From a virus (Duplodnaviria > Caudoviricetes), in IMG/VR virus record IMGVR_UViG_3300013426_000028, positions 1-64,000 of that record: 64,000 bases of DNA, one strand, 5' to 3'. A program made the translations under genes and the position numbers. The notes under the pieces are model-generated. The model was not told where the DNA came from and made no database searches. It worked only from the letters and a program-made list of their open reading frames with translations. How positions within the stretch are numbered: position 1 is the first letter of the stretch; each line of letters begins with the position of its first letter. This document shows positions 1 to 64,000 of the stretch, piece after piece.

Positions 1-473
1 AAAAATTAGGGATTGTAAACGCTCGAAAAACTCTTAGAAATAAATTTTTGCAAAGCGATTTCGATTATATCATTTTAAATGATGATGATATTTCTATTAT
101 TGGGGATTATAACGAGGGCCAATTATTTTTACAAGAAATAGAGAGAGTAAACGAGCAATGTATTGTTCAAAACGCTACTCTGTTTTCTGGATTTTGTATT
201 AGTAAAAATTTATTTTCTCAAATTGATATTCCTAATTTAGAAGCGGCGAATGGAGAGGGCTTTGAAGATTTTGCTTTTTATAAAATATTATCTTTTCTGA
301 TTAATAAAACTCCCCGAAAAATAAAAACTAAAATTATATTTAGGCATAGTTTTGGAACTTCAACTTGGGGAAATAAAGAATTATTTTTAAAAAGCAAGCA
401 AATGCAAGATCATACTTTAGAATATATAAATAAAGTAATAGAAGAATATAAACAGCAAAATACAAAAGAATAA
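1..473 (+). CDS. GT-A fold (GT2-like) glycosyltransferase, 5' end outside the window
   Basis: Frame is open from nt 3: KLGIVNARKTLRNKFLQSDFDYIILNDDD (G..NAR plus DxD motif), later GFED. Confidence 0.65.
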   Translation, partial: KLGIVNARKTLRNKFLQSDFDYIILNDDDISIIGDYNEGQLFLQEIERVNEQCIVQNATLFSGFCISKNLFSQIDIPNLEAANGEGFEDFAFYKILSFLINKTPRKIKTKIIFRHSFGTSTWGNKELFLKSKQMQDHTLEYINKVIEEYKQQNTKE

Positions 474-501
474 ATTTTAAGCATGGGGAGGAGATAAAAA
501 G

Positions 502-858
502 ATGGATGAAGAATGGTATGAAAGTACTCATACAGGCAAAGAGATAGACGACGCCGTTGATGCCATAACGAGTATTAAAAATCGAGTCCCAACAAATATT
601 AACGTTGATGAAGACGGATATTTAATTTTAGAAGACGGCGATAGAGCGATAAAAGGTAATAAAAAGGTTAAAATCACAGATAGTATTGTGATGGTGCAAG
701 GTAAATCAGATTTTCCATCTGAAGGTAAAGCAGATGTATTATATATAGCATTAGCTGAAAAAGCTTTTTATATGTATGATACAGAAAAAAAGGAATACCG
801 TCAGATTGTGGAAGATATAGAAAAAAAGCAACTTATTATTAATGGAGGTAACGCTTAA
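502..858 (+). CDS. Putative virion/fibre-associated protein
   Basis: GGGGAGGAG RBS; HTGKEIDDAV, FPSEGKADVLYI and C-terminal INGG motifs typical of phage fibre/decoration proteins. Confidence 0.5.
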   Translation: MDEEWYESTHTGKEIDDAVDAITSIKNRVPTNINVDEDGYLILEDGDRAIKGNKKVKITDSIVMVQGKSDFPSEGKADVLYIALAEKAFYMYDTEKKEYRQIVEDIEKKQLIINGGNA

Positions 859-860
859 TT

Positions 861-1982
861 ATGGCAGAAGAAAACATTTTTAACACACGTATTCAATTAA
901 GACGCGATTCAGCCGCAAATTGGACTAAAGTAGATCCAGTTCTTTTAGAAGGCGAATGTGGTATTGAATTGGATACAAACAAGTTCAAATTTGGTAATGG
1001 TACCAAGAAATGGTCTGAATTAGATTATGTTGGCACTCAAATCAAAATTGAAGGCGAAGGCGAAGTTATCGTCGGGGCAGCTCTTAATGCAGCTGGTGAA
1101 TTAGTATTAACAAAAGGAAAATTACATTTAGAAGATGTTTATCTTACAGATGGATTAACATTTACAGCAGATATTGGTGTCCAAAAAGTTCCAGCATCTG
1201 GCTCAGGAACATTAGGTAAAGAAGGAGATTCTTTAAAACAATTATTAAGTAGCATTTTAGCAAAAGAAGCAAATCCTACAACTACTCAACCAACTGTTGT
1301 ATTAAATTCAAGTAATATTGGTGCTAAAGAAGTTGGTACAAATATTGCATTAAACTGGAGTTTTACAACTACAGCAGGTAAATATACATATGGTCCTGAT
1401 ACAGGTGTAACATTTAGTGATTTCTATGTAGTGTTCAATGCAAAATCATATCAAGGATTTTCTGGAACAACTGATTCAATTCAAGTAACAGATGGATATT
1501 CTAATATTATCACAGGTGGATGTAAATCAACAGCAGGCGCAATACCAGTTACAAACTTAGGTAATGAATATCCAGCAGGACAAATTAAAGCAAAAGATGA
1601 TTGGTCAGTTTCACGTGGAACATTATCTGGATATAGAAATAGTTTCTGGGGTTCAGTGAATTCTAAAGAAGGTGCACCAGATAGTGCAACAATTAGAGAA
1701 TTAGCTGGAAAGAAAAATGGCACTATTGCGGCTGGCAATACTGGTGACGCAAATGAAGCAGTTGGCGCAATGAGAGTCATTATTGCTGTTCCTGCTCCAA
1801 GAACACTTAGTTCAATTAAAGATGTTAATGGTTTAAATGCTGAAGCATTAAGTGCATTTACAAAAATTACTGTTAGTGTAGAAGGCGCTAATGGTTATAA
1901 AGGTGCTGACTATAACGTTTATTACAAAGATAATGCAAGTGCTAATGATAAAGCTAATAAATGGCACTTTACAGTAGCATAA
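861..1982 (+). CDS. Tail fibre/receptor-binding protein with Mtd-N/hyaluronidase-like N-terminal domain
   Basis: IQLRRDSAANWT..PVLLEGE.GIELDT.KFKFGNG...WSEL.Y; Gly/Thr/Ser-rich body. Confidence 0.75.
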   Translation: MAEENIFNTRIQLRRDSAANWTKVDPVLLEGECGIELDTNKFKFGNGTKKWSELDYVGTQIKIEGEGEVIVGAALNAAGELVLTKGKLHLEDVYLTDGLTFTADIGVQKVPASGSGTLGKEGDSLKQLLSSILAKEANPTTTQPTVVLNSSNIGAKEVGTNIALNWSFTTTAGKYTYGPDTGVTFSDFYVVFNAKSYQGFSGTTDSIQVTDGYSNIITGGCKSTAGAIPVTNLGNEYPAGQIKAKDDWSVSRGTLSGYRNSFWGSVNSKEGAPDSATIRELAGKKNGTIAAGNTGDANEAVGAMRVIIAVPAPRTLSSIKDVNGLNAEALSAFTKITVSVEGANGYKGADYNVYYKDNASANDKANKWHFTVA

Positions 1983-1999
1983 TGGGAGGAAGATAGATT

Positions 2000-4093
2000 A
2001 TGGCAATGGATTTTGGTAAATTAAATTTTGCTGTTAGTTTTAATAGAACTTCAGCATTCCCATTAGAAGCGAATAGTTATTTTGAAGATTTAGCATCTGC
2101 TCAAGCAGCTGCTGCTACTGCAGTACCTGCAGGCAGTTCAGATAGTGCTTATTATATTGGTCAATTAATTATTGTTACTACAGGTGGAGTATCAAATTTA
2201 TATCAAATTAATGGTACTGTTGGTAATACAACTTTAAAGAAATTTGGTCAAGCTTCTAGTGCAGAAGAATTAAAAACAGATTTAGATACATTAAAAGCAA
2301 AATTTCAATTATTAGTTGACGGTTTAAGTGTATTTGTAGAAGAAAAGAAAGATGAATCTGGTAATGCTACAAGTTATACGGTTAAAAAAGCAACTGCATC
2401 ACAAGATGGCATTATGTCAAAAGAATATGCTTCTAAACTAGATAGTATTGCAGAAGGTGCTACAAAAGTTACCGTTGATGAAACATTAACTGCAGAAGGC
2501 ACAAATCCTGTTCAAGGTAAAGCAATTAAAGCAGAACTTGCTAATCTTGATGGAGATATTACTGCATTAGAAGGTGTTGTTGAAGGTAAAGTTGATAAAA
2601 TTGAAGGCAAAGGTTTATCAACAAATGATTATGATAATGCTGCAAAAGCTATTGTTGACGGCATTGCTGGTAATTTAGATAAAAAAGTAGATAAAGTAGA
2701 AGGAATGGGTTTATCTCATAACGACTACGATGACGCTTCTAAGACTATTGTCGACGGTATTGAAGCAAAAGTAACTGCTGAGCAAGGCAGAGCAGAAAAA
2801 GTCGAACAAGGTTTAGATACTCGTTTAACTGCGGCAGAAGGAAAAATTACTTCTCAAGGCGAAGATATTGACAGTTTAAAACAAACAATTACTGGTTTAA
2901 CAGGTGCAATGCACTTTGCGGGTGTTGTAGACGAAGTTCCTACTGATTTAACAAATTATAACGTAGGTGACGTTATTGTTATACATAATTCTGAATCTAA
3001 AAATGATAAGAAAGAATTTGTATGTGCAGAAATAGATGGAGCTAAAGCATTTGTTGAATTAGGTGATGAAGGTTCTCACTTAACAAAAACAGAAGCTGCT
3101 GCAACTTATGAAACAAAAGAAGATTCTCAATCAAAGATAGAAGGAGTATATCAACAAATACAACAAGTAGCGGAAGATGTTGAGACTTTAAATACAGATA
3201 CGATTCCTAATGCAAAGCAAGAAGCAATTACCGAAGCAGGTAAAAATGCTGATGCAAAAATCACAGAAGCATTAAAATCATATACTAATACTACAGACTT
3301 AAATACTGCTTTAGGCAAAAAATTAGATAAATCTACATATGATACAGATAAAGCAGCTTCTGATAAATTAATTTCTGATAATGCAGCGGCTATCACAGAA
3401 AGTAATAAAAAAATTGCTGCTAATGAGAAAGCAATTGCTGACAATAAAGCAGAACTTCAAGGTAACATTGATAAAAAAGTTGATGCTGTTGTAGGCAAGA
3501 GTTTAGTTGATGATACTTTAATTGCTAAGATGGAAGGTCTTAAAGATAATGTTGTTATCAAAGAAATTGGTAATGGGTTATCATTAAGTGAAGAAGGTAG
3601 TTTAAGTACTAACGTAAAAATAGCTGATGTAGCTGGTTTACAAGCGACATTAGATACGAAACAAACCGAAGATCAAGTTAATACATTAATTCAAGCTGCT
3701 ACTATTAAAGCTAGTAAAATTGACGGTGTAGTTGCAAATGCTACTCACGCTGGAACTGCTGATAATGTAGGTCATGTATTAACTGCAGGTTCTAAAACAT
3801 TTAATGGTTCTGAAGATGTAGAAATTACCGCTGCAGATTTAGGAGCGTTAACCGAAATTCCTGTTGCTTCATCAGAAAAATTAGGCGGAGTTAAAATTGG
3901 TAGTGGTATTGATGTTACCACAGATGGTACAATCAGTGTTACTATTCCAAGTGCATTAGTCAAATCTGTAGATACTACTAATTTTGCTGTTTCAGCAGAA
4001 GGCAAATTATCACTTACAAGTGTATCAACAGACAAACTTACACAAGGAACTAAAACTCTTGTAATTAATGGTGGTACAGCAAGCGGCTTTTAA
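2000..4093 (+). CDS. Long fibre protein (tail or head fibre)
   Basis: Repeated KVDK.EG.GLS.NDY, GAMHFAG, coiled-coil, ASSEKLGGVKIG, C-terminal INGG. Confidence 0.7.
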   Translation: MAMDFGKLNFAVSFNRTSAFPLEANSYFEDLASAQAAAATAVPAGSSDSAYYIGQLIIVTTGGVSNLYQINGTVGNTTLKKFGQASSAEELKTDLDTLKAKFQLLVDGLSVFVEEKKDESGNATSYTVKKATASQDGIMSKEYASKLDSIAEGATKVTVDETLTAEGTNPVQGKAIKAELANLDGDITALEGVVEGKVDKIEGKGLSTNDYDNAAKAIVDGIAGNLDKKVDKVEGMGLSHNDYDDASKTIVDGIEAKVTAEQGRAEKVEQGLDTRLTAAEGKITSQGEDIDSLKQTITGLTGAMHFAGVVDEVPTDLTNYNVGDVIVIHNSESKNDKKEFVCAEIDGAKAFVELGDEGSHLTKTEAAATYETKEDSQSKIEGVYQQIQQVAEDVETLNTDTIPNAKQEAITEAGKNADAKITEALKSYTNTTDLNTALGKKLDKSTYDTDKAASDKLISDNAAAITESNKKIAANEKAIADNKAELQGNIDKKVDAVVGKSLVDDTLIAKMEGLKDNVVIKEIGNGLSLSEEGSLSTNVKIADVAGLQATLDTKQTEDQVNTLIQAATIKASKIDGVVANATHAGTADNVGHVLTAGSKTFNGSEDVEITAADLGALTEIPVASSEKLGGVKIGSGIDVTTDGTISVTIPSALVKSVDTTNFAVSAEGKLSLTSVSTDKLTQGTKTLVINGGTASGF

Positions 4094-4119
4094 TAATATA
4101 AATAATTAAACAAAAAGTC

Positions 4120-4158
4120 AAGACATTGAGTCTCTTATTGAGGCTCTTTGTCTTTTTT
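4120..4158 (+). terminator. Intrinsic terminator
   Basis: AAGACA..GAGTCTC/GAGGCTC..TGTCTT hairpin followed by T-run. Confidence 0.6.
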
Positions 4159-4186
4159 AAATAGAAAAGGGGTGGAATAAAAAACA

Positions 4187-5101
4187 ATGGCAGAAGAAAA
4201 TACATTAAATGCAAAAATCCAACTTAGAAATGATTCATTGGATAATTGGAATAAAAATTCCACTGTTATATTACAAAAAGGGGAAGTTGGTTTTGTAGAA
4301 ATCCCAGGTAATGACGCTTCTACTCCTACTATATTATTTAAAGTCGGAGATGGTAAAACACAATTTGCTAAATTACCATGGGTAACGGCTTTGGCTGCAG
4401 ATGTATATGCGTGGGCTAAAGCAGAAAATAAACCAACTTATACTGCAAGTGAGGTAGGTGTTACAGAAGCAAATTTCCCTGGTTTGAATAAAACTGGTAC
4501 CGTAACATCTATAAAAATAAATGGAAATTCAAAAACTCCTACCAACGGTGTTGTTGATTTAGGAAACAATATTTTGACAGCTGATAGTTCTACTTTAACT
4601 GCGGATCACTTAATTAATTGGGGTTCTAGCGGTATCGAGGATAGTGGCATTGATAAAACTAGTGCTAAAAATTTAGTTGATAACTTTAAATATATACCAG
4701 GTACACCAGCTCCAGAGGTTTCATCACCTTATTTTCAAGTGCAAAATAATTTAGATATAAAAGGTATAGGACAATTAAAATCTTCGGGTTTAACGTTAGA
4801 TCAAGATTTGAATTTTAATCAAAGATTAAGTTCAACCACATATCAACAAATATCTATTATACCAGATAGATCAGAAGGAAAAGTAAATTCTGAGATTTTA
4901 TCTTTTATAGGAATTGGATCAAGAAGTCAAATTAATTTAAATTTTGATGCTGGTTCAAGAAGTATAAGTAACATTTTAACAGATAAAAATATAAACAATC
5001 TTTATGCGGAAGCATCTGATATAAATGCTTTATTTGGTATAACATCAACAACAGCAAGTGAAAATACTACGGCTAGTGAAAAAACAGTTGTAAGAGAATA
5101 A
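4187..5101 (+). CDS. Tail fibre-like protein with Mtd-N domain (N-terminus paralogous to 861..1982)
   Basis: MAEEN..N..IQLR.DS..NW....L..GE.G; FKVGDG.T.F..LPW. Confidence 0.7.
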   Translation: MAEENTLNAKIQLRNDSLDNWNKNSTVILQKGEVGFVEIPGNDASTPTILFKVGDGKTQFAKLPWVTALAADVYAWAKAENKPTYTASEVGVTEANFPGLNKTGTVTSIKINGNSKTPTNGVVDLGNNILTADSSTLTADHLINWGSSGIEDSGIDKTSAKNLVDNFKYIPGTPAPEVSSPYFQVQNNLDIKGIGQLKSSGLTLDQDLNFNQRLSSTTYQQISIIPDRSEGKVNSEILSFIGIGSRSQINLNFDAGSRSISNILTDKNINNLYAEASDINALFGITSTTASENTTASEKTVVRE

Positions 5102-5127
5102 AATGATACTTTTATTTTAAGGATTTC

Positions 5128-5158
5128 AAGAAGGAATGAAATATTTCCTTCTTTTTTT
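5128..5158 (+). terminator. Intrinsic terminator ending the structural module
   Basis: AAGAAGGAA-loop-TTCCTTCTT plus T-run. Confidence 0.75.
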
Positions 5159-5170
5159 ACACGTTTTGAC

Positions 5171-5198
5171 TTGACAAATCTTAATATTTAGGTATGAT
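5171..5198 (+). promoter_or_regulatory. Sigma-A-type promoter
   Basis: TTGACA-N16-TATGAT. Confidence 0.7.
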
Positions 5199-5228
5199 AT
5201 AAGTAGCCAAAGAAAGGGGAAAATAAAA

Positions 5229-5579
5229 ATGAGAAAAAAGGTACAAAACTATATGACTTGTGACCAATGTGGCAGTCCATTGCTTTATGTAAAAAATAGT
5301 TCCAGTGATCCTAATAAATTAGCGTATAAATGTATGTCTTGTGGACACGAACAAGAGATAACAACAGAAACAATTACTATGATACCAAATGATAGTATTC
5401 TCACATCGGGTTATAGATATGAAACCATAAAACCTAATGAAAAGTTAACCACTCTGGTAATAGAAACAAAAGATATTATATTAAAGAATGGCGTAGTCTC
5501 GATTACAATAGAACAAGACCAAATTAAAGATTATAATACTGTTATAATTAATGGTATTACATTTATAAGAAAGGAATAA
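5229..5579 (+). CDS. Zinc-ribbon protein
   Basis: CDQC...CMSC. Confidence 0.6.
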   Translation: MRKKVQNYMTCDQCGSPLLYVKNSSSDPNKLAYKCMSCGHEQEITTETITMIPNDSILTSGYRYETIKPNEKLTTLVIETKDIILKNGVVSITIEQDQIKDYNTVIINGITFIRKE

Positions 5580-5632
5580 TTTAGTTATGAAAAAGCTAAA
5601 ATTATTAGAAGGAATGGGACGGAAAATAAATT

Positions 5633-6004
5633 ATGATTAAAGTAACATTTAAAGGTTCTGATAAACCTGTTTATTATGATTATATGATATATCCATTAAA
5701 GTATCGTAATTATTCAGATATGATTGAATTTAGATATTATACAGAAGGAGGAGGATTTAGTACCACCTCTGATGCAATTAAGAAAATAGAAAAGCAAGTA
5801 AAAGATTTGACTGTAAAAGAGCTAGTGAATTTGAATATGGAAGTTATTAAAGATCGCGTTATAGTAAATAATGATCAGGTAGTTTCTTTAGATCATTGGG
5901 TTGATGTAACTTACATTTTATCAGAATTTTCAGAGTCTAATGAAAAAATAAAAAATTTAAGTGCATGGGTTCGAGACGAATTATGGAAATGGAGGGACCA
6001 TTAA
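5633..6004 (+). CDS. Hypothetical protein, paralog of 35923..36267
   Basis: MIKVT..YM.YP..IK.IEKQV.DLT shared. Confidence 0.6.
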   Translation: MIKVTFKGSDKPVYYDYMIYPLKYRNYSDMIEFRYYTEGGGFSTTSDAIKKIEKQVKDLTVKELVNLNMEVIKDRVIVNNDQVVSLDHWVDVTYILSEFSESNEKIKNLSAWVRDELWKWRDH

Positions 6005-6007
6005 AAA

Positions 6008-6379
6008 ATGAAAAGAGTTGTGTATAAATATTGGTATGATGGTGAACGTTATGGTTCTAAGTTAGGAACCCCTTGTGATGACGCTGATTATTTAGAACGA
6101 TTATATAATAAATTAGGTCAATTGGAAGATTATGAAGAAGAAATGAATGTTAATTTTCTGACTTTAGTAAAAGCAGTTGAATTAAATAAAGTCTATGTTA
6201 GATATAATAATGGATATCGTAAATGTAAAGTAGAATCAAGTAGTTTCCGTCGAGATGAAAATGGAAAAGTGAAAGCTTATCTTACATTAAGAATTATACA
6301 AGAAAATATTGAAATAGAAGTGGCCGCATCGGAATATAATAAGACTTGGTCATTTACCAAAAATAGGTTAAAAGAATGA
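6008..6379 (+). CDS. Hypothetical phage protein, paralog of 36282..36656
   Basis: YDGE.YGS..PCDD.DYLE..Y.KLG.LED.EEE shared. Confidence 0.65.
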   Translation: MKRVVYKYWYDGERYGSKLGTPCDDADYLERLYNKLGQLEDYEEEMNVNFLTLVKAVELNKVYVRYNNGYRKCKVESSSFRRDENGKVKAYLTLRIIQENIEIEVAASEYNKTWSFTKNRLKE

Positions 6380-6612
6380 AAAAAAAAGAATTAGAACAAT
6401 ATTTAGGTAAGAATGTTGAACTGATTTCTTCTAAGGGAGAAGCTTTTCAAGGCATTCTATACAAAAGCTATGATTATTTCATCAAAAGAGATCCTGATGT
6501 TATTGATTATTATAGAAATAAATATTGCTTGTCATTACCTAAGAGAAGATTTATTGCTTTCACATTAAGTTTTGTGAAGGAAATAAAAGAAATAGAAGAG
6601 GAGAAAAATTAA
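6376..6612 (+). CDS. Hypothetical protein
   Basis: ATGA overlap with upstream gene. Confidence 0.55.
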   Translation: MKKKELEQYLGKNVELISSKGEAFQGILYKSYDYFIKRDPDVIDYYRNKYCLSLPKRRFIAFTLSFVKEIKEIEEEKN

Positions 6613-7170
6613 ATGAGTATAAATATTGAAGAGTTAAAAAAAGAAAAAGAAGAATTAAGCAACTTGCTTGGACAGATTGGCAAAACAAGTTATGTGAAGA
6701 ATAGGTATTATAATTCCGAAATGGAGTTTCAAATAAATTATAATAAGTTGCTAATTAGATTACAGGAAGAATGGGATAAAAAAGTCGGAAAGAATAATCC
6801 TTTATATTTTAATAAAAATATGTTAGCTTTTTTCGATGAAACAGGTATTCATTTCGGACTTAACAAAGAAGCAAGTGAAGATTTTTATAAATATATTAAT
6901 CAATCTGACGACGAGAATTCTATGTTTATTGACGACTTAGCATTAAAAATGTTGAGACCGTTACATATTTCTGTAGATTATATTAACTATAAATTAACAA
7001 GAATGCGAACTGTTAATATCTGGAGAAGTGAAGATGCACTTGTGCTTCCTGAAAAATTTGTAGAAAAGTTTGTTACAACAGTTGATATATTGCAATCAGA
7101 CATTGTTCATTATACAATGTCCACATTATCAGCTTATGTCGATGTATTAATAGCATCAAACAAAAATTAA
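6613..7170 (+). CDS. Hypothetical protein, paralog of 23458..24036
   Basis: GI.F.L..EAS..FY.YI...FID motif shared. Confidence 0.55.
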   Translation: MSINIEELKKEKEELSNLLGQIGKTSYVKNRYYNSEMEFQINYNKLLIRLQEEWDKKVGKNNPLYFNKNMLAFFDETGIHFGLNKEASEDFYKYINQSDDENSMFIDDLALKMLRPLHISVDYINYKLTRMRTVNIWRSEDALVLPEKFVEKFVTTVDILQSDIVHYTMSTLSAYVDVLIASNKN

Positions 7171-7216
7171 AAAGTTGAGCAAAATCGCTTGACTTTTTTT
7201 ATTATTCGCGTATACT
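7171..7216 (+). promoter_or_regulatory. Fused terminator/promoter of the replication operon
   Basis: AAAGTTGAGC/GCTTGACTTT hairpin whose 3' arm is the -35; TTGACT-N16-TATACT. Confidence 0.7.
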
Positions 7217-7299
7217 AAATAGTGTCTTGAAACAAAAAACAAAACAACCATTTCAAGATTATTAAAAAATTATTAAGAAAAGGAGATTTTTAAAAACTT

Positions 7300-8313
7300 A
7301 TGGAACAAGAATTAGAAGAAAAGAAAGCAGAGAAGAGATTTTCAAACATTGTGAACGTATCAGGCTATTTAAGAGAAAATAATCTTGAGTTAGTAAAAGA
7401 CAAAGAAGGTAAACCTGTTATTTCTGGATCTTTCACTATCGCAGTCACAGAAGACGAATCTCACAAAATGCGCGTTTATTTAAAACAACCTGCAGATATG
7501 AAGGTTGAAAAAGACGCTAAAAAATGGGACGCAATGAAAGCTTTGTTACCAACAAACACTATTAGTATTGCATCTTATTTAAAATCAAATCCGACTGCAG
7601 ATTTTGCAGTTGCATCAAGTATGTCTACAAAAGTATGGGCAGTTGGCAGCATGGAAGAATATGTTAGAAAGGAAAATGGTAAAGAATTATCTACAACAAC
7701 TTTACGTGTTATTAGAGCAGGAGTTAGAACTGCAAGCGATAAACCATTTAATCCAGGAGCAAACTTCCAAGTTGATGTCTACATTGAGTCAATGAGCCCT
7801 GAAATTGTGGACGAACAAGAAACAGGCCGTGTAATTTTAGTAGGTTTAGTACCATTATATAAATATTTTGGCAGATTTACTTTTGTTGCACCTGTTGAAA
7901 ATAATGTAGCTCAATACATTACAGACCATTATAACGTCACTGACACAACACGTTTATTTGGTAAATTATCTTGTGTCAAACATTCAAAAGCAAAAGCAGA
8001 AACAGGTAATTATTTTGGACAAGTTAGCACTCCTCAATATGAAACTACTTTCGTTCGTGAGAAAATCATCACAGGAGGTTCTGCAGAATCTATCAATTGT
8101 GATGAACCAAATGCAATCACAAAAGAAGAAGTTAAAGAAGGTTTAACAGGTCGTGAAACAAGAATGTTAGAAGCGGACAAAAAGCCAACATCTAAACCTG
8201 CTAATACAGGATTTACCGCTGCTGCTAAACCTGCATCAGTTACTCCAGTGGCATCTAAGCCTTCAGACGGATTTGATCCTATGAATTGGGACGGTTTAGG
8301 AGATATGTTTTAA
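7300..8313 (+). CDS. Phage single-stranded DNA-binding protein
   Basis: N.V.VSG.L.E..L OB-fold-like start; Pro/Ala linker and acidic-aromatic tail (WDGLGDMF); first gene of the replication cluster. Confidence 0.65.
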   Translation: MEQELEEKKAEKRFSNIVNVSGYLRENNLELVKDKEGKPVISGSFTIAVTEDESHKMRVYLKQPADMKVEKDAKKWDAMKALLPTNTISIASYLKSNPTADFAVASSMSTKVWAVGSMEEYVRKENGKELSTTTLRVIRAGVRTASDKPFNPGANFQVDVYIESMSPEIVDEQETGRVILVGLVPLYKYFGRFTFVAPVENNVAQYITDHYNVTDTTRLFGKLSCVKHSKAKAETGNYFGQVSTPQYETTFVREKIITGGSAESINCDEPNAITKEEVKEGLTGRETRMLEADKKPTSKPANTGFTAAAKPASVTPVASKPSDGFDPMNWDGLGDMF

Positions 8314-8337
8314 TTAGTAAAGGAGAAAATATAATAT

Positions 8338-9384
8338 ATGGCAACAATTGATATTTTTAATCCACGTGTCTCTGTTGTGGTAAAAGGTTTAAGAGGCAAA
8401 GTAGTTGTAATTTACGGTACAAATGGTACTGGTAAAACTCGTAATATGACAAAAGCACCAAAACCATTAGTTCTAGCTGTTGAAAATGGTTTAAATGCTA
8501 TTAATGGTGTTCCTTATATCAATATTGATAAATGGGTAACATTTAAGCAAGTTGTAAATCAATTAACATCACCTTCTACAAGTGCTGCGGCTCATGAAAA
8601 ATATGAAACAATTATCATCGATGCTTTAAATGGCTTAGATACATTAGGTGCAGAATTCATTTGTAATAACTATGGAGTAAAAAGACTTCGTGACGGTAAT
8701 GACGGCTATGGTTTATGGCAAGAATATTCTCAAGAATTAGAAAAACAAATTAAGTTATTAACTGACTCCAATTATCTTGTTGTATTCTTAGCCCACGAAG
8801 GCGAACAAGAATTAATGGATTTAGTCGGTGAAAAATACACAAGATTATCCCCCAAAGGAGATAAACGTTTAGTAGAACCAATTATGGAACTTGCAGACAT
8901 CGTAGCATATGCGCAACCTCAACCAGACAAAGAAGACGGAACCCCAGTTAATTCGACTTTATACTTAAAAGGTAATAGAGCATTTAGAGCAAAAAGTAGA
9001 TTTGATTATATTACTCGTTCAATTCCAGAATGGTCATATGACAAATTTGAAAAAGCGGTTGCTGATGCAATTACTGCAGAAGAAGAAGCCACTAATACCA
9101 AAGCTATTACACGTGAAGAAGCTGTAAAGGTTGAAGAAAAAATTAAAGAGGAAGAAGAAAAATCAAAACTTCCGTTAGCAACATTAGTTGAACGAATTGG
9201 TATGATGTTACGTTCAATGCAACAAAAAGAAGGAAACCTTGAAACATATAAAGCAATTATGTTAGATGAATTAGGTACTGCAGAATTCAAATGTAATACA
9301 GCAACTGAAGCTCAAAGAGACCAAGTTGAATTACTATATAATGCTTTAGTTAAAAAAGGTTATAATAAAAAACAAGGAGCTTAA
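8338..9384 (+). CDS. AAA_24/Sak4-like P-loop ATPase
   Basis: Walker A YGTNGTGKT, Walker B IIIDA, G.GYG, FLAH, AKSRF. Confidence 0.8.
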   Translation: MATIDIFNPRVSVVVKGLRGKVVVIYGTNGTGKTRNMTKAPKPLVLAVENGLNAINGVPYINIDKWVTFKQVVNQLTSPSTSAAAHEKYETIIIDALNGLDTLGAEFICNNYGVKRLRDGNDGYGLWQEYSQELEKQIKLLTDSNYLVVFLAHEGEQELMDLVGEKYTRLSPKGDKRLVEPIMELADIVAYAQPQPDKEDGTPVNSTLYLKGNRAFRAKSRFDYITRSIPEWSYDKFEKAVADAITAEEEATNTKAITREEAVKVEEKIKEEEEKSKLPLATLVERIGMMLRSMQQKEGNLETYKAIMLDELGTAEFKCNTATEAQRDQVELLYNALVKKGYNKKQGA

Positions 9385-9391
9385 TTAATAT

Positions 9392-9892
9392 ATGGCAGCA
9401 TCAAGTCTAAAAAAATGTGATGGATGCGGTCAGTTCATATTAGGCGAAATAAGAATCTTTGAAGGAAAAAAGTATTGTCAATCCTGTTATGAAAAATTAA
9501 TACAAGAAAGAAAAAACAAGGAAGAAACAAAATCTTCCTTGTATGCTTGTATTAAACAAGAATTTGATGTATCAGACCTACCTCCTGAAATAACTTATAA
9601 ATTAGATAGGTTATTAGCATCAGGAAAAACTCTTAAAGATGTTCAACTTGTATTATGGTATTATTATAAAATATTAGGTAATAGTCATAATAATTTATAT
9701 ATAATTGATCGTGTTGTGAATGAACAATATGATAAAGCAATAGAATATCTTAAAAAGACGTATCAAAAGAAACAAATTAATGATACAAAAACAAAAGAAC
9801 AAATTGTAGGTAATGATAGAATTGTAAAAATCAATAGGAATGATAATTCTCAAAGATTTAAGAATTTAGGTTACAAGATGGAGGATTTATAA
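9392..9892 (+). CDS. Zn-finger replication protein (possible helicase loader/accessory)
   Basis: CDGC..CQSC; lies directly before the helicase. Confidence 0.5.
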   Translation: MAASSLKKCDGCGQFILGEIRIFEGKKYCQSCYEKLIQERKNKEETKSSLYACIKQEFDVSDLPPEITYKLDRLLASGKTLKDVQLVLWYYYKILGNSHNNLYIIDRVVNEQYDKAIEYLKKTYQKKQINDTKTKEQIVGNDRIVKINRNDNSQRFKNLGYKMEDL

Positions 9893-9895
9893 ATT

Positions 9896-11719
9896 ATGAG
9901 CAATAAGGAACAATTGGTATCACAAGCCAGTAAAATGGCAGTTATACAAGTATTAGCAGCTTTAATTAAAGATCCTCTTTTATTTTCTGATAAGAATTAT
10001 AAATTTGACATAGACGATTTTCCTGAACAATTCCACAGAATTCTATTTGGAGCTGTTCAATATTTATCTTTAAGTGGTTTACAAAAAATAGATTATATCG
10101 ATATCGATCAATTTCTAAAGGGTTATCCTGTTCAATATGCGGTATTTATGGCTAATCAAGGTCCTGAATACGTACAAAGAGCAATTAATATTTATGATGA
10201 ACGCAAATTTAACTACTATTATAACACATTGAAAAAATATGGTTTATTAAATCTTTTAATTCAACAAGGAATAGATACAACTGATATCTATGACCCTGAT
10301 ATTACAGACCCTCAAAAAATTGCAGATATGCAAGAACGCTTTGACTCATACTCCGTGAAAGATATTATTAATCACGTTGATAAAAAAGTTTTATTTGCAA
10401 AAGAAAAATTCGGTACAACGAGTGATATTGTTCAAAATCAAGCGGGAGACGGAATTGATGAATATTTTGACTCATTAGAAGAAACTCCTGTTATGGGTTG
10501 TAACTTCTGTAGTCCTAAATTAACTACTATTTTCAGAGGTTTTCGTAAAGGTGCTCTATATGTTGAGTCATCCGCTCAAGGCGTTGGTAAATCTCGTCGA
10601 CAAGCAGCCGAAAGTGCTCATATGGCAGTATCTGAAATCTATGATATTGATAAAAGAGAATGGGTATCTACAGGAGCAAATGGACACAGTTATGAAAATC
10701 CAACACTGTTGATATCTACTGAATTGGAATTAAAAGAAGTTCAAACAATGTGGGCCGCTTATATTGCAGGAGTTAAAGAAGATCATATTCTTGACTGTAA
10801 TTATATAGCAGATGAACGCGAACGTGTGAAGAAAGCTCGTGCAATCATTAAAAAAGCTCCTTTATATTTTGTAAGTATTACCGATTATGATATTGACGAT
10901 ATTGAAAATCTTATTAAGCAATATCATTTACAACGTAATGTTGATTATATATATTACGATTATTTATCTACTACAATCAAAATTATGTCAGAAAGTAGTC
11001 GTAAAACTAAAATGAGCGGTTTAAGAGAAGATCAAATCTTATTATCATTTGTTACAAGATTAAAAGACCTTGCAAAAACTCTTGATGTCGGTATTTGGAC
11101 AGCAACTCAATTGTCAGGTGACTGGAAAAATGCAAAAGAAGCGGACCAACAATTATTAAGAGGTGCGCGCTCTATTTCCGATAAACCAGACTGTTGTTCT
11201 ATTTTACTTCCAGTTAGAGAAAGTGATAAACCAATTATTGATAGTTATTGTTCAAAAGGATTTGAACTAGTTCCTACTCACGTATTGCATGTTTTTAAAG
11301 TTCGTCGTTCTCGCTTAAATAATGTTAAATTATATGTATTCTTTGATAGAGGAACTTGTAGACTTATTGACTGTTTTGCAACTGATAAAGAAGGAGTTAT
11401 GGTAGAAATAGAAAATACTTATGGCGATCCAGGAGAAAAAGTCGAAGAAAAGAATGTTATTATCAAACCTAATATTGAAACTATTACTCCAGAGGGAGAA
11501 GTTGCAGAAAAAACTATTCCTAATATAATAGATGATCCATTACCAGATTTTGAAAATAGTAATAACAATCCAGTTATTAATAAAGATATAATAAAACAAG
11601 AAGAAGTTGAAACACAAGATACTAATAATATTGAAGAAAAAGAAAATGAAGAAGAAAATTTTGAAGAAGAATTCCCGTCATTCAATGAACCTAACTCAGG
11701 TTTTGATTGGGACTTCTAG
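9896..11719 (+). CDS. dnaB: Replicative DnaB-like helicase
   Basis: SAQGVGKSR (Walker A), ISTE, YYDY, TATQL, LRGARSISDK. Confidence 0.85.
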   Translation: MSNKEQLVSQASKMAVIQVLAALIKDPLLFSDKNYKFDIDDFPEQFHRILFGAVQYLSLSGLQKIDYIDIDQFLKGYPVQYAVFMANQGPEYVQRAINIYDERKFNYYYNTLKKYGLLNLLIQQGIDTTDIYDPDITDPQKIADMQERFDSYSVKDIINHVDKKVLFAKEKFGTTSDIVQNQAGDGIDEYFDSLEETPVMGCNFCSPKLTTIFRGFRKGALYVESSAQGVGKSRRQAAESAHMAVSEIYDIDKREWVSTGANGHSYENPTLLISTELELKEVQTMWAAYIAGVKEDHILDCNYIADERERVKKARAIIKKAPLYFVSITDYDIDDIENLIKQYHLQRNVDYIYYDYLSTTIKIMSESSRKTKMSGLREDQILLSFVTRLKDLAKTLDVGIWTATQLSGDWKNAKEADQQLLRGARSISDKPDCCSILLPVRESDKPIIDSYCSKGFELVPTHVLHVFKVRRSRLNNVKLYVFFDRGTCRLIDCFATDKEGVMVEIENTYGDPGEKVEEKNVIIKPNIETITPEGEVAEKTIPNIIDDPLPDFENSNNNPVINKDIIKQEEVETQDTNNIEEKENEEENFEEEFPSFNEPNSGFDWDF

Positions 11720-11732
11720 GGGGTTATGAAGT

Positions 11733-12863
11733 ATGTTAACAGCAGAACAAGTTAAAGAACAATTAACCACCGAAAATATTATTCAATTGTGTTGTGAACT
11801 TCAAGGAGATGATGTGTATTACACAGATTCTCAAGGTAGGCCATTATTCTCCACATCTTTGGACCACGAAGGTGGAGACAGTTATAAATTATGTTACTTT
11901 CCAGACTCTAAGCTATTTTATTGCTGGACTCGTGGAACAACGAAAGACATATTCGATATAGTTAAATTTATTAAAGGTTTTGAGTCATTTAATGAAGCTT
12001 TCTTCTTTGTATGTAATTACTTCCACTTAAGTAGTAATAACTTTGAAGAAGCTAAGCCTGAATTAACCGATGATTGGGACATTTTCTATAAAATGGACAA
12101 TTATAAAAAACTCGAAATAAAAGAAGAAACTCATTTACCAAAATTACAAGAAAATTTATTATGTTATTTTGGTAACTTAGCCGCTCCTACTGAATGGTTA
12201 AAAAATGGGATTAGCGCAGAGGTTATGAGATATTATGGCATCAGAGTAGACTCTGCATTAGATAAAATTATTATTCCTCATAGAGATATAGACGGGAATT
12301 TGATAGGCATTAGAGGTAGAACTTACGATCCTATTGAATTAGCAAAAGGACAAAAATATATGCCTGTGTTCATTGAAAAAGACATATATAACCACCCTTT
12401 AGGTCAAAATCTCTTTGGAATTTATGAAAATAAAGAAACAATCCAACGTTTAAAAAAGGTATTGATTTGTGAAAGTGAAAAAGCTGTGTTACAAACAAGT
12501 ACTTTTTATGGAATAAGTAACTGCTTCTGTGTGGCAACATGCGGTTCTGCAGGATTAAGTCAAAAACAAATAGATTTATTATTAAGTCTAGGTGTTGAAG
12601 AGATTATATTAGGGTATGATAGAGAATATCAAGGTGGCAAAGATGCTCCTGATACCATAGAATATGAACAAAAATTATTAAAAATTGTTCAACCTTTAAC
12701 TCCTTATTTCGATGTATATGTTATTATGGATTATACAGGAAAATTAGGTTATAAAGATTCTCCTACAGACTCTACGAAAGAGGTGTTGGAATATTTAATG
12801 AAACATAAGATTTATATTCCATCCATTTCAGCAAAAATTAAGAAGAAAAGAAGGGAGAGATAA
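11733..12863 (+). CDS. dnaG: DNA primase (TOPRIM)
   Basis: IIIPH...G.LIGIRGR, ICESEK, GYD.E, KDSPTD; follows the helicase. Confidence 0.8.
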   Translation: MLTAEQVKEQLTTENIIQLCCELQGDDVYYTDSQGRPLFSTSLDHEGGDSYKLCYFPDSKLFYCWTRGTTKDIFDIVKFIKGFESFNEAFFFVCNYFHLSSNNFEEAKPELTDDWDIFYKMDNYKKLEIKEETHLPKLQENLLCYFGNLAAPTEWLKNGISAEVMRYYGIRVDSALDKIIIPHRDIDGNLIGIRGRTYDPIELAKGQKYMPVFIEKDIYNHPLGQNLFGIYENKETIQRLKKVLICESEKAVLQTSTFYGISNCFCVATCGSAGLSQKQIDLLLSLGVEEIILGYDREYQGGKDAPDTIEYEQKLLKIVQPLTPYFDVYVIMDYTGKLGYKDSPTDSTKEVLEYLMKHKIYIPSISAKIKKKRRER

Positions 12864-12868
12864 ATTAT

Positions 12869-13900
12869 ATGGGAAACATGATTAAGAAGCCAATTCTCTA
12901 TTCGTATTCAAGATTAAACACATACGATAGTTGTGGTTGGAAATACAAATTAAATTATGTTGATAAGAAGTATATTAGTATTAATAATATTGCTAATCTA
13001 TTGGGAACATTAATTCACTCCGTTGAAGAAAATATTGCAATATGCTTACAACGTGGTGAACCTATTAATTATGAATATTGGAAAGAATATTTTATGAATG
13101 TTAATATTCCTAAAAAAAGCGTGTATGATACAGACGGTGATATTTATGGTATTAATATTTTAAAAGAAAAATATCACGATGATTTCTATGCAATTAATGA
13201 AAAGACAGGACAATCTTATTTCACTAAGTGTATGGATTATTTGAATACAGGAATGTATCGTTTAGAAAAATATATGCAAGCACATCCAGAATTAGAAATA
13301 TATGATGTTGAACATTATTTCGAAATTAATTTTCACGGATTGATTATTAAAGGGTATATAGATAGAATTTTTAAAAACAAAGAAACAGGTGAATATATCA
13401 TAGAAGATATCAAAACAAAAGATCATCCATTTGATCAAAAAGATTTAACCACACCATTACAATTTGTTATTTATTCTATTGCATTACAAAAGCAATTAAC
13501 TTTAAATGATTATCCTACACATTGTACTTACGATTTACCATTATGTGATATGAAACAAGAAGCTGGAACAAAAGGTTTTATCGCAAGAGGAATTAAAAAA
13601 TTAGATAAAATTATTGCGGGAATTACCGCAAATGAATTTGTGCCAAAACCATCTGCATTATGTTACTGGTGTCCATTCTCTAAAACAAATCCTAATCAAC
13701 CTGAAGAAGGAAAAGGATATTGTCCATATTATTCATTATGGACTCGTAACGGTACCGCTAAATCGTGGGATGTGGCGTTTAAATGGGAAGGCATGGATAA
13801 ACATTTAGAAGTAATGAAAAAGTTTGAAGAGGCTGAAGATGTTTTAAGTAGTAATAATGCCGCTGGCGGTTCTTCTGACCCTTTCGATTTTGATTTTTAG
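12869..13900 (+). CDS. PD-(D/E)XK nuclease, Cas4/AddB-like, probable 4Fe-4S staple
   Basis: SYSRL.TY..C, GYIDRI, EDIKT, Q..IY, C-terminal CYWCPF...C. Confidence 0.8.
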   Translation: MGNMIKKPILYSYSRLNTYDSCGWKYKLNYVDKKYISINNIANLLGTLIHSVEENIAICLQRGEPINYEYWKEYFMNVNIPKKSVYDTDGDIYGINILKEKYHDDFYAINEKTGQSYFTKCMDYLNTGMYRLEKYMQAHPELEIYDVEHYFEINFHGLIIKGYIDRIFKNKETGEYIIEDIKTKDHPFDQKDLTTPLQFVIYSIALQKQLTLNDYPTHCTYDLPLCDMKQEAGTKGFIARGIKKLDKIIAGITANEFVPKPSALCYWCPFSKTNPNQPEEGKGYCPYYSLWTRNGTAKSWDVAFKWEGMDKHLEVMKKFEEAEDVLSSNNAAGGSSDPFDFDF

Positions 13901-13912
13901 GAGGTTAGCAAA

Positions 13913-14404
13913 ATGAGAACAAATAGTATTGAAATTTGTAAAATACATCTTGATTTTGATGCTTTACAAAATTGGCGAGATGCAGAGCACGATAATATTC
14001 CTATCAGTTGTTATCTTGCATTTTATAAAGCATGTGGACTTATGTCTTATATAAAAGATAATTTTTCCGAAAACGAAAATAATCAAGTCTGTGCTGTAAA
14101 TAATATTTTATGTAATTTTACCACAATGAAGAAAATTAAAAATTTTATTGTAAATAATTGGGAAACATTTAATATTGATTTATTAGGTGATGAACAAGTT
14201 GTTTGGATAAAAGGCGAACGTAAAGAACAACGTAAACGTCCTAAAAAAAGAAGATCTGAAATAAGACATAGCGTCGACTTAGATTTTGCAAATTATTGTC
14301 CTGGTCTTGATGAAGAATTAGAAGATGATGTTATTACATTGGTTAAATATGAAAAGTTTGATGAAGTTATTGATGCCGACATTAAAGAAAAAGAAGGTGA
14401 ATAG
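13913..14404 (+). CDS. Hypothetical protein
   Basis: AGGAGG RBS, in operon. Confidence 0.6.
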   Translation: MRTNSIEICKIHLDFDALQNWRDAEHDNIPISCYLAFYKACGLMSYIKDNFSENENNQVCAVNNILCNFTTMKKIKNFIVNNWETFNIDLLGDEQVVWIKGERKEQRKRPKKRRSEIRHSVDLDFANYCPGLDEELEDDVITLVKYEKFDEVIDADIKEKEGE

Positions 14405-14406
14405 TT

Positions 14407-14928
14407 ATGGTAGAAGTGAAACATTATAAGCACAATAAAGTTGCTCAATTCTTATATGACTATTGTTTAAAAGGAAGTAAATTCTTATATAAATATCCTG
14501 TTATTTATTGGATATTACAATTTACTTGGGGTATCATCTATACTATCATTGGTTCTATTATTGGTTTCTTTGCTTGGATGATAGGCGGCGAAGGATCTTC
14601 TTTCCACCGTGGATATGTTATTATGATTGGTGATAACTGGGGAGGATTAGAATTAGGTTTAGGTGGTCTAGTTGCTTATAATATGGGCGAAGAATGGACC
14701 GATCATTGTAAAAAACACGAAATGGGACACTGTTATCAAAATGCCTTATTAGGACCATTTGCAATATTCCTTGTAATGATTCCTAGCGCTGTTAGATACT
14801 GGTATCAAAGAATCAGAACTAAAAAAGGATTGCCTAATAAAGATTATGAAAGTATTTGGTTTGAAGGTTGTGCCACTGAAATCGGCGAAACCTTATATGG
14901 TTATTTGAAAGAAGAAACAAACAAATAA
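14407..14928 (+). CDS. Membrane protein with HExxH zincin-like motif
   Basis: Hydrophobic helices, KHEMGH..Q, downstream WFE. Confidence 0.55.
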   Translation: MVEVKHYKHNKVAQFLYDYCLKGSKFLYKYPVIYWILQFTWGIIYTIIGSIIGFFAWMIGGEGSSFHRGYVIMIGDNWGGLELGLGGLVAYNMGEEWTDHCKKHEMGHCYQNALLGPFAIFLVMIPSAVRYWYQRIRTKKGLPNKDYESIWFEGCATEIGETLYGYLKEETNK

Positions 14929-14931
14929 GAT

Positions 14932-15062
14932 AAATTCAAGGCTTCTGCTTTGTATTTATATATTAAGTTGATGCGCGATGTTATGAATAATAGCATTGAC
15001 GACATCAGATTATCGAAAGATAAGCAAGGAGATTGGACTTGGTGTCCTATATCACACTTGGG
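14932..15062 (+). ncRNA. Candidate small multi-stem structured RNA in the 3' trailer of the replication operon
   Basis: Stems with G-U pairs (GATGTTAT/ATAGCATT, TGATG/CATCA), TTATC-GAAA-GATAA GNRA hairpin, GGAC/GTCC hairpin. Confidence 0.35.
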
Positions 15063-15098
15063 AAATAGTAGCTCAAAAGGGCTGCTATTTTTTATTTC
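15063..15098 (+). terminator. Intrinsic terminator
   Basis: AATAGTAGCTC-AAAA-GGGCTGCTATT plus T-run. Confidence 0.75.
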
Positions 15099-15141
15099 AG
15101 TTATCTACAAATTGAAGTCAACTGAAAATATGAAAATTTAC

Positions 15142-15169
15142 TTGACAATGGGGAATATTTCTATATAAT
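15142..15169 (+). promoter_or_regulatory. Promoter of the dnaE N-part
   Basis: TTGACA-N16-TATAAT. Confidence 0.75.
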
Positions 15170-15270
15170 AAATATGTAAAAAGTACCCCAAATTACTTTT
15201 TTTGGTAAAAACGTTTTAGAAAAATACTTTGACCCCTGTTGGGGTGTGTTATAGAAAGGTGGAGATTTTA

Positions 15271-18200
15271 ATGTATTGTAGTTTACATAATCATACAGCA
15301 CAAGGTTCTAATGTGAAATTTCTCGATAGTATTAATAGACCAGAAGATATGGTGACATACGCTTTAGAATTAGGTTATAAAGGTATGGCATTTACTGATC
15401 ACGAATGTTTATCTGCGGCTGTTTCTATTATAAAAGTAAGAGACCAAGTGCAAAAAGAGCATCCTGATTTTAAATTCATTTTTGGAAATGAAATATATTT
15501 AATAGATGAAACCGAGGTACATAACACAGATAACTTTTTCCATTTCATTTTATTAGCAAAAGATCTTGAAGGTTGGAAACAATTAAGGACGTTATCTAGT
15601 CGTGCCTGGGATAGATCTTACATGTATAAAGGAATTTTAAGAACTCCTACGACATATCAAGACATAGAAGAAGTTATAGGTTCAAATCCAGGTCATATTA
15701 TAGCAAGTAGTGCGTGTATCGGTGGTGAGTTAGGAGTTACTATTCTCAACCACAATAAAGAAAGATTAAATAAATTTGTTAATTGGTGCATAAAAATTTT
15801 TAGTAAAGATAATTTTTACATTGAATTACAACCAGCTTTATATGAGGAACAACAACTTGTTAATAAAGTATTAATTAATTTATCTAAATTTTTTGGGTTA
15901 AAATATATTTTTACAACAGATAGTCATTATTTAAAAAAAGATGATATGTTATTACATTCTGTATTTTTAAATAGTAAACAAAGTAAAGATAGAGAAACAG
16001 AAAAATTTTATAAATATACTTATTTAATGTCAATCGAAGAAATTACCGAAAATTTAAAACAAAACGGATTATCTGATAGTATGATTAATGCTGGTTTTGA
16101 TGCAACAATGGAAATATATAATAAAATCGAAAATTATGATTTTAGACATAGCACAATTGTTCCAGCACCATTTTTACCACAATTTGAAGTTATTCATTTG
16201 TTTAAAAATTATTATGATAAATATCCTTTTATTAAAAAATTTGCTTATAGTAATGTTGACCAAGATCGTTATTTATTATATCAAATAGAACAAGGTTTTA
16301 TTACAAAAAAACAAGAATTATGTGATTTACGCGTAGAACGTATTAATATAGAATTAGATATTATTGATTATATTAGTAATCGTTTGCATCAAAGTCTCAG
16401 TGCTTATTTAAACTTAACAGTAGATATGGTTAACACGGCTTGGCAAGTAAGTTTAGTGGGATGCGGACGTGGATGTTTTACGCCAGGTCAAAAAGTTCAA
16501 CTTTCAGACGGAACGTTTGAGAACATTGAAAAGGTACAAAAGGGAACAAAAGTACTTACTCATTTAGGTAATTATAAAGAAGTGTATGGAACTTTAAATT
16601 ATGATGTAAATGAAACTCTTTATAAAATTACAGGAATTGGAAGAGAGACTATTACGTGCACAAACAATCATAAATTTTGGGGAATAAAAAACAGTATTTG
16701 TAATGCATCAAGTTCAAAAAATCAATATTGTAATAAATTCTGCAAACGAAATAAAAATTGTCAATATAAGCAATTTCATGATTCTTGTGAATGGATAGAA
16801 GCTCAAGATTTAAAAGTTGGCGATTATATAACTGTACCTAAAAATCATTTTTTAGAAACTAAAACATCAGTGATAGATTTAAGTGATTATGTTCCTAATA
16901 TTACCATTATTAATAATGATTATATATATTATAGAAACGAAGAAAACAAATATTTAGGTTATGATGAACAATATATAATAAATAGATATATTAATATTTC
17001 TCCAGATTTTTGTCGACTTATAGGTTATTTTATAGGAAATGGTTATACAGTAATTAATGAAAAAACAAATAATTATAAAGTTTCTATTTCATTTAATAAA
17101 GCTCATAAAGAAAAGATCGAAGATTGTGTTAATATTATTAAAGGTTTTTATAAAGGCACAATTAATATTAAGGAACACACAACAAAACAAGTTGTTTCTA
17201 TAACTATTTATAATAAATGTTATGCTTATATTTTTAATAAGTTATGTGGTGAGTTAGCACAAAATAAACATGTTCCTGTATTTATTTTTGAAAATAAAGA
17301 TAGAGTTGTACAATGTTTAAAAGGTTTAATGTTAACAGACGGAAGTATTTCTATAGAAGAACATTCTGCTAAATATTCAACAATAAGTTCAGAATTATAT
17401 TATCAAGTTAATTTTATGTTTAGTTTAATTAATATTTATTCCCGTATGTATACTAGTACAAAGAAGAAAAATAATTGGAAACCTGAATTAATAAATAAAA
17501 TAACCAGTGCTGATTTTGATGTAATGATGCAAACCTTATTTCCTGAAGTCAAAATGGCGAAACAAATATACTACTCTAATAGGGTGAAACAAGATGAAAC
17601 ATATTTCTATATTCCTATAACAAAAATAGAAACATTAGAATATCGAGGAAAAGTATATGATATATCTGTAATGGATGATACGTCTTATACTATAAATGGT
17701 GTAGCAGTTCACAATAGTGCATGTGGCTTCTATGTAAATTATTTAATAGGTGCAACGCAAGTAGACCCAATTAAATATAACTTACCATATTGGCGTTTTG
17801 CTAATAAAGAACGACTTGATTTATTTGATATTGATGAAGACTATCAGCCTGAAAAAACAGAAGAAATTATTCAATTATTAAGAGATAAATATGGAAAGGA
17901 TAATGTTCTTAATTGTGCAACGTTTAAGACAGAATCTTTAAAATCAGCAGTGTTAACTTCTTGTAGAGGTAGAGGGATTAACAATGACGAAGCACAAGCT
18001 ATGGCATTAATGGTGCCACAACATCGAGGCAAAACATATACATTACAACAATGTGAATTTGGCGATGAAGAACAAGGCTTTGATCCTGTACCTGAATTTA
18101 TTAACAAATTAAAAAGTTACGAGGGATTATATGAAACTGTTAAAATGATTGAAGGATTATCAACTAATTGTTCTATTCACGCAAGTGCTTTATATGTATT

Positions 18201-18933
18201 TAATAATAGTTATCTAGAATATAATAGTTTAATGAAGGCTCCTAATGGTACACGTATTACCGCATTTAATATGCACGACAGTGATGATTTAGGCGCATTA
18301 AAAATGGATGTTTTAAGGACCGACGCTCAAAGTAAAATGGCAAAATGTTTAAGTTTATTATTAAAAGATAATCAAATCGAATGGCAAGGTTCTTTAAGAG
18401 CAACCTATGATAAATATTTGCATCCAGACGTATTAGATTATGATAGTTCAGATATGTGGCATAAAGCCTGGAATGGCGAAATTGAACAATTGTTTCAATT
18501 TGAAACTCAAGTTGGTGGGGTTTGTATTAAAAAGTCTAGACCTACTAATGTATTAGAATTAGCTGAAATTAATTCTATTATGAGATTACAAAGTGAGTCA
18601 GGCGAACAACCAATTGATAGATATGTACGTTTTAGAAATGACCCAGAACAATGGTATCAAGAAATGCGTGATAATGGTTTAAACGAACATGAAATTTCAA
18701 TTTTAGAAAAATATCTTAAAAAAAGTTATGGTGTATCAGGTTCTCAAGAAGTATTGATGCAAATTCTAATGGATCCTGAAGTTTGCGGTTTTACTTTAAG
18801 AGAGGCAAACGACGCTCGAAAAGCGATTGCAAAAAAACAAACAAAAAAATTAATTCAATTAAAGAAAGACTTTTTTGAAAAAGGAAGTCTTACACCAGGT
18901 TCAGATAATAAGATTGTAGAACTAGATTTTTAG
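15271..18933 (+). CDS. dnaE: DNA polymerase III alpha, N-terminal part (PHP, palm, part of fingers), intein-containing
   Basis: PHP motifs LHNHT, TDH, GNEIY, TTDSHY; GRG|S; FDIDED; IHAS; KMDVL; LFQFE; SYG. Start at ATG 15271 after AAAGGTGGAG. Confidence 0.92.
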   Translation: MYCSLHNHTAQGSNVKFLDSINRPEDMVTYALELGYKGMAFTDHECLSAAVSIIKVRDQVQKEHPDFKFIFGNEIYLIDETEVHNTDNFFHFILLAKDLEGWKQLRTLSSRAWDRSYMYKGILRTPTTYQDIEEVIGSNPGHIIASSACIGGELGVTILNHNKERLNKFVNWCIKIFSKDNFYIELQPALYEEQQLVNKVLINLSKFFGLKYIFTTDSHYLKKDDMLLHSVFLNSKQSKDRETEKFYKYTYLMSIEEITENLKQNGLSDSMINAGFDATMEIYNKIENYDFRHSTIVPAPFLPQFEVIHLFKNYYDKYPFIKKFAYSNVDQDRYLLYQIEQGFITKKQELCDLRVERINIELDIIDYISNRLHQSLSAYLNLTVDMVNTAWQVSLVGCGRGCFTPGQKVQLSDGTFENIEKVQKGTKVLTHLGNYKEVYGTLNYDVNETLYKITGIGRETITCTNNHKFWGIKNSICNASSSKNQYCNKFCKRNKNCQYKQFHDSCEWIEAQDLKVGDYITVPKNHFLETKTSVIDLSDYVPNITIINNDYIYYRNEENKYLGYDEQYIINRYINISPDFCRLIGYFIGNGYTVINEKTNNYKVSISFNKAHKEKIEDCVNIIKGFYKGTINIKEHTTKQVVSITIYNKCYAYIFNKLCGELAQNKHVPVFIFENKDRVVQCLKGLMLTDGSISIEEHSAKYSTISSELYYQVNFMFSLINIYSRMYTSTKKKNNWKPELINKITSADFDVMMQTLFPEVKMAKQIYYSNRVKQDETYFYIPITKIETLEYRGKVYDISVMDDTSYTINGVAVHNSACGFYVNYLIGATQVDPIKYNLPYWRFANKERLDLFDIDEDYQPEKTEEIIQLLRDKYGKDNVLNCATFKTESLKSAVLTSCRGRGINNDEAQAMALMVPQHRGKTYTLQQCEFGDEEQGFDPVPEFINKLKSYEGLYETVKMIEGLSTNCSIHASALYVFNNSYLEYNSLMKAPNGTRITAFNMHDSDDLGALKMDVLRTDAQSKMAKCLSLLLKDNQIEWQGSLRATYDKYLHPDVLDYDSSDMWHKAWNGEIEQLFQFETQVGGVCIKKSRPTNVLELAEINSIMRLQSESGEQPIDRYVRFRNDPEQWYQEMRDNGLNEHEISILEKYLKKSYGVSGSQEVLMQILMDPEVCGFTLREANDARKAIAKKQTKKLIQLKKDFFEKGSLTPGSDNKIVELDF
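16474..17715 (+). mobile_element. Intein with LAGLIDADG homing endonuclease (414 aa)
   Basis: Starts CFTPG after GCGRG; block B TCTNNH; LIGYFIGNG and LKGLMLTDG; ends VYDISV...VHN followed by Ser. Confidence 0.93.
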
Positions 18934-18988
18934 AAGGAAAAATATTTCCTTCTTTTTTTATTGACATTTTTAAATAATTAGATATACT
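18932..18988 (+). promoter_or_regulatory. Terminator plus promoter at the end of the dnaE N-part
   Basis: AGAAGGAA/TTCCTTCT hairpin with T-run (near-identical to 5128..5158), then TTGACA-N16-TATACT. Confidence 0.75.
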
Positions 18989-19020
18989 TATAAATGTAAA
19001 AAGAAACGAGGAAAACTGAT

Positions 19021-21396
19021 ATGACAAAAAATGAATATTCTTTAATTAAAAATTATTCATACAAAGATTATTGTGATTATTTAAATAATAAATATGATAA
19101 TTATAATAAAGAAGGGTTATTCAAACATCATTTTTATGAGAATGAAAAAGCTAATTTATCAAACCCTGAAATTGCAAAATATGCAACTATAGAAGAAAAA
19201 GAAACTGTTGTTTATTGTAATTATTTAGAACATTTATTATTACATATTATGATAGGCGAACAAACTGATCCTAGAAAACGTTTAGGATTAGGAGGAGCGA
19301 TAAATTATATTATTCCTGATATTGAGAATTATTATAATAGTAACATTAAAAAATATAATGATAGTTATTATAATTGCTTAATTGATAATAGAGAACTATT
19401 TGATATTCTCGTAGCAAGATGTAATCAAGCTGTTGAAAAATTACAAATTGTATTAGAATCAAATATTTCTTTATATAAAGAAGTTGAATATAATCTTAAT
19501 GTTAATTATAAAGCATTGGTTGTTTTAGGCACAGGACTAGGTAAAACTACTACAGCTTTAGAATATTTAAAAAACAATAAATGTAGAGCATTGGTTATTG
19601 GTCCTAATAATATTATTAAAACTGGTTGGGAAGAATATTCTGACTGGTGTGATACTACTACATATCAAAGTTTTGCAAATAAATATAAAGATATTGATTA
19701 TAGTCAATATGGTTTGGTTATTTTGGATGAAGTTCATCATATAGGTTACGATGAAAGTACAGACACAGGAGCTAAAGTTTGGAGCAAGGGAGTTCATTAT
19801 ATCTTAGATCAAGGTATTAAAGTTTTAGGATTAACAGCAACTCCAGAGCGTAGCGATAGCATCAATGTAGGACAAACCATTTTTAAAAATTGTGTTTGTG
19901 AAGGAAAATCTATTGAAGATGCCATTGAACAAGGTATTATTCACCCTTTCTCTTATATTACCGCATTATATAACACAGATGGTATTATAGAAGAATGTAG
20001 AAAATGTGATAATAAAGAATTAGTTGGGCAACTAGATATTGCTTTAAACAATACTCCTAAATTAAAAACAATTTTATCAAATAGAATGCCTGCTGGTAAA
20101 AGAAAAGGTATTGTTTTTATTCAAGATATTGCTGATGAAGACAATATTAAAGATATTTTAAAGGATGCTTTTCCTAATATTCCTTGTAAAGCTATTCATT
20201 CAAGAATGACAGACGAAGAAATTAAAAATAATCGTGCTTGGTTTGAAAACACAGACGAAGGATTTTTGTTGGCAGTTAACATGATTTCAGAAGGTGCTCA
20301 TTATAATGGGGTCAATACATTGATCATGTTTAGAAAAACTAATTCATATTTAGTTTTCACTCAACAATTAGGTAGAATTGTTACATTGGTGAAAAACGAA
20401 AATCCTAATGCTATTGTATTTGACTTAGTTAATAATATAGATAATATTGAATATCATAATGTTAAATTAGATCAAAAAACTCATTCTATTGGTAAAATCG
20501 TTAAAGTGTTAGAAAAAACAGAAGCATTTAAGTCTGAACAGATTATTGTTGCTGAAGAATGTAGAAATATTGTCAAAACAATCCGAGATATTAAAAATTA
20601 TGAAGATGATTCTTGGCAAGATTGGGAAATTAATATTCTTAGACAATATTTTGAGACTAAAGGACCAGATTATTGTTTAAAGCTTATCAATGAGCAATGG
20701 TATAGCTCAAAAAGAACGCTGAGTAGTATTTCAAACTATGCTTTTAAAATTGGATTGCGTTCTGATAAGAGTTGGACTCTTGAAGAATTTGAAATTTTAA
20801 AAAAATATTACGTAATAGAAGGAAGACAAATTCAAAAAAGATTAATTAATAGAAGTTGGTATAGTATTAGAGCCCAAGCATATAAAATGGAATTGAAAAT
20901 GTCTACTGATGCTATGGAATGTAAACCATGGACAGAAGAAAATACAAAAATATTATATCAACAATATCCTATACATGGTCATAATATCATAGAGTTAATA
21001 AACTATGGCTATAACCTTAACCAAATTGATCAAAAAGCTCGTAGAGAAGGTTTAAAATTTAATAATAAAATGTTTTGGGCTAAATGGACAAAAGAAGAAG
21101 ATGATTTTTTAAAAAATATTTTTAATAATGAAGATAAGATCAATAGAAACAAAATTGTAAATATTTTTCAAAATAAATATCCTTATAGAACAGAAAGTTC
21201 TATAAAAGCAAGAATGAAAACATTAAGATTATCTAAAATAGACAATATAAAATTTTGGACAAAAGAAGAGGAAGAAATAGTAAAAAAATATTATCCCAAA
21301 ATAGGGACTAAATGTTCAGAATTAATACCTAATCATTCCAAACAAGCTATTGTAAAAAAAGCTCAATGCTTGAATGTATCTAAAGAATGTATATAA
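19021..21396 (+). CDS. SF2 (DEAH/ResIII-like) helicase with N-terminal HNH-like domain and C-terminal Myb/SANT-like WTxEE repeats
   Basis: GTGLGKT, DEVHH, TATPER, QQLGR; N-terminal KHH...CNYLEHLLLH; about five W(T)xEE repeats. Confidence 0.8.
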   Translation: MTKNEYSLIKNYSYKDYCDYLNNKYDNYNKEGLFKHHFYENEKANLSNPEIAKYATIEEKETVVYCNYLEHLLLHIMIGEQTDPRKRLGLGGAINYIIPDIENYYNSNIKKYNDSYYNCLIDNRELFDILVARCNQAVEKLQIVLESNISLYKEVEYNLNVNYKALVVLGTGLGKTTTALEYLKNNKCRALVIGPNNIIKTGWEEYSDWCDTTTYQSFANKYKDIDYSQYGLVILDEVHHIGYDESTDTGAKVWSKGVHYILDQGIKVLGLTATPERSDSINVGQTIFKNCVCEGKSIEDAIEQGIIHPFSYITALYNTDGIIEECRKCDNKELVGQLDIALNNTPKLKTILSNRMPAGKRKGIVFIQDIADEDNIKDILKDAFPNIPCKAIHSRMTDEEIKNNRAWFENTDEGFLLAVNMISEGAHYNGVNTLIMFRKTNSYLVFTQQLGRIVTLVKNENPNAIVFDLVNNIDNIEYHNVKLDQKTHSIGKIVKVLEKTEAFKSEQIIVAEECRNIVKTIRDIKNYEDDSWQDWEINILRQYFETKGPDYCLKLINEQWYSSKRTLSSISNYAFKIGLRSDKSWTLEEFEILKKYYVIEGRQIQKRLINRSWYSIRAQAYKMELKMSTDAMECKPWTEENTKILYQQYPIHGHNIIELINYGYNLNQIDQKARREGLKFNNKMFWAKWTKEEDDFLKNIFNNEDKINRNKIVNIFQNKYPYRTESSIKARMKTLRLSKIDNIKFWTKEEEEIVKKYYPKIGTKCSELIPNHSKQAIVKKAQCLNVSKECI

Positions 21397-21411
21397 AAAT
21401 AAATAAAGATA

Positions 21412-21439
21412 TTGACTTTTAAATATAATCTTATATAAT
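21412..21439 (+). promoter_or_regulatory. Sigma-A-type promoter
   Basis: TTGACT-N16-TATAAT. Confidence 0.7.
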
Positions 21440-21464
21440 AAATAGTGTAAAGGAGAATAAAGTT

Positions 21465-21836
21465 ATGAAATTAGAAAAAAATAAAACTTATATTTATAAT
21501 GGTCCTTCAACAAAATTATTAGACAGAACAATTGCTGTTGCGATGGGAATTTGTAGAAATTATGAAGAATATGTAAATCTAGTTAGAAATCAAAAATATC
21601 ATTTTGATGACGAGGGGAATCAAAGCTTTGAAAATCCTGGAGAAAAAATTAATTCAGAACCTTATGTTGAATTAAAAACAGGAGATAAAATACAAATTCA
21701 AGCATTAGGACATGAAAAAAACACAGCGAAAGTAAGGTTATTTAAGCCTCCTTTTAATCAAATAATGTTTGGTAATTTTATAGACATACCAACTGATTTA
21801 AGTAATATAATTGATTATTTAGTTGAAGATAAATAG
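21465..21836 (+). CDS. Hypothetical protein
   Basis: AAGGAG RBS behind promoter. Confidence 0.6.
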   Translation: MKLEKNKTYIYNGPSTKLLDRTIAVAMGICRNYEEYVNLVRNQKYHFDDEGNQSFENPGEKINSEPYVELKTGDKIQIQALGHEKNTAKVRLFKPPFNQIMFGNFIDIPTDLSNIIDYLVEDK

Positions 21837-21861
21837 TGTGTAAAAAGAAAGGAACCAAATT

Positions 21862-22029
21862 ATGAAAACTATTAGAATATTTATTACGCTTAAGCAAAAT
21901 GATATAATTAATATTCCTGATGACACATCCGATAGTGAAATTAATGCAATAGTTGATAATTATGCTAGTGAGTTAGCAGAAAACGCAGGAATTTCAAAAT
22001 ATGAAGTTGAGTGGCAAGAAGATTGGTAA
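21862..22029 (+). CDS. Small acidic hypothetical protein (55 aa, not in ORF track)
   Basis: GAAAGGA RBS; MKTIRIFITLKQ...EWQEDW. Confidence 0.5.
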   Translation: MKTIRIFITLKQNDIINIPDDTSDSEINAIVDNYASELAENAGISKYEVEWQEDW

Positions 22030-22057
22030 CGTTTAATTATAGAAAGGAAAAAACATT

Positions 22058-22444
22058 ATGAAAAAAGAAGAATTATTTAAAGCAGACACATTTGATTATA
22101 TTTGTAAACTAATCAAAGAAAAATTAACAAAATCTATGAAAGGTAATAAACAAGTAAGTATTTTAGAAATAAAAGCATACAATTTATCAACAAAATCAAA
22201 TGATTTTGAAAAAGAATTACAAATAAAATTTGCTGTAGATCTTAACCCAGAAGATTTTTGTTCAACGGTATATATTGACTCTGTTTGGTACTATGATTTA
22301 TTTGATGTAAAAGAATTTGCTTCAATTGTTGCAAGCAATGTTTTAAAATCATTAAGTGGTGAAAGTTCTGTTAGAAATATAAGCATTGCTGAAAAAGATA
22401 ATGATAGCGAGATATTTAGTGTTTATACAAGAAATTATAAATAG
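22058..22444 (+). CDS. Hypothetical protein
   Basis: GAAAGGA RBS. Confidence 0.55.
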   Translation: MKKEELFKADTFDYICKLIKEKLTKSMKGNKQVSILEIKAYNLSTKSNDFEKELQIKFAVDLNPEDFCSTVYIDSVWYYDLFDVKEFASIVASNVLKSLSGESSVRNISIAEKDNDSEIFSVYTRNYK

Positions 22445-22460
22445 AAAGAAGGTTGTCAAC

Positions 22461-22661
22461 ATGAAGAATAAAAGAAGTATTTTATTGATTGTCTTAACGA
22501 TTGTGATTATGTTTCTATTAGGAGCTTTGATCGTTTTGGGTAGTTGCACTATTCTTTCTTACCCTTGGAATGTTATATCAACTATGTGTTTAAGTCTTGT
22601 TGTTGGTTTAGCAGGTAATAGAGTGCTAAATATTATTATTGATAAAGAAGGGAAAAATTAA
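22461..22661 (+). CDS. Small two-TM membrane protein
   Basis: Two hydrophobic stretches; start at ATG 22461. Confidence 0.5.
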   Translation: MKNKRSILLIVLTIVIMFLLGALIVLGSCTILSYPWNVISTMCLSLVVGLAGNRVLNIIIDKEGKN

Positions 22662-22662
22662 A

Positions 22663-22935
22663 ATGATAAATAATAAGAAAAAAGAAGAAATTGAAACTTT
22701 GTTAGAAGAGACATTTGTTGATAGCTCTGATAAATTGGATTGGTTATCTGAAAAAGGATTTGTTGAAGCTGACAAATGTTATTATTATTGTTATTCTGAT
22801 AAAAATGGTAATTACATTGGTAACGATAGTGATGATGATCCTTATGACATATTAGAAATACTTTTAAAACATATTGATTATGATGAATTTATGACAAAAT
22901 TTAATGAAGAATTTGGAGAAGAAAACAATGGATAG
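22663..22935 (+). CDS. Acidic hypothetical protein
   Basis: Tightly packed ORF, GAAGGG RBS. Confidence 0.5.
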   Translation: MINNKKKEEIETLLEETFVDSSDKLDWLSEKGFVEADKCYYYCYSDKNGNYIGNDSDDDPYDILEILLKHIDYDEFMTKFNEEFGEENNG

Positions 22936-23086
22936 TATCAATTGGCAACAAAAATATATGGACGAACATATTAAAGTTCAAGATTTAGAGTCTAAAGTTG
23001 AAATTTATGAAAATATTACAATTCCTAGATTGAAAGAAGAACTAAAATCTTTAACAAAAATTATTGATAAATTAAAAAAACTATAA
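22928..23086 (+). CDS. Small coiled-coil protein
   Basis: GGAG RBS, heptad pattern. Confidence 0.45.
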   Translation: MDSINWQQKYMDEHIKVQDLESKVEIYENITIPRLKEELKSLTKIIDKLKKL

Positions 23087-23099
23087 GGAGAGCAACCAT

Positions 23100-23426
23100 A
23101 TGCGTAATGATTTTGATTGGGCAGCTGTTGCAATAAGTGTTGCAGCTAGAAATGCTGCTGAAAGACAAAAGTTAGCAGAATTAAATAATTTAAAAACAAA
23201 AGCCGAAGAATATTCTACTTTAGCTAATGCTACAAAAGGGCAAGAAAAAGAAAAATATTTAGCCTTAGCAGAACTTTATACTGATAAATATAATAAAGAA
23301 GTAAAAGCTTATAATGAAGCTATTGAGAAACAAAAACAAAGCGACCTTATATGGGGTGTTGTTGGTATTATTGCTGCGATAATTATTTTGATAGTAATAT
23401 TAGTCATGTTGTCAAATAGCAACTAA
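23100..23426 (+). CDS. Coiled-coil protein with C-terminal TM anchor
   Basis: AAGGAG RBS; hydrophobic C-terminus. Confidence 0.55.
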   Translation: MRNDFDWAAVAISVAARNAAERQKLAELNNLKTKAEEYSTLANATKGQEKEKYLALAELYTDKYNKEVKAYNEAIEKQKQSDLIWGVVGIIAAIIILIVILVMLSNSN

Positions 23427-23457
23427 AAGCAAGTAAATAAAAAAAGGAAAATAGAAT

Positions 23458-24036
23458 ATGGACGCTAGTAAATTTGTTGAGCAAAAAGAAAATTTAGAAA
23501 AAGTATTATTTGACATAGAAAAGTATGACACTGGTTATAGTCCGTATGGTAGTTATAGTTGTATTAAAGATTTCAAACACAATTTGAATCTTGATATTAA
23601 AGCTATGAGACTATATGTTACATTAGCAGATGCTTGGAATAAACAATTTAATAATGAAGATAAGCAATTAAATAAATATATAGAAGTATCATTCTGTGTT
23701 GAAAGAGGAATTAGTTTTTCATTAACAGGAGAAGCAAGTAATATTTTCTATGATTATATCTATGGTTCTCTTAGTGATACGTTTATATTTATAGATTCTA
23801 TGATAAAAAAATTACTTGAACCATTTGATACAAGTATTGAGTATTTTAATAAAATCTTGCATAATGTTCAATATAAAAGATATGAAGGTGCAGGTTATGT
23901 ATATGATATTGATAAAGTGAATGACATTCTATGTAGTATAATTACATTCCTTAAATCAGACAATTTAAAAAATATTAATCCAGGCATTGAAGCTTATATT
24001 GAAGGATTGATTAAATGTGCGGATGTAGAAGAATAG
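23458..24036 (+). CDS. Hypothetical protein, paralog of 6613..7170
   Basis: Shared motifs. Confidence 0.55.
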   Translation: MDASKFVEQKENLEKVLFDIEKYDTGYSPYGSYSCIKDFKHNLNLDIKAMRLYVTLADAWNKQFNNEDKQLNKYIEVSFCVERGISFSLTGEASNIFYDYIYGSLSDTFIFIDSMIKKLLEPFDTSIEYFNKILHNVQYKRYEGAGYVYDIDKVNDILCSIITFLKSDNLKNINPGIEAYIEGLIKCADVEE

Positions 24037-24048
24037 GAGATAATATAG

Positions 24049-24234
24049 ATGAAAAAATGTGATTTTTGTAATTATTATGATCCATTAATCAACCGCTGCG
24101 GATGCTATCAGTCTATTAAAAACTGTTCTGAAGCTATTAAAACCTATGCACAAGTATTAATGAGCCAAAATCAAAATACTAAAACTAAAAATATTAATAT
24201 TAACAAAAGCAATAATAAAAAGAAAGGAAAATAG
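24049..24234 (+). CDS. Small Cys-rich protein
   Basis: CDFC..C.C..C; AGGAG RBS. Confidence 0.5.
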   Translation: MKKCDFCNYYDPLINRCGCYQSIKNCSEAIKTYAQVLMSQNQNTKTKNININKSNNKKKGK

Positions 24235-24236
24235 TA

Positions 24237-24797
24237 ATGAGTAAAATAAAAATTGATAGATTTACGAAAGAATTATTAGATGATATAATTTTAAAAAGCA
24301 AGGAAGATGACGAACTTATTAAAAGTTTTTGTTTAGAATTTGTATATAATGACGAATATGAATGTTGGATTACTACAACTTATCAAAGTGGTAAAACAGA
24401 CGATGAACGATATTTCGATAAGACTATGAACCAATTAGCTCTAGACCAATGTCCACTCAAAGGAGGTTGTATTGTTCTTCCGGTCGATTATGAGAGTGTT
24501 ATTGATCCAAACATTGTTGAAAATTTTCCAGGCTGGTCGAAAACGTATACGTTAGATTTAAGCAATATAGGAATTTTAACTGATAAAGAAAAAGAATATT
24601 TAAAAGCTGTAATTGAACCATATAGATTACTGGTCTCAGATATAAGCAAGATAGTCGGTTGGAATCACGATCCAGAACAAATTTTTGTTTATTTAGATTG
24701 TGGAGATCCAATTACCTTTCCGATCATTTTACCAGAATTAAAATTTTCAGGAATGGAATTAAATAAGAATTATACTTTAGAAGATTTAGGAATATAA
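24237..24797 (+). CDS. Hypothetical protein with LT..EKEYL...YTLE.LG module
   Basis: Module shared with 39472..40299. Confidence 0.55.
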   Translation: MSKIKIDRFTKELLDDIILKSKEDDELIKSFCLEFVYNDEYECWITTTYQSGKTDDERYFDKTMNQLALDQCPLKGGCIVLPVDYESVIDPNIVENFPGWSKTYTLDLSNIGILTDKEKEYLKAVIEPYRLLVSDISKIVGWNHDPEQIFVYLDCGDPITFPIILPELKFSGMELNKNYTLEDLGI

Positions 24798-24811
24798 AGG
24801 AGAATAACATT

Positions 24812-25093
24812 ATGAAAAAAGAAAAAATAACTTTTAGTGAATTTTTAGAAAACGATTATGCAGTAATTCATTGTCATACAAGAGAAGAGTTCGATTATCT
24901 TATGGACAAATTAATAGCAAGAACACCATATAATATGTATTATAATCCTAATAAAGGAATTGAGGCTGTATGGTATGATTATGGCGCAGAAGGTTGTGTG
25001 CAAAACAACGGAGTAGGAGCGGACTATCATTTTTATTCGCAACTTGATAATTATACTATTTATGAGTTCGAAGAATTAGATTTTAATAAATAA
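24812..25093 (+). CDS. Stand-alone 'IHC.T.E...YEF..D' module protein
   Basis: KIT.SEF...IHC.T.E...IYEF.E.D. Confidence 0.6.
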   Translation: MKKEKITFSEFLENDYAVIHCHTREEFDYLMDKLIARTPYNMYYNPNKGIEAVWYDYGAEGCVQNNGVGADYHFYSQLDNYTIYEFEELDFNK

Positions 25094-25109
25094 CAAAGAG
25101 GATAAAAAC

Positions 25110-25379
25110 ATGAAAATTAAATTAAATGAATTTTGGCACAGTGAAGAAAAACTAGCTATTCATTGTGACACCGAAGAAAAAGCAGATAATTTATTAAAAG
25201 CATTTGATAGACTAGGCAAGAAATGGTGTGAAAATGTTTCTTATTTAGAGACAAATTGTTATTCACATTATGGGAAGATGTCTTGTTATTCCAATAATAG
25301 GTGTATTTCCGATTATAATTATTATGAAAACAACGGTTATAAAATCTACGAATTTGATGAAGTAGATTTAGATGAATAA
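25110..25379 (+). CDS. Stand-alone 'AIHC.TEEKA...YEF..DL' module protein
   Basis: Same module as the C-terminus of 38090..39454. Confidence 0.6.
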   Translation: MKIKLNEFWHSEEKLAIHCDTEEKADNLLKAFDRLGKKWCENVSYLETNCYSHYGKMSCYSNNRCISDYNYYENNGYKIYEFDEVDLDE

Positions 25380-25399
25380 AAGCCCTCTTTTATTTAGTG

Positions 25400-25463
25400 G
25401 AACTTGTGCGTAAAAAGCATAAGTTCTTTTTTTACTTGACTTTTATAAATATTTATATATAAT
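25400..25463 (+). promoter_or_regulatory. Terminator plus promoter driving the dnaE C-part unit
   Basis: GAACTTGTGC/GCATAAGTTC hairpin with T-run, then TTGACT-N16-TATAAT. Confidence 0.7.
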
Positions 25464-25491
25464 TTAAGTAAGTAAGAAAGGGTGATATCAA

Positions 25492-25725
25492 ATGAAAAAG
25501 ATTATTATTATTTGTAACGACAAAGTTATTTCAGAACACGAAACATCAGATGTATATTATGATGCAATGATGAAAGAATGCGAAGGACAACTAAATGAAG
25601 GAACTCTCGACAGTAGAGTGTTTGAATTCAATGAAAAAGAACAAGCTAAAATCACTACATATATAGTAAAAAATCTCACATATAAATTAATAGATAAGAA
25701 AGAACCAGAGAGAGTGATAAAATAA
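25492..25725 (+). CDS. Hypothetical protein
   Basis: GAAAGGGTG RBS; stop is 1 nt before the dnaE C-part ATG. Confidence 0.55.
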   Translation: MKKIIIICNDKVISEHETSDVYYDAMMKECEGQLNEGTLDSRVFEFNEKEQAKITTYIVKNLTYKLIDKKEPERVIK

Positions 25726-25726
25726 T

Positions 25727-27283
25727 ATGGCAAGGCAAGAATTTCTTAATTATATATGGGAACACTGCATAAAGCCACAGATATCGTACAGTTTTAGCTT
25801 GAACCATACACTCCCATATTCCGTAATAGCAGTCCAAGAAATGAATTTAGCAACGCGTTGGAACCCTTTGTATTGGTCTTGTGCTTGTCTTTGTATCAAC
25901 GCAGGAAATCCGGAAACAGGATTTGAAGAAGATGACGATGAGCAAGATGAGGAAGAAAAGAAAACTAAATCAGGTGCACCATCATATGGTAAAATTTCAA
26001 AAGCTTTAACTGATTGCAGGCTTCACGGTGTAAATATTGAATTTCCAAACATTAATACATCTCAAGCAGATTTTGTACCTGATATTGAAAACAACAGCAT
26101 CTTATATAGTTTAAAGACTGTTACAAATGTGAGCGATGATTTATATTCACAAATCATTCAGAATAGGCCTTATTCATCAATAGAAGATTTCTGTTCTAAA
26201 GTATCTGTTACACCAGCACAAATGTCTAGTTTAATTAAAGCTGGTTGCTTCAATTCTTTATATAAGATATCAAGACGAGCAATTCTCTATGCTTATTTCA
26301 ATTATTTAGCAAATCAAGAAATAATCCTTAAAAAAACATTGAATTTATCTCATTTAAAGAAAGCTTTGTCTCTTGGTGAAAAATTTCCAGGTTATGAAGA
26401 TAAAATTCAATTATTATATTTTAAAGTATACATTGATAAAAATCAAAAATTAGATCCTAGTAAAGAGGCATTCTCACTTAATGCTTTATTAAACAAGAAA
26501 TGCTATAAACTTACGGAAGAATCTTGTATCAGCTTCTTTAATGTGAAAGTTGCGCCTTCATTAGATTTAAGAAAAGGCGATTATGATTATTTAGACGGAC
26601 ACACAATATTATTAAAAGCATCAAGCTTTACGAAATTCTATGATGCTCAAATGAAAGAGCTAACTGATTATCTAAATTCCGAACAAGGTAAATTAGCATT
26701 TCAAAAAATGGAAAAAGATGCTTTTATAAAAGATCTTATTGAAAAATATGCAGAAGGAACCGAAGCTGACTGGGATATGCAAACAATGAATTTCTATCAA
26801 TCAGAACACGCTCTTGCTAGAATGTCCGAAATTAAATATAATATTAAGGACTTTAATAAACTTCCAGAAACACCTATTACGCGTAAATATATAGGTAAAG
26901 ACGGAGAAGAAAAAGAGACAGCTGAAACTTGTGCAATATGTGGCACAGTTGTAGATGCTAATAATGTTAAACACGTAGTAAGTTTATTAACCAGATATGG
27001 AGTGGTTAATGTTAAATTATTCTCACAAGCATATTCTAATTTTAGTCAAAAGATAAGTATTGTTGAAGATGCCACCAAAAAGAAGAAAACAGTTTTAGAC
27101 GACTCTTGGTTTAAAAGAGGAACGAAATTAATTATTCACGGGTTCAGAAGAGAAAATATGTTTGTTGCTAAAACTGAATATGTTAATAAAGTTCCTAAAA
27201 TGGTAGGATTAATAGAAAGTTTAGATACAAACGGAAATGCTTCTATTAGATACACAAGAAAGAAGAAAATTAGTCAAGAATAA
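25727..27283 (+). CDS. dnaE: DNA polymerase III alpha, C-terminal part (rest of fingers, HhH, OB fold)
   Basis: YSFSLNH..PYS, PLYW..A.L, P.IN.S, R.PYSSIEDF, LIKAGCF, OB-like ICGTVVD. Confidence 0.88.
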   Translation: MARQEFLNYIWEHCIKPQISYSFSLNHTLPYSVIAVQEMNLATRWNPLYWSCACLCINAGNPETGFEEDDDEQDEEEKKTKSGAPSYGKISKALTDCRLHGVNIEFPNINTSQADFVPDIENNSILYSLKTVTNVSDDLYSQIIQNRPYSSIEDFCSKVSVTPAQMSSLIKAGCFNSLYKISRRAILYAYFNYLANQEIILKKTLNLSHLKKALSLGEKFPGYEDKIQLLYFKVYIDKNQKLDPSKEAFSLNALLNKKCYKLTEESCISFFNVKVAPSLDLRKGDYDYLDGHTILLKASSFTKFYDAQMKELTDYLNSEQGKLAFQKMEKDAFIKDLIEKYAEGTEADWDMQTMNFYQSEHALARMSEIKYNIKDFNKLPETPITRKYIGKDGEEKETAETCAICGTVVDANNVKHVVSLLTRYGVVNVKLFSQAYSNFSQKISIVEDATKKKKTVLDDSWFKRGTKLIIHGFRRENMFVAKTEYVNKVPKMVGLIESLDTNGNASIRYTRKKKISQE

Positions 27284-27314
27284 CACTTGACTTTTTCTTT
27301 TATTTATATATAAT
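27272..27314 (+). promoter_or_regulatory. Fused terminator/promoter
   Basis: AGTCAAG/CTTGACT hairpin; TTGACT-N16-TATAAT. Confidence 0.65.
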
Positions 27315-27343
27315 ATGGAATGTATAGAAAGAAGGTATTTTAA

Positions 27344-29764
27344 ATGGCAACAGAACCAAGTAAATTATTAGGTCAAGGAATTACAGCTAAAGTAACCCTT
27401 AACAACTATCGTTTTCCTCGTTATGGACACGAATCTGGCAAGTATGCTATTGTTTTATTAAGAGTTGAAAAATTATTGGAAGGAGAAATTCCTGATGATT
27501 TTAAAACTATTATGGGAGAATATGTGATTGTAGCAACAGGAAATATGCCTAAATTAAAAGAAGGCGTTGAGTACAATTTTATGGGAACTTTAACCAAGAA
27601 TAATAAATACGGGCTTCAATATGAAGTTATCTCGATGCATTTAGATTATAATTTAGAAAATAAAGAAGATCAAAGAAAATTCTTCAGTTTCTTTATGACT
27701 GATAGACAAATAGATTTATTATTTGAACAAGTGGAAGATCCTATTGCTTGTTTAAAAAATAAAACAGTTGAAGAATTATTAAAAGTAAAAGGTATTGGTC
27801 CAGTAACGGCTCGAAGAATGTGTGAACGATATGAAGAATGTAAAGACAATAGTAGAGCATATGTTGAACTAAAACAATTTGACCTAACAAAACGTGCTAT
27901 TGATCGTTTAATTAGTCAATATGGCTCGGCTGATGTTGCGGTTGAAAAAGTAATTGGTAATCCATATATTTTAATTAAAGAAGTTAGAGGTTATGGCTGG
28001 AAAAAAGCTGATGAAATAGCTAAAAGACAAGGATTTACAAATGATTGTAAAGAAAGAGTATTAGCATACGCTCAATATTATTTAGAGACACAAGGGGACC
28101 AAAATGGTAACTCGTGGGTATCTATTAATGATTTGTGTTCAAATGTGGCTGCTGAATGCGTTCCTGTGTCAAATGAAAACTTAGTTAATTGGTTAAAAGA
28201 AGTTATGCTTCCAGATGTTTTATATACTGAATTTTATAACGAAAAATACTTTAATCATAATGATAAAGTAGAAGATCCAAAAGCTTGGTTATATTTTGAC
28301 CAAAAAACAAGAGAAGTTGGATTATTAAGCATTAAAATTCTAGAAGATGAAATTGCGCGTCATTTACAACGAATTAAAAACGCTGAACCTGTCTTTAAGT
28401 ATGATAAAGAAGAATGTCAAAAGATTATCGAAGAAGTTGAAGAGGAACAAGGTTTTAAATATACAAATGAACAAATTAAAGCCATTTGGATGATGTTAGA
28501 TAATAACATTGGTATCTTAACAGGTTCTGCTGGTACTGGTAAATCTAACACATTAACGGCTGTTGTGCGTATATTCGATCATTATGATATGAATATTAAA
28601 CAATGTGCTTTGTCTGGACGGGCATCAAGTAAATTAACTGAAATTACTGGTGTTGAAGGTAAAACTATTCATAGATTATTAGCTTACTCAACGGATGCGG
28701 ACCAATTTTCGTTTAATGAAAAAAGACCTTTACACGATGATTGTATTATTCTTGATGAAGCTTCAATGGTTGGTGGAGAATTGTTCTTATCGTTAATTAG
28801 TGCGGTTAAAAATGGCGCTAAGTTTATTATGGTAGGAGATATTCAACAATTAGAATGCATTGGACTATGTAATGTATTAAAAGATTGTTTATCTTCAGGT
28901 TATATTCCTTCTGTGATGTTAAGTAAAATCCATCGTCAAGCAGCTAAATCTGGTATTATTTCTCAATCTTTAAGAGTATCCGCAGGAGAACCTTTAGTTC
29001 AAAACACATTTGAAGGAACTGAAACTCGTGGAGATTTGTTAGATTTTCATATCATTGCATCAAATGATAATAGAATGACACAAGAAAATATCATTAAAAG
29101 ATTTAAAGAATTATATTTCAATCGTAAAATTCCAGCAGAAGATATTCAGGTATTAGTACCGATGAGAGTTCGAGGAGATATTTCTTGTAGAGCCTTAAAT
29201 GAAGTTATTCAATCCATTGTAAATTCTACTATGACATTTAATGCTGTAACGGTTAAATATATGGATAGTGGGACAAAATATGAGGTTACATATAAACCAC
29301 GTGATAGAGTAATTGTAACACGAAATAACTATAAAGCATTAACACCTAATGGTAAAGAAGTTGCAATATTTAATGGTAATGTTGGTTACATTAAAGATAT
29401 TGATATAAAAGAAAGATCTATGACTATTGTGCTTCCAGAACAAGGAGAAGTTATTCTTGGAGAAGAGCAATGGGGCGATATTCAATTAGGATATGCTATT
29501 ACAATCCATAAAAAGCAAGGTGATAGTATTCCTTATGCAATTATAGGTTTAGATACAAGTTGTTATGCTTTATATTCAAAAGAATTAGTATATACCGCAA
29601 TTACTCGTGCAAGAACAGATTGTACCCTTGTAACACAAGCAAAAGCCATTAATCAAGCAGTCAAAATTAGTCGTATCAGAACAAAACAAACGTGGTTAAA
29701 AGAGTCTTTAAAGAAATTATATATGAATTCAATGGAAGCCATAATGGACGATAATAAAAATTAA
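27344..29764 (+). CDS. recD2: RecD2-like SF1B helicase
   Basis: HhH VKGIG, NPY.L, GSAGTGKS, TIHRLL, DEASMV, GDIQQL, IHRQA, YAITIHK.QG, YTAITRA. Confidence 0.9.
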   Translation: MATEPSKLLGQGITAKVTLNNYRFPRYGHESGKYAIVLLRVEKLLEGEIPDDFKTIMGEYVIVATGNMPKLKEGVEYNFMGTLTKNNKYGLQYEVISMHLDYNLENKEDQRKFFSFFMTDRQIDLLFEQVEDPIACLKNKTVEELLKVKGIGPVTARRMCERYEECKDNSRAYVELKQFDLTKRAIDRLISQYGSADVAVEKVIGNPYILIKEVRGYGWKKADEIAKRQGFTNDCKERVLAYAQYYLETQGDQNGNSWVSINDLCSNVAAECVPVSNENLVNWLKEVMLPDVLYTEFYNEKYFNHNDKVEDPKAWLYFDQKTREVGLLSIKILEDEIARHLQRIKNAEPVFKYDKEECQKIIEEVEEEQGFKYTNEQIKAIWMMLDNNIGILTGSAGTGKSNTLTAVVRIFDHYDMNIKQCALSGRASSKLTEITGVEGKTIHRLLAYSTDADQFSFNEKRPLHDDCIILDEASMVGGELFLSLISAVKNGAKFIMVGDIQQLECIGLCNVLKDCLSSGYIPSVMLSKIHRQAAKSGIISQSLRVSAGEPLVQNTFEGTETRGDLLDFHIIASNDNRMTQENIIKRFKELYFNRKIPAEDIQVLVPMRVRGDISCRALNEVIQSIVNSTMTFNAVTVKYMDSGTKYEVTYKPRDRVIVTRNNYKALTPNGKEVAIFNGNVGYIKDIDIKERSMTIVLPEQGEVILGEEQWGDIQLGYAITIHKKQGDSIPYAIIGLDTSCYALYSKELVYTAITRARTDCTLVTQAKAINQAVKISRIRTKQTWLKESLKKLYMNSMEAIMDDNKN

Positions 29765-29787
29765 AGAAAGAGAGTTGTAGTTAAAAC

Positions 29788-30366
29788 ATGGATTATGTTA
29801 CATCAGATTTACATTTTAGACACAATCGAATTATTATATTTGAAAGAACTCAATTTAAAACCGTAGAAGAACACGATCAATATATTATAGAACAATGGAA
29901 CTCTGTCATCAAGGATAATGATCGAGTGTTTGTATTAGGAGATATTGGTTTTAAGCCTTTCTCAGAACTAGGAAAACTAGTTAAGCAACTAAAAGGGCAT
30001 AAGATTCTTGTAAAAGGAAATCACGATCAAATGGTTGTAGGAGATGCAATTAATATGGGTTTTGAAATGATGTATGATCATCCTATTTATTATAACACAC
30101 ATATTATTTTATCACACGAGCCCGTAAAAGAAGCGTGGGATAATCCTTATGTTTATAATATTCACGGACATTGTCATAACTTTCAAACTATTGATGCACC
30201 TAATTTTGTAAATGTTAATATTGCCACTACTGATTATAAACCAATTCCTATGGCACAATTTGTATCTAAAGCCAATTTAAGATGTAAATCAAGAAAAGAA
30301 AAATGGGGAACCGAATGGTATTATCCATATTTATTAAAAAAAGAGCAAGACAGTCGCAATAAGTGA
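29788..30366 (+). CDS. Calcineurin-like metallophosphoesterase
   Basis: SDLH, LGD, GNHD, SH.P, HGH.H. Confidence 0.88.
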   Translation: MDYVTSDLHFRHNRIIIFERTQFKTVEEHDQYIIEQWNSVIKDNDRVFVLGDIGFKPFSELGKLVKQLKGHKILVKGNHDQMVVGDAINMGFEMMYDHPIYYNTHIILSHEPVKEAWDNPYVYNIHGHCHNFQTIDAPNFVNVNIATTDYKPIPMAQFVSKANLRCKSRKEKWGTEWYYPYLLKKEQDSRNK

Positions 30367-30395
30367 AAAAATTGCGACTTTTTCTTCTTTTTCTA

Positions 30396-30423
30396 TTGAC
30401 TTTTAAATATATTCTAGTATTAT
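30396..30423 (+). promoter_or_regulatory. Promoter preceded by terminator at 30352..30392
   Basis: AGTCGCAAT/ATTGCGACT hairpin with T-run; TTGACT-N16-TATTAT. Confidence 0.65.
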
Positions 30424-30449
30424 TAATAATGTAAAAGGGAGGTATTATT

Positions 30450-30731
30450 ATGTTACCAATAACAGAAGTTAAACGCATTGTCAAAAAAGAAATTGAAAGG
30501 TTAGGTTATGGATGCAAAGAAATAGAATCTAAGTCAACAACATCAGTATATTATAAAATCTATTTTGGTGAAGCCAATATGATTTTTAGAATTGCTGACC
30601 ATAAAGGAAAACAAGATATTATTACTTTACGCGTTGATAAAAAAACTACACCTGAAACGATTAAGCAATTTGCTAAAAATCGTATTAAAGATTTAGCATG
30701 GCGTAAGACTAAAATGACACTAGGCTTGTAA
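30450..30731 (+). CDS. Hypothetical protein
   Basis: GGGAGG RBS; FRIADH motif. Confidence 0.55.
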   Translation: MLPITEVKRIVKKEIERLGYGCKEIESKSTTSVYYKIYFGEANMIFRIADHKGKQDIITLRVDKKTTPETIKQFAKNRIKDLAWRKTKMTLGL

Positions 30732-30745
30732 AGGAGGTATGGCGA

Positions 30746-31996
30746 ATGGCAGAAGAAGAATACAAGCGTGCATTAGCACATGTCGAAAAAGTAGTAGACA
30801 TTCAACCTATTGAAGGAGCAGACCGAATTGTTCTTGCAACTATTTTAGGTTGGAAAGTAGTAGTTAAAAAAGATGAGTTTAAGGTAGGAGATTTAGCAGT
30901 TTATGTGGAAATTGACTCTGTTTTACCTGCCGATGATGTGAGATTTGAGTTTTTAAAGAGTAAAGATTATCGCATCAAAACGATGAAGCTAAACAAATTC
31001 AAAGTGTTTAGTCAAGGAATTGCGTTCCACGTTAACGAATTTCCAGAAATTAAAAATCCTGTTGAAGGAATGGATGTGACAGAGGTTTTAAAGATTACTA
31101 AATATGAACCTTATGAACCACCAGTCAAATCTCTTTCTTACAAAGAAGCTAAAAATAAGAGAATGTTTGCTCGACATCCTAAATTTTTCCAAAGCAAATT
31201 TGGTAAATTTGTCAGAAAGCATCCTACATTATAAAAGATATTTGAATGTTTCTGGGGCGGTAAGAACATTAAGCCTAAGAAATTCCCTGATTGGATTAGA
31301 AGAACTGATGAAATCAGATGTGAAAACATTGCAGATATTTGTTCTTATAAAAAGCCACTTTTAGTAACGTGTAAAGTTGACGGCTCAAGTACCACATTTG
31401 CATTAAGATTTAAAAACGAAAAGCATAAAAAATACGAAATATTTGTATGTTCTCGTAATGTTCGTATGTTAACCGAAACACAATCTTGTTACTTTGAAAC
31501 AAACGTATATTATGAGATGTTCAAAAAATATAATGTTGAAGAATTCTTAAAAGCAACAGCAAATCTTTTACAAGCAGATTTTGTTATTTTACAAGGTGAA
31601 ACATATGGTGATAAATTGCAAGGAAATCCTTATAAAATGGATTATGTTGACTTCAGAGGATATAACTTAATTTATGGTTATATGGAAGGAACAAAGCAAT
31701 TTAAAGCAAATGTTAATAATCCATTATATCATAGAGTAGGAGACACAATTCAAACACGTATCAATAGTATTAAAGCTAAAGAAATGTGTGAAATTCACGA
31801 TATTAAATGGGTTCCAATTTTAGAAGAAAACTTCATTCTTCCTGATACCATGGAAGAATTAAAGCAACAAGCTACTGGGGCATCAGTTATTAATCCTGGC
31901 GTATTAAGAGAAGGACTTGTTTATCGTTCAACAACCGATCCAGAGTTCTCATTTAAAAATGTTTCAAGAGAATATTTATTAAGCAAGGGGGAATAG
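30746..31996 (+). pseudogene. RNA ligase (DRB0094/Rnl2-like with N-terminal tRNA-binding OB) interrupted by one in-frame TAA at 31232..31234
   Basis: I.PIEGADRI, GW.VVV, EIDS; the same frame continues past TAA: FPDWIRRTDEIRCEN, KVDGSS (motif I), CSRN, QGE.YG, REG.V, SFK. Confidence 0.8.
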
Positions 31997-32000
31997 AATT

Positions 32001-33185
32001 ATGTGGCATAGAAAGAATTCTGTCTATTTAGACGGAGCTTCTAATACCCCTGTTGAACCAAAAGTATTTAAAGCAATGCGTCCATATTTAACTGGGCGCT
32101 TTGTTGGTAATACCGCTTCAACACATGAATTTGGTGAAAAAGCGTTCACAGTATTAGAAAACGGTAGAGACAAATTAAGTCAATTAATAGGATGCGAACC
32201 TGATGAAGTTTATTTTACTTCTGGAGCAACTGAAGGTAATAACTGGGTTCTTCAAGGCTTAGCATTACACGAAAAAATTTATAATAATATGAAAAGAAAT
32301 CATATTATTGTATCATGTGTAGAGCATTCTTCTATATTAAATACTTGTAAAGAACTTGAAAAATGGGGGTTTGAAGTTGATTACTTACCAATTAATAAAA
32401 AGCGTGGCGGAGTTGTCACCGCTGCAACTTTAAAACAACATTTGAGGCAAACAACTTTATTAGTATGTATTATGGCGGTTAACAATGAAATAGGTTCTAA
32501 TAATACTATTGCTGCTTTAGGAAGAGTGGTACAAAAGAGTAATGCTTTCTTCTTATGTGATTGTACTCAAGCGTTATCATACGGCGGCAAAGATATGAAA
32601 ATAGCAGAAAGATTTTATAATATTGATTATTTAACTTTCTCAGGACATAAAATATATGGTCCAACTGGCACAGGTTGTTTAATTGCTCGCAAAAGAGCTC
32701 CGTTATATTGTATGATACACGGAGGTTCTCAAGAAGATGGTTTACGTGGTGGAACAATTAACTTGGCAGGCGTTGTGGGCCTAATAGAAGCTTATTCACA
32801 AATGTCTAAACACGATTATTTCAAACATTATGCATCTTTATATGAATATCTTTTAAAAAGAATTAAAGAAGAGAATTTACCTATCGTTCTTAATGTGGAA
32901 CCAACTGTTTATTCAATTATTAGTATTAGATTAGAAACTGATAAAATAGCTTTTTCTGAAAATTACACATTTGCTGATGCGTTAGCGGTACAAGGAATTG
33001 CTTGCTCTTCTACATCAGCTTGTGATGAAAAAAATCCTGATGAGCATCATTTGTCTCATGTATTAAAAGCTTTAGGTTTATCAAATTTAGATATTGCACG
33101 ATCTGCAAGATTATCTTTTACAAAATATAATACTAAAAAAGACATAGATTTATTAATAAAAGCGGTCAAAAAAATCATTGCCTAA
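32001..33185 (+). CDS. iscS: Cysteine desulfurase (IscS/NifS, class V PLP)
   Basis: YLD.AS.TP, FTSGATEGNN, SGHKIYGP.G.G (PLP Lys), GG.QE.GLRGGT, SSTSAC (catalytic Cys). Confidence 0.9.
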   Translation: MWHRKNSVYLDGASNTPVEPKVFKAMRPYLTGRFVGNTASTHEFGEKAFTVLENGRDKLSQLIGCEPDEVYFTSGATEGNNWVLQGLALHEKIYNNMKRNHIIVSCVEHSSILNTCKELEKWGFEVDYLPINKKRGGVVTAATLKQHLRQTTLLVCIMAVNNEIGSNNTIAALGRVVQKSNAFFLCDCTQALSYGGKDMKIAERFYNIDYLTFSGHKIYGPTGTGCLIARKRAPLYCMIHGGSQEDGLRGGTINLAGVVGLIEAYSQMSKHDYFKHYASLYEYLLKRIKEENLPIVLNVEPTVYSIISIRLETDKIAFSENYTFADALAVQGIACSSTSACDEKNPDEHHLSHVLKALGLSNLDIARSARLSFTKYNTKKDIDLLIKAVKKIIA

Positions 33186-33300
33186 AAATACTCAGAAAAT
33201 GCTAGAAAATTTTACAAAATGAAAAACTCTAGCATTTCTGCATTATTTCAATAAAAACTATGACAAAAATAATATATTTATTATTTTTATAAAAAAACAC

Positions 33301-33328
33301 TTGATTTTAAAAAATATTTTGCTATAAT
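33301..33328 (+). promoter_or_regulatory. Promoter
   Basis: TTGATT-N16-TATAAT. Confidence 0.6.
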
Positions 33329-33356
33329 AAATAGTGAAGAAAGGAGATTAAAATTT

Positions 33357-33968
33357 ATGGGATTAGACATCGGTTTTAGAGTATGGGACAAAACTCCCGA
33401 AGGTAGATTAGTTGAGCATAAGTTATCAGAGGCTGATTATTGGGACTCTGGTTCTTGTGGCAGATGTGAAATGAATTATGCTTGGAATTATGGATGCAAG
33501 GATGATTACGAAAAAAAGATTTATTCTTCGCCTGTATTCTCTAAAGAGTTTGACGGATACGCACAAACAGAAGGAGATCCTGCTGGAAACAGCTGGACCA
33601 ATAAATATGTTTATGTTAACTTTGAAGATTTCAGAAAAGTTATCAATGCTAAAATTGAAGAAGTTGACAAAGAGCATTCTGATTGGAGCCTTCGTTTATT
33701 AAGAGAGCAAGCCAATATGAAACACGAAATCAAAGAATATCGTGACCTTCAATTAAGATGTACCGAAGAAAATGCTTATGCCTTCGATCGTTTCCAAGAA
33801 GAGATTAACAAATTGAAAGAAGCTATTGCATATAGTGAAGAAACGTATCGTAATCTTGATAAAGAAGATTATGATTATTCAAAAGCTATGGCTTGCAAGC
33901 GTATGCTTGAATTAATGGCAAAGTTTATTAAAGAAGGATATGTCGTTACAACATATTATTCTGATTAA
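33357..33968 (+). CDS. Hypothetical phage protein
   Basis: AAGGAG RBS; MGLDI start. Confidence 0.6.
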   Translation: MGLDIGFRVWDKTPEGRLVEHKLSEADYWDSGSCGRCEMNYAWNYGCKDDYEKKIYSSPVFSKEFDGYAQTEGDPAGNSWTNKYVYVNFEDFRKVINAKIEEVDKEHSDWSLRLLREQANMKHEIKEYRDLQLRCTEENAYAFDRFQEEINKLKEAIAYSEETYRNLDKEDYDYSKAMACKRMLELMAKFIKEGYVVTTYYSD

Positions 33969-34000
33969 TAAATAGTAAAAAACAAAAAAGGAGAATTTTA

Positions 34001-34483
34001 ATGAGTCGTAAACGTTTTGATGATGATGAAGATTTCTATGAACCTCGTAACAAGAAAAAAACTAAAAAAGGTCGCACAGGACTAGGAGAGCAATTTGCTA
34101 GTATCACAGAGAATACCGAAGATGTATTTGAAAATACTAACACTGTGACATTCGGAAGATTTTGTTCTAACGATCAAAGAAAGAATAAAACTTTCGTTCA
34201 ACCAGATCCAGCACCTAAGAGAGTTGAAACTCCAAGATACACTCCTCAACCTAATAAGACACCTATTCCTGTCAACATCTTGAGAGTTAACAATAGAGAC
34301 ATAGATCTGACGACAGCTAAAGGCATCTTTAAACAACCTGACGAGTTATCCTTATTAATTAAATATAATGACGGGTCAGAAGAAGTTATTTCTTTCAAAG
34401 ATAAGAACTTCACAACAAAGATGTTCTATAGAGCATTAGGTTTCATTAAAAATCAAAAAAGAATTAATAAAGAGAGAAAGTAA
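34001..34483 (+). CDS. Hypothetical protein
   Basis: AAGGAG RBS; followed by terminator 34470..34500. Confidence 0.6.
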   Translation: MSRKRFDDDEDFYEPRNKKKTKKGRTGLGEQFASITENTEDVFENTNTVTFGRFCSNDQRKNKTFVQPDPAPKRVETPRYTPQPNKTPIPVNILRVNNRDIDLTTAKGIFKQPDELSLLIKYNDGSEEVISFKDKNFTTKMFYRALGFIKNQKRINKERK

Positions 34484-34501
34484 AAATTCTCTCTTTTTTT
34501 C

Positions 34502-34529
34502 TTGACTTTTATAAATAATCCTATATACT
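34502..34529 (+). promoter_or_regulatory. Promoter
   Basis: TTGACT-N16-TATACT. Confidence 0.65.
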
Positions 34530-34599
34530 ATTATTGTAAATCAACAAAAACAGCTAAATAAAATTACCATTTTATTTTAGCGGAAAGGATGAAAAATTT

Positions 34600-34788
34600 A
34601 TGTTATTTATACTTTTAGTAGATTTGTTAGTAGGACTTGCGATTATTTTATTGTTACCCGCTGTAGCAATCTTATGGGTAGGAGCATTCGCAGCTATACC
34701 TGCATGGCTTAATATTACTTGCTTGTCTATTATAACTTTTATTTCATTAATAATTTTAATTGGTTTATTAGTTTCTGACCATAACTAA
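34600..34788 (+). CDS. Small membrane protein
   Basis: Very hydrophobic; GAAAGGA RBS. Confidence 0.5.
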   Translation: MLFILLVDLLVGLAIILLLPAVAILWVGAFAAIPAWLNITCLSIITFISLIILIGLLVSDHN

Positions 34789-34808
34789 AGAAAAGAGGAA
34801 AAATACAA

Positions 34809-35126
34809 ATGAATGATAACATTATGAAGATTGAAGATTTTACAAACAAACTTGTGCTTGTGGCTTTTAAAGATAAGTCAACAGCAAATGGTTGGTTAGT
34901 ACGTGATGATAAGAAAAAAGGAAAATATCTTATTTTATCATGCTTTGATAATAAGATCACCACTTTCTCTTTGTCACAAATCAAATATCTTGCTTATATA
35001 AATGGAGCTTGCTTTTTTAAATACCAAGGGAAAAATATTTTCAAAGTGGTATATATGCCAAATGAATTATCTTACGAGTCATACGGAAAACTTCAAAGAC
35101 TTGCAGAAACAGGAGAAATAAATTAA
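34809..35126 (+). CDS. Hypothetical protein
   Basis: GAGG RBS, operon packing. Confidence 0.55.
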   Translation: MNDNIMKIEDFTNKLVLVAFKDKSTANGWLVRDDKKKGKYLILSCFDNKITTFSLSQIKYLAYINGACFFKYQGKNIFKVVYMPNELSYESYGKLQRLAETGEIN

Positions 35127-35127
35127 T

Positions 35128-35454
35128 ATGTGGAAATATAATAATGAACGATTTGTTGTGTTAGATACAGGAGATATTATTGATACTTGTTCTTGGGGCT
35201 GTCAGGGCTGGGGAGACAGTTATCAAACACATTTAGAAATTGAAGGTAACAAAGTATATGTCACTTACTGGACCGCAGGCGATTATGATTATAATGACGA
35301 GTTTGATAAACTATTTCTTGGTAATATCGTCTATAGTTCTAATAAACCTTTCTTAGTCAAAGAGTCTGTTCTGTCAAGAACTCCAACAATTACCTATGAT
35401 GAATATAATTTAGACCTATCAGACTTCATAGGGGAGATACGAGGCAATGAGTAA
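35128..35454 (+). CDS. Hypothetical protein
   Basis: AGGAG RBS. Confidence 0.55.
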   Translation: MWKYNNERFVVLDTGDIIDTCSWGCQGWGDSYQTHLEIEGNKVYVTYWTAGDYDYNDEFDKLFLGNIVYSSNKPFLVKESVLSRTPTITYDEYNLDLSDFIGEIRGNE

Positions 35455-35683
35455 CAAAAGTGTTATTAGTATTCAACCTTCTGAAAAAGAACTCTGGGAT
35501 AAAGCTAACACACAAGGTTATGTGTGGATTAAGTCTGATACTGGATTTATTACTAAAGATGAATTAGATACTTATAGTAGATTAGAAACCGTATGGTATA
35601 AAGTATGGCTGCATCAAGAAGACTATGGTTCTAAATGGGCTCTGACAAGGGAGGAGTTGGAAAATGGATACAAACTTAATTAA
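35447..35683 (+). CDS. Hypothetical protein with DYG..WALT.EEL tail
   Basis: Tail shared with 36282..36656. Confidence 0.55.
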   Translation: MSNKSVISIQPSEKELWDKANTQGYVWIKSDTGFITKDELDTYSRLETVWYKVWLHQEDYGSKWALTREELENGYKLN

Positions 35684-35930
35684 AATTGAATTCACCTACA
35701 GGCAATGGGAAATAATATTGGATACTATAAAAAATGAATATTGTGAAAATATGGAAGTTTATAATGAGTTAAATTCAATTAGTTCTGAAACTTTATCAAA
35801 ATTAGACGGTCGAGAACTAGAGGTATATAAAAATCAATTGAATTACATAAAAACTATTGTAGAAACAAAGCAAGAAATTATATCTGTGATTAAGCAAGAA
35901 TTAAAGAAAGAGGTGTTAAAAAATGATTAA
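35664..35930 (+). CDS. Hypothetical protein
   Basis: GGAGG RBS. Confidence 0.5.
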   Translation: MDTNLIKIEFTYRQWEIILDTIKNEYCENMEVYNELNSISSETLSKLDGRELEVYKNQLNYIKTIVETKQEIISVIKQELKKEVLKND

Positions 35931-36267
35931 AGTAACTGCTAAGACTGATGAAAATTTATATTTTACTTACATGCTTTATCCTATGTTATCTGATGGTTGT
36001 TATGTCATTGCTTGTTTTAATTATAATGATAAACATAATACATATTTCTTTTTAGAAGATATTAAATCAATAGAAAAACAAGTATCAGATTTAACCATAT
36101 CTGAAATGCATATGCTTGGTATGCATACGATAAATATTGACGATGATACAGTTCAATTTGATCCTGCTGAATTTCGAGTAACAGATTTCATAAATGTTAC
36201 ACAACACGTTAAAGACTGCCTTAAAAGAGCAGCACTGGTATTTAATGATTATGATATTGATAAATAA
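35923..36267 (+). CDS. Hypothetical protein, paralog of 5633..6004
   Basis: Shared motifs; GAGGTG RBS. Confidence 0.6.
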   Translation: MIKVTAKTDENLYFTYMLYPMLSDGCYVIACFNYNDKHNTYFFLEDIKSIEKQVSDLTISEMHMLGMHTINIDDDTVQFDPAEFRVTDFINVTQHVKDCLKRAALVFNDYDIDK

Positions 36268-36281
36268 GGAAGGATAAAATT

Positions 36282-36656
36282 ATGAAAAGATTAACACAAA
36301 AAACTTTATATGATGGTGAAGAACTTTATGGCTCAATAGATGTACCCTGTGATGATTTAGATTATTTAGAATTAGTATACGATAAATTAGGTAAATTAGA
36401 AGATATAGAAGAAGAAATTGGTATTGATTTAATTACTTTATTTAAAACACAAATGCAAGACACAATTTACTATAAGGGTTATCAGTTCGATTATAAAATT
36501 AAAGAATGTTATGTTATCAATGTTGCTAGAGTTTATAGAAACAAAAAACCTGTATATGTACTTCTGTTAAATAATGATGAGTGGATATGTGGTATATCAG
36601 TATATGCTAGTGATTATGGTAAAACTTGGGCATTAACTAAGGAGGAATTAAAATAA
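36282..36656 (+). CDS. Hypothetical protein, paralog of 6008..6379
   Basis: Shared motifs. Confidence 0.65.
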   Translation: MKRLTQKTLYDGEELYGSIDVPCDDLDYLELVYDKLGKLEDIEEEIGIDLITLFKTQMQDTIYYKGYQFDYKIKECYVINVARVYRNKKPVYVLLLNNDEWICGISVYASDYGKTWALTKEELK

Positions 36657-36787
36657 TGTATTTAATAGACTGGGTTCAAGAATGGGCTAAGATAGAAACA
36701 ATTAGTGCATATATCGGTTATGGATTATTAGGATTGGCGGTATTAATAGTATTAATTGGTATAATTATATTGTTAATTAAAGGTTAA
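36656..36787 (+). CDS. Small single-TM peptide (43 aa, not in ORF track)
   Basis: AAGGAGG RBS, TAATG overlap; GLLGLAVLIVLIGIIILLIKG. Confidence 0.55.
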   Translation: MYLIDWVQEWAKIETISAYIGYGLLGLAVLIVLIGIIILLIKG

Positions 36788-36803
36788 AGGAGGAATTGAA
36801 ATA

Positions 36804-37019
36804 ATGGCTTATTTAAGAGTTTGGATGTTAGATAAATTAATAGTAAAATCTGAAATCAGTGATGATTATGCAGATCAAATGATAATGAATTATAAAAAAT
36901 GTTATAAAAATTACGAGGTACATAAATATAATACTGATGCTGATATTTTAGTTGAAGATGCAATGTTTATATTTAATAATATGTATGTAATTATAACTAA
37001 GGAGCGACCAGAACGATGA
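36804..37019 (+). CDS. Hypothetical protein
   Basis: AAGGAGG RBS. Confidence 0.55.
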   Translation: MAYLRVWMLDKLIVKSEISDDYADQMIMNYKKCYKNYEVHKYNTDADILVEDAMFIFNNMYVIITKERPER

Positions 37020-37219
37020 GAATTAAATGGCATAATTTATATAATACAATATACAACACGTTAAATAAGAGACAAGTGAAAGAATTGACTTTAGCATTGG
37101 CAGTTCTGAAAGATGGAATGGATATCCTTTTTGAACTAGATGAATTATCTGATATATATAATTTTAAAGATATGAAAGAATTAGAAAATTTATTGAAAGG
37201 AATTGTGCAAAATGGATAA
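37016..37219 (+). CDS. Hypothetical protein
   Basis: ATGA overlap, AAGGAG RBS. Confidence 0.5.
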   Translation: MRIKWHNLYNTIYNTLNKRQVKELTLALAVLKDGMDILFELDELSDIYNFKDMKELENLLKGIVQNG

Positions 37220-37484
37220 TAAAGAGTTTGTTTTAGAAGCTTTAAAAAGGTTAATTCCTGATACCAGTTGGTGGGGAGAATCTAGACATGATGATGAATC
37301 AATTGACAGTATAGAATTATTAGAAGATATGTTTGATATTATGTTAAGAGAACTTTTAAATGATTCAGTCGTTCCTGCTGGTAATAGAGGTAATGGCTCT
37401 TATGAGTCTATTGCAAAAGCAAAGCAAAAGGTTATAGAACATATTAGGGATTGTTTACCAAGCAATGAAGAAGGTGAAGAATAG
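37212..37484 (+). CDS. Hypothetical protein
   Basis: GAAAGGA RBS before ATG 37212. Confidence 0.5.
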   Translation: MDNKEFVLEALKRLIPDTSWWGESRHDDESIDSIELLEDMFDIMLRELLNDSVVPAGNRGNGSYESIAKAKQKVIEHIRDCLPSNEEGEE

Positions 37485-37485
37485 T

Positions 37486-38019
37486 ATGAATTATAAAGTT
37501 GAGATATTAAAATATCCAAAAGAAGAAGATTTGCTTTGGTGTAAACAATGTTGTTTAAATACAATAGGAAAATCAACAACAAAACAACCTACTGAAGAAT
37601 GGTTAACTAAGCTTGTAGAAGCTGAACATAGTCCTATGAGAGAACTTTGGTTTGGTATTAAAATGACTATTCCTTATTATATTTCAAACCATTTTATACG
37701 CCATCACATAGGAGTTAACCATTATGTTCAGTCTCAAAGAAATGACAGACAAACTAATTATGATCGAACTAAAGCTCCACAAGACGCAATGGTAAGTCAT
37801 ATAATGTCTATCAATGCTCAAGAATTAGTATTCATGGCACATAAGAGATTATGTAATCAAGCAAGTCCTGAAACACATTTAATAATGCAAACAATCTGTG
37901 ATGAAGTTATTAAAGTTGCACCTTATATGAAATCGGTTCTTGTACCATTATGCGTATATAGAAATAACAAATGCACCGAATTCTTCCCTTGTGCAAGAGC
38001 AAAAACTTTTAAAAAATAA
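37486..38019 (+). CDS. thyX: Flavin-dependent thymidylate synthase
   Basis: EHSP.R, HFIRHH, QSQR, RLC.QAS.ET. Confidence 0.8.
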   Translation: MNYKVEILKYPKEEDLLWCKQCCLNTIGKSTTKQPTEEWLTKLVEAEHSPMRELWFGIKMTIPYYISNHFIRHHIGVNHYVQSQRNDRQTNYDRTKAPQDAMVSHIMSINAQELVFMAHKRLCNQASPETHLIMQTICDEVIKVAPYMKSVLVPLCVYRNNKCTEFFPCARAKTFKK

Positions 38020-38021
38020 TT

Positions 38022-38066
38022 AAAGTCAATCAAAAAGGTTGACTTTTTTTTATAATTAAGTATAAT
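38022..38066 (+). promoter_or_regulatory. Fused terminator/promoter
   Basis: AAAGTCAATC/GGTTGACTTT hairpin; TTGACT-N16-TATAAT. Confidence 0.7.
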
Positions 38067-38089
38067 GATGATAGAAATGAGGTGGCAAA

Positions 38090-39454
38090 ATGCTAACAAA
38101 AGAAAAATTAGAAGAAATCGTAAGCAGACCTGAATATGATTTTCTAAGAACTAATCCTAGATTAAAGGATAAAATCTTATTCTTGACTGTCGGAGGCAGC
38201 TATGCTTATGGAACTAATGTTGAAGGTTCAGATATCGACATTAGAGGAGTTGCGATGAATAGTATCGAAGATATTTTAGGCGGTACAACATTTGAACAAT
38301 TCCAAAATGATGAAACTGACACAGTTATCTATTCAGTAAACAAGTTTATTAAATTAGTAACTGATTGTAATCCTAATGTTATTGAAATGTTATTTTGTGA
38401 GCCTGATCAATACATTTGGGTATCTCCATTAGGACAATTATTATTAGATAACAAACATCTATTTTTATCTCAAAAAGCTTATTATACCTTTGGTGGATAT
38501 GCTAGAGCACAATTAAATAGATTAGAAAATGCTTTATGTAGAGGCAACTACTTTACACAAGCACAAAAAGAAGAACATATTGCAAGAAGTGTAGAAAATT
38601 CTATTGATAGCTTTAGTGAAAGATATTCAGCAATGATACAAGGCAAAGGAAGTATCAAACTTCATACTGATAAAGTAGATGAAAATGGTGATAGGATCAT
38701 CACAACTGATATGACAATGAAAGATGTCCCTTTAAGAGAAGTTCGTTCTATGTTAGAAGAAATGACTAATATTGTAAGAGATTATGACAAGTCTGGTGGC
38801 TGGAGAAATACAAAGAAAGATATCCCGCATCTAAACAAACATATTACGCATCTAGTAAGACTATATTATATGGGCATTGAAATTTTACAAACTGGTACTC
38901 TACATACTTATAGAAGTAAAGAACATCAATTATTAATGAGCATCAGAAGTGGATTATTCTTAGACGAAAAGAATAATTTAAAACCCGAATTTTACACCGT
39001 ATTAGATGATTTAGAAAATAAGTTAAAAACAGCTTTAGATAATAGTAAATTACCTAAAAAAGCTAGACGTGATGAAATCAAACAATTACAAATTAAAATT
39101 AATTTATTAATGATTAAAATGGATGACTATAAAGAATATACGTTGCCAGAGTTTGATTTAGACAAAAAAGAAAAGGTTATTAACAATAAAAATTACAAAA
39201 TTACTTTATCTGAAATTTTAGATATGAACCCAAACTATACCGCAATTCATTGTAATACCGAAGAAAAAGCAAATGCTTTATTAATAGTATTAAATAGAGT
39301 GGGAAAGGAATGGATTAGTGGAGATTCATATTTAGCAGAAAATAATTGGCGATTTGAAAAAACTAAAACTTGCTATGGTTTAGATGGGTCATATGGAATT
39401 TCTGAATGGTATGATGATGTCTACGAATTCGATGATATTGATTTAAATAATTAA
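38090..39454 (+). CDS. Pol-beta superfamily nucleotidyltransferase (RlaP/YcgL-like) fused to a C-terminal AIHC module
   Basis: GGSYAYGT....SDIDIRG, NPN.IE.L, F.GYA..QL, K....H..RL. Confidence 0.8.
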   Translation: MLTKEKLEEIVSRPEYDFLRTNPRLKDKILFLTVGGSYAYGTNVEGSDIDIRGVAMNSIEDILGGTTFEQFQNDETDTVIYSVNKFIKLVTDCNPNVIEMLFCEPDQYIWVSPLGQLLLDNKHLFLSQKAYYTFGGYARAQLNRLENALCRGNYFTQAQKEEHIARSVENSIDSFSERYSAMIQGKGSIKLHTDKVDENGDRIITTDMTMKDVPLREVRSMLEEMTNIVRDYDKSGGWRNTKKDIPHLNKHITHLVRLYYMGIEILQTGTLHTYRSKEHQLLMSIRSGLFLDEKNNLKPEFYTVLDDLENKLKTALDNSKLPKKARRDEIKQLQIKINLLMIKMDDYKEYTLPEFDLDKKEKVINNKNYKITLSEILDMNPNYTAIHCNTEEKANALLIVLNRVGKEWISGDSYLAENNWRFEKTKTCYGLDGSYGISEWYDDVYEFDDIDLNN

Positions 39455-39471
39455 ATAAAAGGAGAATAAAA

Positions 39472-40299
39472 ATGAAAAAAATTAGTAGAAAAGAATTTCT
39501 AACAAAAGATATCTATATTACATATAACTCTAAAGAAGAATATAAGAACATTTTAAAATTTATTGAAGACAATTTTGAATCTGTGAGATGGAATGCAGAT
39601 GGTAGAAAACCAACTGAGTTTGATTTTAATGCGTGTGCAGAGAAGGCTTATTTAGGATTTATCAATATGGTTGATAATAAGCTTTTTGATACGTGCTATA
39701 TACTATGGGATAATGAACATAAATTAATGCTGAACTTTTCTAATTTTGTAGATATTGTTAACTCATTTAATATTGAACTTCTAACTGGATATGAAAAACA
39801 ATATATTACAGATATAATAAAAGCGTCAAGATTAAAAGTTGATTATGTAGTAAAGAAAAGTGCTGAATCAACATATGACCTTATTCGTTTTGAAGAAGAT
39901 GGCGATGGTGTTACTACATTGTATCTCTATGCTATCGCCACATTAGAAGATCTCGATGAAGGTGAAAAATATACTTTAGATGAATTAGGAATAGATATTT
40001 ATGATGAAAAAGAAGAACATAAAATCACATTAAGCGAATTTTTCAAAAGTAGAGATCTAAAAGCTATTCACTGTAAGAATGTCGACCAAGTAAAAAAATT
40101 ATATGCTGCTTCTGATAAACTCTATGAAAAAGGTATGACAGGAGGCAGACGTCTAGAAGAATTAGGAATAGATGCAACTTATAAGTTTTATAAATATCAA
40201 ACTGCTTATACTAATAATGGAACTTATGGATACATATATGATTTAGAAGATGATGGTGTTGAAATCTATGAGTTTAAAGATGTAGATTTAGATAACTAG
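39472..40299 (+). CDS. Mosaic protein of repeated small modules
   Basis: Contains LT..EK.Y...YTL.ELG and KITLSEF..AIHC...YEF.D.DL modules. Confidence 0.6.
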   Translation: MKKISRKEFLTKDIYITYNSKEEYKNILKFIEDNFESVRWNADGRKPTEFDFNACAEKAYLGFINMVDNKLFDTCYILWDNEHKLMLNFSNFVDIVNSFNIELLTGYEKQYITDIIKASRLKVDYVVKKSAESTYDLIRFEEDGDGVTTLYLYAIATLEDLDEGEKYTLDELGIDIYDEKEEHKITLSEFFKSRDLKAIHCKNVDQVKKLYAASDKLYEKGMTGGRRLEELGIDATYKFYKYQTAYTNNGTYGYIYDLEDDGVEIYEFKDVDLDN

Positions 40300-40330
40300 A
40301 AATATTCAGAAATAAGGAGAAATATAAAAA

Positions 40331-40723
40331 ATGAGAAAAAAATTAGTAAAAATACTTACACCAAATACAAAAAGAGGAATTGACAATTTAATAGAATTAG
40401 CAGAAAAAGAAGGTCACGATAAAATCAGTGCTATAAGAATTTCTTTTAAAGGAAATAGAGAAATACTACATTGGAACGGTGAAGATGTTACAGTTACTGT
40501 TTCTTTAATAGGAAAATATAGATTAAAAAGTCGTGGAACAGGATATCGTTGGGCAGCCACTCTTACTGTTTTTAGCGATATAGAAGCATATTATTTAGAA
40601 TGTCTTAAATATGATTTTAATAAAGAAGAATGTGAAGTTGAATTAAGCATCAAAGAATATGATGATGAAAAATATGTTATCTGTGAAAATTATCGTGAAA
40701 TAGATTTAGCATTAGGAAAGTAA
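40331..40723 (+). CDS. Hypothetical protein
   Basis: AAGGAG RBS. Confidence 0.55.
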   Translation: MRKKLVKILTPNTKRGIDNLIELAEKEGHDKISAIRISFKGNREILHWNGEDVTVTVSLIGKYRLKSRGTGYRWAATLTVFSDIEAYYLECLKYDFNKEECEVELSIKEYDDEKYVICENYREIDLALGK

Positions 40724-40729
40724 AATCTT

Positions 40730-42196
40730 ATGGAAAGAAAAGATATTGAACAACTTATAAAATATGCTTTGCCAGCTGAAGTATTCACAATCTTTAACAG
40801 TTTAGAAAATAAAGGCTTTGAAACTTATTTAGTGGGTGGAAGTGTTAGAGACATGTGCTTCAATGCTATTTTTCACGATAATAAAGATGCTCGTTATCGC
40901 AACGTTCACGATTTTGATTTTGCAACCGCTGCTCTTCCTGAAGAAATTATGGAAGCTTTTAAAGATTATGAAGTAATTCCAACTGGGTTAAAACACGGCA
41001 CAGTTACAGTTAGGATCAACCATCAAAATTTTGAAATAACAACATTCAGAATAGATGGTAAATATGACGATTTTCGTCATCCTGACTCTGTATCATTCAC
41101 TAGATCTATAGAAGAAGATTTAAGTCGTCGTGACTTCACAATGAATGCTATTGCTTATAGTCCTACAAGAGGCCTTGTAGATCCTTTTAATGGTATCGAA
41201 GATATTGACATTATAAGATGTGTTGGAAATCCAGGACAAAGATTTCAAGAAGATCCTTTAAGAATTCTTAGAGCATCACGCTTTGCTCTTCAATTTATGA
41301 TACCTATTGAAATAGATACATATGAAGCTGCTCAACAAAACGTGAATTTAATTCATCATTTATCAAAAGAAAGAGTAACCGATGAATTCAAAAAAATGTT
41401 AAATATTGACCCTCTAAAAATCACTTATTCTATATTTAATACTTATTATGGTTTTATTTTAGAAGAATATTTTCCTACATTAAAAGAATATGCAGATTTT
41501 CGTCCTACTTTTAATGAAAATCCTCAAATTTGGAACAAGCATCTTCGTATACAAGATCATCAAGTTAATGTGTTTTTAAGAGTAAAATACTTATATCCTA
41601 TGTTTGATTTTGCATTATATATAGCTGCTTTATGTCACGACTTAGGAAAGAAAAATGCAGAAACATTAACTCTAACAGACGATAAAACTGCAATATATCA
41701 TTATTATAGACATCCAGAAGAAAGTCTTAAGATTTTTGAACAAGAAATATTGCCACGTTTATCTTTATCAAACAGAGAAATTGATGAAGCAAAAACATTG
41801 ATTTTATATCATGATATGCGTATTGCACCTACTAAAAAATCAGTAAAAAAAGCTTTACAAAAAATGTCTCCATCGGTGTTATTTATATTATTTAAATTGC
41901 AAGAAGCTGACCTTGATGACCATAATTTTGCTAATTTATTAAGAGAGAAAAATATATATCGTGATTTATATGTAGCACAATATATCGCTTCAGAAATTCA
42001 TAAAGATATCCAAGAATGTTTCACCATAAAACAACTTAAAATCAATGGTAGAGACCTTCTAAATTTAGGAATAGAACCAGGCCCTAAAATTGGTGAAATT
42101 CTTAGAGAATTATTAAAAAAAGTTATTGATGAAGAGATACAAAATGATCCTAAATCTCTTCTACAATACGCGCAACATTTAGCCACAAAAGAATGA
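40730..42196 (+). CDS. cca: CCA-adding tRNA nucleotidyltransferase (class II) with HD-like domain
   Basis: LVGGSVRD, DFDFAT, GLKHGT, RRDFTMNA, RFQEDPLRILRA.RF, HDLGK, L.INGRDL..LG..PG. Confidence 0.9.
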   Translation: MERKDIEQLIKYALPAEVFTIFNSLENKGFETYLVGGSVRDMCFNAIFHDNKDARYRNVHDFDFATAALPEEIMEAFKDYEVIPTGLKHGTVTVRINHQNFEITTFRIDGKYDDFRHPDSVSFTRSIEEDLSRRDFTMNAIAYSPTRGLVDPFNGIEDIDIIRCVGNPGQRFQEDPLRILRASRFALQFMIPIEIDTYEAAQQNVNLIHHLSKERVTDEFKKMLNIDPLKITYSIFNTYYGFILEEYFPTLKEYADFRPTFNENPQIWNKHLRIQDHQVNVFLRVKYLYPMFDFALYIAALCHDLGKKNAETLTLTDDKTAIYHYYRHPEESLKIFEQEILPRLSLSNREIDEAKTLILYHDMRIAPTKKSVKKALQKMSPSVLFILFKLQEADLDDHNFANLLREKNIYRDLYVAQYIASEIHKDIQECFTIKQLKINGRDLLNLGIEPGPKIGEILRELLKKVIDEEIQNDPKSLLQYAQHLATKE

Positions 42197-42243
42197 AAAA
42201 GTTAAGATTAATATCTTGACTTTTTTTTATATTTCTCTATAAT
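42197..42243 (+). promoter_or_regulatory. Fused terminator/promoter
   Basis: AAAAGTTAAGAT/ATCTTGACTTTT hairpin; TTGACT-N16-TATAAT. Confidence 0.7.
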
Positions 42244-42272
42244 AAATAGTGTAAGAAAAGGAGAATAAAAAA

Positions 42273-42809
42273 ATGGAAAAATTAGAACTTACAAACATTG
42301 ATGAAAAGGTCGCCTCCTTATTTATCAAAGATGAAAACGGAGTCATCGTCCCTGATAAAACATTAGATATTATTGTCGATGCTCTAAACACAAACATTGA
42401 AAAGGCGCAAGAAGATGATAAAAAATTCAGAGAAGCTTTAAAGAAATTTATGGTAGACAACGGATTAATCAGTGCAACCACAGACAAATATAATGTTTCT
42501 CTTGTCGTTCCAAAAGACAAAGAGTCATTTAATGCAGAAGAATTTGTTAAAAATGAATCTCATGAAATTGTTGATGGTTTCGCTAAAATTTCAAAAACAA
42601 AAGAATTTAATGAAGAGATTTTAAAAGAAAAATATCCTGAAATTTACGATGCTTGTTGTGAAGAATTTCTTAACATTGAAGTTGATACAAAAGCATTAAA
42701 AAAATACTATGAAGACATCTTCAATAAGTATAACATCATCACACCAGCAACTGGTAAAACAACTTTGCGTATTGCAGAAAAGAATACAGGTAAAAAAACT
42801 AAAAAATAG
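42273..42809 (+). CDS. Hypothetical protein with three short internal repeats
   Basis: FNAEEFVKNE / FNEEILKEKYPEIY / VDTKALKKYYEDIF. Confidence 0.55.
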   Translation: MEKLELTNIDEKVASLFIKDENGVIVPDKTLDIIVDALNTNIEKAQEDDKKFREALKKFMVDNGLISATTDKYNVSLVVPKDKESFNAEEFVKNESHEIVDGFAKISKTKEFNEEILKEKYPEIYDACCEEFLNIEVDTKALKKYYEDIFNKYNIITPATGKTTLRIAEKNTGKKTKK

Positions 42810-42826
42810 AAAGGAATATAGACATT

Positions 42827-43180
42827 ATGGAATTTAAAACTTGTGAAGAATATGTACTTGCCATGTTACATACTGCAGACAAAAACAATGATTTCTTACG
42901 AGAAGAATTAAACAAAACTGTTGAAATGTATAATAAATCTCAAAAAGAAAAAACTGAATTAGAAGCAGCAATGCAAATGAAGATTAATCAACTTGAGAGA
43001 ACACTTAAAGCTTTCTTTCATAAAGCAAAATTAGGAAAAGAAGGTTACATCGCCATAGAAACTACATACTCGTTTGAACATGATGAAGATAGTGAATTAA
43101 TTCGAGAAGCGGTAGATAACTATAAAACAGAAGTTGGGAAAATTGAAGCATCAGAAGACGATACAGAAGAAAAAGAGTAA
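42827..43180 (+). CDS. Coiled-coil hypothetical protein
   Basis: GAAAGGA RBS. Confidence 0.55.
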   Translation: MEFKTCEEYVLAMLHTADKNNDFLREELNKTVEMYNKSQKEKTELEAAMQMKINQLERTLKAFFHKAKLGKEGYIAIETTYSFEHDEDSELIREAVDNYKTEVGKIEASEDDTEEKE

Positions 43181-43186
43181 AAACCT

Positions 43187-43453
43187 ATGACAGAACTTAT
43201 TATTGCATTATTATTAGAGGGTCGTAAGACTATACGTACTGTTCTTATTGTCTGTACAGTACTTCTAGTTGTCTTATTAGGAATAGCTTGTTCTAGTTGG
43301 TTTAGTACCACTATGTCCATAGAAGGTAAAATTACTGTTATTATCTTATTGACAATTGATTGCTTATTAGAGTGCTTTACTATCTTAACAAATACATTCT
43401 TAAATAAGTGCATCAGACTAGAATTAAAACAAGAACCACAAAAGGAAGATTAA
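43187..43453 (+). CDS. Two-TM membrane protein
   Basis: Two hydrophobic helices. Confidence 0.5.
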   Translation: MTELIIALLLEGRKTIRTVLIVCTVLLVVLLGIACSSWFSTTMSIEGKITVIILLTIDCLLECFTILTNTFLNKCIRLELKQEPQKED

Positions 43454-43456
43454 ACT

Positions 43457-43822
43457 ATGGAAGATAAAGAAAAAATCAACAATGTTGATATTATACCAAC
43501 ATTTGAAGAATTACAAGAATATTATAAAAAGCTTGATATTCAACCTGATGAATTCTTTCCAATAAAAATCAAAGAAGATGCTACTTACGATGAAGTTTTC
43601 GAGTTATATTTTGACACAACTCTTTCTGATAGAAAGCCGCGTCTTACATACGGAGTAATTTACGGAAACATAGATGAAGCTGAACATTGGCAACCTCGCG
43701 ACCGTGTCTACGATTTCACTCCAGAAGGATATAAAGAATTGAAGAATGATTTATATAGCGAACTCTTAGATCGTTCAATCCTATTAGCATCTGCTATTCT
43801 TAGTATTAAAAGGTCAATGTAA
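43457..43822 (+). CDS. Hypothetical protein
   Basis: AAGGA RBS. Confidence 0.55.
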   Translation: MEDKEKINNVDIIPTFEELQEYYKKLDIQPDEFFPIKIKEDATYDEVFELYFDTTLSDRKPRLTYGVIYGNIDEAEHWQPRDRVYDFTPEGYKELKNDLYSELLDRSILLASAILSIKRSM

Positions 43823-43858
43823 AAAAAACATTGACTTTTTTTTATATTCTATTATAAT
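43810..43858 (+). promoter_or_regulatory. Fused terminator/promoter
   Basis: GGTCAATGT/ACATTGACT hairpin; TTGACT-N16-TATAAT. Confidence 0.7.
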
Positions 43859-43883
43859 AAATAATGTAAGGAGGATACACCCT

Positions 43884-44300
43884 ATGATAAAAGAGTTTTT
43901 TGAAAAAAACAAAGCCAAACGCTCAGCAAAAGATATCGCTAAAATCTGTGATAAATTAGCATCAGAAGTAACAAAACTTGCTCTTACTATTTATGCAGGC
44001 GATGTCTATTGTAGAATTGACAAAGTGGAATTAGATTTAGACCCTGAAGAAGATCGTGCTACGCCAATGTCTTATTCATTTGATGTACATCTTGAAGTTC
44101 CATCTATCAGACCTACCATTAAATGTGCAGATGTGTCTGTTTATTGGGACCAAGCAACATCGATTTCTATTAAGCAAGTAGCAGCAATGGTATTTGAAGC
44201 CGCTGAGTCAGAAGCGGGTGGAAATTACACACACAACATTAAAATCAGTAGTTACACACCAGCTTCAGAAGATGAACTCGAAGAAGAGGACGACGAATAA
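43884..44300 (+). CDS. Hypothetical protein with acidic tail
   Basis: AAGGAGG RBS. Confidence 0.6.
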   Translation: MIKEFFEKNKAKRSAKDIAKICDKLASEVTKLALTIYAGDVYCRIDKVELDLDPEEDRATPMSYSFDVHLEVPSIRPTIKCADVSVYWDQATSISIKQVAAMVFEAAESEAGGNYTHNIKISSYTPASEDELEEEDDE

Positions 44301-44599
44301 TGAACGACGAACCTATATCAAAAAAGACAAAAGAACTAGAATTCTATTGTCCCCATTGTATGAAGAAAGTTGATGTTACACACATCGTTAAACCAACTGA
44401 AATCTGGCCTTATCATAACCACGAATTTACCTTAGAAAATGTTCCCGTCATCATTTGTAAGGAATGTGGTGGAGAGATATGGTATGATGACTTTGACTTC
44501 GTCACGCTTCAACGTGTTCAAGCAATGTGTAAACAACAATATCCTGAAGAATTTGAGGACGATCCAGAAGAAGAAAAGAACACTAAAGAAGAGGGCTAA
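44300..44599 (+). CDS. YgiT/MqsA-type zinc-finger protein
   Basis: CPHC...ENVP...CKECG.E. Confidence 0.65.
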   Translation: MNDEPISKKTKELEFYCPHCMKKVDVTHIVKPTEIWPYHNHEFTLENVPVIICKECGGEIWYDDFDFVTLQRVQAMCKQQYPEEFEDDPEEEKNTKEEG

Positions 44600-44628
44600 A
44601 AACTCTCTTTTTTAATGCTCTTCAAACA

Positions 44629-44759
44629 GTGACAAAATGTCACCACTTCAAAGGCATTTTCTTATTGACAAATATTAATATTTCTATATAATAAAAGTAT
44701 GAAAAACATCAGTCACAAAAAATGTAATGAAATTGTGACAAAGTATCAGTCACAAAAAA
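44629..44759 (+). promoter_or_regulatory. Promoter of the sigma-factor operon flanked by GTGAC/GTCAC operator-like sites
   Basis: TTGACA(44665)-N16-TATAAT; GTGACAAAATGTCAC 44629; ATCAGTCACAAAAAA at 44708 and 44745. Confidence 0.6.
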
Positions 44760-44773
44760 GGAGGGTCCAACCC

Positions 44774-45208
44774 ATGTTAGAACCAATTAATAAAAAAAGT
44801 AAGGAATGGTTTTTCCTAGAAGTTCAAAGAGAAAGTAAACCAAATACAATGTATCAACAAATTCCGTATCACGAAGTTTCTTTTGAAGAATACGTAAATA
44901 AATATCAAGCGGTCACACAAGCACGTTCAAAAGCTCTTGCTTATTGTGCCGCCCATAACATTCCAGAGTCAGAATGCCCAATCAAGTTAACCTATGAGAT
45001 TGAGACATTCGAGGGCTACGTTATATCCACCTGGAGATATCACGATGCTTACACAGACGTGCTCTTAGAACACCGTTACCTATCCAAAGAAACCCGCAGT
45101 ATTATTAAAGCGCATCGCTCCAAAAAAGAAAAACGTCAGATGGGTAGTGACACTAACCAACTCGCCACAGACCCAACAGCCGTCGAAACAGAAGGAGGTC
45201 TCTTCTAA
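44774..45208 (+). CDS. Hypothetical protein
   Basis: AAGGAGG RBS favours ATG 44774 over 44699. Confidence 0.55.
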   Translation: MLEPINKKSKEWFFLEVQRESKPNTMYQQIPYHEVSFEEYVNKYQAVTQARSKALAYCAAHNIPESECPIKLTYEIETFEGYVISTWRYHDAYTDVLLEHRYLSKETRSIIKAHRSKKEKRQMGSDTNQLATDPTAVETEGGLF

Positions 45209-45210
45209 AA

Positions 45211-45591
45211 ATGCTAATACCAAAGACCCCCAAATCCTTCAAAAACCCCGATGTCATCGGCATAAAATCGAATAAAAGTAATATTTTATTTGATATCTGC
45301 ATTTCCAAAGATCTTCCAGGATATATAATTTTAAAACCAGCTCCCTTAGGAACAATCGGATTATATGAGTTTATGCCTATATCTACATTCTTAGTAGTTA
45401 CGGATAATTCAAATATAACTCACGTGTCAATAGATATGGAATACGTTCCTCACGTACGTATACACACATACACATATACGTATGCAGATACACACACATA
45501 CGAGGAACCGCTTCCTATATCTCTAAAAGATAAAATTGCACTATCTTACATTAAAACTATCTCTCGTAAGAAAAGAAAGGAAAATAATTAA
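45211..45591 (+). CDS. Hypothetical protein containing an alternating purine-pyrimidine tract
   Basis: AAGGAGG RBS; HTYTYTY low-complexity segment. Confidence 0.45.
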   Translation: MLIPKTPKSFKNPDVIGIKSNKSNILFDICISKDLPGYIILKPAPLGTIGLYEFMPISTFLVVTDNSNITHVSIDMEYVPHVRIHTYTYTYADTHTYEEPLPISLKDKIALSYIKTISRKKRKENN

Positions 45592-45595
45592 GTCT

Positions 45596-46273
45596 ATGTC
45601 TAGTTCAGCAGTACAAAATCAACCAAATAATAATAACAACGATCAACCAGTCCGTCACATCAAACGCGGTCAATATAAAGACTACTCTCAACCCCTTAAC
45701 GGCATGACCCTCGAAGAGTCCAACAAGCTTATCACAGATAATCTCGCACTTGTGTTCTGGGTATTAAAAGAGAAGTTTCATTTTGATCCTTCCACGATGC
45801 AAGACTATGAAGATGTTGTGTCTCTCGGTATGCAAGGATTAGTCATCGCAGCGCGTCTCTATAATCCCGCATCAGGCTACAACTTTTCAACCTATGCAAC
45901 ACACTGCATCTCTTCTCAAATTCGCTCAGAGTATTTCCGTCGTAATCAAACGCTTAAAGCCACCCCCGAATTTGCCCCCGCTTACCTAGATGCCCCCCTC
46001 CCTCTTGAGACAGATCATGGCACCAAAAAAACGCTTCTCGATCTTCTCCCCGCCTCCCCATCTTCCGACCCTTCCACCACCCAAGACGCCTCAACCATAA
46101 TGGACTTCATAATCAACAATCCTATTCCAAATAAATCCACTTTCCTCTCCTACCTTCAAGGAACCCGCATTATAGACATAGCCAAACAAGAGTCCGTCTC
46201 TTCCACCGCCATCCAGAACCGCCTTAAAGTTTCCATATCCTATCTTCGCTCCATCTTCAACCCTTCTCACTAG
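45596..46273 (+). CDS. Phage RNA polymerase sigma-70-family factor
   Basis: Region 2 LITDNLALV..EDVVSLGMQGLVIAARLYNPASGYNFSTYATHCI; region 4 HTH IIDIAKQESVSSTAIQNRL. Confidence 0.85.
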   Translation: MSSSAVQNQPNNNNNDQPVRHIKRGQYKDYSQPLNGMTLEESNKLITDNLALVFWVLKEKFHFDPSTMQDYEDVVSLGMQGLVIAARLYNPASGYNFSTYATHCISSQIRSEYFRRNQTLKATPEFAPAYLDAPLPLETDHGTKKTLLDLLPASPSSDPSTTQDASTIMDFIINNPIPNKSTFLSYLQGTRIIDIAKQESVSSTAIQNRLKVSISYLRSIFNPSH

Positions 46274-47180
46274 CCCCTCCCCAGGGGTTTTTCTTTTTTC
46301 ACCCCCCTCTTTTACCCTTTCTTTACCCCCTGGGGGAAACGCGCAGTGAGCCATTGGGTATTGAGCTTGTGAAATAGCCATTGGCGAACGATGAGCGCGT
46401 GGGGGCAAACGCGTGCCACTCCGAGATGACACACTCTGCAAGTCTTGAGAGAAAAAAATGAAAATTTTTATAACTCACACACTTGCGAGAGCTTTTCAAC
46501 GAAAAGTCGAGGCAAAATTGCTTTACTTTCTTTAAGGGGGAATATAAACCGAAGGTTTATATGAAATTCTTTTTACTCTTTTTACTCTTTTCTTTATTTA
46601 TTTCTTTTCTTTTTAATCAACTTTTTTCTTTTCGTTTTTCTTTCTTTTCGGTTTTTTCTCCTTTTTCTTGGGGGACGGTTCTTTAAAAGCAGGCGCGCGT
46701 GACGCACGTGTACGTGTATGCACGTATGTGTACATATACATACATATACACATCACATACACAAAAACTAATGTGCCATTGTCCGCCAGCTTCAAAGCTA
46801 ACTTCAGAACTCTTTAATACTCTTCCTTACCTAACTATTCTAAATATTCGAATACTTCAAGTTACTCAAATTCTTTGATATATTTACTTCAATGTAACTT
46901 CAATGAATCTTTGAACCAACTTCAATATAACTTAATTATTTTGCTTTTAACCTTGCTTAAGTTAAATTATAAATTTTACTCATACTTTTTTTCGGTTCGC
47001 TTCGCTTATTAAAAGGCGTAAGTGCTTATGCCCTTCCGCCAATCTTCCATTTAAAAGTCTTGCTTCCGCAATCCTTTCAAATCCGCAAAGTGTATTTATT
47101 CTTTTTTTGTTTTCTTTTCTGTACTTTGAGTTTATGTAATACCTAAAACTACTTAAAATGAAATATTCATCATTTTTTCT

Positions 47181-47473
47181 CCATTTAATTCAAAGAATCT
47201 CAAGTAAAGCAAGTTCTAATAAGTATTTATTCATTTTTATTGAATTTATTTCTTTATTCTTGATTTAATTCAAGAAAAAAATAGAAGGTTCTTGTGTACG
47301 CGCGTATACATGTATGCGTAACGTATAAAACTCTTATTTTTTAGATTTATTAAACACTCTTTAATTTATTTTCCATTTAATTCAAGAAATTAGGTCTAAA
47401 GTGGCTTAAGACAAGTATTTATTGGTCTGGAGTGTGTTTGGTTAGCTTTTATCCATTCAATTCAAGAAAAAAA
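47181..47473 (+). repeat. Iteron-like direct repeats (CC)ATT(T/C)AATTCAA(A)GAA, 4 copies
   Basis: Copies near 47181, 47263, 47373, 47453. Confidence 0.55.
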
Positions 47474-47635
47474 TTAGTTAAATTTGATTCTGGAGTGTTT
47501 TGAGAGTTATACAAGGGTTTTGATTTATATGATTTAAGCGTTACACTTTGTAACGGTTTGGGTGTAACAGTTTGGTATGTTTTGTTTCACACTTTCGAGG
47601 ATTACTCGTTTATTCATTTGGGTGTTTAGAGAAAA

Positions 47636-47706
47636 TTTTTAAGTAGGATTTAAGCAAGATAAGGTTTTTATTTAAGCCAGATTTTAAGTAGGATTTAAGT
47701 AGGATG
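47636..47706 (+). repeat. Tandem TTTAAGTAGGA-like repeats
   Basis: TTTTAAGTAGGATTTAAG twice plus degenerate units. Confidence 0.55.
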
Positions 47707-47773
47707 TGTATGAGGCAGGTGGGTAGAAATAAAAGGTCGCGTGTATGGGCGCGTGCGCGATTTTTATATAGAA

Positions 47774-47789
47774 CGTTTCACGTGAAACA
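47774..47789. promoter_or_regulatory. parS: parS centromere site (ParB/Spo0J binding)
   Basis: CGTTTCACGTGAAACA is 15/16 to the consensus TGTTTCACGTGAAACA, with a perfect 14-bp palindromic core. Confidence 0.75.
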
Positions 47790-48163
47790 TGCTGGGTCAA
47801 AGAAGAGAGAAGTCTTCTTTTTCTTCGATTACAAGCCTGTTTCCAAGATTTTTTAGAATGATTCTAAAAATAAACAATTGTTAAAATATCAACAAAATAA
47901 GTAAAACTGTTGAAAAAAGATATCGAACACTTTGTTCGGAAACTTAGAAATATCGAACATTTTGTTTGATTACTCAAAAGACGTCTGTGCAAACAAAAAG
48001 ATAACCCCTTTATACCCCCTCAAGATAAAAAAACAAGGGGTTATCCAAGAACCAGTTCATAAACAAGTTTGAGACATTAGGGAATAAAGCTCAAGAAGAA
48101 TAAAAAGAATCAAAACAAAGCTCAAATTAGATCTTAAGAAAATTAATAAACTTGCAAAAAAAC

Positions 48164-48191
48164 TTGACATTAGGAAAAAATCAATTATAAT
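48164..48191 (+). promoter_or_regulatory. Promoter
   Basis: TTGACA-N16-TATAAT. Confidence 0.75.
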
Positions 48192-48216
48192 AGATAATGT
48201 AAAGGAGTGTGATAAT

Positions 48217-48537
48217 ATGAAACTACCAGAGACACTAAGTGTACCAATGGAAGAACAAGAGACATTAATCAGTTGGAGTAGAAATGATGAAAAGGTAAAG
48301 ATCTATACGTCAGATAATACAGTACTGACAAAACTCAAGAAACTATCAGAAGCGGCACCTGATAAATATAAACTAGTAAGTGTTGTTAATAATCAAGATG
48401 GCAGTGCATATTCTGTAACATTTGAAGTAAATAAAAAGTGTGTAAGCTTAAGACAAGGAAAAGAAAGAGAATACACAGAAGAGCAAAAACAAGAAATGTT
48501 AGAGAGAATGTCAGCATTAAGAAATAGGAAAGGATAA
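48217..48537 (+). CDS. Hypothetical phage protein
   Basis: AAGGAG RBS behind promoter. Confidence 0.6.
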   Translation: MKLPETLSVPMEEQETLISWSRNDEKVKIYTSDNTVLTKLKKLSEAAPDKYKLVSVVNNQDGSAYSVTFEVNKKCVSLRQGKEREYTEEQKQEMLERMSALRNRKG

Positions 48538-48543
48538 AGACAT

Positions 48544-49404
48544 ATGGGATACGATAAGCGAATTGATGAATGGGATAAAATTAAACATCGAACGGATCAT
48601 TTTCTAACGTATAATAAAGTAGAGAAAAAACATATAGAAGCATATAAAAAGGAAACGCAGGCATGTGACACACATACACGTGTAAATATAAATAAGGATA
48701 ATATATCCGATGCATCCATCATTAGAGCCAAGAAAAAGACCCAGGTCCAAGAGAATCAGAAGTTCTTAAGTGAGCCATTTGTAAAGTTCAGAGGCATCGC
48801 GAAAAACGATGATGATAAGAGTTGGGTATATGGATATTACTATAGGCAATTATATAGTATGGATGATAACGGCGCACCTATATATAGACATTACATTGTG
48901 ATGGACTGTGAGAATAAGATGACGGCGTGGATGAAGGGACTTGCGAAAGAACCGTTGAGAAGTCCGATCTTTGTTGAAGTCATTGGAGAGACAGTTACGC
49001 AATGGAGTAAATGCACAGACTTGGAAGGTAATGATATATACGAAGGTGATATTGTTGAGGTATATGAATTTGAGTACGTGGGTGAAGGAGAGAATCATAG
49101 GCCTGTAAAAAAGAAAGTGTTCGATGGAGTGGCTGCCGTGGGCGAAATGGGTAGAGGTGAGAAGAACGGTGCACCAAGCTTGTTTGTGGGATGCGTTAAT
49201 GACGCCGCTAGATTAGCCGCTAAGAACTTCAGAGAAGCCGTGTATGGATATAAGATCGTGGGCAACTTCTTTGAGGATCCAGAGTGGTATAATGAGATAA
49301 AGAGAGGTAAATATAAGGATGACCTCAACAGTAACGATGATGATGGCTTTGATGACATCTGGGATAGAATCGATCCTGAAAGTGATGGAGATGATGAAGC
49401 ATAA
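48544..49404 (+). CDS. YopX-family domain protein
   Basis: KFRG....WVYGYY, ETVTQ...D..G.DIYEGDIV, IVGN.FE.PE. Confidence 0.75.
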   Translation: MGYDKRIDEWDKIKHRTDHFLTYNKVEKKHIEAYKKETQACDTHTRVNINKDNISDASIIRAKKKTQVQENQKFLSEPFVKFRGIAKNDDDKSWVYGYYYRQLYSMDDNGAPIYRHYIVMDCENKMTAWMKGLAKEPLRSPIFVEVIGETVTQWSKCTDLEGNDIYEGDIVEVYEFEYVGEGENHRPVKKKVFDGVAAVGEMGRGEKNGAPSLFVGCVNDAARLAAKNFREAVYGYKIVGNFFEDPEWYNEIKRGKYKDDLNSNDDDGFDDIWDRIDPESDGDDEA

Positions 49405-49625
49405 TGTATTGGTACGATGATGATAGCTTCTGGGAGGATAAGAAACCTCCTAAGACATATGATTACTTGCATGATGATATAGAGGATCCTGCGGAGTATG
49501 ATGATTGGTTACGATATATGGCAAGAGGAATTGGAATGAGGTATCCTGATGAAGATGACGTGTATAGTGATCATGATGAATACGGTGATATAATAATGCC
49601 ACCGTGGAACGATGATGACGATTAG
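49404..49625 (+). CDS. Small, highly acidic, aromatic-rich protein
   Basis: TAATG overlap; Asp-rich; followed by terminator. Confidence 0.5.
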   Translation: MYWYDDDSFWEDKKPPKTYDYLHDDIEDPAEYDDWLRYMARGIGMRYPDEDDVYSDHDEYGDIIMPPWNDDDD

Positions 49626-49646
49626 GGAGCGCAAGCTCTCTTTTTG
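49624..49646 (+). terminator. Intrinsic terminator
   Basis: AGGGAGC-GCAA-GCTCTCT plus T-run. Confidence 0.75.
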
Positions 49647-50146
49647 TTTTGTGCCTGTGGTGTGAATCTGTTTAAATCTGTTTGAATCATTTAGATTCTG
49701 TGTTCATCTGGTGTGTCTCAATAGAGTATGATGATTCATTTTGCAATTAGATAAATTAAGAATCCAGATGATCTAAATAATCTAGATGAATCTGATGAAG
49801 CATCAAGAAAAAAATCTGGCCCTAGAATAAAAAGCTTCCTGCCTCATTAAAAAACGTCGCCCCATCAAACATTCGATTTATTTTCCATTTACATGGAGAA
49901 AAAACAAACTGAATCCCTTCCAGGTATAATTTAAGGGGACTCCGCGTTCTTGTCTGTTATTTAAAGAACTACCTTTAAATAAATCGTCTAAAATCGAAAA
50001 TAACTATATATAAACTCTTAGAAATTCCCAGAATCATTAAATTAATTATATAATAATTAAAAAGAACTAAAAAGAATTAAAAGAATCTTCCCTCCATCAA
50101 AAAAAGTATCCCTCTCAAAAAAAATAAAAAAAGTTTTTAAAACCTA

Positions 50147-50174
50147 TTGACTTATTTTTATATTCCTGTATACT
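50147..50174 (+). promoter_or_regulatory. Promoter with upstream A-tracts and no downstream ORF
   Basis: TTGACT-N16-TATACT followed by the ..AGTGTAA start motif seen at other promoters. Confidence 0.7.
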
Positions 50175-50180
50175 TATTAG

Positions 50181-50980
50181 TGTAAAGGGGGAAAGGAAAT
50201 GAACCTCCGAAGTACCCCTTACAAGTTCTTTGAAAAATCAATATCAGTCCATTATCATTTTGGATAAAAAAGAATTCATCACAGTGACGACGTCATAAAA
50301 GTACTAACTTAAACTGTAAAAAATAATCTGACAGTATAAACGAGGCGTCGGTACCGTGATGAACTCTTTTAAAAGCTAGTACGGAACTTGGCCAAATCCC
50401 GCTGATACTATTAAAATAACATTTATCATGTTTTCTCCAACCTATATTTAAATGAACCTTATCGGTTATTTTAATATCAAGGGAAATTGATGATGCAATG
50501 CAATACGCTATTAACCAAAATAATCAGCATAACTCAGTGAATCCCCAATTCACTTCCCGCACTACTTTCCAAAAGATTCATTCAACCCATCCCCTTAACA
50601 GGGATGCTATGAGGGCTCTGTTTAGAAGATCCAATAGGAACAGTTATTTATATCTACTTATAAATAATTAAACTCCTTATGGTCCCTCTTTAAATGTGCA
50701 AATTTATTAATCCCTTCTTCAGAGCTTTCATAGGGTCCTTGTAAGGCCCAATTTTAGTTTTTATAGATGGACTAGGTAGACAAATTAGGTAGACAAAGAG
50801 GACGCCTGTTTTGGACAGACAGGTTTCCTTGAAGAGCAGAGATCAGAACACCACACCACCTTCTAACCTGAAAGTATTTGATCAGTACCTTTTCTATCTC
50901 TGCTCCTTAAGGCAACTTATTTACCTTAGCTCACACCGTATTCACCACTTTTCCTCCTGGTAGTACGGTGTTTTCGTTTT
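50181..50980 (+). ncRNA. Candidate long (~800 nt) highly structured non-coding RNA
   Basis: Own promoter, boxA-like GTTCTTTGAAAA (50225), at least 7 long helices with G-U pairs on the + strand, terminal hairpin plus T-run, no ORF of 60 aa or more. Confidence 0.65.
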
Positions 50981-51808
50981 CTCTTTATCCTCATCTAATC
51001 GGATCCTTTTTTCTTATTGACACTGTGTCAGTAATATTCTGTGCCCTTCTTTTTCCTCTTTTTTTATTATCTTCCTTCTTCCAGATGCTTGCAAATTGTA
51101 ATCATCTGTTTTTCTCTATTTGCTCCTGTAAGTACAGTTTTTTAATACTTCGTGGAGCAAAAATTGCACTTCAAATTCTGTTTTTACCTTTTCAGGTGCA
51201 AAAAATCTCACCCTCTCGTTAAAAAACAATCGCCCTTATAGCTAATATATTAGCGATTAAGGTTACAAAAGAGGTTTATCGCTAATATTTGAGCGATTCT
51301 TTCACCATCATATAGTATCCCCTGCGAGAGCGCCCTTTTTGTGACACTGTAATGTCACTTTTCTGGATGTTTTCTATCTTTTTTTCTGGTTCTTTTCTGG
51401 ATGATGCATCAATGACATAATTCTGGTATAATTATAACATAATTATGTACCTCGTAGCTATATCATTATAATGATATATTTCACACTATTCTACTCCATA
51501 TACTACACTACCTCCTCTCGTCCATTTCTTTTTTCGCTTATAGGCATACACCAGATTTTTCGCGCCTATAAGGCTGAAAAAATACGGGCGGCAGAAAAAA
51601 GGTGGCACTCCAGTAAAAAAAAGTGGGGCGCCCGTGTAAAAAGTGCCCGCTCGCATAGTTTCCCCTGGCTGCGTAGTTTTACGTCGGTCATTTCCCTTCG
51701 ACGGTTATGGATTGCTTGGGGCTGGTTATAGTATCGCTTGGATTACGGATTTACTTTGCTTGAATAAAAGTCAACTACTTAGACGGCGAGGAATAAAGGA
51801 GTGAACCT

Positions 51809-51886
51809 TTACTTTCGGCCCACTCCAGTCATGCAGCAAAACAAATATACTGCACAAACAATGAAACTTAACATAAGTCCATTCAT
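51809..51886 (-). CDS. 25-aa hydrophobic peptide, type I toxin-like (not in ORF track)
   Basis: MNGLMLSFIVCAVYLFCCMTGVGRK; AAAGGAGGTGA RBS; upstream TTGTAT-N16-TACAAT. Confidence 0.5.
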   Translation of the reverse strand: MNGLMLSFIVCAVYLFCCMTGVGRK

Positions 51887-51942
51887 TATCTACTCACCTC
51901 CTTTCCAATATATTGTAACACATAAACTGTGTAATACAATCA

Positions 51943-52668
51943 TTAGTTTTTACCTACAACTGATAATCTTACCGTTGGAAAGATAGGACACATCATATCA
52001 AAATAATTTGCTTTGTATTCTGAAGATTCTTTTTCTTCATCTGTTAGTCCTATGGCAACTCGTCTTAACATAGCATCTGGTTTAAAATCATCTGTGAGAA
52101 CATCTATATCTACAGGAGTACCATAGATTTTATTAATTGCGTCATAGATTTTATCTTCTCCAAATCGTTCTAGGTGTTCGTAATTAATAGCTAAGTTACC
52201 AAACACTTGTAGCTGAGGTACCCAGTTTTCTCTTGCTATAATTTCTTCTAATGGAAGCAAGACGTTGTTAATTGGAAATATAGGAAACACTTTTTTGCGC
52301 TTATCAATACGAGTTAAATCAATTAATAATTGTCGTGCTTCTAAAAGAGCTGATATAATAGATGAATCTTTTAACAGGAAATTATGACATCCTTCTAATC
52401 GATGACTGTCTTTTCTTTTTAATGCTCTTATATAAGATCTGGTAATTTGATTTAAGTCTCCTTGTATACCTAAAGAATGTACACGTTCTAATAAAGCTCC
52501 GACATGAAAGTTTCCATGGCCTTGTAAAAAATCATATTCAACTGCAACAAGCTGTTGATCCCAAGTCATAGTATTAACATAATCTTCTGTGATTTCATCA
52601 TTTAATTTAATGGAGTTATAGACTCTAACAATGTGTGTAATGATTTTGTATCTTAATTCGTTTTTCAT
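51943..52668 (-). CDS. Hypothetical protein
   Basis: AGGAGG RBS, TGnTATAAT promoter, AATAGGAACA leader motif. Confidence 0.65.
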   Translation of the reverse strand: MKNELRYKIITHIVRVYNSIKLNDEITEDYVNTMTWDQQLVAVEYDFLQGHGNFHVGALLERVHSLGIQGDLNQITRSYIRALKRKDSHRLEGCHNFLLKDSSIISALLEARQLLIDLTRIDKRKKVFPIFPINNVLLPLEEIIARENWVPQLQVFGNLAINYEHLERFGEDKIYDAINKIYGTPVDIDVLTDDFKPDAMLRRVAIGLTDEEKESSEYKANYFDMMCPIFPTVRLSVVGKN

Positions 52669-52775
52669 AAGTTTTCCTCCTAATACTTTTATTTGTTCCT
52701 ATTTGATTAATACCATTATACCACAAGTGTTGTCAGCACACAAGTGGTATAATGATTTTGTTTAATTAATTTGAA

Positions 52776-53042
52776 CTACCATTCACGATAATATTTTGTG
52801 TATGAAGTATTAGGATAAAGCTTAGAATCTTCTGCTTCTTCACATTCGGTAACAGTAATTTCAACATGATGAGTATGACATCTTGTTTCATCTGCCATTA
52901 CTTCATCTACTTTCTTCTTAAGAGCATCGGATACTTTTGAAAAGTTATCCATAGGTTCTGTTACTCTGAACTCAAGAGTTGGTTCGTTCATTTCATCACA
53001 ACTAACAATTTTACAACTTCCAATATAAACAATTTTTCTCAT
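52776..53042 (-). CDS. Hypothetical protein
   Basis: AGGAGG RBS. Confidence 0.6.
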   Translation of the reverse strand: MRKIVYIGSCKIVSCDEMNEPTLEFRVTEPMDNFSKVSDALKKKVDEVMADETRCHTHHVEITVTECEEAEDSKLYPNTSYTKYYREW

Positions 53043-53063
53043 TTTTATTTTTCCTCCTATTGT

Positions 53064-53342
53064 TTATTTATTAAGATATACTTTTTTGTCATTATAGCCT
53101 AGATCTTCAATAATCTCTGGTAAATGTTCTGTTCCGAATCCTAATGATTCATAATTGTTAAACCCTGCGACTTCGTCCATTTGAAGTTGTTCGTGCCATA
53201 CATTAAATATGTGAGCGTGATTGCCCTTGTCACAGACACAACAAGACCAACCTTCTTCTCTTCCCATATATTGTCCTGTCCAGACATCTCCAAATGCATC
53301 TTTTACCTTGTACCAGTGGCCTTTAATAAATTTGCTTTTCAT
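53064..53342 (-). CDS. Hypothetical protein
   Basis: AGGAGG RBS. Confidence 0.6.
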   Translation of the reverse strand: MKSKFIKGHWYKVKDAFGDVWTGQYMGREEGWSCCVCDKGNHAHIFNVWHEQLQMDEVAGFNNYESLGFGTEHLPEIIEDLGYNDKKVYLNK

Positions 53343-53403
53343 AACATATTTCCTCCTTTGTTTTAGTTATGATAGACTGTTCCTATTGAATTTTAAATTT
53401 TAA

Positions 53404-54177
53404 TTATTTAATAATACGAATCTTAAGTTGTTCTGGATATGATATACCTGCTACACTTAATACATCATAACAAATTTCTATGAATGATAAATCTTTATAT
53501 TCTTCATCGAACATACAAGCTCCACCATCATCTTCTTTCAATTTGTTTTTCCATATTTCTATATTCTCTTCTGTTATTTTATCTTGTCTTTCGGGATTAT
53601 TTTCATACACCTCATAATAAGCGTATGATTCATATCCTTCCTCATCATCTTCTTCACTTAAATCTGAAGTTCCTTCACAAATATGAAAAATCCAATGTTC
53701 ATGTTCATAATCATTAGAATCTCCTACAGCTATCCAGAAATCTGTTTTAGTATTTGGACGTCCTTCAATTTTCATCTGAGATAATTTTTTCATATTTTCT
53801 TGTTCTTTATAGACATCATTTATATCCACATTAAATGCTTGATGAGCAATCAATTCAAGCCAATCAATATAATATGTTTGAATATTTTGATTATTTTTAC
53901 ATTCTTCTAAAAGTTCTGCGAATGATTTACTATAAACATCTTGTAAACCATAAATTTCATTTAAGTCATCAAGAATATAATTATCATAATATATTTCTAA
54001 TCTATCTAATACAGCTGCTGTATTATCAAAACGATCCTTTTCGATTTTACCAAGATTAGCACCTTGTAAATCTTCTAAACTGTAATATTGTATTCCTTCT
54101 ACTTCTTCCTGTTTGATTAATTCGAAGTCCATATCTGATAACAACATAGCACAAATTTTTGCATAATTCTTTTTCAT
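53404..54177 (-). CDS. Acidic hypothetical protein
   Basis: AGGAGG RBS; DLQGANLG.I and DGG motifs. Confidence 0.6.
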   Translation of the reverse strand: MKKNYAKICAMLLSDMDFELIKQEEVEGIQYYSLEDLQGANLGKIEKDRFDNTAAVLDRLEIYYDNYILDDLNEIYGLQDVYSKSFAELLEECKNNQNIQTYYIDWLELIAHQAFNVDINDVYKEQENMKKLSQMKIEGRPNTKTDFWIAVGDSNDYEHEHWIFHICEGTSDLSEEDDEEGYESYAYYEVYENNPERQDKITEENIEIWKNKLKEDDGGACMFDEEYKDLSFIEICYDVLSVAGISYPEQLKIRIIK

Positions 54178-54241
54178 ACCTTATTTCCTCCTTTGTATGA
54201 TTTAATAAACGACTGTTCCTATTTAATTTTTAAATTCTTGT

Positions 54242-54379
54242 TTATCTTATATTTAACAATAAATACAAAATTAATGTTAAAAGTACAAGAAAAACTGAAT
54301 ATCCTTCTCTTTTTGCCTGTTTACATATAAAATATATTACAGCACCGAAAAAGACCAATAAGAAAATTGCAACTTCCAT
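54242..54379 (-). CDS. Small two-TM membrane peptide
   Basis: AAGGAGGG RBS before ATG 54379. Confidence 0.5.
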   Translation of the reverse strand: MEVAIFLLVFFGAVIYFICKQAKREGYSVFLVLLTLILYLLLNIR

Positions 54380-54405
54380 ATTGCACGTCCCTCCTTTCTT
54401 TTTAA

Positions 54406-54492
54406 TTATTGAGGTGATAATCCACACCAAAGCACGAAAAACAAAAGTAATAATAAAGCTAAAACTAAATAAGTATAATCTTCATTACTCAT
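54406..54492 (-). CDS. 28-aa single-TM peptide (not in ORF track)
   Basis: AAGGAG RBS; MSNEDYTYLVLALLLLLFFVLWCGLSPQ. Confidence 0.45.
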   Translation of the reverse strand: MSNEDYTYLVLALLLLLFFVLWCGLSPQ

Positions 54493-54513
54493 AATATTTT
54501 CTCCTTTCTTTTA

Positions 54514-55143
54514 TTAATGTTGATGGAAGAAAGTCATTTGACCTAACATCATCTTCCAACAATTTTTACAAGTCTTACAACTTCCTGGACATTGATATCC
54601 GCCTGTTGGTACATTTGCTTTAAATTCAGATGATTTTTTGAATTCGACATATGTAACAGGAAGTAAATATTTATTCTTCACTGTTTTATTATATTCTTCA
54701 TCCCACATACTTAAAACAATTTTAAGATTTACAGGAAGACTTTCAATGCCATGTTTGTCAATCCATTCATTGATTAATTCCCATTTCTTAGTAAATGCTA
54801 AGAATGTTGTTTGAGGACAAGCTAACGCAACTCTGACCATACCGTCTAAATATTGTTCGTCAACTATATCTCCTGATGAATGCCATCTGAAATATTTATA
54901 TGTAACATCGTCATTGTTTAAATATTTAATAACCTCATCAAAGAACGCTACTTTATCTTCATTATATGAATTGTAATTATCCATATGAGATTTTTTAACG
55001 TTTGGATATAAATGAGTTCCTCTACGAGCGTAGCAAAGTTTTGCACAAGGTGCATTTCTTCTACAAGTGATGATTGGTGGAAGATTTAAGGTTGGAACCT
55101 TATCTCCTAATTTACTATTTGATAAACTGATGTGTACTAACAT
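54514..55143 (-). CDS. GP88-family (radical-SAM-related) protein
   Basis: NSKLG, TC....PC...CYA, FRWHSSGD, FTK, C-terminal CPGSC..C..CW. Confidence 0.7.
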   Translation of the reverse strand: MLVHISLSNSKLGDKVPTLNLPPIITCRRNAPCAKLCYARRGTHLYPNVKKSHMDNYNSYNEDKVAFFDEVIKYLNNDDVTYKYFRWHSSGDIVDEQYLDGMVRVALACPQTTFLAFTKKWELINEWIDKHGIESLPVNLKIVLSMWDEEYNKTVKNKYLLPVTYVEFKKSSEFKANVPTGGYQCPGSCKTCKNCWKMMLGQMTFFHQH

Positions 55144-55218
55144 AACATTTTTCCTCCTTATATAAAATTTTGTTATGAATCGACTCGACTGTTCCTATTT
55201 AATTTTTAATTTATATGT

Positions 55219-56043
55219 TTATTCTATTAAAGAATAATACTCTATATGTCCTTCTTTGTCAATAAACTTAATACGATATTTGCTAATATTAACTAATTTT
55301 GTAACTTCTTCTGCAAATGTTCTAAAATCATCTTCTGAATAAGCATAATTTTCAGGCATAAATACATCTCGGTAATATTGATATAATTTTTGATCTTTAG
55401 ATTCATCAGCCTCTATTACATATTTTTTATCATTATTGTCATCATCTTTTTTATCGAATTCACCGTAATTTTCTTCATATTCAAATTGGTCTAAAATATA
55501 ATTTACTCCAAAATAAGAAACATACGCTTCGTGATGTTCTGTGTCAATAGTAATTTCAACATCACCTTCTGACCATGCTTGTGTTTCGTTCATATCTTTA
55601 TCAAAGATGCCAATTAAACCATCATTTCTGTCATAAGTGAATTCTCCATCTTCAGCCATTCTATTTTCAATAAGTTTTAATGCTTCGTCAGATAACCCGA
55701 TTTCTATTTTAAGATAATTATAAAAATTCTGACAAATAGGTCCTCGTAAATTTTCTGGAATATGATTTCCATTATGTAAATTATTGTCTTCACTAAATTG
55801 TTGCCAATATCCTTCATAAGTGATATTGGTTCTTTTAGCAAATCTCAAGAAAGCTTCTATGGCAATCTGTTTAGCATTTGCTTTTGGAAATTTTTCTATC
55901 ATCTTATTCATTAAATATAATATAATAAGAGTATTAACCGCAGCACTGTCTGTATAGGCTGACCAGTGTTGATACATATTTGCAACTCTTTCTTCTGTTT
56001 TTCCATCATAAACTGTAATAACTAATCTTTGTCCCATAATCAT
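55219..56043 (-). CDS. Hypothetical phage protein
   Basis: MGQRL...Y.HWSAYT, RNDGLI. Confidence 0.6.
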   Translation of the reverse strand: MIMGQRLVITVYDGKTEERVANMYQHWSAYTDSAAVNTLIILYLMNKMIEKFPKANAKQIAIEAFLRFAKRTNITYEGYWQQFSEDNNLHNGNHIPENLRGPICQNFYNYLKIEIGLSDEALKLIENRMAEDGEFTYDRNDGLIGIFDKDMNETQAWSEGDVEITIDTEHHEAYVSYFGVNYILDQFEYEENYGEFDKKDDDNNDKKYVIEADESKDQKLYQYYRDVFMPENYAYSEDDFRTFAEEVTKLVNISKYRIKFIDKEGHIEYYSLIE

Positions 56044-56109
56044 TTTCCTCTTTTCTTTTAAATTTTTGGGAAGCCTACATGGCTTTGTTCCTATTTAATT
56101 TTAACATTT

Positions 56110-56409
56110 TTATTTCAATAGTTCAAGAATTCTTTGCTTATATTCTGATTCTTTACACCATTGATTTGGCCCACCACGAAAATCTGTCAACGATTCTGCT
56201 GTTCTGTACATTGCTAAACCATTTACTGGTTCTGTTGTGATGTAAACAATCTTTCCATTATCTTCGTTTTGAATAAAGCCAATACATCCAACTTTTTGAT
56301 AGCAAGTAACATCATCACGCAAATGAAATGTTAGATTTTTACAATCTCTAAACATATATTTGATAGCACGTGTAGATTTTCCTTTGTTTGGTAATAAATA
56401 ATTTTTCAT
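56110..56409 (-). CDS. Hypothetical phage protein
   Basis: GC.GFI...YRTA...DF.GG.N. Confidence 0.6.
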   Translation of the reverse strand: MKNYLLPNKGKSTRAIKYMFRDCKNLTFHLRDDVTCYQKVGCIGFIQNEDNGKIVYITTEPVNGLAMYRTAESLTDFRGGPNQWCKESEYKQRILELLK

Positions 56410-56411
56410 CT

Positions 56412-57326
56412 TTATTTTCCTCCTTTCTTTTCTATTTCAACTTGGTTTAAAATTTCTTCTAAATCAATTTGATTCAATAAATAAGGGCCTTTTCTTAATT
56501 TAACATAAGATTTTAAATCCTTTATTACAGGTAAATTATACGTTGCTTCACCTATATTTTGTACTTCTTCGAAGTGTCTTATTGTGGCTGTATCAACACT
56601 TATATTAATACCACTTTCGTATGCTTCAAAATGATATAATTTATTTTTATAAACGAATAAGATGAACGCACATCCCCAAGCCCAATGAGAAGGTGAAGAA
56701 ATATCTCGAATTAAAGTCATATTATTTATTGTATTTTCGGTAAAATAACATTTGAGTCTATTTCTTTTATATTCGCTATATGCTTCTTGATTTATCATTT
56801 TTTCTTTTTGATAATTATAATCAATTATCAAACTTAAATATTTATTCAGTAATTCAAGAGTTTCTTTGACATCTGACAACATTTGACTATATGAATTTAA
56901 AGGAAAATAATCAAACGAAAAATCTTTTAAATTAATAAATATTTCGTTATGTTTTGGAGCAGGTGTTCTGATATATAGCCAAAATCCTTCTTTATTGTGT
57001 CTTTCTATTGTTGCCATATAAATAGATTCTAAAATAGGATATTGTTCTATTAAACGAGAAGTTAATCTAAAATCTATAATTTGATTAGTTTCTATTTGCT
57101 TTTTTAATTTTTGTACTTGACCACTATTAATAATTTGCTCTTCTAATTTCATAATTTCTTTTGCTAATATTTGATTAGTTTTAAGTACTTCTAACTCGCT
57201 TTGTTCAAAATCATTGTATTTTAGGTCTATGTTTTTGATTGCTTCGCATTTTTCTATTTCGCAAGTTTCTTTAAAGTGTGTTATTTCTTCATAAGTTTGT
57301 TTTGTAATTTTATCATATAAATTCAT
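56412..57326 (-). CDS. Hypothetical protein
   Basis: AGGAGG RBS. Confidence 0.6.
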   Translation of the reverse strand: MNLYDKITKQTYEEITHFKETCEIEKCEAIKNIDLKYNDFEQSELEVLKTNQILAKEIMKLEEQIINSGQVQKLKKQIETNQIIDFRLTSRLIEQYPILESIYMATIERHNKEGFWLYIRTPAPKHNEIFINLKDFSFDYFPLNSYSQMLSDVKETLELLNKYLSLIIDYNYQKEKMINQEAYSEYKRNRLKCYFTENTINNMTLIRDISSPSHWAWGCAFILFVYKNKLYHFEAYESGINISVDTATIRHFEEVQNIGEATYNLPVIKDLKSYVKLRKGPYLLNQIDLEEILNQVEIEKKGGK

Positions 57327-57350
57327 AACTTTTTCCTCCTTTCTTTAGAA

Positions 57351-57638
57351 CTAGTCAGCATAACCTGCCGCTAGTTCTAATAAATACCATTTATCCATTT
57401 GATCAATCTCTTCCCAGGATTTTTCTCTTCTTAAAGCGTGTAACATTTCAACATAGCAATCAGGATTAAGATTATTAGAATCTTTTAATCCTAAATAACT
57501 TGCGTGACTGCATAATTGTTCAAATTCTTCGTCATCAATACTGTTATCAAATAAACATTGTACTGAATTAGCAATGGTAATATCCCATACACTAATATTC
57601 TTTTCGTTTAAGACTTCTAATTTTTGTTTGTAATTCAT
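57351..57638 (-). CDS. Hypothetical protein
   Basis: AGGAGG RBS. Confidence 0.6.
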   Translation of the reverse strand: MNYKQKLEVLNEKNISVWDITIANSVQCLFDNSIDDEEFEQLCSHASYLGLKDSNNLNPDCYVEMLHALRREKSWEEIDQMDKWYLLELAAGYAD

Positions 57639-57709
57639 AATTATTTTCCTCCTATATATGAATTTAACGACTGTTCCTATTGATTTATGTATTAAAATGA
57701 ATAATAAAA

Positions 57710-58171
57710 TTATTTACTTAATAAGCGACGTATTCTTCCTATTACTTGCGGTATCAATCTATCATTGATATATGCAGCAGAATATTTATTTTGAACATCA
57801 TCTATTTTTGCTTTTTCTGTAATGTCAGAATATCCTTGTTCAAAAAGAAGCGAAACTTGTCTTAATTTATTATACGTTGATATGTAGTCATATAATTCAT
57901 CAAGTTCTTCTTCTGTTAAAGGTGTTGCTTCCATTGTTTTTCTAAATTCTGTTTGTGTAAATAATCCTTGAGAATAATAATCAGGATATCCTTCAGGACG
58001 ACCTAATATGACCATATTGAGATAGTCCCAATGTGAAGATTTTTCATCTCGTCCTTTAACAAATTGAGGTTCTCTTAACCAATATCTGCGTCCAATTTTA
58101 TTACGACCTAATAAATAATGATTGACTCCTAAATAAACTTTTGTTTGTTTTAACATTTTTCTTTTACGCAT
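57710..58171 (-). CDS. Hypothetical protein, paralog of 59787..60275
   Basis: YLLG..K.G..YWL..P, GYS..TE.AKID, IN..L.P. Confidence 0.65.
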   Translation of the reverse strand: MRKRKMLKQTKVYLGVNHYLLGRNKIGRRYWLREPQFVKGRDEKSSHWDYLNMVILGRPEGYPDYYSQGLFTQTEFRKTMEATPLTEEELDELYDYISTYNKLRQVSLLFEQGYSDITEKAKIDDVQNKYSAAYINDRLIPQVIGRIRRLLSK

Positions 58172-58207
58172 ATTTTTTTCCTCCTATTTAATTAATTAAA
58201 AGAGAGA

Positions 58208-58681
58208 TTATCCGAAGACAATCTCTCCAAATAAAGCCCATTGGATAATGAAATCTCCACTTTCAGCATCAGCATAACAACCAAGATAATCTTCAATATC
58301 ATCATATTTAGAGTGGGACATTTCTTGTCCAAGACCTTCTAACACTCTATTGAGAGTCAACTTCCAAGGATCTCCTTCGACTCCTTCTTCATTATTTAAA
58401 TCTGTTACACCTTCTTCTTCTGCATCTTCAAATTCAATATATCCTCCATTCCATAGAATATAAGCAGCTATTTCTACAGTAGAACAATATTCATCTTCAG
58501 GATGTTCTGCTTTATATTTCTTTTCCCATTTAGTCCAATTTTCTGAAGCGTTGTCAAGCATTGCCCAATAACCAATTCCACCTTCAAGTGCAATAGCCAT
58601 AACATCACACAAATTGTCTTGTGTAATTTCAACTGTTTTTGTAATAGTGATTTTTTTAGTTTCTACGTTTTTCATAATCAT
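58208..58681 (-). CDS. Hypothetical phage protein
   Basis: ALEGGIGYW...DA...D.IIQ.ALFGEIVFG. Confidence 0.65.
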   Translation of the reverse strand: MIMKNVETKKITITKTVEITQDNLCDVMAIALEGGIGYWAMLDNASENWTKWEKKYKAEHPEDEYCSTVEIAAYILWNGGYIEFEDAEEEGVTDLNNEEGVEGDPWKLTLNRVLEGLGQEMSHSKYDDIEDYLGCYADAESGDFIIQWALFGEIVFG

Positions 58682-58727
58682 TTTTCCTCGATTCTTTGAT
58701 TTTTGTTCCTATTTAGTTTTAATGTTC

Positions 58728-59000
58728 CTATTTAATTTGTTCTTTTAGTTTTTTGATTTCTCTTTGCATACGATCCATATTGTCAACTACACCGTTTGTG
58801 TATTCAACAATTTTTCTTTCGTTATATTCTTCTAAATCTTCATTACGGCAATAAGGACAAACTCCTCTTGTACCATAATGATAAGCGTGATATGGATCAT
58901 AAAGACCATATTCATCTTCGTAACAGAATCGTTCTTCTTCAAGATCATCTTCTGTCATAAAATGTTCACAATTTGGACAAAAATATATCATTTTGTTCAC
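58728..59000 (-). CDS. Zinc-ribbon protein
   Basis: CPNC...CPYC; GTG start. Confidence 0.6.
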   Translation of the reverse strand: MNKMIYFCPNCEHFMTEDDLEEERFCYEDEYGLYDPYHAYHYGTRGVCPYCRNEDLEEYNERKIVEYTNGVVDNMDRMQREIKKLKEQIK

Positions 59001-59009
59001 CGCCTTTCT

Positions 59010-59468
59010 TTATTTAACAGCAAGAATATCTTTAATATTTTTATTAAAGACTTCTGGAGTTTCTTTCTTAACCCATTGAGAAGATTGAGTAACTCCCATA
59101 GCTTCTTCTTTTGTTATTGGATTACCATCAAAATAATAACCAATAACTTTTGGACGATGAAGGAAGATTTTTGATGTTGTCATTCGGATATATGTTTCAC
59201 CTTTATTTTCAATCATCCATCTATTTTTCCATTCTCCCCAAGGCAAGACTTCTTTAATTTCACCTACCATTCCAATTGCTTGTCTTTTTTCAATAACAGA
59301 TTTAATATTAGAATATCTAACACCAAATCTTACTACAGATTGTACAACTTTTGTAATAACGTGTCCTTTAAAATTTTTGTTTGGAGTAATGTTTGTTTGA
59401 TATGTTACTTGAACATAAGCTCCTTGATGTTTGTTTGAAATAATATTTAATAATTCTTGTTTTTCCAT
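59010..59468 (-). CDS. Hypothetical phage protein
   Basis: R.GV.YSNI, LPWGEW; own promoter TTTACA-N17-TATAAT near 59497..59525. Confidence 0.6.
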   Translation of the reverse strand: MEKQELLNIISNKHQGAYVQVTYQTNITPNKNFKGHVITKVVQSVVRFGVRYSNIKSVIEKRQAIGMVGEIKEVLPWGEWKNRWMIENKGETYIRMTTSKIFLHRPKVIGYYFDGNPITKEEAMGVTQSSQWVKKETPEVFNKNIKDILAVK

Positions 59469-59532
59469 GATAATTTTTCCTCTCTTTCTATATATATTAT
59501 ATCATGTTTAATAATGTTTGTAAAGACAAAGA

Positions 59533-59790
59533 CTATCCTAAATAGATAGCCTTGTCTTTGTCGTCTAAAATCATTAAGTCGTGATTTATGGCTTCATAAT
59601 ATTCTCTGGTTGAAGAACCTTCTTCTTTTTCAATACTTTTAATTGTTTCTCCTGAATAATATAAAGCATGATATCCGTTGGCTTCTTCATCATCTGTGAC
59701 AAATATCACATAATCGCCGTGACCTTTTCGAATTTCTTCTCTAAGATATTTATATAAATCTTCGACTGTTAACGCTCCACATTTTGTCAT
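59533..59790 (-). CDS. Hypothetical protein
   Basis: DDEE.NGYH; AGGAGGTG RBS. Confidence 0.6.
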   Translation of the reverse strand: MTKCGALTVEDLYKYLREEIRKGHGDYVIFVTDDEEANGYHALYYSGETIKSIEKEEGSSTREYYEAINHDLMILDDKDKAIYLG

Positions 59791-60275
59791 TTTCTTTCAC
59801 CTCCTAACAAATTGTCAATACGTTCGAATATTGCTGGTAACAAAGTTTTATTAATACAATTCGCAAAATCTTCGTTTTTTAATACATCAATTTTTGCTGC
59901 TTCTGTTTGATGACTATAACCTCGATGTAATATTTCTGCTGTTGTTATTAAATTATAACACGACATCATATAATCAATTAATTGATATTTTTCATTTTCA
60001 TTTAAAGTAGTTTCTACAAAAAACTTATCAAATGAGTATATGGCGAAGCCTGTCGTATTATTTAAAAATAAATAATTAAAATGAGTATAAAAATCAATCT
60101 CTCTGCTTAATTCAGAATTACGATTGTTAGATAAAATATCTACACAGCCACAATTCCAATACTCATGCCAATCGCACACCCATTCAGGTGCTTGTAGCCA
60201 ATATTTTTTGCCTTCTTTATCCTTTCCTAATAAATAAAACTTTTTTCCACGCCAATAAATTACTTTCTTTTTCAT
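59787..60275 (-). CDS. Hypothetical protein, paralog of 57710..58171
   Basis: GGAGGTG RBS before ATG 60275; shared motifs. Confidence 0.65.
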   Translation of the reverse strand: MKKKVIYWRGKKFYLLGKDKEGKKYWLQAPEWVCDWHEYWNCGCVDILSNNRNSELSREIDFYTHFNYLFLNNTTGFAIYSFDKFFVETTLNENEKYQLIDYMMSCYNLITTAEILHRGYSHQTEAAKIDVLKNEDFANCINKTLLPAIFERIDNLLGGERK

Positions 60276-60294
60276 AATTTTCACCTCCTTCCTT

Positions 60295-62736
60295 TTATCC
60301 TCTACAACAAAGAGCACCATATTGAGAATGAATTGATGTTTCATCAACATTTCCTGTTTCTTGTGCCCATTGTAATAAAGCTTGCACAATTTCAGCATCA
60401 GGATTACTATTACATAATCCGTGAACTTGTCTTATAGAAAACTTATTATCAATAGAACCATTTTGAGAAAGTTCTATTGTAAAATATGGTTCAGACAAAT
60501 TACTATTTTTTCTGAAAAACAATATTGCTGTATGTTTGTTTGCAAACGTTTCTTGATAAGAGCTTACACAATGATGTAAGATTTTTCCTTCTGTGGATAA
60601 ATCTTCTACTTTTTCAGGAACTAAAATAGTAAATTCATCATTGCTCCAAGCAAATTTCTTTTGTAATATTTCCTTCCAAGGTTTATATCTTTCATTTAAT
60701 AGTTTGGATTGGTCAGCACTGATTATTTGTTTAAAAGCATCATAATTTTCCGACATAAAATTATGAAGATAATGAATTTTCATTTTAAGATCTGATTGTA
60801 GAATTGCTTGTTTTAAACAATAAACAGAAATTTGTGGAAAATGTTTTGTAACACATTCACAAACATATGACAAATTATTATTTTTAAAATCTTCTTTTGT
60901 TGTTGGAAAATCAATTGGAATTAATTTAATTTTTTCCTTCATTTGATAATAATCATATAATTCTGATAATTTTGCCACGTCGGATGCACTAATTTTATTT
61001 AATATTCGAATAATTTCAGAATCTGAAAATCCTTGTTCTGGAATTATAATGTTATAAAATGTCATAATATTAAGTATCAAATCTTTTACATATAAATGAT
61101 GACCTTTGTCACAAATCAGATTTTTAAACATTTCTAACGTTATATATTTACCATATTTTTTAGCAATTTGTTTTTTAGATAATGTTTTTCTATTTGAAGC
61201 AATTCTACAATATCCATAATTATAACAAGAAGGATAATTTGTTATGGACATGTTTCCTTTTAAAATATTAATCAAATAATAAAATAATTCTGCATGAAAA
61301 TCAGTACAAACATAATTTTTATCGAAAATTGTTGCATCTTTTATAAAATCTTCGTAATTTTTCTTACTTAAATAACATTGTTCATACATTTTAGTCTTTT
61401 GTATATCACAAGCAGTATCAAATAATAATTGTGTCACTCGCGACGCTGTACGAGAGTTAGCAATATTTGTTGAATAAAACAATTTTCTTGCCTCTATAAA
61501 TTCATTAACGTATGTAGAACCATAATGCTTAATAAAACTTTCATATGTCATATCTTTATAGTATAAAGGATTAAACAAAGGCTCTAATATTTTTTGATAT
61601 ATTAATTCTCCAATAGTAAAATCTTTATTATAATAAGCATAAGAATAATGACCTTTTTTACAATAAGAGTTATTAATGCTATACGAAGACAAAATTTCTG
61701 CAAAACTATTATTTGGAAACATTGAATTAAAAATGTAATTTAAACCATGAATTTCTTGAATCTCAGAAATATGTTCTTGAATACAATTTATAATTTGTTG
61801 AAAACTCTGTACATCTGAATAATTAACACTATTGAAAGTTTGATATTTATTGGTTTTATCAATTGTTAATTCTCCTTGTGGAGAAGCGAGAAAACATTCG
61901 CAGTTTCCTGTCTTTTTGTCATATACGTGTAATATTATATTTCTCCAATAGTTTTTATTATACATTAAAAGATACACATTATCTTGATCAGATTCAATAT
62001 GTAATATATTGTTTGATTCAATCAATTCTTTTATTTTGTTTTGAAACATGTCTTGGTATGTTAACAATTTTGATTTTTGAATTGTTTTATGTGCAAATTT
62101 CGTTTTGTTTGGATGTTTAATACATTCAATAAATGTTGCAATAGGAAACATTTCATTATAATCTACAGAGTGATTTATTTGCCACCAATTTTTTAATACA
62201 GTTAAATCAAAACCTTGTTCCTTCAATATTTTTGTTGAAAAAGGTGATAAACGTCCAAATGGATATTTATCACCTTGATAAGAATCTATTGTATTTATAT
62301 TTACAAATCTAATATCTTGGGTATTGGATGCATTACTAATTTTCCAAGATCTTTCTTTTGGTTCAACAAAACGTTTGTTTGAATCATACATTTCCCAATC
62401 ATTTGTAATATAAAACATAGGTTCATTACGATATAAATAAGGAAATGCCTTTCTATTTGTAACATAGGAGTTAAACAAATATATGCCAACACCCTTTTTA
62501 TTATTAATAGTACATTTTTCAATGAAAATATAGTTTTTAGAAGCATTTTTAATAGGAAATAATAAAGCATAATCTTTAAAATCTTCTAATACTAGTTGTC
62601 CTTGTTTATCATAAATTTTTCCTGCTGGTGTTACTGTATACATTGGTAATTGGCATAATTGTTCGTGTGTTTCAACTTCTACCTCTCTTAAATTAGGCAT
62701 GTTGTTAAATGTGTTTACTTTAATTTCTTTATTCAT
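60295..62736 (-). CDS. Large protein with C-terminal PcfJ-like domain
   Basis: P....DL..EG..LHHCV.SY, I.F.RK....PYFTIE, Q..G..N. Confidence 0.7.
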   Translation of the reverse strand: MNKEIKVNTFNNMPNLREVEVETHEQLCQLPMYTVTPAGKIYDKQGQLVLEDFKDYALLFPIKNASKNYIFIEKCTINNKKGVGIYLFNSYVTNRKAFPYLYRNEPMFYITNDWEMYDSNKRFVEPKERSWKISNASNTQDIRFVNINTIDSYQGDKYPFGRLSPFSTKILKEQGFDLTVLKNWWQINHSVDYNEMFPIATFIECIKHPNKTKFAHKTIQKSKLLTYQDMFQNKIKELIESNNILHIESDQDNVYLLMYNKNYWRNIILHVYDKKTGNCECFLASPQGELTIDKTNKYQTFNSVNYSDVQSFQQIINCIQEHISEIQEIHGLNYIFNSMFPNNSFAEILSSYSINNSYCKKGHYSYAYYNKDFTIGELIYQKILEPLFNPLYYKDMTYESFIKHYGSTYVNEFIEARKLFYSTNIANSRTASRVTQLLFDTACDIQKTKMYEQCYLSKKNYEDFIKDATIFDKNYVCTDFHAELFYYLINILKGNMSITNYPSCYNYGYCRIASNRKTLSKKQIAKKYGKYITLEMFKNLICDKGHHLYVKDLILNIMTFYNIIIPEQGFSDSEIIRILNKISASDVAKLSELYDYYQMKEKIKLIPIDFPTTKEDFKNNNLSYVCECVTKHFPQISVYCLKQAILQSDLKMKIHYLHNFMSENYDAFKQIISADQSKLLNERYKPWKEILQKKFAWSNDEFTILVPEKVEDLSTEGKILHHCVSSYQETFANKHTAILFFRKNSNLSEPYFTIELSQNGSIDNKFSIRQVHGLCNSNPDAEIVQALLQWAQETGNVDETSIHSQYGALCCRG

Positions 62737-62832
62737 AATTTTTCCTCCAATTTTTCCTTTTTCAAGGGATAAGAATATTTTTATGGAGAAAATATTCAAA
62801 ACCTTGTTCCTATTTAATTTTCAATTTAAAGA

Positions 62833-63399
62833 TTAATAATCACAGTCTTCGTCTTCATCATAATCGTCATAATCATCTTCATCATAATCTTCGCAACATT
62901 CCATTCTTTCCTCCTGAAGAGCTTTTTCAACTCTTTCTTTTAATATGACATCTAAATCTTCTTGAGATAATTTAGATTTTAGATCATTACAATTTGCAAT
63001 TTCTTTACCTTCGTGGTCATAAGCAATTTTACCTTTGACTAGAATTTCAATTCCATTATCTAACTTAAAGCTATGATCTGGAATCATTTCTGCTTCTACG
63101 AATTGTTGAGCAATATTACATTGCATATAGACTTGAGACATATTCATTCCCATTGAAGCATAAAGATTTAACATCTTTTCTTTATCTTCTGCGGAGCTTG
63201 CAAATCCAATTAACATTTCTGTTCTAGGATCATAAACTGGAATTAATTCACCTGCATCAAGCATTTTAATAGTATCTAAAATACCTTTTTGAGGCATTTC
63301 TTCATATTTTTTTAATAAAGCTTCTTTAGCAGCTTTCTTTTCTGCTTCTTTTCTTTCTTCTGCTGCTCTTTTTAAATTTTCTAATACTGTGTTTTTCAT
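62833..63399 (-). CDS. Hypothetical protein with acidic tail
   Basis: AGGAGG RBS. Confidence 0.6.
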   Translation of the reverse strand: MKNTVLENLKRAAEERKEAEKKAAKEALLKKYEEMPQKGILDTIKMLDAGELIPVYDPRTEMLIGFASSAEDKEKMLNLYASMGMNMSQVYMQCNIAQQFVEAEMIPDHSFKLDNGIEILVKGKIAYDHEGKEIANCNDLKSKLSQEDLDVILKERVEKALQEERMECCEDYDEDDYDDYDEDEDCDY

Positions 63400-63465
63400 A
63401 ACTGTTTTCCTCCTATAATATAAATGTTATGATGTTCCTATTGAGTTATTGTTCCTATTTAACGA

Positions 63466-63672
63466 TTACGCTACTATTTCATATAGTTTAATATCGTAAT
63501 TCCATTCCTCTTTGCCTTCTGCTACCATTATAGCCATATGATAACATTCTAATTGAAAGTATGAAATTTGTCTAATAAATTTATGACACTCTTCAACAGA
63601 GTTATAATATTTAGTTTGTAATAAATATGCATCTGTTTCTTCTTCGTAAATTTCTACAAAATATCTTTTCAT
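63466..63672 (-). CDS. Hypothetical protein
   Basis: GGAGGTG RBS. Confidence 0.55.
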   Translation of the reverse strand: MKRYFVEIYEEETDAYLLQTKYYNSVEECHKFIRQISYFQLECYHMAIMVAEGKEEWNYDIKLYEIVA

Positions 63673-63673
63673 C

Positions 63674-63973
63674 TTATTTCACCTCCTTTATTTTTGATTT
63701 AGTAACAACTGATTTTAAACAACCAGGTGTATTTAATAATAATTGATGTAATTCTCTTTTACTAAGTTCATCTTCTTCTTCATTAATTAATTGCTTGCCT
63801 TTATTAGTTATTACTCTAATTTCATAATGACTTGGTACAACAGGAGAATCGTGATGTGTTTCTTCTATAATGATAATTCCATCATCTCTAATGAATACTC
63901 TTGGACCATCTTCTGTTTCGAATAGACACATACGACTTATCATTCCCCATAATGATGTATTATAAATAATCAT
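63674..63973 (-). CDS. Hypothetical protein
   Basis: AAGGAGG RBS; HHD motif. Confidence 0.55.
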   Translation of the reverse strand: MIIYNTSLWGMISRMCLFETEDGPRVFIRDDGIIIIEETHHDSPVVPSHYEIRVITNKGKQLINEEEDELSKRELHQLLLNTPGCLKSVVTKSKIKEVK

Positions 63974-64000
63974 ACCTCCTTCTTGTTTTCCGTGCCATGA

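Follow-up and report, generated by a model that had tools for sequence, protein, structure and literature searches.

Free-standing homing endonucleases are associated with genes in pieces in T4-like phages (PMC2988022): nrdA is interrupted by mobE in Aeromonas phage Aeh1, the topoisomerase gene of T4 holds mobA, and phages 25 and 44RR have seg43(25) and the IC-UTS at the cut in their gene 43 (PolB). The locus studied here resembles them in that an essential replication gene, uninterrupted in relatives, is divided into two ORFs in a conserved region; in four relatives of the window, a free-standing endonuclease gene also lies at the cut. In both cases the two halves are kept, reassembly is presumed (or, in the T4-like systems, shown), and the same doubt arises as to whether the endonuclease caused the cut or followed it. 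A DnaE encoded by two genes is known from cyanobacteria (Ssp/Npu), and fractured genes have a free-standing endonuclease gene between the halves (Dassa 2009, PMC2677866). Moreover, Iyer et al. (2021, PMC7824862) predicted a split Pol III alpha for jumbo phages of group 2.2, likewise in two distant genes and with no splicing element. The polymerase examined here has the family and domain order of SPbeta YorL (NC_001884 yorL), to which it is 34-46% identical over the whole length when its halves are placed end to end.

The window is a stretch of 64,000 nt, positions 1-64,000 of a 95.6-kb record of an uncultured gut phage (~69% complete). An earlier reading made from the letters alone (the sequence-only reading) had claimed that the replicative DnaE is split into two genes 6.8 kb apart. 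Both ORFs were indeed found, with 6,793 nt between the N-half stop and the C-half ATG (Table 1), and their domains were complementary by Pfam. The two proteins constitute the only Pol III alpha-type (DnaE) polymerase of the record. The N-half matched PHP (PF02811, E 3e-26), palm (PF07733, E 2e-39) and fingers (PF17657, profile positions 14-161 of 166). The catalytic residues D867, D869 and D1027 were present (P0001 numbering), as were the PHP metal ligands H20, H22, D57, H58, E88, H105, C163, D231 and H233. An intein-less N-half allele was also observed (P0168; 806 aa, 99% identical). The C-half matched HHH_6 (PF14579); its residues 1-58 comprise three finger helices with the YSFSLNH motif, and residues 62-82 a flexible, acidic and disordered linker, followed by the HhH/beta-binding domain and a C-terminal beta-rich, OB-like domain. 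When a C-half model was compared by Foldseek, its alignments with full-length Pol III alpha chains (7PU7, 4IQJ, 2HPI and 5FKU) spanned 435-501 columns, and every match with E <= 0.001 was a Pol III alpha chain. The protein cluster P0003 was 97% identical to the C-half. A second intact polymerase, raised earlier as an objection, was not seen: one palm and one HHH_6 domain were detected and searches for PolA and PolB found none, a result that holds for a record ~69% complete. These combined data confirm that the full domain set of a YorL-type C-family polymerase is divided over two chains.

When compared with SPbeta YorL by BLASTP, the N-half aligned through YorL residue 828 and the C-half from residue 829, so no residue has been lost. 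Laid end to end, the halves span a YorL-type DnaE with nothing absent, in line with the earlier statement that little or no sequence is missing at the break. About five loop residues are present in both halves, each in its own version (PGSDN in the N-half, MARQE in the C-half). The cut maps to a short loop within the fingers domain, near Taq residues 791-796, and in AF2 models this loop separates two helices. The first 60 C-half residues had a pLDDT of 46-64 when folded alone, compared with 80-96 in the fused relative P0239. Past the loop, the N-half has only seven further residues (KIVELDF), and the head of the C-half is Met followed by native sequence. The ELDF tail of the N-half was considered as a docking peptide and was down-weighted, because these codons belong to a shared terminator-promoter module. 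We consider it probable (about 0.82) that the two genes encode a functional two-piece Pol III alpha of the YorL/SPbeta type, cut in the fingers. The N-half, with PHP, palm, thumb and most of the fingers, and the C-half would assemble without a covalent link. Judging from single-chain AF2 confidence, the three C-half helices (YSFSxNH motif) most likely dock into the N-half and complete the fingers.

Table 1. Features of the split dnaE locus (window coordinates).
Feature	Coordinates	Strand	Description
Promoter-like site before N-half	15142..15169	+	TTGACA-16-TATAAT, 12/12; repeated promoter family D16
dnaE N-half	15271..18933	+	ATG 15271 (TTG 15229 alternative); 1220 aa including intein; PHP, palm, thumb, most of fingers
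Intein in palm	16474..17715	+	414 aa, Cys1 ... HN/S junction, with LAGLIDADG_3 domain; Pfam
Shared module	18919..18988	+	Last 5 N-half codons (E-L-D-F-stop), terminator hairpin 18932-18953, promoter-like site 18961-18988
dnaE N-half end	18933	+	Last residues ..FFEKGSLTPGSDNKIVELDF, then stop
Cassette 1	19021..21396	+	791-aa SF2 helicase (ResIII/Helicase_C), Myb-like repeats; absent from L084
Cassette 2	21412..21836	+	Promoter-like site and 123-aa ORF; absent from L084
Small-ORF array	21862..25379	+	~11 ORFs, largely common to L084
Head of C-half unit	25399..25463	+	Terminator-like hairpin 25399-25427 and promoter-like site 25436-25463
77-aa ORF	25492..25725	+	Stop 1 nt ahead of C-half ATG
Empty endonuclease site	25726..25727	+	Occupied in L084, L136, L141 and L142 by a LAGLIDADG_2 gene of 330-334 aa whose end meets or overlaps the C-half ATG
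dnaE C-half	25727..27283	+	518 aa; fingers helices, linker, HhH/beta-binding, C-terminal beta-rich domain
Module after C-half	27272..27314	+	Terminator-like hairpin and promoter-like site
RecD2-like helicase	27344..29764	+	Conserved downstream neighbour of C-half, also in L005 and L084

Related loci in IMG/VR were recovered with an alignment query; a query with the single C-half protein found none. The same cut was present in at least 25 related loci. The gap between the halves was -8 to 62 nt, 1.0 kb (the endonuclease gene only), 5.5, 6.3 or 6.8 kb; most relatives had the halves side by side, separated by 0-5 nt from stop to ATG and in differing frames. Among the 120 best N-half protein clusters, 53 (~44%) ended at the cut; of the 76 C-halves of ~500 aa, 36 began with MAR. 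SPbeta-like phages and close relatives (L004, L006, L007, L033 and others) had a contiguous dnaE, and at least 11 switches between the fused and the split state were counted on the N-half tree. On the C-half tree, an AU test rejected a split that arose only once (p = 0.0008, for a group named after the tree was seen); owing to recombination, this tree is a poor guide to junction history. In the distant locus L200 (30% identity), the same loop was cut, with a different C-head (MSSDNL..) and without an endonuclease gene. In other relatives, insertions bearing HNH/NUMOD endonucleases interrupt dnaE 17 codons downstream of the cut.

The catalytic Asp triad and the PHP ligands were kept in all 52 aligned split N-halves, and D867, D869 and D1027 were also invariant in 60-61 fused relatives. 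The dN/dS of the C-half was 0.146 against L084, an independent Hadza gut MAG contig with the same distant layout. Neither relaxed selection nor misassembly, both listed by the sequence-only reading as possible objections, agrees with these values or with the recurrence of the layout in L084 and of the cut in the related loci, and its description of both halves as long and intact holds for the uninterrupted ORFs. We conclude that, across a large clade of uncultured phages from gut and rumen, the split is old and under selection, and that the two genes usually abut there. Intact halves, purifying selection and a layout that recurs in independent assemblies also bear out, at the protein level, the proposed division of Pol III alpha in the fingers domain, with assembly of the two chains as its presumed consequence.

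A free-standing LAGLIDADG_2 gene (PF03161) lies exactly at the junction in four relatives (L084, L136, L141 and L142; E 2e-16 in L141 and L142), among which are the two closest relatives of the window. In L084 it is located between the 77-aa ORF and the C-half. In the minimal layout of N-half, homing endonuclease gene (HEG) and C-half, no other DNA is present, and the HEG supplies the ribosome-binding site of the C-half and overlaps its ATG. No free-standing LAGLIDADG_2 gene was found in the whole 95.6-kb record. The window is an empty-site allele: its flanks are 92-96% identical to those of L084, with a 1.0-kb endonuclease indel. Nucleotide identity between L084 and the window was 40-73% over C-half codons 1-50 and 87-100% over later codons; in both HEG-bearing loci L084 and L136, the first ~50-70 C-half codons, beside the endonuclease gene, form a diverged tract. 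Moreover, L084 joins an N-half and a C-half start of the L141 type to a remaining C-half of the window type. Presence/absence polymorphism in near-identical backgrounds and a co-conversion-like tract thus both appear here as putative signs of homing. The HEG-associated 'PHD' C-head occurred in 22 loci, every one of them split; most split loci had no endonuclease gene.

These patterns suggest a LAGLIDADG element that was either the maker of the split or a later arrival in it, and that probably carries the split junction from phage to phage by homing with co-conversion, a reading to which we give slightly better than even odds. For the origin step only, the split might have arisen without any mobile element: a permissive loop could have acquired a stop and a new start, and the LAGLIDADG gene would have entered the spacer later; we regard this as a serious contender, rated somewhat below even. 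Most split loci being adjacent and HEG-free, and L200 HEG-free as well, the element may have invaded a pre-existing split, and the same ambiguity surrounds gene 43 of phages 25 and 44RR (PMC2988022). However, the minimal layout, in which the HEG supplies the ribosome-binding site of the C-half and overlaps its ATG, and the invariably split 'PHD' loci both argue for an element at the origin, and the numerous state switches are easier with a homing element. The two-piece enzyme stands whether or not a mobile element made the split. A more tentative extension of the spreading junction, which we hold to be possible and rather doubtful, is that the split state is 'infectious', such that homing from a split donor would turn the intact dnaE of co-infecting phages into two-piece genes. 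An infectious split would explain at least 11 switches with an unchanged junction (Met-Ala-Arg...); the N-half would then be inherited as an interface pair with the three docking helices that open the C-half.

With regard to the 6.8 kb between the halves, ~14 plus-strand ORFs of at least 55 aa and three strong sigma-70-like promoter matches (18961, 21412 and 25436) were found there, close to the ~13 ORFs and three promoters counted earlier; one more match lies before each unit. Terminator-like hairpins were located at 18932, 25399 and 27272, and the terminator after the N-half proved near-identical to that at 5128, as had been noticed (same stem and T-run, 2-nt loop indel). The module at 18919-18988 was ~97% identical to L084, whereas the N-half body was only ~60% identical, and the final 5 N-half codons mark a module boundary. 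Searches of PHROGs, Pfam and PADLOC with the small gap ORFs gave no match; in the small-ORF array, the seven ORFs matchable to L084 had dN/dS values of 0.16-0.32. Inserts varied by lineage, with a BspA-LRR gene in L005 and the helicase missing in L084. It is therefore likely that the 6.8 kb consist of early-gene cassettes bounded by repeated terminator-promoter modules, a later build-up and not part of the original split, and shuffling of such cassettes would have pushed the halves apart.

The separation might instead be adaptive, with independent promoters tuning the two subunits, as the sequence-only reading had supposed in calling the halves independently tunable. In a consensus scan each half does lie in its own promoter-terminator unit, and a promoter-like site heads each unit, so that the claim of separately promoted halves stands at the level of consensus matches. 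However, the same repeated promoter family heads both units, and the spacing of 0-5 nt in most relatives argues for co-expression. The inserts are also unrelated across lineages and variable among close relatives, as expected under neutral cassette shuffling. We find separate tuning improbable. The 791-aa helicase gene, which begins 87 nt past the N-half stop with its own promoter-like site, could be viewed as an invading nuclease element that broke dnaE. This reading, highly improbable, was rejected: it is contradicted by L084, which has the same split and small-ORF array without the helicase gene; adjacent-split relatives have no insert, and Pfam showed SF2 helicase and Myb domains only, with no HNH or other nuclease domain.

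It is just as implausible that the halves are rejoined by a trans-splicing intron, a split intein or recoding, even though the lineage has an intein elsewhere in the gene and other relatives carry the HNH/NUMOD insertions downstream of the cut. Split-intein blocks A, B / F, G were not found at the broken ends; the sole Hint/intein matches by Pfam were at aa 416-829, inside the N-half, and neither end carried intein sequence by Pfam or BLASTP, as the sequence-only reading had maintained. The native C-head and an N-tail of seven residues from the terminator module leave no space for split-intein halves. Given the lack of intein sequence at either end, the enzyme must stay non-covalent. An Rfam intron/ribozyme search of the window and the L141 junction returned no relevant match at the gathering threshold, and no intron even at E up to 1; this negative is weak, since the same search was blank on probable intron-type insertions of L110 and others. 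That no intron features are visible is also consistent with relatives in which stop and ATG, in differing frames, are separated by 0-5 nt, too little for an intron. Least probable of all is a decaying gene or a misassembly: the source is a metagenomic viral contig, ~69% complete, but the arrangement recurs in the independent assemblies L084, L005, L141 and L142, and both ORFs are intact, with invariant catalytic residues and a dN/dS of 0.15.

If the two-piece enzyme works as proposed, a C-family replicative polymerase would tolerate a cut in the fingers, with its active site shared by two chains. The cut would then be a naturally occurring site on which to base split polymerases, and the pair a test case for the way in which halves meet. 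One clade shows all stages of gene fission (fused, endonuclease at the cut, abutting halves and halves kilobases apart), and the origin of multi-subunit enzymes by selfish-element insertion becomes directly testable. In current annotation, C-halves are named 'hypothetical' or 'helix-hairpin-helix protein' and N-halves 'partial DnaE', so that an intact polymerase can be recorded as missing from these phages.

Our literature search found no free-standing LAGLIDADG gene tied to phage DnaE. What is new here is the LAGLIDADG gene at the junction, the diverged C-half tract and the cassette make-up of the 6.8 kb. The T4-like systems involve HNH or GIY-YIG endonucleases, whereas here a C-family DnaE, a LAGLIDADG gene and uncultured low-GC gut Bacillota phages are concerned; in addition, the halves lie 5.5-6.8 kb apart in three lineages, and the window lost or never had the endonuclease. 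SPbeta YorL is one chain of 1305 aa, compared with two chains and an intein in the window. The Ssp/Npu proteins and the fractured genes carry split-intein parts, are ligated by trans-splicing and have another insertion point, whereas the ends in the window are intein-free. The jumbo-phage enzyme is a minimal catalytic module devoid of PHP and of further domains, cut in the nucleotidyltransferase core and accompanying a PolB; in the window the enzyme is full-length, its cut lies in the fingers and no PolB was found in the record. Finally, the PeSL cassettes of T4-type phages (PMC2839356, PMC4122927) are similar in that repeated terminator and early-promoter modules bound accessory cassettes and mark indel boundaries, but they belong to another phage group and differ in sequence, and in the window the modules act within an essential gene that is split.

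The window covers the opening 64 kb of an IMG/VR viral record of low GC (~29%) that is 95.6 kb long. The dnaE N-half carries PHP, intein and Pol III alpha palm domains and then matches the fingers profile as far as position 161 of 166. When the two halves were compared with single-chain SPbeta YorL, the N-half match ended at residue 828 and the C-half match began at residue 829. The sequence-only reading had held that little or no sequence was lost at the break, and this seamless alignment, with nothing missing, bears it out. About five loop residues occur in both halves, as PGSDN in the N-half and MARQE in the C-half. After PGSDN there follow only KIVELDF and a stop codon, and the C-half opens with native sequence; because this leaves no space, split-intein parts are excluded by length alone. 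That reading had likewise seen no intein motifs at either end. A search of the whole 95.6-kb record found one palm and one HHH_6 domain, and no PolA or PolB. The palm intein appears intact (Cys1, a TxxH-like block [TNNH], two LAGLIDADG motifs and ..VHN/S). An allele that lacks the intein, P0168 (806 aa), matches the window N-half at 99% identity; similar-sized inteins lie at the same N-half position in the relatives L084 and L085, and L142 has an intein at the same GRG/C...HN/S point.

HMM alignment of a fused relative (L004) with Taq Pol III alpha (3E0D/2HPI) placed the cut in a loop near residues 791-796, directly ahead of the helix running into the GFNKSH motif. We take this position to belong to the fingers domain, with the beta-binding domain starting some 40 residues later. 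When the C-half was modeled alone with AlphaFold2, pLDDT was ~90 from residue 84 onward, and every Foldseek match to this model at E up to 0.001 was a full-length Pol III alpha chain. The first three helices (residues 2-58) reached a pLDDT of only 46-64, and residues 62-82 formed an acidic disordered linker. In the model of the fused relative P0239, the equivalent helices scored 80-96; there, helices 343-356 and 362-377 are joined by a five-residue loop that contains the cut site. From these models we infer that the three C-half helices at residues 2-58 would be an integral part of the fingers that docks onto the N-half, with the linker tethering the remaining C-half to the docked helices.

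Stand-alone C-halves were sought among 5.8 billion proteins, yielding dozens of separate C-halves of ~500 aa (40-97% identity), many on 130-145 kb contigs; a Met-Ala-Arg start was present in 36 of 76 C-halves of this length. Among the best 120 N-half clusters, 53 end 5-26 residues past the FF/FYxKG helix and 67 continue as fused proteins. IMG/VR, GTDB genomes and metagenomes supplied 212 related loci, and the junction was read in each of them. Here dnaE is fused in SPbeta-like prophages and several close relatives (for example L033, ..GGQRARKEFLDYVW), and the same cut point occurs in at least 25 of the loci fetched, some of which are duplicates between collections. Stop-to-ATG spacings across split loci form a series: -8 to 5 nt in L010-L015, the L017-L034 group, L146, L151 and L200; 32 nt in L145; 62 nt in L085 (Clostridium sp. 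CAG:343); 1.0 kb in L141 and L142; 5.5 kb in L084; 6.3 kb in L005; and 6.8 kb in the window. Misassembly is ruled out because L084, an independent Hadza gut MAG contig labeled 'uncultured Bacilli', shows the same distant layout with flanks 84-96% identical to the window. In the INPHARED set, no cultured phage exceeded 34% identity to the window C-half, and the gene is fused in Enterocloster phage PMBT24, the sole record outside the SPbeta group whose annotation was inspected. In an SPbeta-like Staphylococcus phage (L002, KT429160; 9013-13410), genes annotated dnaE_2 (482 aa) and dnaE_1 (828 aa) are separated by ~460 nt at another site, directly past the palm GRGS motif.

The data also speak against relaxed selection on the halves. 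None of the 52 aligned split N-half representatives has lost the catalytic aspartate triad, the PHP ligands or the RK..KK finger motif, and fused forms are no different. Between the window and L084, dN/dS was 0.146 for the C-half (517 codons), 0.035 for a RecD2-like neighbor and 0.16-0.32 for matched small gap ORFs; the measure covers these genes, the nearest DNA relative of the N-half being too divergent.

In L141 and L142, a 330-aa ORF encoding a LAGLIDADG_2 domain (E 2e-16) is all that separates the halves; it starts 20 nt past the N-half stop, and the last base of its stop codon is also the A of the C-half ATG. Homologs 57-60% identical to it lie directly upstream of the C-half in L084 and L136, the closest relatives of the window (C-halves 94% and 91% identical, respectively); in L084 the ORF overlaps the C-half by 8 nt and includes its Shine-Dalgarno sequence. 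In the window, no trace of this endonuclease gene, and no LAGLIDADG_2 gene at all, was found at the C-half junction or in the whole 95.6-kb record, and the 77-aa ORF that precedes the endonuclease gene in L084 stops 1 nt before the C-half ATG. Beside the endonuclease gene, C-half codons 1-50 of L084 and L136 share 40-73% nucleotide identity with the window, rising to 87-100% past codon ~55-70, and their diverged heads belong to the L141/L142 type (..SIPHDISYSIEAVQEA). Homing with co-conversion is expected to leave such a pattern, as is a target variant resistant to cleavage. Every one of the 22 fetched loci that have this 'PHD' head is split, 4 with the endonuclease gene and 18 without it; the abutting halves of the latter fit loss of the element. 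The endonuclease was either the maker of the first cut or an invader of a pre-existing spacer. The N-half tails of L141 (8960-8989) and L142 (8960-8988) start with Cys (..KN-CVSDKIS and ..KN-CDSDKIN, each then stop), and may faintly resemble the start of intein block A, possibly by chance.

More distant relatives (L102, L110, L116, L117, L118, L122, L126, L129, L133, L157, L160, L182, L199 and L215) have dnaE interrupted ~17 codons downstream of the split site, after ..PQxG and directly ahead of the YSF..H motif, with gaps of 0.2-1.4 kb. The L110 insert encodes an HNH_3/NUMOD (I-HmuI-like) endonuclease. These inserts are probably introns or free-standing endonuclease genes; an Rfam search of them gave no group I model, Rfam negatives being weak.

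In the C-half tree, split forms were not a single clade (AU p = 0.0008). An N-half FastTree of 77 cluster representatives required at least 13 fused/split changes, 11 of them forced by well-supported branches, and the nearest kin of the window N-half are fused, except its own intein-less allele. The choice is between repeated cutting and re-fusion of the loop, and transfer of the junction from phage to phage by recombination, for which the endonuclease offers a mechanism. The fingers loop is permissive in its own right, since the soil relative L200 (30% identity) is also cut there, with a different C-half head. The N-half of L084 is 80-83% identical to that of L141 but only 45% to that of the window; over residues 1-51 of the L084 C-half, identity is 80% with L141 and 61% with the window (hand count on the alignment), and window-like sequence follows beyond this head. 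Because both are L141-like, the L084 N-half and docking helices appear to be of one origin, though 5.5 kb apart. This mosaic, one case only, is suggestive of an N-half/C-half interface pair.

Gap inserts are unrelated between lineages: in L005, a 150-kb rumen-type phage contig, a single 2060-aa BspA-type LRR gene fills the gap (3738-9920), whereas the window and L084 have a common array of small ORFs, to which the window adds two cassettes, one carrying the Myb-repeat SF2 helicase and the other a 123-aa ORF. The helicase matches the helicase region of the PADLOC Type IV methyl-directed restriction enzyme model (E 2.5e-12), and Pfam detected no nuclease domain in it. Near-consensus predicted promoters, of families repeated throughout the window, head units, and predicted terminator hairpins close the larger ones; at the TTGAC(A/T)-16-TATAAT sites, AAATAGTGTAA often comes next and a terminator hairpin often lies ahead. 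Aligned at the 3' end of the N-half, the window and L084 are ~60% identical in the coding body and ~97% identical over the stretch comprising the final five codons (E-L-D-F-stop), the hairpin and the -35 box; the N-half tail is thus a piece of a shared terminator-promoter module. Such modules bound the window/L084 indels and mark cassette boundaries. The halves had been proposed to be independently tunable; since the same predicted promoter class heads both, co-expression is more likely.

Acidic-aromatic C-terminal tails were seen by translation on four replication proteins within 7300-18933: SSB-like (..GLGDMF), DnaB-like (..SGFDWDF), PD-(D/E)XK nuclease (..DPFDFDF) and the DnaE N-half (..VELDF), the last belonging to the shared terminator module. 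A few unrelated N-halves (P0252, P0253, P0255) likewise end ..LEF, ..FDF or ..FEF. Small gap ORFs have paralogs elsewhere in the window (25155-25226 versus 39242-39313; also 25032-25095, 25318-25381 and 40238-40301; 81% over 72 nt), with similar 3' ends encoding ..YEF.E(L/V)D(F/L).., which suggests duplicated cassettes.

Features of the window around the divided dnaE
Feature	Position	Remark
dnaE N-half ORF	15229/15271-18933	ORF call
Intein with LAGLIDADG domain, 414 aa	aa 416-829 of P0001 (window N-half); 16474-17715	within N-half
SF2 helicase, 791 aa, C-terminal Myb-like W-x-E-E repeats	19021-21396	absent in L084
dnaE C-half ORF with HhH domain PF14579	25727-27283	
TTGAC(A/T)-16-TATAAT promoter family	7157, 15142, 18953, 21410, 25428, 27285, 30394	
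TTGAC(A/T)-16-TATAAT promoter family, further sites	33299, 34494, 38032, 42214, 43824, 44657	

A literature search found no account of a fingers-loop dnaE split, nor of a LAGLIDADG gene at such a split. Cyanobacterial split DnaE and 'fractured genes' are set apart because, unlike the window halves, they are joined via split inteins (PMC2677866). The minimal split Pol III alpha that Iyer et al. predicted for jumbo phages has an architecture unlike that of the window (PMC7824862). The terminator-promoter modules resemble the PeSL cassettes of T4-type phages (PMC2839356, PMC4122927). The closest precedent is the genes-in-pieces of T4-like phages (mobE/nrdA, seg43/gene 43 and mobA/topoisomerase), and gene 43 of phages 25 and 44RR raises the same question of whether the endonuclease was the cut-maker or a later invader (PMC2988022).

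What the first reader, a model, noticed from the sequence alone, without database searches (positions are those of the whole stretch)
50147..50980. Candidate novel ~800-nt structured phage RNA transcribed like an rRNA operon
Seen: a consensus promoter with upstream A-tracts and no downstream ORF; 5' hairpin 50181-90/50215-23; then GTTCTTTGAAAA (50225). Long helices: 50268-82/50356-70 (extending inward), 50409-20/50465-76 (12 bp perfect), CATCCC/GGGATG, 50607-20/50720-33, 50644-52/50659-67, 50834-43/50896-905 (10 bp perfect, extendable) and terminal 50934-40/50964-70 plus T-run. There is also a TAGGTAGACAAA direct repeat. Most mismatches read as G-U on the + strand, which supports an RNA of this sense. 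Established: GTTCTTTGAAAA is the Firmicute rrn boxA antitermination signal, and large ornate RNAs (GOLLD, ROOL) occur in Firmicute phages. I found no tmRNA, RNase P or rRNA signature. Inference: an abundant, antiterminated large ncRNA, possibly a new class.
Basis: partly seen in the sequence, partly recalled or inferred. Interest (0 to 1): 0.85.

Follow-up and report, generated by a model that had tools for sequence, protein, structure and literature searches.

The report
rRNA-style large phage non-coding RNA
An uncultured gut phage related to SPbeta carries a gene-free unit of about 800 bases that looks like a gene for a large folded RNA made with the host's ribosomal-RNA anti-termination signal; one loop is complementary to the ribosome-binding sites of the neighbouring gene block, but only one relative is known and no transcript data exist.

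Summary
Window 50117-50977 is a discrete, ORF-free unit on the + strand. It has a promoter from a seven-member phage promoter family, then a hairpin, then a boxA. The boxA 12-mer is identical to the 16S-leader and 16S-23S-spacer boxA of host-clade Bacilli, and 20 of 22 bases match with the downstream flank. Long hairpins follow, then a terminator after which conservation stops.

No Rfam family matches, even at E<=10. I found one homolog, in a 138.7-kb contig of a gut Bacilli MAG (84-90% identity). Its stem bases are invariant, its large indels fall at hairpin tips, and three pairs change compensatorily. "No ORF" is not exact: there is a 22-codon mini-ORF, frameshifted in the homolog.

New points:
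- Three ROOL RNAs, found through a boxA search, begin at the same 12-mer.
- The terminator loop complements AGGAGGAAAA, the RBS of 10 genes in the convergent block.
- The RNA carries one sense copy of that block's AATAGGAACA leader box.

Best reading: a boxA-led large phage ncRNA of a new family, possibly a silencer of that block's translation. Expression is untested. This scan has noted boxA-led large phage RNAs in at least 40 other genomes.

The parts
50117..50146 (+). A-tract UP-like element upstream of the promoter
   Evidence: Read from the sequence. It is 100% identical in the homolog, whereas the DNA just upstream carries deletions. Similar A/T-rich tracts precede the sister promoters.
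50147..50174 (+). Sigma-A-type promoter (TTGACT, 16 nt, TATACT). Predicted start near 50180.
   Evidence: It belongs to a + strand promoter family (7189, 21412, 30396, 38039, 42216, 43831) that shares the stretch from the -35 to AGTGTAA. The start site is inferred, not measured.
50182..50222 (+). Leader hairpin (boxB-like position). Its stem covers the SD-like GGGGG.
   Evidence: -14 kcal/mol. By itself its z-score is only -1.8. The homolog changes U-A to U.G, which is tolerated on the + strand only.
50199..50267 (+). 22-codon mini-ORF, probably a relic of the promoter-leader cassette
   Evidence: a 1-nt deletion in the homolog changes the peptide after codon 8. Nucleotides are conserved, the peptide is not.
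50225..50246 (+). boxA (12-mer 50225-36) plus conserved flank AAUCAAUAUCA
   Evidence: The 12-mer is identical to the rrn leader and spacer boxA in L094, L071, L073, L082 and L084. 20 of 22 bases match the spacer version. The 12-mer is invariant in the homolog; the flank has one change, A to G at 50246.
50268..50370 (+). Long hairpin (23 bp) with a variable tip
   Evidence: Both arms are invariant. The homolog has 5-nt and roughly 98-nt insertions at the tip, which still folds as one hairpin. Tip helix 50314-17 / 50331-34 has 2 compensatory pairs.
50372..50568 (+). Middle domain closed by an 11-bp helix (50372-84 / 50557-68). Includes hairpin 50536-54 with a CCCC loop.
Evidence: Consensus fold of the two sequences. 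The closing helix is invariant, so it is untested by covariation.
50589..50749 (+). 3' domain: CATCCC/GGGATG hairpin, 14-bp helix 50607-20 / 50720-33, hairpin 50733-49
   Evidence: Hairpin 50733-49 keeps pairing through three changes (G-C to A-U, U.G to U-A). One change at 50610 breaks a pair on the + strand.
50633..50642 (+). Sense copy of the AATAGGAACA leader box of the convergent gene block
   Evidence: this is the only + strand copy in the record, against 11-12 copies before - strand genes. The homolog has TATAGGAACA.
50798..50830 (+). Hairpin with conserved stem and variable loop
   Evidence: four substitutions, all in the loop.
50823..50916 (+). Long hairpin (21-nt arms) with a variable tip
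   Evidence: There is a 27-nt insertion at the tip in the homolog. The stem extension is kept with a G.U, which favours the + strand (z -5.1 against -3.0 in the homolog).
50933..50987 (+). Intrinsic terminator: stem 50933-47 / 50958-71, 10-nt loop, T-run
   Evidence: z -5.5. It is invariant in the homolog, and identity collapses right after 50977.
50949..50958 (+). UUUUCCUCCU in the terminator loop, complementary to the RBS AGGAGGAAAA
   Evidence: Unpaired probability of the loop is 1.0. Its complement is the RBS of 10 - strand genes and occurs 0 times on the + strand. The homolog phage shows the same pattern.

Best explanation
Window 50147-50977 is a gene for a non-coding RNA of about 800 nt in an SPbeta-like gut phage.

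How it is made. Host RNA polymerase starts at a strong sigma-A-type promoter with an UP element. The nascent leader forms a hairpin and then exposes a boxA identical to the host's rRNA boxA. By analogy with rrn operons, NusB-S10 with NusA and NusG then convert the polymerase into a Rho-resistant complex that also chaperones RNA folding. This carries it through about 700 untranslated nucleotides, which fold into a chain of long hairpin domains. Transcription ends at an intrinsic terminator.

What it most likely does (inference). It acts in trans on the convergent block of small - strand genes. The 10-nt terminator loop pairs with their shared ribosome-binding site AGGAGGAAAA, with 9-10 bp against the 6 bp that 16S rRNA can form, and so lowers their translation. 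The sense copy of their AATAGGAACA leader box may give the RNA the same partner or start signal as those messages.

Status of each step. Shown: the anatomy, the boxA identity, the conservation limits and the motif links. Inferred: transcription, Nus recruitment and the silencing role.

My odds:
- Real + strand RNA gene: about 0.75.
- boxA functional: about 0.65.
- Anti-SD silencing as the main job: about 0.35.
For: - Promoter family membership.
- boxA 12-mer identical to the rrn leader and spacer of host-clade genomes, each time 2-8 nt after a hairpin as here; 20 of 22 bases match with the flank.
- Three ROOL RNAs from the same kind of hosts and phages start at the same 12-mer, so large phage RNAs there do use this leader.
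- No ORF under four genetic codes. Seven of the eight indels between the homologs are not multiples of three.
- The unit's boundaries coincide with the boundaries of conservation.
- Stems are invariant, tips are variable with large insertions, and there are 3 compensatory pairs plus several one-sided changes tolerated on the + strand.
- Fold z-score is -8.6 on + against -5.1 on -.
- An unbiased k-mer scan picks out only two RNA 10-mers against the - strand block: the anti-RBS loop and the sense leader box. Neither occurs in the + strand block.
- The pattern repeats in the homolog phage.
- AGGAGGAAAA is about 25 times denser in the - strand block than in host-like genomes.
Against: - No transcript evidence of any kind.
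- Only two sequences, so most helices are invariant and untested.
- Local hairpins fold equally well on both strands, and one change (50610) favours the - strand.
- The homolog's overall fold z-score is modest: -3.6 on the + strand, against -2.5 on the - strand.
- An SD and ATG follow the promoter, so a short translated leader cannot be excluded.
- The anti-SD loop and its target RBS are both invariant between the two phages, so there is no covariation between them. A duplex-energy scan without accessibility did not separate - strand from + strand genes.
- An 800-nt body is far more than a 10-nt seed needs.
Confidence: 0.5

Rival explanations
1. It is the same boxA-led RNA gene, but its job resembles that of ROOL or GOLLD. 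It would be a stable, abundant, self-assembling or scaffold RNA of unknown function, and the anti-RBS loop and leader box would be incidental.
For: - Size, phage location and own promoter and terminator fit.
- Three ROOLs share the boxA start.
- This phage and its homolog carry no ROOL or GOLLD in the parts scanned, so this RNA could stand in for one.
- ROOL and GOLLD are phage RNAs that form cages and have no known function (PMC12286853, PMC5737381).
Against: - No ROOL or GOLLD model match, even at E<=10.
- No closing stem between boxA and the 3' end.
- No tRNA genes nearby.
- The architecture is a string of local hairpins with variable tips, not a multi-junction pseudoknotted core.
- By my composition estimate each motif link has a chance expectation of about 0.002 in 800 nt (for the counts).
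Confidence: 0.2
2. The act of transcription matters, not the RNA. A strong, antiterminated convergent unit would act as a buffer or roadblock between the + and - strand gene blocks, or as an antisense partner for read-through - strand transcripts.
For: - The unit sits exactly between convergent blocks.
- boxA would make the polymerase hard to dislodge.
- No - strand terminator of good quality lies between 51943 and 50980, apart from weak candidates.
Against: - This does not explain invariant stem bases with compensatory tips.
- It does not explain the conserved terminator loop sequence or the sense leader box.
- About 960 nt, including a probable toxin-antitoxin module, separates the unit from the last - strand gene.
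Confidence: 0.1
3. It is a DNA-level element, such as a replication origin, a packaging site or a recombination site, whose inverted repeats act as DNA hairpins or protein sites.
For: - Inverted repeats fold about equally on both strands.
- Phased A-tracts and short repeats lie upstream at 49809-50120.
Against: - The promoter, boxA and terminator are all oriented and ordered as a transcription unit.
- A much better origin candidate, with iterons and 97-99% conservation, lies at 46.3-47.6 kb.
- There are no repeated protein-site words inside the body.
Confidence: 0.05
4. It is a decaying remnant, for example a former gene behind a duplicated promoter cassette, with chance hairpins and no present function.
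For: - The promoter cassette brings an SD and an ATG that now open only a 22-codon ORF.
- Overall identity with the homolog is no higher than in the flanking genes.
Against: - Blocks of 50-100 nt are 100% identical next to fast-changing tips.
- Conservation ends exactly at the terminator.
- boxA matches exactly.
- Fold z-score is -8.6.
- The two motif links to the - strand block are specific.
Confidence: 0.08

Closest known systems
ROOL RNA (Rfam RF03087; Weinberg et al. 2017, PMC5737381; Cousin et al. 2017, PMC5643018; cryo-EM cage, PMC12286853)
   Same: - A large (about 0.6-0.8 kb) non-coding RNA encoded by phages of low-GC Firmicutes, with its own promoter.
- Three ROOLs I met (L075, L133, L163) begin at the same boxA 12-mer. 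One shares 20 of 21 bases with this leader.
   Different: - No model match at E<=10, and no sequence similarity beyond boxA.
- In ROOL, boxA is the 5' strand of a closing stem with the 3' end. Here there is no such partner.
- No tRNA island.
- I found those ROOLs by searching for boxA, so their share among all ROOLs is not measured here.
GOLLD RNA (Rfam RF01998)
   Same: A phage or prophage RNA of 800 nt or more, with a variable 5' part, of unknown function (PMC12286853).
   Different: No model match, no tRNA context, and different helices.
rrn operon leader and 16S-23S spacer antitermination element (hairpin + boxA; NusB-S10, NusA, NusG; PMC4807359, PMC10250234, PMC8632103)
   Same: - Identical boxA 12-mer, with 20 of 22 bases matching the spacer.
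- A hairpin 2 nt upstream.
- A strong promoter with A-tracts.
- An untranslated structured product.
   Different: - What follows is not rRNA.
- There is no leader-trailer processing helix.
- Factor binding is untested.
Phage lambda nut sites (boxA-boxB with N protein)
   Same: A phage transcript that uses a host-type boxA to modify the polymerase.
   Different: - In lambda, boxA precedes boxB and needs the phage N protein to express downstream protein genes.
- Here the order is hairpin then boxA, as in rrn.
- The unit ends at its own terminator with no gene behind it.
Firmicute regulatory RNAs that pair C-rich loops with Shine-Dalgarno sequences (S. aureus RNAIII, RsaE/RoxS; from my own knowledge)
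   Same: An unpaired pyrimidine-rich hairpin loop (UUUUCCUCC) is complementary to the RBS of a defined gene set. The loop lies in the terminator hairpin, as in several such sRNAs.
   Different: - It is four to eight times longer than typical sRNAs.
- It is boxA-led and phage-encoded.
- Its targets are a phage gene block.
- There are no experimental data.

Membership tests
ROOL (RF03087) | Covariance-model score at or above the gathering score (99.1 bits) | tested here: not met
   No hit at gathering. No hit at E<=10 on 2.4 kb, nor on the two homologs together. True ROOLs scored 154-279 bits with the same tool.
ROOL (RF03087) | Closing stem between the 5' end and the 3' end | tested here: not met
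   ROOLs L075, L133 and L163 pair the boxA stretch with a 3' complement. No conserved partner exists here: the best candidate is deleted in the homolog.
ROOL / GOLLD | Phage or prophage location, often beside tRNA islands | tested here: inconclusive
   The phage location is met. There is no tRNA in the 64-kb window.
GOLLD (RF01998), OLE, raiA, HEARO, all other Rfam 15 families | Covariance-model match | tested here: not met
   HEARO, Pistol and Twister-P5 occur elsewhere in the record, so the tool does find RNAs in this phage.
rrn-type antitermination leader | boxA sequence equal to that of the host's rRNA operons | tested here: met
   The 12-mer is identical in the 16S leader and spacer of G003 (L094) and in the spacers of L071, L073, L082 and L084. 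20 of 22 bases match with the flank.
rrn-type antitermination leader | Hairpin shortly upstream of boxA, downstream of a strong promoter | tested here: met
   The hairpin ends 2 nt before boxA, and the promoter lies 50 nt upstream. rrn copies show a hairpin 2-8 nt before boxA.
rrn-type antitermination leader | NusB-S10 binding and Rho-resistant elongation | not testable with these tools
   Needs binding and transcription assays.
Anti-SD regulatory RNA | Accessible loop complementary to the target RBS | tested here: met
   Loop unpaired probability is 1.0. The 10-mer complement is the RBS of 10 - strand genes and is absent from the + strand block.
Anti-SD regulatory RNA | Repression of target translation | not testable with these tools
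   A duplex-energy scan without accessibility was uninformative.
Type I antitoxin / cis-antisense RNA | Overlap with the toxin message | tested here: not met
   The toxin-like ORF lies at 51809-51886 (-), about 830 nt beyond the terminator, with its own candidate antisense promoter.
Protein-coding gene | Open frame kept between homologs | tested here: not met
   No long ORF under four codes. Indels of 1, 1, 2, 5, 22 and about 98 nt occur between the homologs. The mini-ORF is frameshifted.

The most novel reading that the evidence does not exclude
The phage makes an 'rRNA impostor'. The RNA would be transcribed with the ribosomal-RNA promoter style and Nus-factor machinery, and would display a longer version of the 16S anti-Shine-Dalgarno in an open loop. 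Once it accumulates, it would out-compete ribosomes at the shared start sites of a whole block of about ten phage genes and switch that block off together. That would be a temporal translational switch run by a single large RNA. The sense copy of the block's leader box would tie the RNA to the same factor or polymerase that serves those genes.
Probability: 0.2. Interest if true: 0.85.

Novelty: new variant of a known kind. Interest (0 to 1): 0.62.

Why it matters
Large structured phage RNAs such as ROOL and GOLLD are abundant, form RNA-only cages and still have no known function. This unit adds a separate family to that group.

Together with the three ROOLs that start at the same signal, it points to a shared way of making such RNAs: borrowing the host's rRNA anti-termination system. 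I did not find that link in the ROOL papers I read (PMC5737381, PMC5643018, PMC12286853).

Unlike ROOL, this RNA offers a concrete, testable handle on function. One loop is complementary to the ribosome-binding site of a defined set of phage genes, and the RNA carries one copy of their leader box. If that holds, it would be an example of a phage timing the translation of a whole gene block with one RNA.

Tried and rejected
HOMOLOG SEARCHES
- blastn against the INPHARED phage collection found only a 39-nt promoter-like match.
- Protein-seeded scans of IMG/VR with both neighbouring genes, the cca-like gene and an alignment of 13 neighbour homologs found nothing.
- The JGI metagenome scan gave one short contig (L041), which ends at about 50073, before the RNA.
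- The GTDB scan gave the only homolog, L057.
- Exact-word scans of IMG/VR with an 18-mer of the body and a 20-mer of the leader gave 0 hits.
- A promoter-plus-boxA pattern gave 39 chance hits, none homologous.
- blastn of the RNA against about 1,100 Bacilli genomes (order, relatives and class of the MAG) found only that MAG.
- Five large phage records that carry boxA sites have no homolog.

TOOLS THAT DID NOT ANSWER
- The genome search with the ROOL family failed three times, so the share of ROOLs with boxA was not measured.

IDEAS REJECTED
- Alternative genetic code.
- ROOL or GOLLD membership.
- A long-range pairing of the leader with 50763-75. That stretch is deleted in the homolog.
- A - strand RNA. 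There is no conserved - strand promoter or terminator.

UNINFORMATIVE
- A duplex-energy comparison of - strand against + strand gene start regions gave means of -20.1 and -19.6 kcal/mol.
- A boxA site in phage L112 leads a protein gene rather than an RNA.

Full report
WHERE IT SITS

The window is part of a 95.6-kb IMG/VR virus record with about 30% G+C. Its DNA polymerase is 42% identical to YorL of Bacillus phage SPbeta, and PHROG matches give a DnaB-type helicase and related replication genes.

Genes run on the + strand up to 49625 and on the - strand from 51943 onward. The finding lies in the 2.3-kb gap between these convergent blocks. That gap has no long open frame under code 11, code 4, TAG=Q or TAA=Q. 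It has no tRNA or tmRNA. It has no Rfam match at the gathering scores or at E<=10.

THE OBSERVATION

The promoter (TTGACT, 16 nt, TATACT at 50147-74) is real. It belongs to a family of seven + strand promoters that are nearly identical from the -35 through AGTGTAA.

In the six sister copies, an SD and the start codon of a gene follow this cassette. Here the cassette is followed by GGGGGAAAGG and an ATG at 50199, which opens only 22 codons. So "no downstream ORF" is not exact.

In the only homolog, a 1-nt deletion changes the peptide after codon 8, while the nucleotides stay 96% identical. I read the mini-ORF as a relic of the cassette, not as a gene.

The named helices are in the sequence. The whole unit folds far better than shuffles: z -8.6 on the + strand and -5.1 on the - strand. 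The strongest local elements are:
- Hairpin 50268-50370 (z -6.3).
- Hairpin 50823-50916 (z -4.5).
- The terminator hairpin 50933-71 (z -5.5).

In a 200-nt sliding scan these windows stand out from the coding DNA around them. Other non-coding stretches at 46.2-47.2 kb and 51.0-51.2 kb stand out too.

boxA

GTTCTTTGAAAA occurs once in the window. 46 of 61 carry the 12-mer, about twice as often as a reversed control, and often near contig ends.

Rfam placed the sampled copies as follows:
- In the 16S-23S spacer of four genomes.
- In both the 16S leader and the spacer of G003.
- Before the 5S gene in one genome.

Each rrn copy follows a hairpin by 2-8 nt. The phage leader has the same layout, with a hairpin, then AA, then boxA. 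With the flank it matches the spacer version in 20 of 22 bases. The boxA identification is therefore confirmed by sequence. Factor binding remains an inference from what is established for rrn operons (PMC4807359, PMC10250234, PMC8632103).

THE HOMOLOG

Searches of phage, virome, metagenome and genome collections gave one relative. It is a 138.7-kb contig of an uncultured Bacilli MAG from a Hadza gut sample (L057). It is 84-90% identical across the unit. About 1,100 Bacilli genomes searched held no other copy.

The comparison gives these results:
- **Boundaries.** Identity is 100% from the A-tracts at 50117 through the leader. It collapses right after the terminator's T-run at 50977. The conserved unit is therefore the predicted transcription unit.
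- **Stems.** The stem bases of the long hairpins are invariant.
- **Tips.** The tips change fast and hold the large insertions. The tip of 50268/50370 gains 5 nt and about 98 nt and still folds as one hairpin. The tip of 50823/50916 gains 27 nt.
- **Compensation.** Three pairs change on both sides: 50314/34, 50315/33 and 50735/47.
- **One-sided changes.** Five keep a pair only on the + strand: 50221, 50390, 50746, 50919 and the extension of 50823/50916. One (50610) keeps a pair only on the - strand.
- **Indels.** They are 1, 1, 2, 5, 22 and about 98 nt long, which excludes coding.

Against the structure:
- The 12-bp helix 50409/50476 loses three pairs.
- Helix 50644/50667 keeps six pairs.
- The direct repeat is single-copy in the homolog.
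- When I take the minimum-energy fold of the window sequence alone, substitutions hit paired and unpaired positions almost equally, with 26 pairs broken and 13 kept.

With two sequences, the fold is supported only for a core set of helices.

STRAND

Local hairpins fold equally well on both strands. By hand I count 5 G.U against 3 A.C in the three longest helices. The strand call rests on four things:
- The ordered promoter, leader, boxA and terminator.
- The one-sided changes listed above.
- The global z-scores.
- The lack of a conserved - strand promoter or terminator.

LINK TO ROOL

While checking boxA, I found that a ROOL RNA in a host-clade genome (L075, 193.6 bits) begins exactly at the 12-mer, after a promoter and a hairpin. 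A boxA-plus-flank scan of IMG/VR then turned up two more:
- One in a complete 142.6-kb phage (L133, 279 bits, amid tRNAs).
- One in a 115.9-kb phage (L163, 153.9 bits).

In these ROOLs, boxA is the 5' strand of the closing stem. They were found through boxA, so they do not measure how common this is. My attempts to sample ROOLs independently failed. Notes from other agents of this scan say about half of ROOL lineages do this. I could not check that.

The RNA studied here shares only the boxA stretch with ROOL and has no closing stem. Neither this phage record nor the parts of the homolog's contig that were scanned carry ROOL or GOLLD. It is therefore not a ROOL, but it is made the same way.

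LINKS TO THE CONVERGENT BLOCK

I compared every 8- to 10-mer of the RNA, in sense and antisense, with the - strand and + strand gene blocks. Only two 10-mers stand out.

- **UUUUCCUCCU (50949-58).** It fills the 10-nt terminator loop, which has an unpaired probability of 1.0. It is the exact complement of AGGAGGAAAA. That word is the RBS of 10 - strand genes and does not occur on the + strand.
- **AAUAGGAACA (50633-42).** It is a sense copy of the box that precedes 11-12 - strand genes, and it is the only + strand copy in the record.

From base composition I estimate that each would be expected about 0.002 times in 800 nt. The homolog phage shows the same pattern. AGGAGGAAAA is about 25 times denser in this block than in host-like genomes.

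The loop can form 9-10 pairs with these start sites, where 16S rRNA can form six. That fits a trans-acting translational silencer. However, the loop and its targets are invariant between the two phages. A crude duplex scan did not discriminate between the two blocks. An 800-nt body is unexplained by this role alone.

The box could mark a shared protein partner. It could also be an internal start for a shorter 3' RNA if, as another agent proposed, it is a start signal for a phage polymerase.

VERDICT

The stretch is most likely a real gene for a large, boxA-led phage RNA of a family that Rfam does not list, known so far from two phages. Its production mechanism is well supported by sequence. 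Its fold is partly supported. Its function is an inference, and its expression is untested.

This scan has flagged boxA-led large phage RNAs in at least 40 other genomes. None resembles this one in sequence.

Noticed in passing
window 51809-51886 (-), with 51400-51940 around it: A 25-residue hydrophobic ORF (MNGLMLSFIVCAVYLFCCMTGVGRK) follows a strong SD. Both substitutions in the homolog are synonymous. A TGgTATAAT promoter at 51424-32 faces it on the + strand. This looks like a type I toxin-antitoxin module, of the kind SPbeta-type prophages carry.
   Followed up: partly
window 46300-48100: An ORF-free stretch that is 97-99% identical to the homolog over 46400-46800 and 47000-47600, the best-conserved DNA around. 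It holds a long pyrimidine tract, an alternating purine-pyrimidine run (46690-46760), four CCATTTAATTCAAGAAA-like iterons (47187-47470), TAAGTAGGATTTAAG repeats and ATATCGAACA repeats. It is a candidate replication origin or other DNA-level site.
   Followed up: partly
window 51016-51033, 51236-51298, 51341-51358: Conserved palindrome TGACAC-T-GTGTCA, a related GTGACAC..GTCAC hairpin, and two 23-nt direct repeats (GCTAATAT.T.AGCGATT). These are possible operator sites. The 51000-51200 window folds with z -7.1.
   Followed up: no
L075 1503-2043; L133 3981-4577; L163 2226-2837: Three ROOL RNAs start exactly at the rRNA-type boxA GTTCTTTGAAAA. In L163 and L133 the 3' end carries its complement, so boxA forms the foot of the closing stem. 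The ROOL papers I read do not mention this.
   Followed up: partly
window 52681-63414 (-) and record 65958, 72530: Ten - strand genes share the exact RBS AGGAGGAAAA, and 12 share the upstream box (A)ATAGGAACA. Neither word occurs before + strand genes.
   Followed up: partly
record 71482-71547, 72668-72717, 76551-76765 (beyond the window; L213): Rfam finds a Pistol ribozyme, a Twister-P5 ribozyme and a HEARO (IscB guide) RNA on the - strand of the same phage record.
   Followed up: no
L112 11300-11740: A distant SPbeta-like phage (132 kb) has a hairpin plus GTTCTTTGAAAAC about 370 nt upstream of a protein gene. Here boxA seems to head a coding operon rather than an RNA gene.
   Followed up: partly
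window 49809-50120: Five to six A-run plus C-rich words (AAAAAA..CCC) are spaced 18-20 nt apart upstream of the promoter. They are partly deleted in the homolog. Possibly curved DNA or protein sites.
   Followed up: no

Follow-up and report, generated by a model that had tools for sequence, protein, structure and literature searches.

The plus- and minus-strand gene blocks of this phage are separated by a 2.3-kb gap that is devoid of credible ORFs and houses a hairpin whose 10-nt loop is the exact complement of a ribosome-binding site (RBS) found ahead of several minus-strand genes. The question raised by this locus is what, if anything, the loop pairs with: the Shine-Dalgarno (SD) sequences of those genes, another segment of the same RNA, or nothing at all.

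Organization of the region and its predicted RNA

The window, that is the whole stretch of DNA analysed, is 64,000 nt long and corresponds to bases 1–64000 of a 95.6-kb IMG/VR virus record with an estimated completeness of 69%. The replicative helicase has 38% identity to the helicases of SPbeta-group Bacillus phages. Replication genes occupy the plus strand up to 49625, and a block of 42 minus-strand genes extends from 51809 to ~80.6 kb. Ten of the minus-block genes were scanned against Pfam and PHROGs and match families of unknown function at most. The content of the block is accessory and mostly ORFan; for one 834-aa protein encoded there, a reading as a YonO RNA polymerase was dropped in favour of a PcfJ-like one.

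In a protein-guided scan the flanking 241-aa gene has three relatives, two of which span the region with identities of ~84% (L014/L015) and ~80% (L012). From the promoter and its A-tract through the T-run that follows the hairpin, conserved blocks align in all three homologs. The features of this unit are as follows:

50115–50174, plus strand: A-tract (UP-like) and sigma-70-type promoter (TTGACT at 50147–50152, 16-nt spacer, TATACT at 50169–50174)
50181–50985, plus strand: predicted ~800-nt structured non-coding RNA, based on fold, conservation and indels; no Rfam family
50187–50196, plus strand: SD-like 5′ purine tract GGGGGAAAGG, a candidate cis partner able to pair with the hairpin loop; invariant in three homologs
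50225–50236, plus strand: boxA-like element GTTCTTTGAAAA, 4 nt past the 5′ hairpin; single copy in the window
50536–50554, plus strand: 7-bp stem with a second invariant C-rich apical loop, CCCCA, at 50543–50547
50933–50971, plus strand: 3′ terminator hairpin of 14 bp with one bulged C and loop CUUUUCCUCC at 50948–50957
50972–50985, plus strand: terminator U-tract, with at least 4 T abutting the stem in all three homologs and divergence thereafter

The invariant C-rich loop at 50543–50547 is absent from the first-pass annotation of this DNA.

The promoter matches the consensus at 10 of 12 positions and is identical in all three homologs, and its arrangement of an A-tract with TTGACTT resembles the rrn leaders of host-order genomes. 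The 5′ boundary of the RNA is set by promoter prediction alone; similarity to L014 continues upstream and the L012 contig stops there. Downstream of the promoter and past the 5′ hairpin lies GTTCTTTGAAAA, which we take to be boxA, the signal through which Nus factors promote antitermination of untranslated transcripts. Its sequence is that of the TTGTTCTTTGAAAACT element of host-order rrn operons (in genomes from the order of the putative host MAG described below), which is present both in the leader, after a hairpin, and in the 16S–23S spacer. A boxA consensus past a hairpin and close to the 5′ end of the transcript, the configuration of an rrn-type leader, is found in the predicted RNA. In Mollicutes, primers or probes for the rrn spacer use the same 12-mer as a conserved sequence (PMC3019172, PMC7110721). 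As in rrn leaders a boxB-like 5′ hairpin precedes boxA, but here these elements would drive a non-ribosomal phage RNA.

The 804-nt plus strand has a minimum free energy of −214 kcal/mol (z = −6.8), compared with a z-score of −4.4 for the minus strand. Invariant columns make up 93% of the paired positions and 73% of the ungapped unpaired ones. Twelve one-sided changes keep plus-strand pairs through G-U and double changes are seen at only two pairs; covariation support for the predicted fold is weak. Indels within the unit are not multiples of three, and two large insertions (~100 nt and 27 nt) fall exactly at the tips of predicted helices. An ORF beginning with the ATG at 50199 has 22, 33 or 29 codons depending on the homolog, and its reading as a coding sequence was dropped on account of a frameshift past codon 8 in one of them. 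Rfam searches give no match at either the gathering threshold or E ≤ 10, with RF00503, RsaE and others among the models. At the level of sequence, a plus-strand, untranslated, structured RNA of ~800 nt that ends at the hairpin is well supported; it is plausible because promoter, boxA, terminator, non-coding indels, a strong fold and conservation that stops after the U-tract are all present. We infer that this RNA is made, that it ends at the hairpin and that it is abundant.

The first-pass annotation had described an ACCA–TGGT hairpin displaying an anti-SD sequence in its loop, and the 14-bp fold around CUUUUCCUCC bears this out. The hairpin has a ΔG of −16.6 kcal/mol (z = −5.9), and none of 200 shuffled sequences folds equally well. 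The same fold is predicted for the three homologs (−16.6, −16.6 and −14.0 kcal/mol), among which a single stem substitution, C-G to U-G, keeps the pair. The tail UUUCGUUUUCUCUU lies directly 3′ of the stem and the minus-strand side of the hairpin has no T-run, so that the intrinsic terminator would be one-directional. With 10 nt the loop exceeds the usual range for terminators (3–8 nt), and the hairpin is missing from a consensus terminator scan because that scan allows loops of 3–8 nt. Three-way identity collapses right past the T-run. Judged by its sequence, the hairpin very probably terminates a novel, structured RNA of the phage.

Ribosome-binding sites of the minus-strand block and the hairpin loop

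The 10-nt complement of the loop, AGGAGGAAAA, has nine copies in the window, all of them on the minus strand, compared with an expectation of 0.25. One of these copies is the hairpin loop itself. The other eight, for all of which the coordinates in the first-pass annotation are correct, are RBSs located 3–6 nt ahead of the ATG of a real ORF:

52672–52681, minus strand: RBS AGGAGGAAAA of a 241-aa gene
53049–53058, minus strand: RBS AGGAGGAAAA of an 88-aa gene
55149–55158, minus strand: RBS AGGAGGAAAA of a 209-aa gene (Pfam GP88)
56415–56424, minus strand: RBS AGGAGGAAAA of a 99-aa gene
57331–57340, minus strand: RBS AGGAGGAAAA of a 304-aa gene
57644–57653, minus strand: RBS AGGAGGAAAA of a 95-aa gene
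58176–58185, minus strand: RBS AGGAGGAAAA of a 153-aa gene
63405–63414, minus strand: RBS AGGAGGAAAA of a 188-aa gene

With ORFs called over the whole record (42 minus-block and 87 plus-strand genes), an exact AGGAGGAAAA RBS precedes 10/42 genes of the minus block and 0/87 on the plus strand (Fisher p = 6e-6). The corresponding counts are 14/42 and 0/87 for GGAGGAAA, and 22/42 and 9/87 for AGGAGG. Complementarity to the loop over at least 8 nt is found for 43% of the minus-block genes versus 4% and 0% in two plus-strand blocks, and the closest complete relative, a 138.7-kb contig in a metagenome-assembled genome (MAG) from the Hadza gut (84% identical), repeats the bias with 47% versus 5% and 0%. 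In the rest of that MAG, a putative host bin whose assignment as the true host is uncertain, AGGAGGAAAA is present in 34 copies in ~1.76 Mb versus 9 in the 27 kb of the minus block, and is thus ~17-fold rarer per kb. Plus-strand genes use AAAGGA, AAGGAG and GAAAGG, in agreement with the earlier statement that they mostly have AAGGAG or GAAAGG. A crude genome-wide scan for hairpins with CCTCC in the loop recovers for the most part trivial A/T stems of 4 bp formed around genuine RBSs.

In full-length ensembles of three homologs, computed for nested structures only, the loop bases are predicted to be unpaired with a probability of ~1.0. The loop is identical in 3/3 homologs, conservation that had been proposed as a check on its significance. 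Fully invariant loops account for 4 of the 13 predicted hairpin loops, and the terminator loop is the longest of them. Among fully unpaired 10-column windows of the alignment 12/276 (4.3%) are invariant, whereas the proportion is 28% for all 10-column windows; the invariance of the loop, estimated from three sequences, is modestly significant (about 0.04). In the predicted folds the loop is a constrained, exposed, SD-complementary element. As in known riboregulators, a pyrimidine-/C-rich motif is predicted to be single-stranded in a loop, is conserved among homologs (3/3, a small sample) and is complementary to the SD region of several mRNAs. Two other CU-rich loops reported in the first-pass annotation do not survive: near 50431, UUUUCUCC is paired to GGGAAA in both consensus and single-sequence folds, and near 50671, CUCCUU is not conserved, with CC changed to UA in both homologs.

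Candidate partners of the loop

Pairing in trans with the RBSs of the minus block is the preferred reading, held tentatively with a rough probability of 0.35. Host RNA polymerase would transcribe the ~800-nt RNA from the rrn-style promoter with its boxA leader, and the 10-nt loop, complementary to an SD core plus A-rich spacer (GGAGGAAAA), would be kept single-stranded. The loop would then most likely pair in trans with the AGGAGGAAAA-class RBSs that head about one-quarter of the minus-block genes and compete with the 30S subunit, lowering translation as RNAIII does through its C-rich loops; the ribosome would keep the AAAGGAGGUGA-type RBSs and the weak AAGGAG sites of plus-strand genes. Binding of the RNA to the AGGAGGAAAA RBSs is postulated from this complementarity, and SD occlusion is a coherent, if purely conjectural, reading of it.

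Predicted duplex energies are consistent with such a division. With AGGAGGAAAA the loop reaches −13.3 kcal/mol and the 16S tail −9.8, and with AAAGGAGGUGA the loop reaches −9.6 and the 16S tail −17.0, the 16S tail being that read directly from host-order genomes (GGAUCACCUCCUUUCUA). The loop is therefore, on paper, selective for the class with an SD plus A-spacer. Several observations argue against pairing in trans. A CCUCC loop with U-rich flanks fits strong Firmicute-type RBSs by construction, and complementarity does not reach past the loop in any target. A duplex scan of the whole RNA against gene leaders finds no class-specific second site, with mean values of −24.5 for the minus block and −24.4 for the plus strand, and a 10-nt loop cannot pair over its entire length other than under strain. 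In the most distant homolog the RBS of the 241-aa gene is AGGAGAAAAA and the loop is unchanged. Just three homologs are available, 80–85% identical, and therefore no loop-target covariation. Last, an equally strong partner of the loop is present in the 5′ tract of the RNA itself.

This 5′ purine tract, GGGGGAAAGG at 50187–50196, is a possible if somewhat doubtful alternative partner. A 5′–3′ loop contact in cis, or a pseudoknot, would join the two ends of the RNA or hide its SD-like 5′ end from loading ribosomes as in icaR; the match to the phage RBSs would then be incidental, arising from the SD-like character of both partners. The tract pairs with 10/10 loop bases (two of them through G-U) at −14.3 kcal/mol, compared with −7.3 for the next best site in the RNA, and this value is reached by 0/300 dinucleotide shuffles of the RNA body (mean −9.2). 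However, all nested folds predicted already have the G-run of the tract paired with a probability of ~1; its partner is CCCCUU of the boxB-like 5′ hairpin in some and a CCCC further away in others. Several more C-rich segments of the RNA could compete for it. It also counts against a cis contact that the two loop U's in the G-U pairs are exactly those on which the perfect Watson-Crick match between loop and RBS consensus depends. Both cis partners are invariant, although no covariation is available for them. The AUG of the non-conserved ORF lies 7 nt past GGGGGAAAGG, such that masking of that ORF would make sense, and there is a precedent in the pairing of the 5′ and 3′ UTRs of icaR (PMC3868564). 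The cis and trans models are not exclusive. The first-pass annotation had missed the 5′-tract partner.

Doubtful to a similar degree is the view that the hairpin is a terminator and nothing more, its loop having no partner and being kept through limited divergence, a general constraint on the 3′ ~85 nt, or a protein that binds the pyrimidine-rich loop. Near-identity of the three homologs over 50890–50975, single-stranded linkers included, and the 28% of all 10-column alignment windows that are invariant would accord with this, but the figure of 4.3% for fully unpaired windows and the variability of 9 of the 13 predicted hairpin loops would not. The neighbouring terminator at 49624–49641 is altered in both stem and loop at equal divergence, and terminator loops are usually shorter than 10 nt. 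The plus strand is T-rich around the hairpin and the RBS match was spotted after the fact, yet the most common RBS 10-mer would seldom be matched exactly by chance (0.25 copies expected in 64 kb).

The first-pass annotation also suggested that the loop could mimic the 3′ end of 16S rRNA, and a general role of this kind, in which it titrates host SDs and shuts off host translation or replaces the 16S 3′ end, is improbable. Host-order 16S genes end in GGATCACCTCCTTTCTA, and a CCUCCU core is common to their tail and the loop; an rrn-like promoter also suggests high abundance. CCUCCU is nevertheless all that the loop has in common with GAUCACCUCCUUUCU, and the flanks are reversed (CACCUCCUUUCU in the 16S tail, UUUUCCUCCUGG in the loop): the loop pairs with the SD and the A-spacer downstream of it, whereas 16S rRNA pairs with the SD and its upstream flank. 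Canonical extended SDs prefer 16S to the loop (−17.0 versus −9.6), and the putative host bin has few exact copies of the target 10-mer (34 in ~1.76 Mb).

Unlikely, too, is that the 10-mer is the relic or still-used minus-strand RBS of a decayed gene or mini-ORF that the hairpin merely overlaps, the case that the first-pass annotation had named as fatal to its proposal. Read on the minus strand the sequence does indeed, as stated there, open a 5-codon ORF (AGGAGGAAAA-GTG-GTG-AAT-ACG-GTG-TGA), with the spacing of a true RBS (3 nt to a GTG) and a frame of 4–5 codons in all three homologs, and minus-block cassettes have leader elements in common, copies of which could have scattered. But conservation of the mini-ORF codons is explained by the hairpin because these codons are the stem itself, the 10-mer is all that is common with real RBS regions and its flanks lack similarity, the upstream side on the minus strand (50986–51100) is not conserved while the hairpin is, a weak promoter-like site there is absent from the homologs, and further along the minus strand there are no ORF-like remains and the indels are not multiples of three.

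Relation to known RNAs and distribution

Should the loop pair in trans with the minus-block RBSs, a wider scheme can be drawn that is, with all of its parts taken together, rather unlikely. In it, a temperate SPbeta-like gut phage would make an abundant, rrn-styled RNA (UP element, boxA) that throttles the accessory cassette block by RBS class and spares replication, structural and host genes; the loop would out-compete the 16S tail only at sites of the form SD + AAAA, and the SD-like 5′ tract of the RNA would serve the loop as a competitor, or a switch, within the same molecule. Translation would then be controlled through the spelling of the RBS instead of through antisense to individual genes. 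If the loop binds the AGGAGGAAAA sites, the phage genes are split into translation classes, one of which is under a single non-coding RNA, giving a simple and portable logic for the timing or silencing of accessory genes. A segment of a large phage RNA that is in no catalogue and borrows the transcription signals of rRNA operons would also gain a function. If there is only a contact in cis, it would still pin down a long-range interaction within a new structured RNA of ~800 nt.

The mechanism, if true, would be akin to that of C-rich-loop riboregulators, on an RNA of no known family. Hairpin 14 of S. aureus RNAIII is the terminator hairpin of that RNA. The C-rich loops 7, 13 and 14 of RNAIII (RF00503) pair with G-rich SD regions in several mRNAs and block the 30S subunit (PMC2837412). 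Like RNAIII, the RNA predicted here is long (hundreds of nt) and structured, has a conserved pyrimidine-rich loop and belongs to a Firmicute-type host. Unlike RNAIII, with which it has no sequence or structure homology, it is phage-encoded, led by boxA and without an embedded peptide gene, its motif is UUUUCCUCC (the complement of SD core plus A-spacer) rather than UCCC, and its targets are putative. An anti-SD loop is the seed with which E. coli CyaR addresses RBSs (PMC2837412), and sRNAs of the RsaE/RoxS type likewise direct an unpaired C-rich seed at the RBSs of several mRNAs (see also PMC2790875). RsaE, RoxS and CyaR are ~90–120 nt long and form curated families, whereas the loop here is carried by an ~800-nt RNA, and its putative target set is defined by RBS spelling and not by a common pathway.

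The 3′ part of the S. aureus icaR mRNA contains a C-rich motif that base-pairs with the SD at the 5′ end of the mRNA itself (PMC3868564). The phage RNA resembles icaR in having a 3′ loop able to pair with its SD-like 5′ tract over 10 bp. However, icaR is an mRNA with a controlled protein output, and here no conserved protein-coding frame is found under the SD-like tract; the 5′ ORF is unconserved and there is therefore no protein to regulate. Phage antisense RNAs such as c4 of P1 and P7 and sar of P22 occlude the RBS of a phage gene for timing or silencing. These are short, have one target (ant) and use longer or bipartite complementarity, whereas the loop would address an RBS class through a seed of 9–10 nt. 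GOLLD and ROOL are ornately folded RNAs of 600–800 nt found in phages and prophages of Firmicutes. The RNA predicted here is like them in size class, phage location and folding, but has no Rfam model match and no adjacent tRNAs; a tRNA and tmRNA search returned none.

No further copies of the RNA turn up in the collections searched. With megablast and blastn, GenBank phages give only a 39-nt match in the promoter region, and IMG/VR yields no more homologs in two exact-block scans or in protein-guided ones based on each of the flanking genes. Among putative-host genomes, 400 at the order level and 400 at the family level, BLAST with the RNA as query returns only low-complexity matches to the A-tract and promoter. 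Two distant SPbeta-like phages in IMG/VR, G001 and G002 (~45% and ~34% amino acid identity), do not resemble the region at the DNA level, and the equivalent convergent junction of G001 has no such RNA. The flanking protein (P0001–P0003) is encoded on ~75 Logan contigs.

Promoter and variable segments of the RNA

The promoter of the ~800-nt predicted structured RNA (window 50181-50985, plus strand) includes an A-tract and -35 region at 50117-50155. Over 39 nt this region shares 95% identity with a segment close to the left end of Staphylococcus phage vB_SurM-PSU4, and it has weak matches in ~30 genomes of the host order. These likenesses probably reflect a common strong-promoter/UP architecture. 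Within the RNA, the copy in G003 contains two insertions (L015:1360-1470). An additional ~100 nt extend the long helix 50268-50294/50344-50370 precisely at its tip, and 27 nt do so at the tip of the helix in the 3′ domain; variable expansion segments of this kind are typical of structured RNAs.

The AATAGGAACA box and genes of the minus-strand block

The AATAGGAACA box precedes 11 genes of the minus-strand block, and its sole plus-strand copy (window 50633-50642) is inside the RNA, where it forms a small hairpin (UCC-AAUA-GGA); one homolog has two C-G to U-G changes in the stem of this hairpin. Of the ten RBSs that match AGGAGGAAAA exactly and are complementary to the terminator-hairpin loop, seven serve the eleven genes closest to the RNA gene (window 52.6-58.2 kb), and the same region holds AATAGGAACA boxes and TATAAT -10 elements gene by gene. 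Farther into the block, the 834-aa protein (60295-62799, minus strand) was rejected as a YonO-type RNA polymerase; the domain at its C-terminal end is PcfJ-like.

Repeated words and a conserved stretch flanking the RNA gene

A partly palindromic 23-bp word is present twice, 40 bp apart, at window 51236-51298 (ATAGCTAATATATTAGCGATT and ATCGCTAATATTTGAGCGATT). The two copies are kept in the homologs, adjoin a promoter-like site (TTGAGC—16—TATAGT) and look like operators. Repeated units of an A-run and a short GC-rich word (e.g. AAAAAATCTGGCCCT and AAAAAAGGTGGCACT) lie on both sides of the RNA gene. In the distant relative G001 the corresponding convergent junction is filled with units of a similar kind. 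Such units may serve as protein-binding or packaging/replication signals.

Window 49809-49870, 51200-51227 and 51560-51650; L043:17150-18130: A-run and GC-rich-word units

The stretch at window 51480-51930 is nearly identical across all three homologs, a conservation exceeding that of the RNA, and two features are associated with it.

51886-51809, minus strand: gene within the stretch for a 25-aa hydrophobic peptide, with Shine-Dalgarno sequence AAAGGAGGTGAG
Near 51429, plus strand: extended -10 element TGGTATAAT, pointing into the stretch

The arrangement resembles that of a type I toxin-antitoxin pair.

Follow-up and report, generated by a model that had tools for sequence, protein, structure and literature searches.

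Accessory gene units of an uncultured SPbeta-like gut phage headed by a strand-oriented 10-nt box: a possible promoter for a phage sigma factor

Introduction

The DNA analysed here (64,000 nucleotides, hereafter the window) comes from an uncultured SPbeta-like gut phage. Towards one end it carries an accessory block of small minus-strand genes that are repeatedly preceded by the same motif, AATAGGAACA (hereafter the box). What does the box do, and in which molecule is it read? The initial annotation took it for an RNA-level site and named stoperator-like DNA sites and recombination points as alternatives. We have followed up these readings by comparing the phage genome (G000) with its relatives and with known phage systems.

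Number and position of the boxes

A count on both strands, which the initial annotation had proposed, gave 12 exact copies of the box in the window as against 0.22 expected by chance, and the highest count in 100 shuffles of the window was 2. The same search found no further copy in the 95.6-kb contig, its remaining 31 kb holding none. Eleven copies lie on the minus strand (52694-63459) and one on the plus strand (50633). A 30-nt weight matrix detected zero degenerate copies on the minus strand, and the only extra site above threshold was a chance-type one on the plus strand at 9146. The claim that 11 exact copies stand at gene junctions before minus-strand genes was borne out, since all 11 are intergenic, co-oriented with the genes, and placed after a stop codon but ahead of the SD that follows. 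With two tandem pairs among them, they form the heads of 9 small gene units:

52694-52703, minus strand: box copy 1, heading the 241-aa gene 51943-52668; about +4 to +13 of a sigma-A promoter transcript.
53378-53387, minus strand: box copy 2, heading the unit 53064-53342 plus 52776-53042.
54214-54223, minus strand: box copy 3, heading gene 53404-54177.
55190-55199, minus strand: box copy 4, heading gene 54514-55143 (GP88 family).
56086-56095, minus strand: box copy 5, heading gene 55219-56043.
57672-57681, minus strand: box copy 6, heading the unit 57351-57638, 56412-57326 and 56110-56409.
58704-58732, minus strand: tandem box copies 7 and 8 (starts 58704 and 58723, 19 nt apart), heading gene 58208-58681.
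62805-62814, minus strand: box copy 9, heading a PcfJ-domain gene (start near 62736).
63433-63459, minus strand: tandem box copies 10 and 11 (starts 63433 and 63450, 17 nt apart), heading gene 62833-63399.
50633-50642, plus strand: lone plus copy in a conserved non-coding stretch, probably coincidental and outside the system.

The 5' start of the box mostly lies 6-28 nt past the upstream stop codon. Copy 58723, however, abuts or overlaps the stop, and at 52694 the gap is 72 nt because a promoter sits between. From the box end to the SD there are 13-56 nt. Box-bearing spacers measure 46-107 nt and tightly packed junctions have no box; between 63.5 and 52.7 kb nearly all spacers longer than 45 nt hold one, except those before 59010-59468 and 54242-54430.

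The motif had been described as often extended to the 5' side by AAATT(A/C), which holds at 6 of the 11 minus-strand copies and fails at the other five and at the plus copy. On the 3' side, GTCG follows three copies and GTCT one. A -10-like (T/G/A)AAAAT hexamer precedes the box at 6 sites. Sequence information spans about 17-21 nt around the box, with no conserved block 17 bp upstream and hence no conserved -35. An oriented, conserved 8-13 bp box 5' of many genes without a -35 is a trait of single-block promoters, and it is present here.

Conservation in a relative and privacy to the phage

In the main relative, G006 (138.7 kb, 87-93% identical to G000), all 11 minus-strand boxes are unchanged (0 changes in 110 positions, P ~2e-5), whereas about 10% of the columns outside the box in the same spacers differ, and the positions next to it, -1 to -3 and +1 to +3, are variable. 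Judged from this sequence comparison, purifying selection acts on exactly the 10-mer. Elsewhere in the host-bin genome (1.9 Mb) there are about 13 box copies as against about 8 expected. Since this is close to the chance number, and since nearly all of these copies lack the extension and fall within open frames, whichever the strand, the box is private to the phage; its reader should therefore be phage-encoded.

The same comparison bears on the lone plus-strand copy, on which the initial annotation had built the idea of a long RNA as decoy or scaffold. One plus-strand copy is no more than chance allows, and this one has no A/T-rich extension, scores 14.5 with the matrix as against 21-35 for the minus copies, and reads TATAGGAACA in G006 owing to a substitution. 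The decoy idea is for these reasons not supported.

It had also been suggested that the box marks recombination points. That it is chiefly a short homology or scar for the gain and loss of accessory cassettes, with regulation secondary, seems to us very improbable. The genes of the block are indeed ORFans missing from more distant relatives, and the 5' edge of box 63450 is precisely where an indel against G006, involving a 147-aa gene, has one of its ends. However, the opposite end of this indel has no box, and in a second indel, where a 304-aa gene is swapped for a 92-aa gene, both ends lie at SD junctions with no box. One of four breakpoints at a box edge weakly favours the suggestion, and the other three speak against it; that only the 10-mer is perfect while its flanks drift argues for a sequence-specific function and not for mere homology. 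PeSL (promoter-early stem-loop) elements of T4-type hyperplastic regions are sigma-70 early promoters with a stem-loop. As with PeSL, the box is a repeated element before each ORFan of a variable accessory region, and one indel ends at the repeat; unlike PeSL, the box is not a sigma-A promoter and most of the breakpoints seen do not fall at it.

Host-type promoters in and around the block

Copy 1 had been placed downstream of a -10 element and hence within a transcript. This proved correct: TTGTGT-17-TGgTATAAT lies upstream of 52694 and is kept in the relative, and the start falls 3-4 nt upstream of the box. At 63.4 kb, where the box lies 6 nt past the stop codon, no terminator was found between the upstream operon and the box. 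At both places the box is thus in transcript sense, as proposed. Host-type signals in the block, which includes terminator-like hairpins, are as follows:

52715-52743, minus strand: sigma-A-type promoter TTGTGT-17-TGgTATAAT, conserved in G006; coordinates hand-derived from offsets.
58201-58228, minus strand: 12-bp terminator-like hairpin inside the block; for the genes downstream, the next sigma-A promoter that can be recognised is the one at 52.7 kb.
59496-59553, minus strand: terminator-like hairpin, then sigma-A promoter TTTACA-17-TGaTATAAT; no box heads this unit, the only such case in the block.

An adjacent sigma-A-type promoter was seen only at 52694 and perhaps at 56086; sigma-A hexamers are missing at 9 of the 11 box sites, and no consistent sigma-A promoter was found for most box units, despite the terminator-like hairpins within the block. 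The main sigma-A promoters of the replication arm (TTGACTTTT...TATAATAAAT, conserved) have no box, and neither has the one at 59.5 kb within the block. The box was also considered as the -35 or MotA-box-type element of a two-block promoter and rejected, there being no common hexamer 17 nt downstream. Since the box ends 25-36 nt before the ATG in five units, the start of a two-block promoter would fall past the SD.

These observations bear on an alternative that we regard as quite unlikely, namely that the box is an oriented DNA operator or roadblock, at which a phage protein would repress the 52.7-kb sigma-A promoter and block read-through into the units. In its favour, all sites share one orientation with respect to transcription, they are asymmetric and lie between genes, and some come in tandem pairs. 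One site falls on +4 to +13 of a sigma-A promoter, and the box is phage-private and strictly selected. Against this, the box is limited to 11 kb, and the sigma-A promoters of the replication arm and at 59.5 kb do without it. The stoperators of mycobacteriophage L5 and Cluster A (gp71 repressor) are genome-wide and serve prophage immunity. The box resembles them in its asymmetry, in its short intergenic spaces and one orientation, and in having one copy at a promoter, but it is confined to the accessory block at 52.7-63.5 kb and missing from the main lytic promoters. The stoperator-like alternative of the initial annotation therefore fits the kind of site and not its spread, the box not extending through the lytic operons, and it is still a live rival.

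A further system that bears on the operator reading is SPBRE of Bacillus phage SPbeta, which is bound by MrpR (YopR) (PMC10516654). SPbeta is of the same broad phage type (YonO polymerase, DnaE, RecD2), and SPBRE is about 15 bp long, non-palindromic, present in about 10 copies and, like the box, co-oriented with the genes just 5' of the SD. SPBRE appears within host-type promoter regions, unlike the box, which is not built into sigma-A hexamers at most of its sites; 11 conserved sigma-A promoters of another relative, G005, look more SPBRE-like than the box does. SPbeta YopR, YopP, AimR, YopQ and YopO gave no tblastn match at E <= 0.01 in G000, G006:C1 or G005, so that an operator of this kind would have no YopR/MrpR, AimR or YopO homologue to read it. 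A tyrosine-recombinase-like 339-aa protein of G006 was tried as a YopR homologue and was not similar (at the sequence level only). The sole tyrosine-recombinase-like protein appears, by eye in a pairwise alignment, to keep catalytic-type residues, which also counts against the operator.

Hairpins in the leaders of box units

TCATA had been noted at variable distance after the box, and it does follow five copies at 0-13 nt (gaps of 0, 5, 7, 12 or 13 nt). Because of this varying spacing it was rejected as a -10 partner. It is the 5' arm of a predicted hairpin with the start-codon region, in which the AUG region is paired and the SD is left in the loop; this role as an anti-start-codon arm is new in this analysis. 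The leader elements are:

53366-53372, minus strand: anti-AUG arm after box copy 2, pairing with 53339-53345.
54195-54200, minus strand: anti-AUG arm after box copy 3, pairing with 54174-54179.
55171-55177, minus strand: anti-AUG arm after box copy 4, pairing with 55141-55147.
56071-56085, minus strand: conserved 5-bp hairpin after box copy 5, then a weak CCCA/UGGG start-region pairing.
57657-57664, minus strand: 8-bp anti-AUG arm after box copy 6, pairing with 57632-57639.
62784-62792, minus strand: anti-SD stretch in the leader of box copy 9, which can pair with the SD 62740-62749 or fold locally.
63426-63432, minus strand: anti-AUG arm after box copies 10 and 11, pairing with 63396-63402.

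Anti-AUG stems of at least 7 bp were predicted in 5 of 9 box units as against 2 of 57 other genes (Fisher P = 2.6e-4). The stems of the five units measure 6-8 bp, all being at least 7 bp in G006, and the arms co-vary with the start region of their own gene. Two further units have, respectively, a 9-nt anti-SD and a weak start-region pairing. RNA-level features had been proposed for these leaders, and the anti-AUG and anti-SD hairpins are of this kind.

The box could accordingly be an RNA handle, that is, an mRNA-leader site for a phage translational regulator or a sequence-specific endoribonuclease, acting together with a hairpin that buries the start or SD; we consider this doubtful. Without exception the box lies in the sense of the transcript, after a stop codon and before the SD; at 63.4 kb it is not cut off from the upstream operon by a terminator, and at 52.7 kb a sigma-A start lies just upstream. 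The box is predicted to be unpaired in RNA (0.65-0.92), and tandem boxes fit cooperative binding. The enrichment of anti-AUG stems, their co-varying arms and the further anti-SD point the same way. On the other side, RNA-binding proteins and nucleases of bacteria and phages do not usually have a 10-nt site that is unstructured and kept letter-perfect, and spacing varies between box and SD as well as between box and arm, where no fixed adjacency was seen. Among the genes of the block we recognised no family of RNA-binding proteins or nucleases, a search for CsrA in phage and host bin gave nothing, and the supposed decoy copy at 50633 is not conserved. That the handle serves a novel phage protein which switches at least 7 accessory genes with hairpin-locked starts or SDs, by multi-gene activation or repression of the Com/mom type and with no homologue of known regulators, is unlikely.

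In T4, RegA and RegB act on early mRNAs, RegA at sites that overlap the AUG and RegB by cleaving the SD at GGAG. The box resembles Mu Com/mom and T4 RegA/RegB as a shared short mRNA element upstream of a start-hiding hairpin, and the Com/mom-like trait of a predicted hairpin burying the SD or AUG downstream of the box is present; unlike in these systems, the spacing from box to hairpin is not fixed and no RNA-binding protein was recognised.

A phage sigma factor as candidate reader

The phage encodes a putative reader of another kind:

45596-46273, plus strand: phage sigma-70-family factor with regions 2 and 4, SigK/E/H-like; candidate box reader.

This protein matches PF04542 with 33.9 bits, above the cut-off, and an NCBIfam SigK/E/H-like model; TIGR02937 covers residues 63-238, with an apparent region 4. 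The listed ORF starts at TTG 45536 and the form in the protein collection has 225 aa, from which arithmetic places the start near 45596, 20 codons past 45536. The sigma is rare, falling in only 2 protein clusters. Sigma and box both occur in G000 and G006 and neither occurs in G005 (100% complete) or G367:C94, whose YonO-type polymerases are about 65% identical, so that the co-occurrence amounts to one lineage with both. At the heads of its accessory units G005 has instead 11 sigma-A promoters that are nearly identical to one another, and the box is their analogue in position.

AATAGGAACA and its looser A/T-rich 5' extension AAAATT(A/C) form a lineage-private cis signal that marks the head of each expression unit across the 11-kb accessory ORFan block. 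Our preferred, though tentative, reading is that the rare sigma of the phage recognises this signal, either as a single-block promoter without a -35 or as a promoter-proximal box. In this scheme host RNA polymerase core with the phage sigma (45596-46273) would read the box, transcription would begin inside it or a few nt past it, and each unit would get a middle-class transcript whose leader carries the anti-AUG hairpin. We infer the action in DNA, the identity of the reader and the transcript start sites. The box is most likely a start or control signal for a phage-made factor, a kind of control well known from phages and met here in a new lineage; a phage-sigma promoter was the outcome that the initial annotation had named as making the motif ordinary.

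Several points stand against a sigma promoter. The core is more strongly conserved than the -10-like hexamer that precedes it, and the sigma appears to have region 4, yet no conserved -35 partner is apparent in the sequence. A binding protein would account for the tandem copies, 17 and 19 nt apart, better than two promoters would, the 52694 box lies inside a sigma-A transcript, and the enriched start-occluding hairpins point to RNA-level control of the box units. Nevertheless, a promoter-type DNA signal is somewhat more likely than RNA action, since the 10-mer is sharp, unstructured, letter-perfect and phage-private, and co-occurs with a private sigma.

T4 late promoters (gp55, TATAAATA) and phiEco32 middle/late promoters (gp36, TAATGTATA) are single-block promoters for a phage sigma. 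Like them, the box is short, near-invariant, oriented and directly 5' of many genes with no -35; a divergent sigma is encoded, and the box is missing from the two relatives without that sigma. It differs in that its sequence is unrelated, its conservation peaks on the 3' side of the A/T hexamer that resembles a -10, the sigma seems to have region 4, and the units carry start-codon-occluding hairpins; here, moreover, we infer both reader and transcript starts.

The phage also encodes a YonO-type polymerase (PF05183; E 5e-26 to SPbeta yonO), which would be a less likely reader of the box than the phage sigma. No box was found before the exonuclease, terminase or portal genes, and a separate two-copy element precedes the exonuclease (yonJ-like) and portal regions. 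SPbeta P_YonO is at the corresponding position, before the yonK/yonJ-like region, and no promoter consensus is known for the YonO-type enzyme (PMC5467207). The two-copy element is a better candidate than the box for the YonO-type polymerase, which leaves the box for the sigma.

Copy number and placement of the box

The both-strand count proposed in the initial annotation was carried out as an exact search, and gave 12 copies of the 10-mer AATAGGAACA (the box) in the window against 0.22 expected; shuffled windows never held more than two. Eleven of them are minus-strand copies within 52694-63459, the plus strand carries a single one at 50633, and the rest of the 95,642-bp record beyond the first 64 kb contains no additional exact copy. 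All 11 minus-strand copies are intergenic, in agreement with the earlier claim that they sit at gene junctions. A 30-nt weight matrix derived from these 11 sites was used to look for degenerate copies and found none on the minus strand, its sole other match above threshold being a plus-strand chance-type site at 9146. The consensus reads AAAATT(A/C)-AATAGGAACA, with GTCG after it at some copies, and at six sites the A/T-rich 5' flank holds (T/G/A)AAAAT, which ends 2 nt ahead of the core. The setting of the boxes in the genome is as follows.

1-44 kb, plus strand: arm encoding a DnaB-like protein, a split DnaE, RecD2 and other replication proteins
45.5-46.3 kb: sigma-70-family gene (the phage sigma)
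80.6 to 51.9 kb, minus strand: arm that starts with a YonO-type two-barrel RNA polymerase and ends with the block of box-bearing genes
from near 86 kb, plus strand: packaging genes

The genes of the block are nearly all ORFans. Among named phages, those of Brevibacillus, Thomasclavelia, Mammaliicoccus and Staphylococcus that are SPbeta-like come closest. Scanning the window for Rfam families and tRNAs returned no matches, and a Protein Atlas search with the 241-aa protein gave no usable match.

Most boxes start 6-28 nt after the preceding stop codon; the copy at 58723 adjoins or overlaps the stop, and that at 52694 sits 72 nt past it because of an intervening promoter. The initial annotation had placed the box mostly 10-45 nt before the ribosome binding site; the position upstream of the Shine-Dalgarno (SD) sequence stands, and the measured distance from box end to SD is 13-56 nt. 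Between 52694 and 63459 boxes fill almost all spacers longer than 45 nt, being missing only before 59010-59468 and 54242-54430, and no box occurs at junctions whose spacer is at most 36 nt. Two unit heads have tandem boxes, 19 and 17 nt apart.

Conservation in a close relative

A scan of genome contigs for the tandem-copy pattern recovered a close relative, G006 (CAKPJO010000001.1, 138,726 bp), from a 1.9-Mb "uncultured Bacilli" gut MAG. It is collinear with our record at 87-93% identity and keeps 11 of 11 minus-strand boxes letter-perfect (one difference reported by the aligner was a gap-placement artefact), while in the same spacers about 10% of the remaining columns differ; were the box to change as fast as the spacers, the probability of seeing no change in it would be about 2e-5. 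Positions adjacent to the core do vary, ATTA becoming ATCA or ATAA upstream, and GTCG becoming GTTG and GTCT becoming TTCT downstream. Since the flanking positions vary and the core does not, the 10-mer is the unit under selection. Two SDs on the minus strand, at window 53052-53061 and 58179-58188, read AATAGGAGGA and have the same first seven letters as the box; the one at 58179, which follows a terminator-like hairpin, is kept in G006 and the one at 53052 is not.

The plus-strand copy at 50633 behaves differently. It reads TATAGGAACA in G006 amid highly conserved surroundings, and scores 14.5 bits with the matrix against 21-35 for the other copies. Because its frequency is at chance level and the extension is missing, it most probably lies outside the box system. 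The same points, with its alteration in G006, tell against the earlier proposal that the non-coding 'long RNA' around 50633 is a decoy, which we regard as distinctly improbable. The non-coding stretch at window 50340-50975, which includes a hairpin with a UUUUCCUCC loop, is about 93-95% identical to G006; the supposed 'long RNA' promoter at 50140-50340 has no in-register alignment with it.

The box is private to the phage

Outside G006, its MAG contains roughly 13 exact copies of the box, where base composition predicts about 8. Ten of these lie in frames free of stops over the full 310 nt, two in long partial frames and one in neither; among the 12 examined both strands are represented and none has the extension. 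As the host-bin copies are near chance number, mostly coding and without the extension, a host regulon is unlikely and the reader of the box should be phage-encoded. Host sigma-H, LexA (Cheo box) and other host regulons were rejected, given that their partial resemblances are not common to all sites and the host-bin copies are chance-like and coding. A CsrA site was likewise discarded, CsrA not being found in the phage or in the host bin, which is incomplete.

Two more distant relatives, G005 (IMGVR_UViG_3300028591_000100; 154.7 kb, complete) and G367 contig 94, with polymerases about 65-67% identical, show no enrichment of the box. Scans of IMG/VR with 16-mer and 18-mer exact or extended motifs gave single chance matches only, and the metagenome collection, scanned with a 20-mer, yielded no matches. 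The tandem-copy pattern, sought in metagenome, genome and viral collections, returned mostly coding tandem repeats (Ile-Gly-Thr type), with G006 the lone exception. Searches for relatives through single block proteins or the sigma found none, and a literature search for the motif found unrelated primers only. The box is a real, selected cis signal, private to this phage.

A putative promoter for the phage sigma

We tentatively favour the reading that the box is a promoter-type signal, a single-block promoter that would be read by the phage's own sigma. This is supported by the box being private to the phage. Its form is also in its favour, a sharply defined 10-mer that is letter-perfect and unstructured and has A/T-rich sequence on its 5' side, and T4 gp55 and phiEco32 gp36 are precedents for a single-block architecture. 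The sigma is rare, falling in two protein clusters only, with its cluster recorded on 20 contigs; that neither of the two box-less relatives has it is a further point for this reading. So is the finding that 11 near-identical sigma-A promoters head accessory units in G005. Against it, conservation peaks 3' of the -10-like hexamer; no conserved -35 partner accompanies the box, although the sigma apparently retains region 4; tandem copies would suit a binding protein better; and one box falls within a sigma-A transcript. Host-type promoters accompany only two boxes, the second with less certainty.

52694: sigma-A promoter, TTGTGT-17-TGgTATAAT, conserved in G006
56086: possible sigma-A promoter, TTGAAC-17 with an extended -10

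The first of these bears out the -10 that had been noted upstream of 52694. Upstream of 55190, TTGACA-17-TATTAT resembles a sigma-A promoter but was set aside as probably not functional because its -10 reads TGTTAT in G006. The box was also rejected as a -35 or MotA-type element: there is no conservation 17 nt downstream of it, and in five units it ends 25-36 nt before the ATG, so that a start at +30 nt would fall past the SD. Variable spacing excluded the box and TCATA as a -35/-10 pair.

If the box is a promoter of the phage sigma, it offers a promoter and its sigma as a pair ready for direct testing, taken from a gut Bacilli phage that is uncultured. It would also point to a transcription programme of three classes in SPbeta-like phages, served by host sigma-A, the phage sigma and the YonO-type polymerase; to our knowledge, the non-host promoters of such phages are still undefined.

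Two further promoter features were observed. At window 52720-52750 (minus strand), ACTTGTG(T/G) occurs as a direct repeat that flanks the -35 and extended -10 of the 52694 promoter and may be an operator for another factor. In the plus-strand replication arm, strongly conserved sigma-A promoters of the form TTGACTTTT-N-TATAATAAATAGTG occur at 15164, 21434, 33323, 42238 and 43853; the AAATAG 3' of their -10s recurs at the 5' side of the extended box (TTAAATAGGAACA), which may be coincidence.

Leader hairpins and possible regulation at the RNA level

The initial annotation had noted TCATA after the box at variable distance. It is indeed present, and leader folding gives it a role, as the arm that base-pairs around the start codon so that the SD comes to lie in a loop of 15-23 nt. 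This anti-start-codon arm is a new point, and the set of anti-AUG hairpins is the most interesting addition of the analysis. The pairs are:

TCATAAC with GTTATGA, found twice
TCATAC with GTATGA
CATAACA with TGTTATG
AATTCATA with TATGAATT

The arms lengthen in the direction that matches each gene's own start context. Perfect AUG-covering stems of at least 7 bp were found in 5 of 9 box units; among other genes of the complete G006 genome whose spacers measure at least 40 nt, 2 of 57 have one (Fisher P = 2.6e-4). The leader at 62805 instead carries a 9-nt anti-SD, which can pair with the SD or fold locally, and that at 56086 has a conserved small hairpin whose sole change in G006 falls in the loop. 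The leader folds predict an unpaired box (0.65-0.92).

The hairpin enrichment in box units, and the certainty that boxes are transcribed in sense, sustain a rival reading in which the box would be an mRNA handle for a translational regulator or a nuclease. We consider this rather unlikely; were the box to act in RNA, it would form with the anti-AUG hairpins a new translational regulon. Under either reading, box and hairpins delimit an accessory ORFan block regulated as one set, possibly of counter-defence genes.

Operator and recombination readings

The geometry of the boxes resembles that of phage L5, which would fit an oriented DNA operator or roadblock, a reading to which we give little weight. 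In SPbeta, MrpR binds the SPBRE element (PMC10516654). SPBRE copies are co-oriented with genes, just 5' of the SD and apparently within host-type promoter regions, whereas the box lacks sigma-A hexamers at 9 of 11 sites. On this ground, and with no homologue of MrpR, AimR or YopO and no arbitrium module detected, the box was not assigned to the SPBRE type. An SPBRE-like conserved promoter/operator is seen in G005, where about 11 sigma-A promoters (TTGAC..., then TTCTGCTATAATATAA; e.g. 43457, 45644, 50208, 52245, 62572, 65060, 71943, 80909 (-)) stand at early or accessory unit heads, where our phage has AATAGGAACA. On the plus strand of the G006 phage contig (119840-120859), a divergent tyrosine-recombinase-like protein of 339 aa, with a SAM-like N-terminus and PF00589, is encoded after a holin, in a part of the genome missing from our record. 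By eye its R, H-x-x-R, W and Y residues are apparently kept, which makes it resemble an active integrase or resolvase more than a repressor of the MrpR type.

Gene content of the block differs from G006 in two places (window 56412-57326 and 63462-63466 versus G006 73710-73988 and 80146-80589), G006 having a 92-aa gene in place of a 304-aa gene and an extra 147-aa gene. The earlier suggestion that gain and loss breakpoints coincide with the box holds for one end, since the indel of the 147-aa gene stops precisely where box 63450 begins on its 5' side; the opposite end of this indel, like the second indel at either end, falls at an ordinary SD junction. We therefore think it very improbable that the box is a recombination junction. 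Some other explanation takes up the remaining probability.

The YonO-type polymerase and a second repeated element

The polymerase matches PF05183 and is 28% identical to SPbeta yonO (E 5e-26); an 834-aa gene was discarded for this role as it carries only a C-terminal PcfJ domain. The polymerase is a less likely reader of the box, because no box precedes the late genes and a different element of about 40 nt is found there. Two identical plus-strand copies of the latter, at contig positions 82169-82208 and 89707-89746, precede an exonuclease (yonJ-like) gene and the portal region. Both show the same 5' change in G006, from GTTACGCAGG to TGTAACGGGG, with a small stem retained, and the 3' part is partly recognisable 5' of the G005 exonuclease. 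This position is like the P_YonO-yonK-yonJ(exonuclease) arrangement of SPbeta (PMC5467207), and by that synteny the element is a candidate late promoter of the YonO-type polymerase.

The polymerase gene (contig 76758-80112, minus strand) is split into two reading frames of 556 aa and 391 aa with 508 nt of non-coding sequence between them, which may be an intron. It is also split in G005, and is a single open frame of 1000 aa in G367 contig 94 (67% identical). An IscB gene (RRXRR + HNH) lies just 3' of it and is missing in G006. Related inserts of 360-420 nt with sequence blocks in common, probably group I introns, interrupt terminase-like frames at contig 87440-87858 and 88639-88997, and an HNH homing endonuclease gene lies nearby (85138-86820).
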